A stretch of DNA of 24,025 nt, from positions 1-24,025 of the forward strand of contig JBBRLI010000034.1 of assembly GCA_038231455.1 (NCBI GenBank). The letters are read 5' to 3'. The stretch's first letter is position 1. Each line of letters opens with the position of its first letter. Below, one piece after another: positions 1 to 24,025 of this stretch. Position numbers and translations under genes: made by a program. Under the pieces are notes generated by a model. That model searched no databases. It was given only the letters and a program-made list of their open reading frames with translations, and had not been told where the DNA came from. Origin of the DNA: Vulcanimicrobiales bacterium. GTDB taxonomy: Bacteria; Vulcanimicrobiota; Vulcanimicrobiia; Vulcanimicrobiales; Vulcanimicrobiaceae.

Positions 1-1
1 C

Positions 2-160
2 AAAATTCGTCGGCGCGTGGTCCGCAGTTACGAGGGCAGGCGCGAGCGCGGGGCGACCACGCGCAACCGCGTGCCGCTCGGCGTCAAGAAAGTCGGCGAC
101 CGGCTTGTGCCCTCCGAGGATGCTTGGCTCGTGCGCGAGATTAGTACGTCGAGACGGTAA
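2..160 (+). pseudogene. 3' end of a large serine recombinase-like ORF, apparently truncated (5' part outside window)
   Basis: Frame 2 reads KIRRRVVRSYEGRRERGATTRNRVPLGVKKVGDRLVPSEDAWLVREI-STSRR*, matching the LSR alphaE-helix/linker pattern (I..R....G.....P.G.....L.P.E...+V+EI); it stops where the recombinase domain would begin. Confidence 0.6.
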
Positions 161-611
161 CCGCGGGCGAGCCGACGCCGCCCGTGCACGTAATCCCGTT
201 GACCGCGATTGCGTCGAACTTGAAGACTTGCCCGACCGTCGTCGTCGTCGACGTGATTCCGAGGATCGTTCCCGAGCCGGTCGATGCGTTGTCGAAACAC
301 GTCTCGGAGATCGTTCCCGCCGTCGTTACCGTCAGCTGCACCAGACGACCCGGCACGGCTTTGACGACCGTGGGGCCCGCGGTAGCTGCTGCGATCGCGA
401 ACGTCGACGAACCGCCGGTCGTGTCGAGCAGCACACGAACGAAGTCGCACGACACGTAGCCCGGCAACGTCGTCGAGGGTGCAGTTGCGGTCGTCTGCCG
501 GATGCAGATGCCCGTTGGATCGGCGAGCGCCTCGCGACCGAGGAAGCTCGCGGTGAAGAGGAAGCCCGCGATTGCCGCGAGTGCGACTGTCGCAAGCGTC
601 TTGCGGATCAT
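141..611 (-). CDS. Exported beta-rich phage protein (156 aa), signal peptide, 4 Cys
   Basis: ATG at 611 right after the upstream stop; MIRKTLATVALAAIAGFLFTASFLGREALA|D signal peptide; Thr/Gly-rich beta-strand pattern (TVVKAVPGRL...FDNAS...NGIT...VTVS). Confidence 0.8.
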   Translation of the reverse strand: MIRKTLATVALAAIAGFLFTASFLGREALADPTGICIRQTTATAPSTTLPGYVSCDFVRVLLDTTGGSSTFAIAAATAGPTVVKAVPGRLVQLTVTTAGTISETCFDNASTGSGTILGITSTTTTVGQVFKFDAIAVNGITCTGGVGSPAVTVSTY

Positions 612-612
612 G

Positions 613-822
613 CTAGACGGTCGGCTTCGGCGCAAGCGCCGCCGCTAACGATTGCGGCTGATCGAGCGGCTGGATCGTGATTGAGAGCTGCACGTGCTTC
701 CCGAAAAGATACGTGCGGATCGGCGGAACTGCGACGGTTAGCCCGCTCTGGAATTGCGCGGAGAAGCCCTCGATTGCGCCGAGGATCTGTGAGCCCAGCG
801 TGAGGATCGCGAAGAAATTCAT
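613..822 (-). CDS. Small hypothetical protein in lysis region (69 aa)
   Basis: Fills the gap between holin and the next gene; AGGGG upstream of ATG; hydrophobic N-terminus. Confidence 0.75.
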   Translation of the reverse strand: MNFFAILTLGSQILGAIEGFSAQFQSGLTVAVPPIRTYLFGKHVQLSITIQPLDQPQSLAAALAPKPTV

Positions 823-824
823 GG

Positions 825-1187
825 CTATACCCCTATGAACGAAGTGTCGCTACCGGTCACGGTCGTCTGCGCGGAAAGCTTGGGATCGACGGTCGTCGTC
901 GTCTCGGTGATCGGCGTCTTGATCGTCGTCGTCATCGTGGGCGCGGCGGCAGCGTGGACGTTTTCGATCAGCTGAAGCAACGTCTTGATGAGCGCGCCGA
1001 TGATCGCCGCGATGAGCGCGTACACGAACACGAGCCAATGGACGGCGCAAGCCGAGCCGGTAACGGCCGAGGCGCACGCCGCAAACTCGGTCTGCAACGA
1101 CGCAAGAGCGATCGCGACGGCCGGAACGAGAGCGATCAGGAAGAATTCGCGACCACGTTTCCAAGCAGACGAATATGCGGTAGGCAT
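825..1187 (-). CDS. Putative holin (2 TM segments)
   Basis: Two hydrophobic helices (FFLIALVPAVAIALASL; WLVFVYALIAAIIGALI); adjacent to endolysin. Confidence 0.7.
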   Translation of the reverse strand: MPTAYSSAWKRGREFFLIALVPAVAIALASLQTEFAACASAVTGSACAVHWLVFVYALIAAIIGALIKTLLQLIENVHAAAAPTMTTTIKTPITETTTTVDPKLSAQTTVTGSDTSFIGV

Positions 1188-1193
1188 GCCCGC

Positions 1194-1225
1194 ACGGTAT
1201 CACGCGTTCTGCGGCACCACGGCCC
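1194..1225 (-). promoter_or_regulatory. Putative late promoter GGGCCG-N20-TACCGT, 6 nt before holin ATG (leaderless)
   Basis: Same two boxes and 20-nt spacing as at 10282, 17418 and 23923. Confidence 0.65.
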
Positions 1226-1688
1226 GATGCGACTCTTCGTTGAACCACTCAAACGCGTCTCGGACGCGCGGGATATACCACGTGCCGTAGGTCACGGTCG
1301 TCAGATCGCGCCCCTCGCGGATCGCCGTCGAGACCGCGCCGGCGCCTGCGTTGTAGCTTGCGATCACGGCGTCGAGGTTGCCGGGGAAGTCGGCAAGCGA
1401 TCTTGCGATGAAGTCGCGGCAGGCGACCTTGACGTTGGTAAACGGGTCCAGGATGTCCATGCCGTTGTATCGGCCGTCTACCACGCCGCTCGTGATTTGC
1501 ATGAGCCCGTAACCTTTATCGAACGAGATAACGCGCGGATCGCCGCCGCTCTCGAAGAACATGTGCGCTTTTACTAAATTGGGCGGCACGCCGAACGGCG
1601 GCGCGATATGATTGATGAGGTCGTTCCAGCGGTCGAGCGCCGGATGCCCGGCCGCGACGCACGCGATCGGGTCGAGGATGTCGCTCAT
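1200..1688 (-). CDS. Endolysin, SLT lytic transglycosylase (162 aa)
   Basis: SLT motifs FESGG (catalytic Glu), GLMQI, ASYNAG; start MSDILD at 1688 overlaps the upstream stop (ATGA). Confidence 0.92.
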   Translation of the reverse strand: MSDILDPIACVAAGHPALDRWNDLINHIAPPFGVPPNLVKAHMFFESGGDPRVISFDKGYGLMQITSGVVDGRYNGMDILDPFTNVKVACRDFIARSLADFPGNLDAVIASYNAGAGAVSTAIREGRDLTTVTYGTWYIPRVRDAFEWFNEESHRAVVPQNA

Positions 1689-2116
1689 TTGACCGGTCCT
1701 ATCAAGTGGAGAGTCGTGGCGATCGTTATCGCGACTTGAGCAAGAACGGCGCTGACGCCGACCCCGACCAGCGCGAACATTTTCACGCGATCTGACCACA
1801 GCGTCTTTACGATCAGCAGCGTGCCTTCAGTGGGTTTGCCGTCTTCCGTGACGGTGCCGCGTAGCCAACCGCGCACCTCGCCGAGGTCCGTCTTGATGGT
1901 ATCCACGGAGTCTTTCACGTTGCCGATCGTCGCTATGGCTTGAACGTGAGAAGCCGACAATTTAGCAAGGGACCTAGCGACTTGAGAGAGAGCCTCTTGC
2001 GTTGCGTAGCGCGTGCGCTCAGCGCTGTAATGACGGCCAGCCGCTTCGATCGGTGTCTCTTCGGCAGAGCGTTCAAGGTGCTCGAGGAAATCGTCGGCTT
2101 CATTGTCCATTCCCAT
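1685..2116 (-). CDS. Membrane-anchored coiled-coil protein upstream of endolysin (lysis-associated candidate)
   Basis: Coiled-coil middle, C-terminal TM (MFALVGVGVSAVLAQVAITIA); translationally coupled to endolysin. Confidence 0.7.
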   Translation of the reverse strand: MGMDNEADDFLEHLERSAEETPIEAAGRHYSAERTRYATQEALSQVARSLAKLSASHVQAIATIGNVKDSVDTIKTDLGEVRGWLRGTVTEDGKPTEGTLLIVKTLWSDRVKMFALVGVGVSAVLAQVAITIATTLHLIGPVK

Positions 2117-2124
2117 CTTGCGTC

Positions 2125-2130
2125 AGTGTA
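2125..2130 (-). promoter_or_regulatory. Possible -10 box TACACT 8 nt before ATG 2116
   Basis: TANNNT in a short intergenic gap, no SD; GGGCC box absent. Confidence 0.4.
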
Positions 2131-2138
2131 CGACGGCG

Positions 2139-4595
2139 TCAACGAAGGTGTGCGCCAAGCGTGCCGCCCAAGAGTGCCGAGAGAAGGTCCTCGGGCTTGT
2201 ACTCGCCGACGCCGAGCGCGCCGAGTGCGTCTTGGCCCAAGTTTAGAGGCAAGTAGCCCGCGGTTTGTCCCGCAAGGAAGCCGGAGCGCATACGCCCGTC
2301 TTGGTCGCGATGCGGCAGCAACGGCTGGCCGTATGTGAAATAGTCTTCCATCGTTTTTGATTTAAAATCGCGCGTGAAAGGGTCATATTTCTGCTGCGGT
2401 GCGCCCGCGTGAAATATTCCGGTTAGAAGCGCTTTCAGCGGATCGGCAGTCATCGCGCGCGCGTACTTCTGTGGCTGATCAATCCCGCCCAGCACGTCGG
2501 AGGTCGGCGTCGAGATGGCCAGCTTTTTCGGATTGCCGTCTGGGTTCGTGCCGATTTGCACTTCGCCGTTCGTACTGAGCCCCTGAGTTGCGCGGTCGGT
2601 GGCAAGGAACCGCTGCGGATTGCGTTTGAGGCTGCTGCCGATCGCCGCCGGGATGCGCGAGCGGAACGTCGCGAACGGCGCGATGTTCGAGAGCGCCTCG
2701 GTCGCCTTCGAGCGATGGCCATAGTCGACCATCTCGCGCATCGTCTCAGCCGCCGCCGCATCGGGATCCATGCCGCGCGCGATCTTGCGCTTGAGAACGG
2801 CCTGCTTCGCCGCGTCGTCGATCGCCCACGTCAGCTTATTGAGGCCCTTGGTGGCCGCACCGACGGGCCCGCCGATGACCGGGAGCTTCGCGAGGGAGTC
2901 GGCGATAGGATTCTTGCGATCCTCAAACGGCGTCACGACACCGCCTTCGATCGCGTCACGTAGGGAGTCGTACCGTTCACGCGGACCCATCCGAGCAAGT
3001 TGCTGCCCGCGTCCGAGCGCTTCGCCCGCGGCTCCGATGCCTTCGCTTTTCTGCGCGAGGTCGGGCACGTTGACGAGCCCGTGCTTCATGCCGAGCGTCG
3101 TCACCGTATTCTTCGGAATATTCACGACCTGTTTCCAACGGTCGGCACCGACCTCTCGCCAGTTACGCTCGTCGCCCGTCGCGCGCGTCGTGCGGTTGAA
3201 GAGTTCCTCAATCGCGGAGAGGTCGCTGCTTTGCCCCTTGGTCTTGAGCGGCACGCCGAGTTCGTCGCGCAAGCGTCCGGCGGTACCCTGGCGTGCAGCA
3301 TTGCGGATCGCGCCGCGGAACGCCTCATCGAGCGCCGCGATCTCTTCTGGCTTTTCGCCAACCTCGAACGCATCTCGTCGGATCGCGTTCGGTGCAAACG
3401 GGCGCAGCAAGTTGTACTCGCCAGCGGGCTTGTCTTTGGCGACTTCCGCAGCTGCGCGAGGTCCTGGCAGATAGTTCGCACGCACGTTGCCAGCACCGAG
3501 GATGCCCTGGTGCTTCGGCGCCGCGAAGTCTTTGAGCGACTCGGGCAGTTCGTACTGACGATCGACACGTCCGAGCAGCTTGCGCGCGCCCGGCTCTTTC
3601 TTGATCGGCACGCCACCGTCTTGGAGCAGCTCGCCCGCAAGATTGGAGAGATAGTCGCCGCGATCTTTCGCGCTTCCCGCGATCAGTTCGTCGATGTTGC
3701 CCGCGGGAGGCGGAGCAATGCGCTCCGGCGTCTTCATGTTGGCCGCGAGCTTGCCGCCGCCGTATGCGAGCTTGCGCCGAGCCGTTTCATCGCCTTGAAG
3801 CGCGGCCATGTCGTTCCGCAGCTTCTGCCCCTCGTCGACCGCTGCCGCGACGTGCGGGGCAACGATGAGGCGGCCGGACACGGGATCGGTCATCTGCCGC
3901 TCGCCGTTGAGGATCTGATACACGGTCCGCTTGTCTTCGTGCGCGAGCGGTGCGATGTGCTGGTCAAAGCGTTCTTGCAGGCGGCGCGCGGCTTCTTCTT
4001 CTTTTGCCCCCTGCCGATTTTCGGCGGCGAGTGCGCGATTGTACTTGGACTCGCCAAGATCGCGCTTTGCGCTTCCGCCGTACGTGAAGAAATCGCCGAG
4101 GCCGTGTGCGATCTTGGTGACGTCTTTGCTTAGTTCCGGCGCGACCTTCTTGGCGACTTCGCCGACGAGCTTTCCGCCGGCACCGAGTGCTTTGCCGCCA
4201 TACTTAATCGCCGATGCGCCGAGGAGCGACATCGGATCGGTTACGGTGTCGACCGCGAAGTCATCGAGCCCGCCGCGGAAGCCGCGCGCCTGCGCGCGCT
4301 CGGCATCGCCTGGAAGCCCGAGCTTCTTGCGCACGGCCGCGCGATCACGATCTTGCTGATCGGCCCCCGCGTGATGCATGAACGTGCGCAGCGGATCGTC
4401 ACCAGCAATCGCTGCCTGCACGGTCTGTCGCGGGCGGTCGACGATGTCCATGACCTTCGGCATCCCCATGCGGTCAAGGAACCCGCCGACGGCGTGCGTC
4501 GCGCCCTCCCACGGGTTCTGTGGCGTCGTTTGCGCTGCCGTGCCCCAGGAGTTGCCGCTGGTGGGTGCAGCCGCGCCCCAGACGTTGTCGGCCAC
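2139..4595 (-). CDS. Large internal virion/DNA ejection protein (818 aa)
   Basis: Last and largest of the Ala/Gly-rich genes after the tail genes, positional analogue of P22 gp16/T7 gp16; GTG overlaps upstream TAG. Confidence 0.72.
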   Translation of the reverse strand: MADNVWGAAAPTSGNSWGTAAQTTPQNPWEGATHAVGGFLDRMGMPKVMDIVDRPRQTVQAAIAGDDPLRTFMHHAGADQQDRDRAAVRKKLGLPGDAERAQARGFRGGLDDFAVDTVTDPMSLLGASAIKYGGKALGAGGKLVGEVAKKVAPELSKDVTKIAHGLGDFFTYGGSAKRDLGESKYNRALAAENRQGAKEEEAARRLQERFDQHIAPLAHEDKRTVYQILNGERQMTDPVSGRLIVAPHVAAAVDEGQKLRNDMAALQGDETARRKLAYGGGKLAANMKTPERIAPPPAGNIDELIAGSAKDRGDYLSNLAGELLQDGGVPIKKEPGARKLLGRVDRQYELPESLKDFAAPKHQGILGAGNVRANYLPGPRAAAEVAKDKPAGEYNLLRPFAPNAIRRDAFEVGEKPEEIAALDEAFRGAIRNAARQGTAGRLRDELGVPLKTKGQSSDLSAIEELFNRTTRATGDERNWREVGADRWKQVVNIPKNTVTTLGMKHGLVNVPDLAQKSEGIGAAGEALGRGQQLARMGPRERYDSLRDAIEGGVVTPFEDRKNPIADSLAKLPVIGGPVGAATKGLNKLTWAIDDAAKQAVLKRKIARGMDPDAAAAETMREMVDYGHRSKATEALSNIAPFATFRSRIPAAIGSSLKRNPQRFLATDRATQGLSTNGEVQIGTNPDGNPKKLAISTPTSDVLGGIDQPQKYARAMTADPLKALLTGIFHAGAPQQKYDPFTRDFKSKTMEDYFTYGQPLLPHRDQDGRMRSGFLAGQTAGYLPLNLGQDALGALGVGEYKPEDLLSALLGGTLGAHLR

Positions 4596-5689
4596 TAGTT
4601 ACCGGAGAGCGCGCGCTGAATCGCTGCCTTCGATGCGTCGTCGATCGGCGCACCTGGCAAGTCCTGGAGCGCCTGCTGCACGGTTTGGCCTTGGTCGACG
4701 AGGACGTGCCGGATCATCTCGCGCAGCTTCGGCGGCAGCGAGCTATACGATTTGCCTTTCGCGACGTCGGTGAACGCGCGCTCCGCGTCAGTGTGTTTGT
4801 GGCGCTCGTCGGCCGCGGTGCCGCGCGCGTCGGAGCGATCGCCGCTGCGCTGGCCGCCCTCGGTTACAAACGACGATTCGCGCGAGAGAATGAGCGTCTT
4901 GAGGTTCTTGTAATCGCGCTCGGAGTTGGGATTGCCGCGATGCCCTTTGTGCCCAGCCTCGAGCGCGAGCATCGCCTGCGCGCGCGTCGGCGGGTTATTC
5001 GTCGAGTAGAGCATCTCGTAGAACTGCATGCCTTCGGGCGAGAGCGAGCCCATTGCGTCCTCGTAGGCTTGCGTTCCGCGCTCGCTCGCCGATGCGCGCG
5101 GGCCAGCGGGCGCTTGATAATCGTCGGCTCCGGAAGACAGGCGACGCTGCGATTCGGCCGTCGATGCTTGTGTCGACGCGATTCCCGCCTGCGCTTGCGC
5201 GTGCTGGTCGGCGGCCATCTGCGGCGCGGCGTTTGCCGTAACCGTGGCGGTCGTCGCTTGTGCCTGCGCTTGCTGCAGCGCAGCGGCGGCTTCTTTCACG
5301 CCGTACTTTTTCTTGATTTCAAGATCAATAGCCGCACCCTGGCGCTGTAACTTCGCAAGATCAGCCGCGCCTTTTTGCGCGTCGATCTGCCCCTGCTGAA
5401 TCTTGACTTGCAACTGCTGCTGCTGAAGCATGACCGGGCGTAGTTTCTCGTTGTACTCCTCGGTCGCCGCGGTGATCTTACGCGTCTGCTCTTGGGTTTG
5501 CAGGTCGCTCATCGTGCGCGCGTGTGTGTCGTCGAAGGAGCGGTCGGCTTCCATGTCGCGGCGCGAGTCGCGAGACTTCTGATAGTCGCGCGCTTGATTT
5601 TCGAGGTCGTTCGTGCGTTTCTTGTCGGTGAACGCGCCAACGGCTTCGGACGCAGCGGTGAGCGGGTCGTAGGTTTGAATTGTCGGCAT
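4595..5689 (-). CDS. Internal virion/ejection protein, coiled-coil (364 aa)
   Basis: Gln/Ala-rich helical sequence, position in ejection cluster, abuts both neighbours. Confidence 0.7.
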   Translation of the reverse strand: MPTIQTYDPLTAASEAVGAFTDKKRTNDLENQARDYQKSRDSRRDMEADRSFDDTHARTMSDLQTQEQTRKITAATEEYNEKLRPVMLQQQQLQVKIQQGQIDAQKGAADLAKLQRQGAAIDLEIKKKYGVKEAAAALQQAQAQATTATVTANAAPQMAADQHAQAQAGIASTQASTAESQRRLSSGADDYQAPAGPRASASERGTQAYEDAMGSLSPEGMQFYEMLYSTNNPPTRAQAMLALEAGHKGHRGNPNSERDYKNLKTLILSRESSFVTEGGQRSGDRSDARGTAADERHKHTDAERAFTDVAKGKSYSSLPPKLREMIRHVLVDQGQTVQQALQDLPGAPIDDASKAAIQRALSGN

Positions 5690-7240
5690 TTAGCTTGACC
5701 CGAATGATCCGCCGGGAACAGGGTCTCCCGGCTGGAATCCGCCGCTGCCGACGCCCGAGCTTCCGCCCTTTCCGAACGCGCCCGCGAGCCCGGAATAGTT
5801 CACGGGCGACGGTTGCTGAAAGACGGGTTGGAACGCGTTTGTCGCGCCCTGCTGGCCCTGGCCGATGATGTTGCCCTGGAGGCCGAGCTTCGTGAGGTAG
5901 TCTTGCTGCTGCAGTTGCGCGAGGAACTGCTGCATCTGCTGGCTATTGGACGTGTCGAACATGCCCGCTTTGATCATATTCGCGATGTCAAATTGCTGAT
6001 TTTGGTTCTGCGAGGTCGCGTTAAACTGCCCGCCCTGCATCGCCGCGTTCTGGTTCGCGCCCTGCGCCGTGAGATCGTTCGAAGCGTTGAACTGCTGCGT
6101 CTGCTGATTTCGGTTGGCGTTTGCCATCAAAGCAGCAAACGAGTTGCCCGCGTTGAACTGCGCGTTCTGCTGGCCGCGATCGGCGTTTCCTGTCGCGGCC
6201 GCGAAGCCCAAGTTCGAATTAAATTTACTAAAATCGTTCGCAGCGCCCTGGTTTTGCGATGCCGCGTTGAAGCCGAGCCCAGCGTTGAATTCGCTATTCC
6301 GGCTTTTTGCGTTCTGGTTGGCGATCGACGCCTGCAGCGAGTTTGCCGCGTTCGCTTCGCTTGCGCTAAGGGCCGAGTCGCGATTTCCGGTCGCCGTCGA
6401 CGTGTCGAGATTCGCATTGAACATCGAGTTCGTATTCTGCGCGCCCTGATTGGCAAGGTCGCGCTGCTGCTGCATCTGCAACCCCTGCATGATGTACTGC
6501 GACATCTGTGACATCGCTTGCTCTTGCTGCTGGTTTCCAAGCGCGCCAATCGCGCCCGTCGTCGATCCGCCAACGATGCCGGCATTCGCGAGGCCCTCGG
6601 TCAGCGCGCGGTTTTGCTGATCGAACTGCGGCAAAAGCCCCTTCATAATCGATTGTTGAATATCGGATGTCGACGCGCCCTGTCCAAGCAACGATGCATT
6701 CGCGTTGGTCGCGGTCACCGATCCGGCGCCTACGCCGCTTGCTCCAACGTCACCGGAATACGTTGCCTGCGGCGCGACGATGTCGGCCGCGCGCTGTGCG
6801 GGGTTGAGGTTGATGTTCCCGCCGCCTTGCGATTGCGGCGCATTGACGTCGCCGCCGCCAGCGATCTGCTGGGCGTTGATCTGCGGCACGCCTTGCACGG
6901 TTGCCGTCGTGGTCGTCGGGAGGCCATTCGGGAAAAGCTGATTCAGATACGTGGGCTGCAGCGTTTGATTCGGATTTTGGCCTGGCGGATCGACGTTGGC
7001 CACATCAGGCTGCGGCGCGGGATGGGCGCTTGAGTTCGGGCCGGATGCGCCTGCGCCGGTGTTGTATTGCGCGTACTGCGGGTTCGCTTTGAACCACGCG
7101 TCTTGCGCCTGCTGCTCGGTCGTGTACGTGCCCTGCGCTGCGCCGACGGCTTGAGACGGATCGCCGGAGACGCCGTTGTAGCCGTACTGGTGCGTGTTCG
7201 GGTCTTGGCTATACGACGGAGCGAACGCGGGCTGCGCCAT
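5690..7240 (-). CDS. DNA pilot/ejection protein with hendecad Asn/Gln repeats (516 aa)
   Basis: Q/N/A/G-rich with 14 consecutive 11-aa units; position in ejection cluster. Confidence 0.75.
   Translation of the reverse strand: MAQPAFAPSYSQDPNTHQYGYNGVSGDPSQAVGAAQGTYTTEQQAQDAWFKANPQYAQYNTGAGASGPNSSAHPAPQPDVANVDPPGQNPNQTLQPTYLNQLFPNGLPTTTTATVQGVPQINAQQIAGGGDVNAPQSQGGGNINLNPAQRAADIVAPQATYSGDVGASGVGAGSVTATNANASLLGQGASTSDIQQSIMKGLLPQFDQQNRALTEGLANAGIVGGSTTGAIGALGNQQQEQAMSQMSQYIMQGLQMQQQRDLANQGAQNTNSMFNANLDTSTATGNRDSALSASEANAANSLQASIANQNAKSRNSEFNAGLGFNAASQNQGAANDFSKFNSNLGFAAATGNADRGQQNAQFNAGNSFAALMANANRNQQTQQFNASNDLTAQGANQNAAMQGGQFNATSQNQNQQFDIANMIKAGMFDTSNSQQMQQFLAQLQQQDYLTKLGLQGNIIGQGQQGATNAFQPVFQQPSPVNYSGLAGAFGKGGSSGVGSGGFQPGDPVPGGSFGSS
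5993..6454 (-). repeat. 14 x 11-aa (33-nt) degenerate protein repeat, xN-x9, mostly alternating (A/G/Q)N and FN
   Basis: ANQGAQNTNSM/FNANLDTSTAT/GNRDSALSASE/ANAANSLQASI/ANQNAKSRNSE/FNAGLGFNAAS/QNQGAANDFSK/FNSNLGFAAAT/GNADRGQQNAQ/FNAGNSFAALM/ANANRNQQTQQ/FNASNDLTAQG/ANQNAAMQGGQ/FNATSQNQNQQ. Confidence 0.9.
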
Positions 7241-7861
7241 TTAGTAAGGCATCCCGGGATTGCCGAAATGCGGGGGTTGTCCGCCAAGCCCGCCCTGCTG
7301 CGGCTGTTGCGCCATGAGGCGCCGCATAATCTGCCCGGCCATGCCTACCGGAGGCTGACCTTGCGGTGGTTGCATTTGAGGCGGAGCAAGCGGCAGCGGA
7401 AGGCTCTCGTTCTGCGATAACTGCGCCGTGCGCGGCGGCATACCGACCTCAGACGCGTGCCCGCTTGCCATCGGCTGACGAAGACCGCCGCCGCCGCCCT
7501 GGCCCTGCTGGAACTGCTGGATCATCTGCTGCAAGCCGCCTTGCTGGCCGCCAGGGCGACCGCCACCAGCGCCGCCCATAATCGACGACGTGAACGGCGA
7601 GACGCCCGCTGAGGTGTTTCCAAGCGCGCCCGCGCCGTAGTTTGCGGTCGGGCCTTGCACGTGCTGGCCGGCAAACGGGGACGGCGAATTCTTTATGAGC
7701 GCTTGGATCTGTTGCATCGCCTGATCACGCGCGGCCTTGGCGTTTCCGACCGCCGCGGTCTGCTGATTCTCGTTATTCTTTAGGGCAGACTTCTGCTGTA
7801 CGTTATTTCCGATCATGCTCGCGCCAGCGAGGACGAGCGGAATTGCGACCGCGGGCGGCAC
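7241..7861 (-). CDS. Small ejection protein (P22 gp7/T7 gp14 positional analogue, 206 aa)
   Basis: Hydrophobic N-terminus (PPAVAIPLVLAGASMIG), then coiled-coil and a G/Q/P-rich tail; follows the GNAT-like gene. Confidence 0.68.
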   Translation of the reverse strand: MPPAVAIPLVLAGASMIGNNVQQKSALKNNENQQTAAVGNAKAARDQAMQQIQALIKNSPSPFAGQHVQGPTANYGAGALGNTSAGVSPFTSSIMGGAGGGRPGGQQGGLQQMIQQFQQGQGGGGGLRQPMASGHASEVGMPPRTAQLSQNESLPLPLAPPQMQPPQGQPPVGMAGQIMRRLMAQQPQQGGLGGQPPHFGNPGMPY

Positions 7862-7874
7862 TAGCGGGTAGCTT

Positions 7875-8288
7875 TCACTGAGGGCATCGGAACCTCCGCA
7901 AACAGACTATCCCAACGGGCGTAAAGCCTCGTCCCAAGACGGCGCGGAGCTGCTGCTCATTTGCCGGGTCGACCGTGCCAACGATGTCGACCTCGTCGTG
8001 ATCTGCCGCGGCAAAGATAGATGCGTACATCGCCTTGATCGCACGCGTGCCGTCAGCGCCTTTGACGCGATAGAAGTCCAGCACGACGCGCTGGTTGAGG
8101 CCCTCGGCCTCGTAGGTCGAGAACACGCCGATGACGCGCTCTCCGCGTCGCGCTACCCACCACACGGCTTCTTGCGGGCGGCGTTGAACCGGCTGCCCTC
8201 GCGCTTCGAAGTACGCGTGACGGAGCGCCTCGATCTGCGGCCACTCAAGGACCGTCGCGCGATCGACGACGATCGGGCGCTCCGTCAC
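7875..8288 (-). CDS. GNAT-fold acetyltransferase-like phage protein
   Basis: GNAT-like pattern (WWVARRGERVIGVF...GTRAIKAM...N..LRAVLGRGF); typical podovirus slot before ejection genes; GTG at 8288 overlaps upstream TGA. Confidence 0.65.
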   Translation of the reverse strand: MTERPIVVDRATVLEWPQIEALRHAYFEARGQPVQRRPQEAVWWVARRGERVIGVFSTYEAEGLNQRVVLDFYRVKGADGTRAIKAMYASIFAAADHDEVDIVGTVDPANEQQLRAVLGRGFTPVGIVCLRRFRCPQ

Positions 8289-8560
8289 CAGAGCCAAAGC
8301 GCCGCGCCGAGGCTTTGCGCGCTCTCAAATTTCACGGTGGCCGTTGCGGGCGTCAACGCGGAGAAGCACACGCGCGACGGGTACTCATTCAGCGCGGTGC
8401 TGACAACTTCAACGTGGCGCAGATTCACGCGCAGCGGGTGGCTAACGGCGACCGTGCCGCCAGCGGTAACCGGGGCCGTTAGGATGAAGACGTATCCGCC
8501 GAGATACGGGCCCGTGGTAAACGGCTTGCCTTGATCGCGCGCGAACGGCTGCTCGGTCAC
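8285..8560 (-). CDS. Small beta-rich tail-associated protein (91 aa)
   Basis: Coupled to neighbours; VAVSHPL motif and beta-strand pattern. Confidence 0.65.
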   Translation of the reverse strand: MTEQPFARDQGKPFTTGPYLGGYVFILTAPVTAGGTVAVSHPLRVNLRHVEVVSTALNEYPSRVCFSALTPATATVKFESAQSLGAALWLW

Positions 8561-8561
8561 C

Positions 8562-8750
8562 CTATGACGGACCTTGGTAGAGCCAGCGTGAGGCGGTCAC
8601 TTGCAAGGCGTCGTAGGCGGTTTTGAGTTGGCCCTGATCCTGCGGCGACGGCCCGCCAGCGGTAGCCGTATCGAGTTCGCGGTGGAGGTCGATGATCAAG
8701 GTCTGGATCGTTGTGAGGGCGGACACGAGGTTCTGGGTAGCAGTTGACAT
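8562..8750 (-). CDS. Small helical hypothetical protein (62 aa), possible fibre chaperone
   Basis: AGGAG 5 nt before ATG; fills the gap; amphipathic helical hairpin. Confidence 0.72.
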   Translation of the reverse strand: MSTATQNLVSALTTIQTLIIDLHRELDTATAGGPSPQDQGQLKTAYDALQVTASRWLYQGPS

Positions 8751-8758
8751 GTGTGCTC

Positions 8759-9448
8759 CTAGCGGAAGAGATAGAGGCCCGACGAGCCGATGAAGCCCGA
8801 CGAGGCTTGGGGCGCCGGGTAATCGGCGTAGGTTGTCGCATTTCCAAATGCGGTTGACGTGCTAACGCACGTCGATGATGCCGTGCTGGTCGCGGTGGCG
8901 TGCGCAAATCCAATCCCCGACACGCCAAAGAACGCGTCGTTAACCGCACCTCCGTTGGCCATCGTCAGACTTGAGAGCGTACCGTACGTGTTTGCTACGC
9001 AAATCTGGATATCGCCAGAGACGACGCCTGTAAGCGTTAGCGTCTGGGTAAAAACAGCGGACCCGCCGAACTGCGGCGTGTACGCGCCGGGAATCGCTAC
9101 CCCCGAAAGTTCATACATGCACGCTTCACTCGGCAGAGGCGTTCCCGTGAACGTGTACGTCGCTGTCGGCGATCCGCTCACCGTGTAGTCTTGAATTTGC
9201 GTGCCCTGCGCGCCGCCCGCCATAAGCGAGCGATACGTGAGAGATACTACGTTCGAGTCTCTAACGCCAACGCCGCCGCCAGGAACTCCGGTCTCCGTCA
9301 CGGTGACGATATTGCCGTTCGAAGGCGCAACCCCAAAGGACAGCGTTGTCGACGGAATGCCACAGATCTTTTGGACGATCGTAGGCGCTGCCATCGCCGG
9401 AGCGCCGCAAGCAATAAGGAAAACCGTAACAATAAGAGCGCGTATCAC
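8759..9448 (-). CDS. Exported beta-sandwich protein, candidate receptor-binding/fibre tip (229 aa)
   Basis: GTG at 9448 overlaps upstream TGA; signal peptide MIRALIVTVFLIACGAPAMA|A (also LIAC lipobox); 4 further Cys; T/G/S/V-rich. Confidence 0.72.
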   Translation of the reverse strand: MIRALIVTVFLIACGAPAMAAPTIVQKICGIPSTTLSFGVAPSNGNIVTVTETGVPGGGVGVRDSNVVSLTYRSLMAGGAQGTQIQDYTVSGSPTATYTFTGTPLPSEACMYELSGVAIPGAYTPQFGGSAVFTQTLTLTGVVSGDIQICVANTYGTLSSLTMANGGAVNDAFFGVSGIGFAHATATSTASSTCVSTSTAFGNATTYADYPAPQASSGFIGSSGLYLFR

Positions 9449-10275
9449 TGAGGCTGCTGCTGGCCTTCTGCCGTGAACCCGCATGATACGCCGGTTCCGG
9501 CCGTGGTTATGACCATGTGCAAGATGTGGCCGGCCGTCAGCGCGAAAGGCGTGCCGAGCGTGAACGTGCTTGTTGTCGCCGCCGATAGCGTGTAGGGCGA
9601 CCCGGTGATGTCCGTGCCGTTGTCGTACACATGAAATACGGTCGCCGCATTATCTGCCGTTGCGCATGCGACGCGGATCTTCGTGATTGTGCCAGCCTGG
9701 TATCCGGGAACTTGCTGGTACGGGTAGACCGTTGTCGACGCGTTGCCGCCAGCGTTGAAGCCGAGCCCGATATTCAACAGCGTGAAATTAATCGCCGAGC
9801 ACGCCGACGTAAGCTGATTTGATGCGCCGATGCAAACGGGTGCGGATGCGGTGAGCGCCGGAAAGCGCGTCGTGCCGTCGCTCGCGACAAAGACCGCCTT
9901 CGTGCCGCCAGTCGTCAACGTCACATCAAAAATATCCGCCGTCTGCGAGGTCGTCCCGGAGATCGTGAGCGGGACTTGAGCGGGGGCGTTCGGGAAGAAC
10001 GTGTAGCCAAGCGCCGAGCCGAAGATCGCCGAGGTGCCCGACGTCGGGACGATCTGCGATGCGAAGATGCCAGCCGCGCCGATCTGCGAATTGTCGACGG
10101 TCGTCGCGCAGTTCCGAAGCGCCGTGTTGTTTGCGTTCGTCGTCGATGCGGTCAGCAACGAGACGCCATCCAAGAACACGAACGGGAGCGGGACGCATGA
10201 CGCGCGCGCCGCAACCGGCGCGAAGGCGAACGCCGCGCACGCTACGGCGGCAAGGAGCAGTCGGCGAATCAGCAT
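9445..10275 (-). CDS. Tail fibre/tailspike-like protein with N-terminal signal peptide (276 aa)
   Basis: Directly after nozzle gene; MLIRRLLLAAVACAAFAFAPVAARA|S signal, then P.vF.DG...TAS..NAN..AL resembling phage fibre attachment segments; 6 Cys in mature part. Confidence 0.72.
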   Translation of the reverse strand: MLIRRLLLAAVACAAFAFAPVAARASCVPLPFVFLDGVSLLTASTTNANNTALRNCATTVDNSQIGAAGIFASQIVPTSGTSAIFGSALGYTFFPNAPAQVPLTISGTTSQTADIFDVTLTTGGTKAVFVASDGTTRFPALTASAPVCIGASNQLTSACSAINFTLLNIGLGFNAGGNASTTVYPYQQVPGYQAGTITKIRVACATADNAATVFHVYDNGTDITGSPYTLSAATTSTFTLGTPFALTAGHILHMVITTAGTGVSCGFTAEGQQQPQ

Positions 10276-10281
10276 GCGGCA

Positions 10282-10313
10282 AGCATACCTGCGCCGCCAA
10301 TGGCGCTCGGCCC
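10282..10313 (-). promoter_or_regulatory. Putative late promoter GGGCCG-N20-TATGCT, 6 nt before ATG 10275 (leaderless)
   Basis: Fills the 40-nt intergenic gap; same spacing as three other copies. Confidence 0.7.
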
Positions 10314-10315
10314 GA

Positions 10316-12037
10316 CTACGGGGAAGGCTCGTCGACGATCACTTCGATCGTGAACGCGAGCAGGTTGAACGGGTTGGTCGAGGACTCCAGCACGCCCGGC
10401 TGCACGACCGTTCCCTTCGCGTCCTGCTGCGGATAGGTCTTCGCAAACGACGTGACGATCTGCGAGCCGTTTCCGTACCGGGTGCCGTCGCCGTAGACCG
10501 CGCCGCCGCCGTACGGAACGCCCGCACCGGGTTGCCCGATCGTCACGGTCGGCGCAATCGACGTGGCAAGGTCGAGCACAACGTATCCCGTGATCGCGTC
10601 GGTGTAGATCGGCGACGTCACCGAAAGCGGTGCGGGGAAAGCGCCGACGACGTAGAGCGCCTGCACATCCTTCGGCCAGATCGGCTTGTCGAGGAAGAAC
10701 GCCTTCGCGCGGATCTCCAGCGCCGTTGGTAGCCCGAAGTCGCCATAGACGCCGGTGTCGTGCTGCGCGATCGTATCCGCTGTTGAGAGGCCCCAGTAGA
10801 ACGGTGCCGTCACGTCGCCCGGGCCACGACACTCAACACCCCACGCGAGCGGCATTCCGGTCGGCCAACGGCTCCACGCGCCACCTTGCGGCGAGCCGAA
10901 CGTGTATCCGCCGTTTGCTTGCGTGTCGAACACAACGATCGAGGCGTTCTGACCGCCGCCGGTGTTGTCGTACGCCGCCCAGTATTGACCGCTGCGGCGC
11001 ACGCCGGCGACGGTTCCCTTCCCGCGCAGTTCGCTTGGAAACGCCGACTGCGACGTGTTGCCGTAGACGCTCGGAATCTCATCGGGGATCGGCAGCACTG
11101 CTTGCCCGTCCGTCGCGTAGAAGCGGTCGCCGCCGAAGAAAATGACGTACCCCTCGAAGCCTTGGATCGATCGCGGTGACGTGCATCCGGTCGCCGTCGA
11201 GATGACCGACCACTGATATTGATACGTTCCGTACGTGCCCGTGTTGACGCCAACGATCACGGCCGAGGTGTAGAACACGATCAGGTACGGGCCGACCTGC
11301 GCGAGCCCCGTGACCGCGCCTTCCTTGCCGTCGCGACCAGCGGGGAAGTATGCGGTGTACGGCGTGCCGCCCGAGTCGAGAAGCCCGTAGCCGTTGAACC
11401 GCTCGGGCCGCAGCGCATCGCTGATATACACCGCCGTCGGTTCCGTGGGCTCGCCCGCGTAGACGAGATGCTCGCGCCACGTGGTCACGTAGTGCGGCGT
11501 GATCGGAGCGCCGCCGCGACCCTTCGGAAGCGTGAGCGAGCCGCCGATCGCGGCCGTCTGCACCGGCGTAAAGTTCACGCCATCGTACAACTGCGGGATG
11601 TGCACGCCGTCGCAAACGACCATCGCCGTCGCCGCCCCCGTGCTCATATCGGGATCGTAGACCTGCGCGAAGTTTGCGTACGACGACGCCGAAAGCCCCG
11701 CGCCAACCGACGTGAACGCGCCGGTCACATCGTTGCCTTTGTATATCTGCGTGCCGCTATGGACAAGCAGTTGCGGCGCCGAACCGACCGGGTAAAAGCG
11801 CGTGCCGGCAAGCGACGGCGTTCCCGTGCCGACCGCGCCCGAACCGCTGCCGTAAGCAATATTGCCCGGCCGCTTCGACACCAGGCCGTCGCGGTTGAAG
11901 ACGACGTTATCCGCAACGTAGAGCTGCCGATCGCTGAGAAGATGCGGGAACGTGCGCGTCGACCAACCCTGATCGAGCCGATCGATGACGACGTAAAACG
12001 ACTTATCCGTTCCCTCGACCGGGAAAATGCCGCTCAA
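10316..12037 (-). CDS. Tail nozzle / DNA stabilisation protein (P22 gp10/T7 gp12-like, 573 aa)
   Basis: N-terminal ADNVVF...G.VSKRPG motif, beta-propeller-like sequence with GC.SPRSI; follows adaptor; TTG start. Confidence 0.8.
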   Translation of the reverse strand: MSGIFPVEGTDKSFYVVIDRLDQGWSTRTFPHLLSDRQLYVADNVVFNRDGLVSKRPGNIAYGSGSGAVGTGTPSLAGTRFYPVGSAPQLLVHSGTQIYKGNDVTGAFTSVGAGLSASSYANFAQVYDPDMSTGAATAMVVCDGVHIPQLYDGVNFTPVQTAAIGGSLTLPKGRGGAPITPHYVTTWREHLVYAGEPTEPTAVYISDALRPERFNGYGLLDSGGTPYTAYFPAGRDGKEGAVTGLAQVGPYLIVFYTSAVIVGVNTGTYGTYQYQWSVISTATGCTSPRSIQGFEGYVIFFGGDRFYATDGQAVLPIPDEIPSVYGNTSQSAFPSELRGKGTVAGVRRSGQYWAAYDNTGGGQNASIVVFDTQANGGYTFGSPQGGAWSRWPTGMPLAWGVECRGPGDVTAPFYWGLSTADTIAQHDTGVYGDFGLPTALEIRAKAFFLDKPIWPKDVQALYVVGAFPAPLSVTSPIYTDAITGYVVLDLATSIAPTVTIGQPGAGVPYGGGAVYGDGTRYGNGSQIVTSFAKTYPQQDAKGTVVQPGVLESSTNPFNLLAFTIEVIVDEPSP

Positions 12038-12040
12038 GAG

Positions 12041-12841
12041 TTAGAACCCTTCGCGCGCGAGCGGCGTGCCCCACGTGTCGACGAGGCGCATCGGATCGCC
12101 GCCGTCTTCGGTTGAGCCCTCGTCCATCGCTGCGAGCACGTACGCTTCCCACTTCTGCGCTGCGGCTTGCACTTGCGCGTTTTTGTTCGCCGCATCGCCC
12201 GCGTTCATCACGCAATACTCGACGAGCGCCATGTGGAATTGCTGTGGAAAGAGTGGAACGTCAGTCGGGTTCACGAGCTGCCCGCCGTTTGCGGCGCTCA
12301 CGCCGATCGCCGAGGCGTTCGGATCGGGGACGCCGGTGATGGTGATGATGTCGCCAGCCGTCGCCGTGCCAGGTGCAACTTCGAGCTGCGTCTTCCGGTG
12401 GATGCGCGCGGCGTAGAGCACGCGCGGACCGAACCACGAAAGCCGCCGCGTGTAGCCGCCCGTGACTTGCGCGAATCGATCGCCCGAGATCAGGTCGACG
12501 ATGTACTCGTAGCCCGCGTTCGTGCCGCCCGTCTGCGTCGTGTACGTGAGTTCGAGAATGCGCATGAGCGCCGGATTCGCAGCGTCAAGCGGCGTGTTTG
12601 GAAGCGGCGAGATCGGATACGCGATCGCGTTCAACGTCGTAAGAAACTGCGTCTTGACGATCGCGATCTTCGACTCGAGCGTTCGCGACAGAAACTCGCT
12701 GTAGCCCTGGTTGAGCAGCTGCTGCACAAGCGACGGCGGGTCCTGATCGGTCGGACCGTTACCCGGCGCATTGCCAAAAGAGACCCCGCGTTGACGGAGC
12801 CTCCAAAGAGCCAGGTTCTGCAAGAATTGGAAGTTCGCCAC
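12041..12841 (-). CDS. Head-tail adaptor protein (266 aa)
   Basis: LLNQGYSEF and DVPLFPQQFHMALVEY adaptor-type motifs; GGGAG SD before GTG; precedes nozzle. Confidence 0.78.
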   Translation of the reverse strand: MANFQFLQNLALWRLRQRGVSFGNAPGNGPTDQDPPSLVQQLLNQGYSEFLSRTLESKIAIVKTQFLTTLNAIAYPISPLPNTPLDAANPALMRILELTYTTQTGGTNAGYEYIVDLISGDRFAQVTGGYTRRLSWFGPRVLYAARIHRKTQLEVAPGTATAGDIITITGVPDPNASAIGVSAANGGQLVNPTDVPLFPQQFHMALVEYCVMNAGDAANKNAQVQAAAQKWEAYVLAAMDEGSTEDGGDPMRLVDTWGTPLAREGF

Positions 12842-12855
12842 TTAGGGCGCTCCCG

Positions 12856-13719
12856 TCAGCGCCGCGCCTTGCGCGGTAGCGTCAGCGTCGAGTGATCTTC
12901 CGCGACCGGCTCGTCGTCGACTGCGATCGTGCGCATGTCGGCTTCGCCGTCAAGCGATGCCTCGGCACGCGATTCGATCGTCGAAACGACTTCGCCATCC
13001 GCACCGTAAAGCGGCATATCTTCCATCGTGTACTCGGCAATGCGCTGCTGGAGCAATTCGGTCTCGGCTGCGAGCACTTCGGGGTCGTGACCTTTGCGGC
13101 GCACGCGACGTGCGCGCGTGGCTTTGTCGTACCGTTCGTACACGGCAACCGGTTCGCTAACGATCTTGCCGCGACCGTCGATACACTCGACAACAAAATC
13201 GGGCAGGCCGATCGGGCCACCGATCACGCGCACGGGTGCGTTCTTGCCGGGAGCCGAGGCTTCGGTCTCGAGTTCAAATCCACCGCAGCGTTCGATCACC
13301 TCGATTGCTTCGGGTGCGCGCGGATCAAATACGTTGCCGACAAAATGCAGGCCCGCCTCGATTGGCACAAACATCGATTCGCCCGGCTGGAGCCAGGTGT
13401 TCTTGTCGTCCGTTGCGCCTTCGGGGAATCGCTCGCCGTCGAACGTGCCGTTCCAGACCTTGACGTTCCCAAGCCGCGCGCGGTTCGTGACACGCCACTG
13501 CTTCGGTGCGCCCTTGAACATACGCTCGACCGGCTGCGTGCGCAGCGCGGTGGAACGCGCGATCATGTTCTCGCCCATTGGAGCGACGGATACGGGATCG
13601 ACGAGAGCGGCCGTGGGACCGTCCGCCGTCTGAACCGTCGAGAAAACGCGGCCGGATTGGGAACCGCCGAACGACGCGCCCGGCGTACGCATCGCTCCCG
13701 GTCGTGCACCGAACGCCAT
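12856..13719 (-). CDS. Phage hypothetical protein (287 aa)
   Basis: TAATG coupling to upstream gene; globular core with acidic C-terminus. Confidence 0.75.
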   Translation of the reverse strand: MAFGARPGAMRTPGASFGGSQSGRVFSTVQTADGPTAALVDPVSVAPMGENMIARSTALRTQPVERMFKGAPKQWRVTNRARLGNVKVWNGTFDGERFPEGATDDKNTWLQPGESMFVPIEAGLHFVGNVFDPRAPEAIEVIERCGGFELETEASAPGKNAPVRVIGGPIGLPDFVVECIDGRGKIVSEPVAVYERYDKATRARRVRRKGHDPEVLAAETELLQQRIAEYTMEDMPLYGADGEVVSTIESRAEASLDGEADMRTIAVDDEPVAEDHSTLTLPRKARR

Positions 13720-14279
13720 TACGTGATCTGCACGAAGCAGTTGCAGAGCGTTGAGGTGGCCGAAGCTGCCGCGATGATCTGCGTTGCTTGCGCGATGAAC
13801 GTCCTGGTCGCGAGCAAAACGCCGATGTTGAGACCGGATGCGCGAGCACCCGGCACGGCGTCCGTCACAACGGTCGACGCGATGAGGTTGCCGCCAACGA
13901 GGCCAGCCGCACCAGCCGCAGGTGACTGCGCCGAGACGACGCCGCGGCCGAACATGAGCACGCGGATCGTATCGCCGGGGACCGGCAAGAGACCCGGGTT
14001 CTGATCGAACGGTTGGAAGATGCCGACGCAGACCAAGCTCGCGCCAGCCTTGGCGTTCGTGCCGAGCACGACTTTGCCGCCCGAGCGCACCACAGCCGGG
14101 GAGAGCGCCGTGCCCGAATAGTACGAGTTGAATTCGGCCGCGTCGGTGACGTCAACGTACACCGGTTTGCCAACCGTGAGATTTCCGGCGACGTCGTTGT
14201 AGACGAATTCGTAGAATTGCGAATCGCCGAAAGCCGTTTGCGCCGAGACGCCGTCAATACCGCGAGGTGAATAACCCAT
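13719..14279 (-). CDS. Capsid decoration/cement-like protein (186 aa)
   Basis: Likely start MGYSPRG at 14279 just after the upstream stop; G..V.V...VGI...GD...V...G beta-tulip-like pattern; downstream of MCP. Confidence 0.68.
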   Translation of the reverse strand: MGYSPRGIDGVSAQTAFGDSQFYEFVYNDVAGNLTVGKPVYVDVTDAAEFNSYYSGTALSPAVVRSGGKVVLGTNAKAGASLVCVGIFQPFDQNPGLLPVPGDTIRVLMFGRGVVSAQSPAAGAAGLVGGNLIASTVVTDAVPGARASGLNIGVLLATRTFIAQATQIIAAASATSTLCNCFVQIT

Positions 14280-14281
14280 GT

Positions 14282-14521
14282 CTAACGCTGTCCCTTCCGC
14301 ATGAACTTCTCTTGGATATTCGGCGCTTTGCCGTACAGATCGCCACTTACGCCAGCGCTCTTTTCGAGCGGGTCGCCCGGCGCACCGTAGCGCTGGATGA
14401 ATGTTCCCTCGCGTCCGCCCGAAAGCGAATCCGCACAGTGAACGAGGCCGCTCTCCATCTTGTTGAGGACGCGAACGCCTTCGATCGGGTCTGCGAGTTT
14501 GTGTCCGCCTTTGCGAGCCAT
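14282..14521 (-). CDS. Small basic hypothetical protein (79 aa)
   Basis: AGGAG SD before ATG; fills the gap. Confidence 0.72.
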   Translation of the reverse strand: MARKGGHKLADPIEGVRVLNKMESGLVHCADSLSGGREGTFIQRYGAPGDPLEKSAGVSGDLYGKAPNIQEKFMRKGQR

Positions 14522-14530
14522 GCTGTTCTC

Positions 14531-14761
14531 CTAGGTGAGGATTGCGAGGTTGTTTGAGCTGATGCGATCGAGATCGTCGCACAGAGCGAGGATCGGGTTG
14601 GGGAGCGCGTAAGCCGACGGGTTTACCGCAATCGTATACGTTGCCGTACCGGTTGCGGGGAGGCCCTCGTTGTCGCCGCCGACGATCTGCCACGGAACCG
14701 TGACAACGATGTTTCCGGTAGCGACGATGTCGGCAAGCCGATCAGATGCGGGCACAGGCAT
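14531..14761 (-). CDS. Small hypothetical protein after MCP (76 aa, MPVPASD...)
   Basis: ATG overlaps MCP stop (TAATG). Confidence 0.7.
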   Translation of the reverse strand: MPVPASDRLADIVATGNIVVTVPWQIVGGDNEGLPATGTATYTIAVNPSAYALPNPILALCDDLDRISSNNLAILT

Positions 14762-15819
14762 TACCCACCCGAGACCCACGTGCCAAATTGTTTGTTCGGC
14801 CGGTTGCAGACCAGCGCGCCGGCAAAGAAGATGTCCATGAAGTACTGATCGCCGTACGGATCGCGCATCCACTCGCCGAGTGTGAAGAAGCGTTCCGGGT
14901 GAACGACAAAGTCGAACCAGTCGAGATTCAGGCCGTACCAGAATCCGCCCGATCCCGAGCCCGTGCCCGGCTTGAAGACGCCCGTCGGGATCTTCTCGTC
15001 GATCAGAACCGGTGCGTCGTTGAACGCAAGATCGTTGCCGCCGGTCGTCTTGAGGCCGATTGCCTCGATGCGACGCGGGTCGATGACGTAGCGCTCGGGC
15101 GACTGCAGCGAGCCCCAGTACGAACCGTAGATCGCTTCGGTCGTGAGGTTGAGACGCACGCGCGAACTCTGTCCGCGGTTCGCGGCAAGATACAGCGTTT
15201 GGATCGAGTTGATGAACGACGCGCCGAGCGTGTTGTTGTAGTTCACCTTCGCCTTGAGCGACGGGTACGTCGTGCGCGAGAGCGATCCGACCGTGTTCGA
15301 GATCGTGCCGTCGTCGACGAGAACCGCGAGGCCCTCGATCGAGGCCGGGTTCCCGACCGTTCCGTCCGAGCGCGTGCCGTACGGATTGTTCGTGTAGAAG
15401 TCACCGGCGATGAGGTCGGGGAGCGTGAGCGATGCAACGTCGACTCGCTCTTGAACGAGGTCGACGATCGCTTCGTCTGCGCCGCTGTTGCGGAGAATTT
15501 CTTCGCCGAGGATCAGCACCGCGTCATGCGCGAGCTTCCAGTCCCAGCCGCCTGCGATGAGCCCTTCGAACTTCGCGAGCTTCCAGCCCCCAGCACCGGT
15601 GTACCACCCAGCGTTTGGCGATTTGCCGATATTGAACTGGCGCTGGATGAAGAGACCGCCGCGCTGCTCTTTGAGATGCCCGGTCGTTTTCATCACCGCA
15701 AAAAGCGGCGAGGTGTCGAAGACTTGATCGTAGACCTTATCTGCCTCGACCGCCGCAAACGTAACGGCGTTCAGAGCGTCGGCGTACGAGTTGACGGTTG
15801 CTGATGCGTAAGCGGCCAT
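14761..15819 (-). CDS. Major capsid protein (HK97 fold, 352 aa)
   Basis: GGAGG SD; DQVF..SPLF...GG..I, IEGL..LV, FN..PV..D, LVCNRP motifs; size and position after scaffold. Confidence 0.88.
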   Translation of the reverse strand: MAAYASATVNSYADALNAVTFAAVEADKVYDQVFDTSPLFAVMKTTGHLKEQRGGLFIQRQFNIGKSPNAGWYTGAGGWKLAKFEGLIAGGWDWKLAHDAVLILGEEILRNSGADEAIVDLVQERVDVASLTLPDLIAGDFYTNNPYGTRSDGTVGNPASIEGLAVLVDDGTISNTVGSLSRTTYPSLKAKVNYNNTLGASFINSIQTLYLAANRGQSSRVRLNLTTEAIYGSYWGSLQSPERYVIDPRRIEAIGLKTTGGNDLAFNDAPVLIDEKIPTGVFKPGTGSGSGGFWYGLNLDWFDFVVHPERFFTLGEWMRDPYGDQYFMDIFFAGALVCNRPNKQFGTWVSGG

Positions 15820-15824
15820 CTAGG

Positions 15825-16859
15825 TTATTTCCTCCGGCTGGATGCGGTCGCAAGGCCCTTGAGGCCGCCGCTTTTTTTGAGTAAGGTGAGCGCGCGGGTT
15901 TTGCCCTCGGCTGCATCGCGCGGCGCTTGCGCGGGAGCGGGCATCGACGAAGGCGACGTGGCGGGCGCAACGGGCGGCGCCGAACGGCCGAGAACCTCGG
16001 CGTACATTTCATGCATCTCGCGATACGACGGCGGCTTGATTCCCGCGCGTAGCGCTTCGGCTACCCATCGCTCGCGGCCGGAATTGTCTTTATTGCGGGT
16101 TGCGATTCCGGCGCGCAGTGCGGCGCTCTCGAATCGTTCCTCGGCAGTATTGATAACGTGTTCGGCCTGCTTTGCCGCTTCGGGCTTTGCAAGATCGGGA
16201 AAGGCGTTGCGCAGCGCGATGAACTCGGACTGCCGGTCGCTGATGTACTTCTGCGTCACCTTGCCATCGGACTCGGTTGCGAAGCGATCTTCAAGTGCCG
16301 CGATGCGCTCGTCGCGCGGATCGGGCGCGTCGGCGGCAGCGCGACGCGTTGTCGCGGGCGTCGAGTACTTGGTGTACGTGTCCGACGCTTCGCCGACGAG
16401 GAAATCGAATTGCTCATCGTCGGTGAGCTTGTTGAATTCTTTGATGAACTTCGGCTTGGAAAGCAAGCCGCGAAACTTATCGTCTTTGGCCGCAAGCGCG
16501 AGCGCCTCGCGCAGCTGCGGGTTAGTGTTGGCTTCAATGACCAGCGGCAGAATGTCGCTGTACTTCTCCGCGAGCTGCTCGTTGTAGCCAGCGTTAAATC
16601 GCTCGACGATGCCGGTCCGAAAGTTCTCCGGCAGCTTACTCCACTCGCCATCGAAGTCGAACGCGTCCGCCGGCGGGGCAGCCGGATCGGGTGCGAGCGT
16701 TTTCTTCGTGCCGGGTTTTACTCCAGCGAGTTCTGCAAGTTCCGCCGATCGTGCATCGGTTGTCTCTTGAACGACCTTTGAAAACGACGGAATCTCGCGC
16801 GGCTCTGCTGGAGCGGCGGCGGGTGGATTCGCTGAGGAGACGACTTTCGGATCGGCCAT
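15825..16859 (-). CDS. Capsid scaffolding protein (344 aa)
   Basis: Charged, helical, Ala/Pro-rich linkers, basic C-terminal helix; immediately upstream of MCP. Confidence 0.75.
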   Translation of the reverse strand: MADPKVVSSANPPAAAPAEPREIPSFSKVVQETTDARSAELAELAGVKPGTKKTLAPDPAAPPADAFDFDGEWSKLPENFRTGIVERFNAGYNEQLAEKYSDILPLVIEANTNPQLREALALAAKDDKFRGLLSKPKFIKEFNKLTDDEQFDFLVGEASDTYTKYSTPATTRRAAADAPDPRDERIAALEDRFATESDGKVTQKYISDRQSEFIALRNAFPDLAKPEAAKQAEHVINTAEERFESAALRAGIATRNKDNSGRERWVAEALRAGIKPPSYREMHEMYAEVLGRSAPPVAPATSPSSMPAPAQAPRDAAEGKTRALTLLKKSGGLKGLATASSRRK

Positions 16860-16879
16860 CGTTTAGCTACGAGCAGCCG

Positions 16880-16978
16880 TTAGCGACGGTGCATCTTGCG
16901 ATGCGATTTGCGCTTGCCGCCGCGATGCTTGCCCTTGCGGCCGTGATGCATGCCCTCGAGCAGTTTGAGTTTCGCCAT
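16880..16978 (-). CDS. 32-aa highly basic His/Lys/Arg peptide (not in ORF track)
   Basis: MAKLKLLEGMHHGRKGKHRGGKRKSHRKMHRR*; AAGGAG 9 nt upstream; fills an otherwise empty gap. Confidence 0.75.
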   Translation of the reverse strand: MAKLKLLEGMHHGRKGKHRGGKRKSHRKMHRR

Positions 16979-17005
16979 GATTTCGGACTCCTTGCCGCAG
17001 TGCGG

Positions 17006-17410
17006 CTACGCTCCCGGAGGTGGGGTCGGCGGCGCTCCCGGGGAGGGCGACGCTGATGCAGCCGGTGGCATTCCTGGTGCTCCCATCGGCGCCGGTGGCG
17101 GCGGCGGTGGAGGCATCACGATGTTCGGGACCGGCGCTCCGCCCGAACCCGTCGCTTGCGCTGACTCGGTGATTGCCTTGTCAGCGAACTCGACGATGCG
17201 TTGCAGCTCGACACGCCGCATCTGGTCTTGCTCGTCGTGCAGCACCTTCGATGCGATCGAATAGAGCTGTCCGTAGAGCATGGTTTGACCGTCTGCGGGG
17301 ATGTGTTCGGGCTGCGATGGGGAGGGCGTCTGGTTGGGCGAAGCCGCCCCGAGCACTGCCGAAGCGATGCTTGAGGAAACGGGCTTGCCGAAAACCGTTG
17401 TGCCTGCCAT
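17006..17410 (-). CDS. Hypothetical protein with Pro-rich C-terminus (134 aa)
   Basis: ATG 7 nt after TACGTT; helical core then PPPPPPP low-complexity tail; between portal and scaffold. Confidence 0.72.
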   Translation of the reverse strand: MAGTTVFGKPVSSSIASAVLGAASPNQTPSPSQPEHIPADGQTMLYGQLYSIASKVLHDEQDQMRRVELQRIVEFADKAITESAQATGSGGAPVPNIVMPPPPPPPAPMGAPGMPPAASASPSPGAPPTPPPGA

Positions 17411-17417
17411 CGAGGGC

Positions 17418-17449
17418 AACGTAGCACCGCGCGCGAGCGGCTACGGCCC
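17418..17449 (-). promoter_or_regulatory. Putative late promoter GGGCCG-N20-TACGTT (TGn-extended), 7 nt before ATG 17410
   Basis: Intergenic, upstream of the scaffold-capsid operon; same spacing as other copies. Confidence 0.7.
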
Positions 17450-17466
17450 AGGGCAACGAAGAATTT

Positions 17467-17832
17467 TTAGAAGCGCGCCTTCGTGCACGGCTCGCAAAGA
17501 TAGACGGTCCGACCCCGAGCATCGCTGCCCTCGCTGAACGCCATCTTCGCCCAGCGTCCGGACTGCGGCCCAATCGAGAGCCGCGTGCGGCAGTCGGCGC
17601 ACCGCGCGCTCTGTGGATCTGTATCGATCATGAATGGAAGTTGCTTTGGCGTCGCGTCGGCGATCGACGAGAGTAGCTTGTCGCGTTGCACGTCAAGCTC
17701 GTGCAGGCGCTTGCGCGCGGTCGTGATGGCGCGACGAGCGGCAGCGCGTTCGTGCTGGATATGACCGAGGTCTCGCAGCAAGTTTTGCGGCGAGACCTCG
17801 ATCAATTTGGGCTGCGCTTCGTACGCGATCAC
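17467..17832 (-). CDS. Coiled-coil plus C4 zinc-finger protein (121 aa)
   Basis: GTGA overlap with portal stop; CADC...CEPC. Confidence 0.72.
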   Translation of the reverse strand: MIAYEAQPKLIEVSPQNLLRDLGHIQHERAAARRAITTARKRLHELDVQRDKLLSSIADATPKQLPFMIDTDPQSARCADCRTRLSIGPQSGRWAKMAFSEGSDARGRTVYLCEPCTKARF

Positions 17833-19859
17833 CGGCCACCCGGTTTATGGTGCGAGCGTTGACTCTGCTGGTGGATCCCTTTCGCCTGCACCGTCGGCGG
17901 CGCACCGGACGCGCCGAGCATCCACGAGTATTGCGGGCCCAGCCGCATGATCGCCGCGCGCTGCTTGAGGCCCTGACGCCAGTTGCGAACGCGCCCCATC
18001 TTGCCGAGCATCGGCAGCGCGTAGAACCCGGCCGCCGCGTTGTCGTTTGCCTCTTGGCGATCGCGCGAGGCCGACCGCCCGAGCGTCGATCCGGTCTCGA
18101 CCCGCACCGCAAGCTTGCCGCGCATGACCAGAGCCGATGCCTCTTTCCATGTCGAGAAACCCTCAGCCGTCTCGTACTCGACCACGTGCTCGTGCGTGTA
18201 CATCGTCTGCATAAACCAAAGATCGATCTCGGCGGCGTCCTTGACGAACCGGTCGATCAGCTTCGCGCGATCGAGGATCGGGCCGCCGGATTGGTCGGCG
18301 ACCTGCTCGTAGGTCTGCGGCGAATCCGCGCGCCCGACCGGCTGGCCTTTCATTACCGGCGTCACCCCGATGAGCATCTCCATCTCCGTCTCGATCTTGT
18401 CGAGCAGGTTGAAGTACGCCGCGTCGAGCGGAGACATCGGGAATTCCTTGACCGCCTCGCTGATATTGCCGCGAACCTCGAACACCGCGCCGATGTCGTT
18501 GATGAGTTTGTTTCGCTTGAGGCCCGAGCCGACCGATGCGATCCACGTGCCGGCAAGCGACTTGCGCAGACGCTGGAAGATGATCGTCCACAGCACGTCG
18601 CGCGCGACAGAGAGCGAGCCCATGCGCAGCGCCGATCCAGCGGCATCGAACCCATATGCGGGCCAGCGGTCGCGCAGGATCGAGATCGGCACGGGCCCGT
18701 CCCAAGCGACATCCCATAGCAGAACGCGGTCGGTCGGAACGTACGCGACGTGACGCTTGTATTTGTACTTACGCACGATCACGTCGTCCATGACCATCTC
18801 GTACTGCGGCTTCGATTTCTCCACGTACTGCGGCCCGAGCGGCGTTTGGATGACTTCGTAGCCTCCGCTCTCAAATGCAGGGGCGCCGAACTCGTCGCGC
18901 GTCACGGTGTAAAGCGGCTGCTTCGTTTTCGGATCGAGCCGCGGCCGCTGCTCTTTCTTCGGCGCCGGATCGTCGATCCACAGCAAGCGAACCTTCACCG
19001 TCTCTGAGAGCGGGTCGCCCTGACGGCTCTTTCCACCGGACTTGATCGATGCGACCGGCGTGTACGGCGGCGTGTTGATCTTGCCCGCGGCGACGAGACG
19101 ATCGACGACGGCGCTGCCGCCTTTCGCGCCGAGCGCCGTGTTCGGCTTGAGCGGGTCGGTCGCAAGGCCCCCGGGCTGATTGGCTTGCACTTCGCCCGCA
19201 GCTTCGATTTCCTCGGCCTTGTCGGGAAAGAGCGTGATGAGTTTTGCGCGGCTCATCTCTTCTTCGAAGCCGATGAACTCCATATCGCGCACGAACGCCG
19301 TGCGATCGTCAACGATCAGGCGGTGCGCGGGGATCATGCGCCGATCAACGTCGCCGATTCCGCCGAGCATCTCGTGCCGCCAGTAGTGGTAGAAACCGAT
19401 CGGGCGCGTGAAGCCCGCTAGGCGATAGCCGACCGCCGTCTTATCGGCGAACTCCGTGTTGCGCCAGTTCGTGCGCAGGGCACCCTGCGCGATGCGCGCG
19501 GCGTCGTCTTCTTCTTCGTTGTGCGCTTCGATCTCCGGCTCGGGCATGCCGCGCAGCGCTTCGGCGGCGACACGATCGAAGAGCGCCGTCGGCGTCGGCG
19601 AATTGATCGAGAGCGAGTCGTCGCTGCCGAAGCCGCTTGAGGCGGTAACGTCACCGCGCCACATGCGCATGCCGCGCCGATCGCGGATCCGCAGCGCGCC
19701 TTCGTTCTGCTCCCACCGATCGGCGAAGCCTTCGAGGCGACGGATCAGGCGGTCGTTATCTTTGTCGTCCATGCGCGCACGTGCGCGGTTTTGCTGACGG
19801 CTCGGAGGCTTGGGCGAGCGGTCCATCGTCGAACGTGGCGCGAAGTCGGTGGCGTTCAT
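17829..19859 (-). CDS. Portal protein (676 aa)
   Basis: Size and position after TerL; IGVTPVMKG and RVETGST portal-type motifs. Confidence 0.85.
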   Translation of the reverse strand: MNATDFAPRSTMDRSPKPPSRQQNRARARMDDKDNDRLIRRLEGFADRWEQNEGALRIRDRRGMRMWRGDVTASSGFGSDDSLSINSPTPTALFDRVAAEALRGMPEPEIEAHNEEEDDAARIAQGALRTNWRNTEFADKTAVGYRLAGFTRPIGFYHYWRHEMLGGIGDVDRRMIPAHRLIVDDRTAFVRDMEFIGFEEEMSRAKLITLFPDKAEEIEAAGEVQANQPGGLATDPLKPNTALGAKGGSAVVDRLVAAGKINTPPYTPVASIKSGGKSRQGDPLSETVKVRLLWIDDPAPKKEQRPRLDPKTKQPLYTVTRDEFGAPAFESGGYEVIQTPLGPQYVEKSKPQYEMVMDDVIVRKYKYKRHVAYVPTDRVLLWDVAWDGPVPISILRDRWPAYGFDAAGSALRMGSLSVARDVLWTIIFQRLRKSLAGTWIASVGSGLKRNKLINDIGAVFEVRGNISEAVKEFPMSPLDAAYFNLLDKIETEMEMLIGVTPVMKGQPVGRADSPQTYEQVADQSGGPILDRAKLIDRFVKDAAEIDLWFMQTMYTHEHVVEYETAEGFSTWKEASALVMRGKLAVRVETGSTLGRSASRDRQEANDNAAAGFYALPMLGKMGRVRNWRQGLKQRAAIMRLGPQYSWMLGASGAPPTVQAKGIHQQSQRSHHKPGGR

Positions 19860-20206
19860 TTGCTGCTCCTAGCTCGTTCGATGCCGCGACGCGCGGCTGC
19901 GCTCATGCCCGAGGTATCGTTGCCAACGAATTGGATGCCGCGCACTTGCTCCTCGCGGCGCCGTTCGAAGTTGTCGGTCGGCCCGCCGATCGGCCGCTGC
20001 TGCTCGCCCGCGGCTTTGCTCTTCGCGGTCGAGAGATGATACGCGCGGTACGGGTCGCCGGTGTTCACCGTTTGCGATGACCAATCAGCCGCGAAGTCGC
20101 GCGTAGCGTTATGCCCGCAGTCGCACAGGCGCGTACGTTCAGCTGTATTGGGGCGCGCGTCGACCTCGAATAAATGGCCCTGAACGCACTTGTAGGAAAA
20201 CTTCAC
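19856..20206 (-). CDS. FmdB-like zinc-ribbon protein (116 aa)
   Basis: GTG 1 nt after terL stop; YKCVQGHLFE...LCDCG. Confidence 0.72.
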   Translation of the reverse strand: MKFSYKCVQGHLFEVDARPNTAERTRLCDCGHNATRDFAADWSSQTVNTGDPYRAYHLSTAKSKAAGEQQRPIGGPTDNFERRREEQVRGIQFVGNDTSGMSAAARRGIERARSSK

Positions 20207-20207
20207 G

Positions 20208-22157
20208 TCAAAACCCCGCCGCTGAAAACATCGTAGCAAACACATCATCGACTCGCTGCACGCCCAGGTCGTCGAACTCTTGCGGCAGCTCCGGCGTTAG
20301 CTGGCGCGGCATCGCTTTCTGCGTGCGTAAAACGCGAGCGGCCATCCCGGACGCCGACTTATTCTCGACGCTACTGCCACCCAGCACGATGTTCTTGTAC
20401 GCAAATTCGGTCTGCTCGACGCCTTGCACGCAAAGCGACGCCGCGATGATACGGTCGGCCGGGCGATCTTTTGCCATGAACTTCCCGTGCACGACCCGGT
20501 AATGCATCATCTCTTCTTGCAAGCCCGGCGTGCGAACGCGGAAGAGTCCGTCGCGAACCCACTGCCGCAGCGACCCGATCATCAAGGTCTTGGTTGTCGC
20601 GTTGGTCTCCCACATTTCTTTATTCGTAAGCTTGTGAGGACCAACCGAGAAATCTGGCCAGCGGAACCGACGTGGGTAATTAAGCTGCCGGATACGCGCT
20701 TCGGTGAGGCGACCCATATTGTTTCTCTCGGCCACCAAAAGCGCAGTGTTGTAAAAGTATCCCAGCTTAACCAGCTCGTCGCCCCAATCCGAAGGATCAA
20801 GGTGGCCTCTCCACTCGGCCACTTGATTACGCGTATTGCAGCAATAGACGCAACCAACCGAGAACGCGCGCTCGCCTTCCTCATCGTCTTCCCCTTCGTT
20901 GTCGGCAACGTCCGCGCCGACGATGTACGTGTGGCCCGCAACCGGAGCTTCCAGCATCAAGAGGCCAGGCCGCGACTCTTGATCGATCCAGCCGTCTTTC
21001 ATCTCGGGCTCGAACTCGGTGATCTGATCGAGCGACGGGTTCGTGTACGTCGACGAACGCAAAAGCCCGACGGCCATGTCGGGGAAAATCGTGTCGATCT
21101 CCTTAACCGTCTCGTCCACCATCGGCAAGCAGATCTTGAACGCCGATCGCGATGCGCGTTGGAACGCGGTGACGTCGTCGTCGGGGAACTCCTGGCGCAT
21201 CCACTCTTCGTCGCCCTGATAGTCGGAGCGGCACTTCCAGATCCACCACCACATTTGCTCGTCGGCAACCGGCGGCAGGCCGCGACGGCCAGCGGCCTTC
21301 GAGAGCGCGCGCTGCATCACGCGCATGCGCGGCTCGATCTCGACCTTCTCCTCGTTCTGCGCGTCAAACATGTGCCGGCCGACGCGCCTAATCGGGCGCG
21401 CGTAAAGATCGGGGCACATCCACCACGGGATAAAGATCGCGATGCGGTCGGTCGTGCCGCTCTTCGCCTGATCGTAGGCGTCTTTGAAATAGCCGTCTTC
21501 GGGCGAACTCTCGAGCACCAGGATCGCCGATGGGCCATCCGACATCGAGGGCAAGAACCCGCCGTAGAATTCCTCGGCTGCTTTGTAAAACGCGACCTCG
21601 GTCGTGAGCACACCGTCGCGCGCAACGCCGCGTAGCGCGTTCGGCTTCTGCACGACGAACATGCCGCTCGACTTGCGATCGTCGAAGTAGACCTCTTCCT
21701 TCGTGACACGTCCGCCCTCTTTGCGGTTCTGTCGAAGCTTGGGTTTATGCCCCGCCGGCAAACCATCGTAGAACGTCGCCATCGTTTCGTTCAGTTCGGC
21801 AAGCGTCGTCTTCTTTTCAAACGCAACGACCGCGGCGCGATAGTTCATCTGCCGCCACATTTGCCAAAAGAGATACGCACAGAAGAACGTCGAGATGCCA
21901 ACCTGTCGCGCTTTGAGGATCACGAGCTTGACCGGCAGCTGACGCTCGATCTGCGCGCTCACCGTGTTCCACACGTGCCGCTGCGCCATGTTCCAGCGGA
22001 AAGGGATCAGCGCTCCAGGTGACGCGGTCAGGTCGCCGCCGTCGCGCGCGCGCACCAGCTCCTTGATCTTCGGATTGATCTTCAGCATCTTCACGCAGAA
22101 GTATTCGAAGTCCGATCGCAGTCGATCGCGCTCGGTTGCTGAGATCACCTCGCTCAT
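20208..22157 (-). CDS. terL: Terminase large subunit (649 aa)
   Basis: Walker A ILKARQVGIST, Walker B-like LTTEVAF, ESSP coupling motif, RNaseH-like nuclease YIVGADVA, ERNN, DRIIA. Confidence 0.95.
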   Translation of the reverse strand: MSEVISATERDRLRSDFEYFCVKMLKINPKIKELVRARDGGDLTASPGALIPFRWNMAQRHVWNTVSAQIERQLPVKLVILKARQVGISTFFCAYLFWQMWRQMNYRAAVVAFEKKTTLAELNETMATFYDGLPAGHKPKLRQNRKEGGRVTKEEVYFDDRKSSGMFVVQKPNALRGVARDGVLTTEVAFYKAAEEFYGGFLPSMSDGPSAILVLESSPEDGYFKDAYDQAKSGTTDRIAIFIPWWMCPDLYARPIRRVGRHMFDAQNEEKVEIEPRMRVMQRALSKAAGRRGLPPVADEQMWWWIWKCRSDYQGDEEWMRQEFPDDDVTAFQRASRSAFKICLPMVDETVKEIDTIFPDMAVGLLRSSTYTNPSLDQITEFEPEMKDGWIDQESRPGLLMLEAPVAGHTYIVGADVADNEGEDDEEGERAFSVGCVYCCNTRNQVAEWRGHLDPSDWGDELVKLGYFYNTALLVAERNNMGRLTEARIRQLNYPRRFRWPDFSVGPHKLTNKEMWETNATTKTLMIGSLRQWVRDGLFRVRTPGLQEEMMHYRVVHGKFMAKDRPADRIIAASLCVQGVEQTEFAYKNIVLGGSSVENKSASGMAARVLRTQKAMPRQLTPELPQEFDDLGVQRVDDVFATMFSAAGF

Positions 22158-22573
22158 TCGGGCGCGTACTCCGTGCCGGCGCGCGGCGGAATCGCAGCGA
22201 TGCTGCGCGCGAACTGATCGAGGTCAAGGTCCGCGCCAAAGCTGACCGCGCCGCGCACGACTTCCTCAGCCTCCTCGGGCGGTAAGTTGCTCGACCCAAC
22301 GATCTCGCGCACGGCCTCCTCGAGCTGCGCGAGCGCCGTCTGCTCAGCGATCAAGTCGCGCGCGTCTTCGACGTCGGGATCTTGCGCGTCATCGAAGAGC
22401 GAGGGTGAAGGGAGCGGCGTCTCGGACTGCGCCCGTACCGCCGGGACGCGACGACCTTGTCGCCTCGGGGAGGTTTGCGCTTGAGCAAACGCATCACGCC
22501 CAACGCCGCATCGTTTACAAAACACTTTCGAAAGCGAGTCGGGGAACGGAACAAACGCGTGCTCGCAATTCAC
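22154..22573 (-). CDS. Hypothetical protein with N-terminal zinc finger (139 aa)
   Basis: CEH...CKRCG; coupled to terS and terL. Confidence 0.72.
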   Translation of the reverse strand: MNCEHAFVPFPDSLSKVFCKRCGVGRDAFAQAQTSPRRQGRRVPAVRAQSETPLPSPSLFDDAQDPDVEDARDLIAEQTALAQLEEAVREIVGSSNLPPEEAEEVVRGAVSFGADLDLDQFARSIAAIPPRAGTEYAPE

Positions 22574-23136
22574 GATTTCGCGCGCTTCTTCGGCCCGGGC
22601 TGGACCGTCGCGCCGACCGTCTTGATCGGCGGGGTCTTCTCGAATTCTTTGGGATCGAACAGCGCATCCGGCCCAACGCTGCCGTGAAGCATCGCGCTCT
22701 TCGTCGGCGCGAAGCCCACCGTCGTCTTGAAGAACAGCTCGACGGCTTTGAGCTTGTCGGCCGGTTCGCCGTACTCCATCACCTCAGCGAGCACCGCCCC
22801 GCATGCCGCGACGTCGACGCCCTGCGCAGCGAGGATGTCAGCGACACCCTGCTGCGTACGCGGTAGTGCCGCTTGAGCAATCCCGCGCCGCGTCAGCGCG
22901 TACTCGTTCTTCTCCGGATAGCCAGCGGCCGTCGCCGCCTCGCGCGCAACGCGAACGCGATCGGCGAACGTCAGCTTCCCCTCATTCGCCATCGCGCGCT
23001 CCATCATGCCTTTGGCAAAGAACGCGCAAAAGCGCCACTCGCGTTCGTTTTTCGGACGCGTGACATCGCCGCGCTTTTCCGCCACGCGAGCGCGAGACAG
23101 CCGCCAGCGTTGGTACGCCTGTTCGTACGCCCACAT
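22570..23136 (-). CDS. terS: Terminase small subunit (188 aa)
   Basis: AREAATAAGY HTH motif typical of TerS; size and position upstream of terL. Confidence 0.72.
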   Translation of the reverse strand: MWAYEQAYQRWRLSRARVAEKRGDVTRPKNEREWRFCAFFAKGMMERAMANEGKLTFADRVRVAREAATAAGYPEKNEYALTRRGIAQAALPRTQQGVADILAAQGVDVAACGAVLAEVMEYGEPADKLKAVELFFKTTVGFAPTKSAMLHGSVGPDALFDPKEFEKTPPIKTVGATVQPGPKKRAKS

Positions 23137-23142
23137 CCGACC

Positions 23143-23148
23143 AACGTA
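23143..23148 (-). promoter_or_regulatory. Possible -10 box TACGTT 6 nt before terS ATG (leaderless)
   Basis: TANNNT-N6-ATG with no SD; GGGCC box absent. Confidence 0.5.
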
Positions 23149-23179
23149 ATCGCGCTTACGCGGCGCATTCCACCACGCT

Positions 23180-23383
23180 CTACGATCCGTCTCGCTCTCC
23201 GGGTGCGTGCTTGGAGCGAAGCATCTCCACGCCCGCAGATCTCACGTCGACGTTCTCGCGCCCGGTCGCAAACCGGAACCCGGTCGGACTGCCCACGATC
23301 GCGTTCGCGGTGCGCGCAAAGTTGGTGTCCGAGGTTTGGGGCCCTTGAGACCCCAGCGCCGGAATTTCTTTCTCGTTCGCCAT
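23180..23383 (-). CDS. Hypothetical protein (67 aa)
   Basis: TGATG coupling to upstream gene. Confidence 0.65.
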   Translation of the reverse strand: MANEKEIPALGSQGPQTSDTNFARTANAIVGSPTGFRFATGRENVDVRSAGVEMLRSKHAPGERDGS

Positions 23384-23874
23384 CAGAGCGGCGTCTCGTC
23401 AGCCGACGCAGCCTCAGCTGCCGTCGGCTCGAACGGCACGACCGTCTCGGCCTTCACCGGAAGCTTGGCCGAGAAGTCGATCCCGCGAACACGCTGGTTG
23501 AGCGCGATCGCGCAGTCACGCCCGCCGTACTGATCCGGCACCAGCTGATGCTTCTCGACGATCTTCCCGCACGTCGGACAATCCGTCGGCGTCTGCACCA
23601 GCTGATCGGGATACCGGTGAACCGTCCGGCCAGCAGCCGACCCGTCCGCAGCAAAGTGCTGCTCGACCACCGTCGACTGATCAACATCCGCCGAGTCAAC
23701 GAGCAGCGGGCAGTGCATATCCGAGTACACCGGCGAGCCCATCACGGTCCCATCGCGAGGAGCGAGCGGCACCGGAACCTCAACCGTCCCCGACACCAGC
23801 TGCACCGGCACCGTCTCGGCCGGGTCAGCAGCAACGCGCTCCGACACCGGCACTTCGTTCTCGAACTCACTCAT
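23383..23874 (-). CDS. Acidic hypothetical protein with CPTC motif (163 aa)
   Basis: Likely start MSEFENE at 23874, downstream of the promoter motif; CPTC...H...C. Confidence 0.68.
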   Translation of the reverse strand: MSEFENEVPVSERVAADPAETVPVQLVSGTVEVPVPLAPRDGTVMGSPVYSDMHCPLLVDSADVDQSTVVEQHFAADGSAAGRTVHRYPDQLVQTPTDCPTCGKIVEKHQLVPDQYGGRDCAIALNQRVRGIDFSAKLPVKAETVVPFEPTAAEAASADETPL

Positions 23875-23922
23875 CGATTTCGCCAATCCGCGCCGGAGCG
23901 CAACACAAGAGATTACCCGGCA

Positions 23923-23954
23923 ATCGTAGAGCCGCGACGCGCAAACCAAGGCCC
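23923..23954 (-). promoter_or_regulatory. Putative late promoter GGGCCT-N20-TACGAT at the head of the packaging operon
   Basis: Same spacing as three other copies; preceded by a T-rich UP-element-like tract. Confidence 0.65.
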
Positions 23955-24025
23955 GAAAAATAAACAGAGAAAAAGTCTAGAGCGCCCAGAGACCGTACCG
24001 GTTCTCCGCCGCCCAGCCCAGGGGG

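Follow-up and report, generated by a model that had tools for sequence, protein, structure and literature searches.

The window analysed here is the whole of the 24,025-nt contig JBBRLI010000034.1, which possibly does not represent a full genome. The order of genes on its minus strand is adaptor, nozzle-like gene and then the gene of the protein P0001, which lies in the late structural operon with the nozzle-like gene on one side and internal virion proteins on the other (Table 1). Scans against Pfam and PHROG gave no match for P0001, for the protein encoded next to it (P0002) or for most of the neighbouring genes. The nozzle-like protein is encoded immediately after the adaptor, and the profile of its family matched the PDB chain 9nwi_Y (E 3.5e-8; six chains per entry); two chains named nozzle were weak matches (E 0.3). 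In a tblastn search of 50,697 phage records its sole match was to Vibrio phage CHOED (24% identity), and searching the same records gave no match for P0001, its relatives P0010 and P0035, or the portal. The phage lineage is uncultured, with no cultured member, and a scan of genome contigs provided no confirmed relative among 76 pattern matches. The link to a host is based on metagenome binning and on the N-terminal domain of P0001, which 7 of the 295 genomes sampled from the putative host family encode; the MAG holding the contig encodes Omp85/BamA and DsbA-family proteins.

Table 1. Position of the adaptor, nozzle-like, fibre and leader-bearing genes in the window, with the evidence for each assignment
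Feature	Position	Strand	Evidence
SU10-type adaptor	12041..12841	-	Pfam PF24175 SU10_adaptor, E 3.9e-9, 37.7 bits vs cut-off 27
Nozzle-like tail protein, 573 aa, no leader	10316..12037	-	phrog_3287 'virion structural protein', E 9.7e-10
40-nt gap between nozzle-like gene and P0001	10276..10315	-	no sigma-70-like site, terminator or repeated motif
Predicted signal peptide of fibre protein P0001, residues 1-25, MLIRRLLLAAVACAAFAFAPVAARA	10201..10275	-	detector score 5.95
Conserved N-terminal fibre domain of P0001, residues 26-135, with Cys27 and Cys56	9871..10200	-	profile A3
C-terminal part of P0001, residues 136-276 and stop: short shaft and beta-sandwich tip (predicted)	9445..9870	-	AF2, Foldseek
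Predicted signal peptide of P0002, GTG start, MIRALIVTVFLIACGAPAMA	9389..9448	-	detector and 3 homologues
Mature P0002: two tandem jelly-roll beta-sandwich domains (predicted), 4 Cys	8759..9388	-	AF2 pTM 0.69
Third leader-bearing protein, end of late module, 4 mature Cys	141..635	-	detector 5.26; alternative start ATG 611

The first-pass annotation had placed a promoter motif 6 nt upstream of the ATG at 10275 and suggested that the fibre genes have a transcript of their own. Our searches did not support the motif: a sigma-70-type scan of 8400-10700 returned 0 sites, the 12-mer upstream of the ATG recurred nowhere else in the window at fewer than 2 mismatches, and 10276-10315 was covered by none of the 20 direct-repeat families examined (at least 60 were found). 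A terminator was not found in 10276..10315 either, and a separate transcript is supported by no analysis that we ran.

Predicted signal peptides of P0001 and P0002

Translation of 9445-10275 (minus strand) resulted in MLIRRLLLAAVACAAFAFAPVAARA followed by SCVPLP, that is, a basic n-region beginning MLIRR, a hydrophobic h-region and A-R-A at -3/-1, with the predicted cleavage site between ARA and S. The mature protein contains six cysteines (C27, C56, C148, C160, C204 and C265), the last four of which fall in the C-terminal part as Cys148/160 and Cys204/265. Both the signal-peptide features and the six cysteines described earlier were thereby reproduced. Leaders were called by crude in-house rules and a detector, not by SignalP. 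The detector score exceeded 5 in 3 of the 29 minus-strand ORFs of the window, namely those of P0001, P0002 and the protein at 141-635, and one further ORF, 17006-17419, reached 2.5.

The profile A3, built on the N-terminal domain of P0001, detected 512 cluster representatives (E ≤ 0.001) among 1.84 billion. We compared 157 family members, consisting of the P0001 of the window, 11 earlier relatives and 145 new ones from the best 150 of the 512 matches. A hydrophobic leader was observed at a common alignment position in 90 of the 157; all 90 satisfied the leader rule, a 9-residue window with a mean Kyte-Doolittle hydropathy of at least 2.0. The leaders were 19-30 residues long in 85 members and had a net positive n-region in 87, and AxA occupied -3/-1 in 67, the remainder having mostly AxS, VxA or SxA. 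They end directly before the N-terminal domain, which forms the protein's own N-terminus in the 67 leaderless relatives.

Similar features were found in P0002. Its GTG start at 9448 overlaps the TGA of P0001 as GTGA, and the frame is coding to 8759 on the minus strand. Reading from this GTG gives MIRALIVTVFLIACGAPAMA followed by APTIV, with the N-terminus MIR, a predicted site between AMA and A, and 4 Cys in the mature part, so the description of a coupled second gene with a signal peptide and four further cysteines was recovered. The longest ORF, from the ATG at 9484, merely has a longer n-region. The public gene call (P0015, starting MAAPTIV) begins downstream of the leader and is probably too short; the homologue P0017 begins MIRAL, which matches the GTG start. 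Leaders are present in 4 of 4 members of the P0002 family, with an AxA-type site at one shared column.

The leader of P0001 had been considered unlikely to be a start-codon artefact. The leaders of P0001 and P0002 are not such artefacts, since homologues retain them at the same alignment position (90/157 for P0001 and 3/3 for P0002). By the n-region, h-region and AxA criteria both would be Sec/SPase-I-type signal peptides. Tat export, which the motif RRLLL had left possible, is disfavoured, a twin arginine occurring in just 12 of the 90 P0001-family leaders, that of P0001 (RR) among them, and in none of the P0002 family. Lipidation appears disfavoured as well: a lipobox-like motif was seen in 3 of the 90 leaders, and the LIAC motif that had suggested it for P0002 is absent from P0016, P0017 and P0018, all three of which retain the AxA-type site.

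Association of leaders with paired cysteines

Both N-domain cysteines were found in 81 of the 90 leader-bearing members of the P0001 family and in 1 of the 67 leaderless ones (Fisher p = 5e-33, uncorrected for kinship), the single leaderless member with the pair being P0120, which has a truncated leader of 7 residues. A kinship-aware test, underpowered with 4 supported independent pairs, showed Cys changing in the same direction as the leader in about 3.8 of them and in the opposite one in 0 (median p = 0.125). The pair was absent in 9 of the 90. The number of mature cysteines was even in 85 and odd in 5 of the leader-bearing members, and leader-bearing and leaderless forms differed both in the median number of cysteines (6 vs 1) and in cysteine density (1.9% vs 0.34%). 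The difference was also detected in the C-terminal modules common to both forms (191 alignments), which contain 1.35% Cys in leader-bearing and 0.49% in leaderless proteins; in these alignments 13 of 256 leader-form cysteines were aligned to a cysteine of the leaderless partner. In genomes of the putative host family, the 2 loci that have a leader encode 7-8 Cys, and the 4 that lack one encode 0 Cys.

This association was not restricted to the P0001 family. Of nine homologues of the protein at 141-635, five carry leaders and four of these have the core Cys pair; none of the four leaderless homologues has both core cysteines, and the one from L004 has 0 Cys. Within the P0002 family cysteines are lost in pairs. 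Relatedness among P0001, P0002 and the 141-635 protein was undetectable (BLAST E ≥ 0.075; hhalign probability 4.6%). Cysteine is scarce in the remaining virion proteins of the window (portal 0, scaffold 0, capsid 1, adaptor 1, nozzle-like protein 3), and its four internal proteins have 0. Because the leader accompanies paired cysteines in three unrelated families, whose leaderless homologues are without them, the sequences strongly support export and extracytoplasmic disulfide folding of these proteins. It is this part of the earlier reading, export and disulfide folding outside the cytoplasm, that stood.

P0001 and P0002 as candidate tail proteins

Neither P0001 nor P0002 showed a sequence match to Pfam or PHROG fibre families, and a profile of the P0001 N-domain had no match among PDB chains. 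A Protein Atlas lead to Mtd_N (0.83) was too weak to be retained; the other hits were to unnamed viral clusters only. Of 10 related viral contigs (inspected over at most 16 kb each), 8 have a homologue of the nozzle-like gene adjoining that of the fibre, and leaderless fibres occupy the same slot in L002, L008 and L010. Family members have a conserved N-domain and variable, exchangeable C-termini: P0004 carries the C-module of P0001 behind another N-terminus, and 154 cross-type BLAST pairs (E < 1e-8) show C-modules common to leader and leaderless forms. The Peptidase_S74 chaperone domain was present in 22 of the 150 family members examined, mainly on leaderless forms (15/18) and on 2 clear leader forms, a distribution that weighs against the exported-fibre reading. 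For the C-terminal part of P0001, Foldseek matches included parts of phage tail fibres as well as BclA/C1q-like and CBM domains. The AF2 monomer of P0001 was poor (pLDDT 61), with block-mean pLDDT of 72-86 for residues 190-270 and of 83 and 75 within residues 1-20, where residues 2-17 were modelled as a helix. Modelling of trimers, which the first-pass annotation had proposed as a check, resulted in a confident predicted homotrimer for mature P0001, with an ipSAE of 0.79 against 0.00 for the best control, partner pLDDT of at least 89 and contact agreement of at least 96%; of proteins solved as pairs, 20 of 30 attained this mark, and of those solved as single chains, 1 of 23.

Fibres such as T7 gp17 and those of SU10 dock on the adaptor or nozzle via a conserved N-terminal domain. 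P0001 resembles podovirus fibres in its adaptor and nozzle-like neighbours, conserved N-domain, swappable C-modules, predicted homotrimer and S74-bearing relatives, and differs from them in the lack of a Pfam, PHROG or PDB match and in its cleavable-looking Sec leader and paired cysteines. Synteny, modular architecture, S74 in relatives and the predicted homotrimer support the identification of P0001 as a tail fibre, in agreement with its earlier assignment.

P0002 is probably an accessory tail protein. Its model gave 32 matches in BFVD (E ≤ 0.001, TMq up to 0.60), which include uncharacterised phage proteins and actinobacteriophage entries named 'minor tail protein'. Comparison with TNF-like lectins and heads of phage receptor-binding proteins gave a middling VIA Z of at most 8.2, and PDB fold searches returned generic jelly-roll matches only (Foldseek TM ≤ 0.34).

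Proposed export and loading of the fibres

In the textbook view the virions of tailed phages are assembled entirely in the cytoplasm. The explanation we prefer, at a probability of roughly 55%, is that the fibres at this locus leave the cytoplasm through Sec, become oxidised in the periplasm and are added at lysis to particles that lack fibres; P0001 would then be the trimeric receptor-binding fibre of a podovirus lineage whose members have an SU10-type adaptor together with a nozzle-like protein. In contrast to ordinary fibres, P0001 and P0002 would be synthesised as Sec signal-peptide precursors, would pass the inner membrane unfolded and would be cleaved by signal peptidase I after AxA. Folding and trimerisation would be periplasmic, with the Cys pairs closed by the Dsb system of the host. 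Export, cleavage and disulfides are what we infer from comparing the families, in which the leader is conserved by position, linked to cysteines and joined to a fibre-like architecture. The leaderless and nearly Cys-free capsid, portal, adaptor and nozzle would meanwhile form fibreless particles in the cytoplasm. As to the joining of fibres to virions, we surmise every part of it: the two pools would come together only once lysis has opened the inner membrane, whereupon the conserved N-terminal domain would dock onto the tail. The chances are about even that a large uncultured podovirus lineage completes its virions outside the cytoplasm in this manner, with repeated switches, among related phages of one host family, between a periplasmic and a cytoplasmic route and with Cys pairs gained or lost each time.

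The exported proteins could instead have a role in the envelope, such as receptor masking or destruction, superinfection exclusion or prevention of sticking to debris, the particle using another receptor-binding protein. We consider this unlikely, although it would account for the export signals of P0001, P0002 and their family, the contig of 24 kb may be a partial genome, related contigs were inspected over 16 kb or less each, and phage T5 reportedly encodes an exported receptor blocker, Llp, beside its receptor-binding gene. However, the N-domain and the C-modules are shared with leaderless fibres in the same slot of L002, L008 and L010, and in the window the stretch from the nozzle-like gene to the internal proteins contains no further fibre-like ORF. 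A single N-domain gene was found in each of 5/5 leader-type viral records, one of them with direct terminal repeats, which leaves no leaderless twin. Exposure of a periplasmic protein on the outside of the outer membrane would also take an extra secretion step. It is more doubtful still that the hydrophobic N-terminus stays untranslocated and uncleaved and serves as a membrane anchor or as a buried element of the trimer or tail, with cysteines that oxidise spontaneously after release or bind metal. Cleavage is deduced from sequence, and the monomer model has a helix at the N-terminus, but such a role leaves unexplained the positive n-region (87/90) and AxA (67/90) in front of the N-domain as well as the gain and loss of cysteines with the leader in three families. 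Least probable of all is a display of the fibres on the surface of infected or lysogenic cells to alter adhesion or catch hosts, as with Bdellovibrio MAT fibres: domains of the Bd2133 fibre are among the fold matches, but the gene belongs to a late structural operon, flanked there by the nozzle-like gene and internal virion proteins, has no apparent anchoring or outer-membrane export partner, and has leaderless orthologues in the same slot for which display would be impossible.

Parts of the preferred route, export followed by loading at lysis, have counterparts in known systems. The pIII protein of filamentous phages is a receptor-binding protein with a Sec signal peptide and periplasmic disulfides; P0001 would share all three properties, the disulfides being predicted. 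An Inovirus particle is built at the membrane and extruded, whereas the present phage has to build its capsid, with terminase, portal and nozzle-like protein, in the cytoplasm. The T5 Llp and Cor proteins are phage envelope proteins encoded beside a receptor-binding gene, as here; they are small lipoproteins, in contrast to the lipobox-like motif in 3/90 leaders and the predicted full fibre-type trimers of this family. The tails of the Acidianus two-tailed virus grow outside the host, and part of its morphogenesis thus occurs outside the cytoplasm, as we propose here, but this virus is archaeal and non-caudoviral, uses another mechanism and has no Sec-exported fibre. A similar architecture is that of the mosaic adhesive trimer (MAT) fibres of Bdellovibrio bacteriovorus, in which a signal peptide leads directly into a conserved beta-rich N-domain and then a mosaic trimeric fibre; some subfamilies have S74 and others do not, and the jelly-roll/TNF-like tips contain disulphides (PMC10769870). 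The P0001 family resembles them in leader, conserved N-domain and mosaic, predicted-trimer organisation, a likeness of architecture: MAT genes are chromosomal in the predator and their fibres act on the cell, whereas P0001 lies in the fibre slot of a phage late operon.

Searches of the literature outside subscription journals retrieved no report of fibres exported by Sec in tailed phages, nor a precedent for loading fibres at lysis alone. If true, the preferred reading would describe, for the first time in a tailed phage, an assembly step outside the cytoplasm. If the fibres are exported, lysis would gate virion completion, the infectivity of progeny would depend on host Sec and Dsb, pointing to new host factors and resistance routes, and disulfide-stapled receptor-binding proteins would form a recognisable class. 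Loading of fibres at lysis only carries a risk of dilution. The family also provides natural matched pairs, leader-bearing and Cys-paired against leaderless and Cys-free fibres, with the same domains, slot and host family. The leader feature is probably under-reported, because gene callers may clip leaders, as with P0002.

Gene order of the late module and leaders of its proteins

Every plausible gene of the window, which is an entire 24,025-base contig from a 3.7-Mb metagenome-assembled genome (MAG), lies on the minus strand, and together these genes form a phage late module. The label of the nozzle-like protein rests on its position, on phrog_3287, on the match of its family profile (E 3.5e-8) to a chain present in six copies in PDB entry 9nwi, and on two weak matches (E 0.3) to chains named nozzle. 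Since neither the portal nor the fibre gave a tblastn match among 50,697 cultured-phage records, we regard the phage lineage as uncultured. Across from the real genes the plus strand has many long ORFs (up to 403 aa), which were read as spurious because their Arg/Ala-richness is expected for the antisense of high-GC genes.

Genes of the late module in their listed order
Feature	Coordinates	Strand	Remarks
Large terminase	20208-22157	minus	
Portal	17829-19859	minus	weak P22/SU10 portal matches, below Pfam cut-offs
Scaffold-like and capsid genes		minus	between portal and adaptor
SU10-type adaptor	12041-12841	minus	PF24175, E 3.9e-9
Nozzle-like protein, 573 aa	10316-12037	minus	position, phrog_3287, PDB profile matches
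P0001 (fibre)	9445-10275	minus	leader and 6 mature Cys
P0002	8759-9448 (GTG start)	minus	leader and 4 mature Cys
Small genes		minus	after P0001/P0002, before the four long proteins
Four long Gln/Asn/Gly-rich or large proteins	7241-7861, 5690-7240, 4595-5689, 2139-4595	minus	
SLT-domain protein	1200-1799	minus	PF01464, E 7.6e-15
Small membrane proteins		minus	
Last gene of the late module	141-635	minus	third leader-bearing protein

The tail module also encodes a GNAT-like protein of 140 aa (7875-8297, minus strand; weak PF13302 match, E 0.008, below cut-off), with a counterpart at the same place in the related viral contig L004 (27% identity over 131 aa). Two extremely Gln/Asn/Gly-rich, Cys-free proteins (5690-7861, minus strand; 206 and 516 aa) that matched no family occupy the position of podovirus internal or ejection proteins. 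If its first GTG is taken as the start, the SLT-domain ORF shares 115 nt with the gene upstream (1685-2116, minus strand); an ATG inside the ORF, near 1688, is the more probable start. The 143-aa protein upstream has one transmembrane segment, at its C-terminal end, and so has the protein in the corresponding place in L004.

The first-pass annotation had reported hydrophobic, signal-peptide-like N-terminal segments (leaders) and mature cysteines in two coupled genes, and translation of 9445-10275 and from GTG 9448 agreed with it: P0001 begins with MLIRRLLLAAVACAAFAFAPVAARA followed by SC and has six cysteines in its mature part, and P0002, if started at this GTG, which overlaps the P0001 stop as GTGA, begins with MIRALIVTVFLIACGAPAMA followed by AP and has four. 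With a crude home-made signal-peptide rule (basic n-region, uncharged hydrophobic stretch, small residues at -3/-1), a score above 5 was obtained for 3 of the 29 minus-strand ORFs of the window, those of P0001, P0002 and 141-635; the next score, 2.5, belonged to ORF 17006-17419. Cysteines are scarce in the other virion proteins: none in the portal, the scaffold or the four internal proteins, one each in the capsid and adaptor, and 3 in the 573-aa nozzle-like protein.

The same annotation had placed a promoter motif by ATG 10275. This claim was not reproduced: no sigma-70-like site was found near the P0001 start, the 12-mer upstream of the ATG has no second copy with fewer than two mismatches in the window, and the 40-nt gap before the gene lies outside the 20 repeat families listed, out of at least 60. 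Its statement that the signal peptide is unlikely to be a start-codon artefact stands, with homologues in place of the promoter; on sequence comparison such an artefact is excluded as the source of the leaders because they are conserved. Alignment with homologues likewise shows the predicted leader to be part of the P0002 gene. Within the ORF at 8759-9484 (minus strand), P0015, the public gene call for P0002 (211 aa), begins at the Met after the signal peptide, and such clipped calls may hide exported phage proteins in databases.

Leaders and cysteines in the fibre family

A word-indexed search with P0001 returned 12 homologues. Eight of these have a leader and then a conserved N-terminal domain (N-domain; consensus P.VF.NG...A.TTNANN...C...VDNTQIG.AGIFASQI.P), three begin directly with the N-domain, and one, P0004, joins a leader and a different N-terminal region to the same C-terminal module as P0001. 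The N-domain is present on ten IMG/VR contigs of 21-42 kb, and by tblastn a nozzle homologue adjoins its gene in eight of the ten, on the upstream side in seven of them and on the downstream side in the eighth, L007. The nozzle gene of L007, a leader-type phage, is followed (10718-12541) by that of a leaderless 607-aa protein with 16 Cys and a start judged by eye to be tailspike-like (pectate-lyase-type), and so a cytoplasmic spike and an exported fibre may occur together in some phages of the lineage.

To keep the leader from influencing the search, the profile A3, built from the window and the ten IMG/VR loci, was limited to the mature N-domain. Run against 1.84 billion cluster representatives, it matched 512 proteins at E<=0.001, of which the best 150 were examined. 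Peptidase_S74, which serves tail fibres and endosialidases as an intramolecular chaperone, was present in 22 of 150 family members scanned. Although the AF2 monomer of P0001 was of low overall quality (pLDDT 61), its C-terminal beta-sandwich is similar to BclA/C1q-like domains, to CBM domains and to parts of phage tail fibres. The trimer modelling suggested earlier predicted a homotrimer from three copies of mature P0001 (residues 26-276), with a score of 0.79 (runs 0.78, 0.79 and 0.83); the best control reached 0.00. Partner pLDDT was 89 or higher, and contacts agreed in at least 96%. In a calibration made with two copies, the counts of which apply to three only roughly, the mark was reached by 20 of 30 proteins solved as pairs and by 1 of 23 solved as single chains.

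We classed 157 members, namely P0001, 11 word-search homologues (P0004 was left out) and 145 new proteins from the best 150 of the 512. A hydrophobic leader precedes profile position 1 in 90 members and 67 have none. Of the 90 leaders, 85 span 19-30 residues and 87 have a net positive n-region; AxA at -3/-1 occurs in 67, twin arginines in 12 and lipobox-like motifs in 3. Both N-domain cysteines were found in 81/90 leader forms versus 1/67 leaderless forms (Fisher p = 5e-33, relatives not being independent), and no leader form has just one of the two. The sole leaderless member with the pair, P0120, starts with a 7-residue stub resembling a clipped leader. On sequence grounds the leaderless members genuinely have no leader; a hydrophobic stretch was absent from the in-frame upstream sequence in 7/7 leaderless loci read.

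The number of mature cysteines is even in 85/90 leader forms, with a median of 6 versus 1 in leaderless forms and a density of 1.9% versus 0.34%. C-terminal modules are common to both forms (154 cross-type BLAST pairs at E<1e-8), and in 191 cross-type alignments of these modules cysteine made up 1.35% of the leader form versus 0.49% of the leaderless form, with 13 of 256 leader-form cysteines facing a partner cysteine. Judged from these alignments, the leader-linked effect is not confined to the N-domain. A FastTree phylogeny of the N-domain with the Cys columns removed required 24 leader-state and 19 Cys-state changes, and in four independent contrasts on supported branches cysteines changed in the same direction in about 3.8 and in the opposite direction in none (median p 0.125, four contrasts being too few for significance).

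The N-domain was also detected in 7 of 300 other genomes of the MAG's order, all within its family (7/295 sampled). Two of the seven loci combine a leader with the Cys pair and 7-8 Cys, four have neither leader nor Cys, and a weak partial match was left unclassed. As both forms occur within one host family, host taxon does not explain the difference between them.

Proposed export of the fibre and its possible joining to particles

In the leader forms the N-domain, with which the leaderless relatives begin, is immediately preceded by a conserved basic n-region, hydrophobic core and AxA. By the -3/-1 rule of von Heijne, the leaders look like cleaved Sec signal peptides. Because the cytoplasm is reducing and DsbA oxidises proteins in the periplasm, even Cys counts found only with a leader are expected of DsbA-oxidised periplasmic proteins. 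The MAG encodes Omp85/BamA and DsbA-family proteins, so the putative host would be diderm with an oxidising periplasm. We propose that the fibres would be exported by Sec, their leader cleaved and their cysteines oxidised in the periplasm, and that they would meet the particles only once the inner membrane is breached, because leaders are absent from the particle proteins. Completion in vitro works for fibreless T4 particles and for tailspike-less P22 heads, and in holin/endolysin/spanin lysis the outer membrane goes last, so that cytoplasm and periplasm mix for a short time in a confined space; late joining would therefore be physically plausible. The SLT-domain protein, probably starting at its internal ATG and without a leader, would fit, weakly, a holin making large lesions. 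The whole joining step is a proposal and, if real, would be a new kind of assembly step.

The main rival, an exported role outside the virion such as receptor masking, keeps the export and has perhaps one chance in a handful. Against it, the N-domain and C-modules also occur in leaderless fibres of the same slot, a single N-domain gene is present in 5/5 leader-type viral records (one record with terminal repeats), and the tail module of the window has no other fibre candidate. It is improbable that the hydrophobic N-terminus, with its AxA, is an uncleaved anchor, and slightly more improbable still that the fibre is displayed on the cell surface, as in Bdellovibrio.

The Bdellovibrio MAT fibres are in architecture the closest described system: they have a signal peptide and a conserved ~130-aa N-domain, form mosaic trimers with or without S74 and bear disulphides in TNF-like tips (PMC10769870). 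They are described there as cellular proteins, whereas P0001 belongs to a phage late module. In gene context ordinary podovirus fibres are closest, but these have no leader. The pIII protein of filamentous phages, an exported, disulfide-bonded receptor binder, parallels the export and disulfides proposed for P0001, but there assembly of the entire particle takes place at the membrane. Full-text literature searches, with most subscription journals outside their scope, turned up no description of a tailed-phage fibre exported by Sec. We file P0001 as a tail fibre with a putative export route.

P0002 and other leader-bearing proteins

The model of P0002 (pTM 0.69) consists of two tandem jelly-roll domains. 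Among predicted viral structures it had 32 matches at E<=0.001 (TMq up to 0.60), including uncharacterised phage proteins and 'minor tail protein' entries of Mycobacterium and Gordonia phages, and in the PDB only generic TNF-like lectin and RBP-head matches (Z <=8.2). We read P0002 as a probable accessory tail protein that probably binds glycans. The link between leader and cysteines recurs independently in its family and in that of the 141-635 protein. A leader is present in all three P0002 homologues and closes with an AxA-type site at one shared alignment column; among them the four cysteines of P0002 are lost in pairs.

The gene at 141-635 (minus strand), which follows lysis-like genes and closes the late module, encodes a small, leader-bearing, Cys-paired protein with no detectable homology to P0001. 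Five of its nine homologues have a leader, four of these with the core Cys pair; both core cysteines occur in 0 of the 4 without a leader, and the copy in L004 (15551-15883) has neither leader nor Cys. On L010 (8691-14912), a related contig with a leaderless, Cys-free fibre, several Cys-rich proteins (10-22 Cys) are encoded downstream; two of them have signal-peptide-like starts, and one of these two looks like a lipoprotein.
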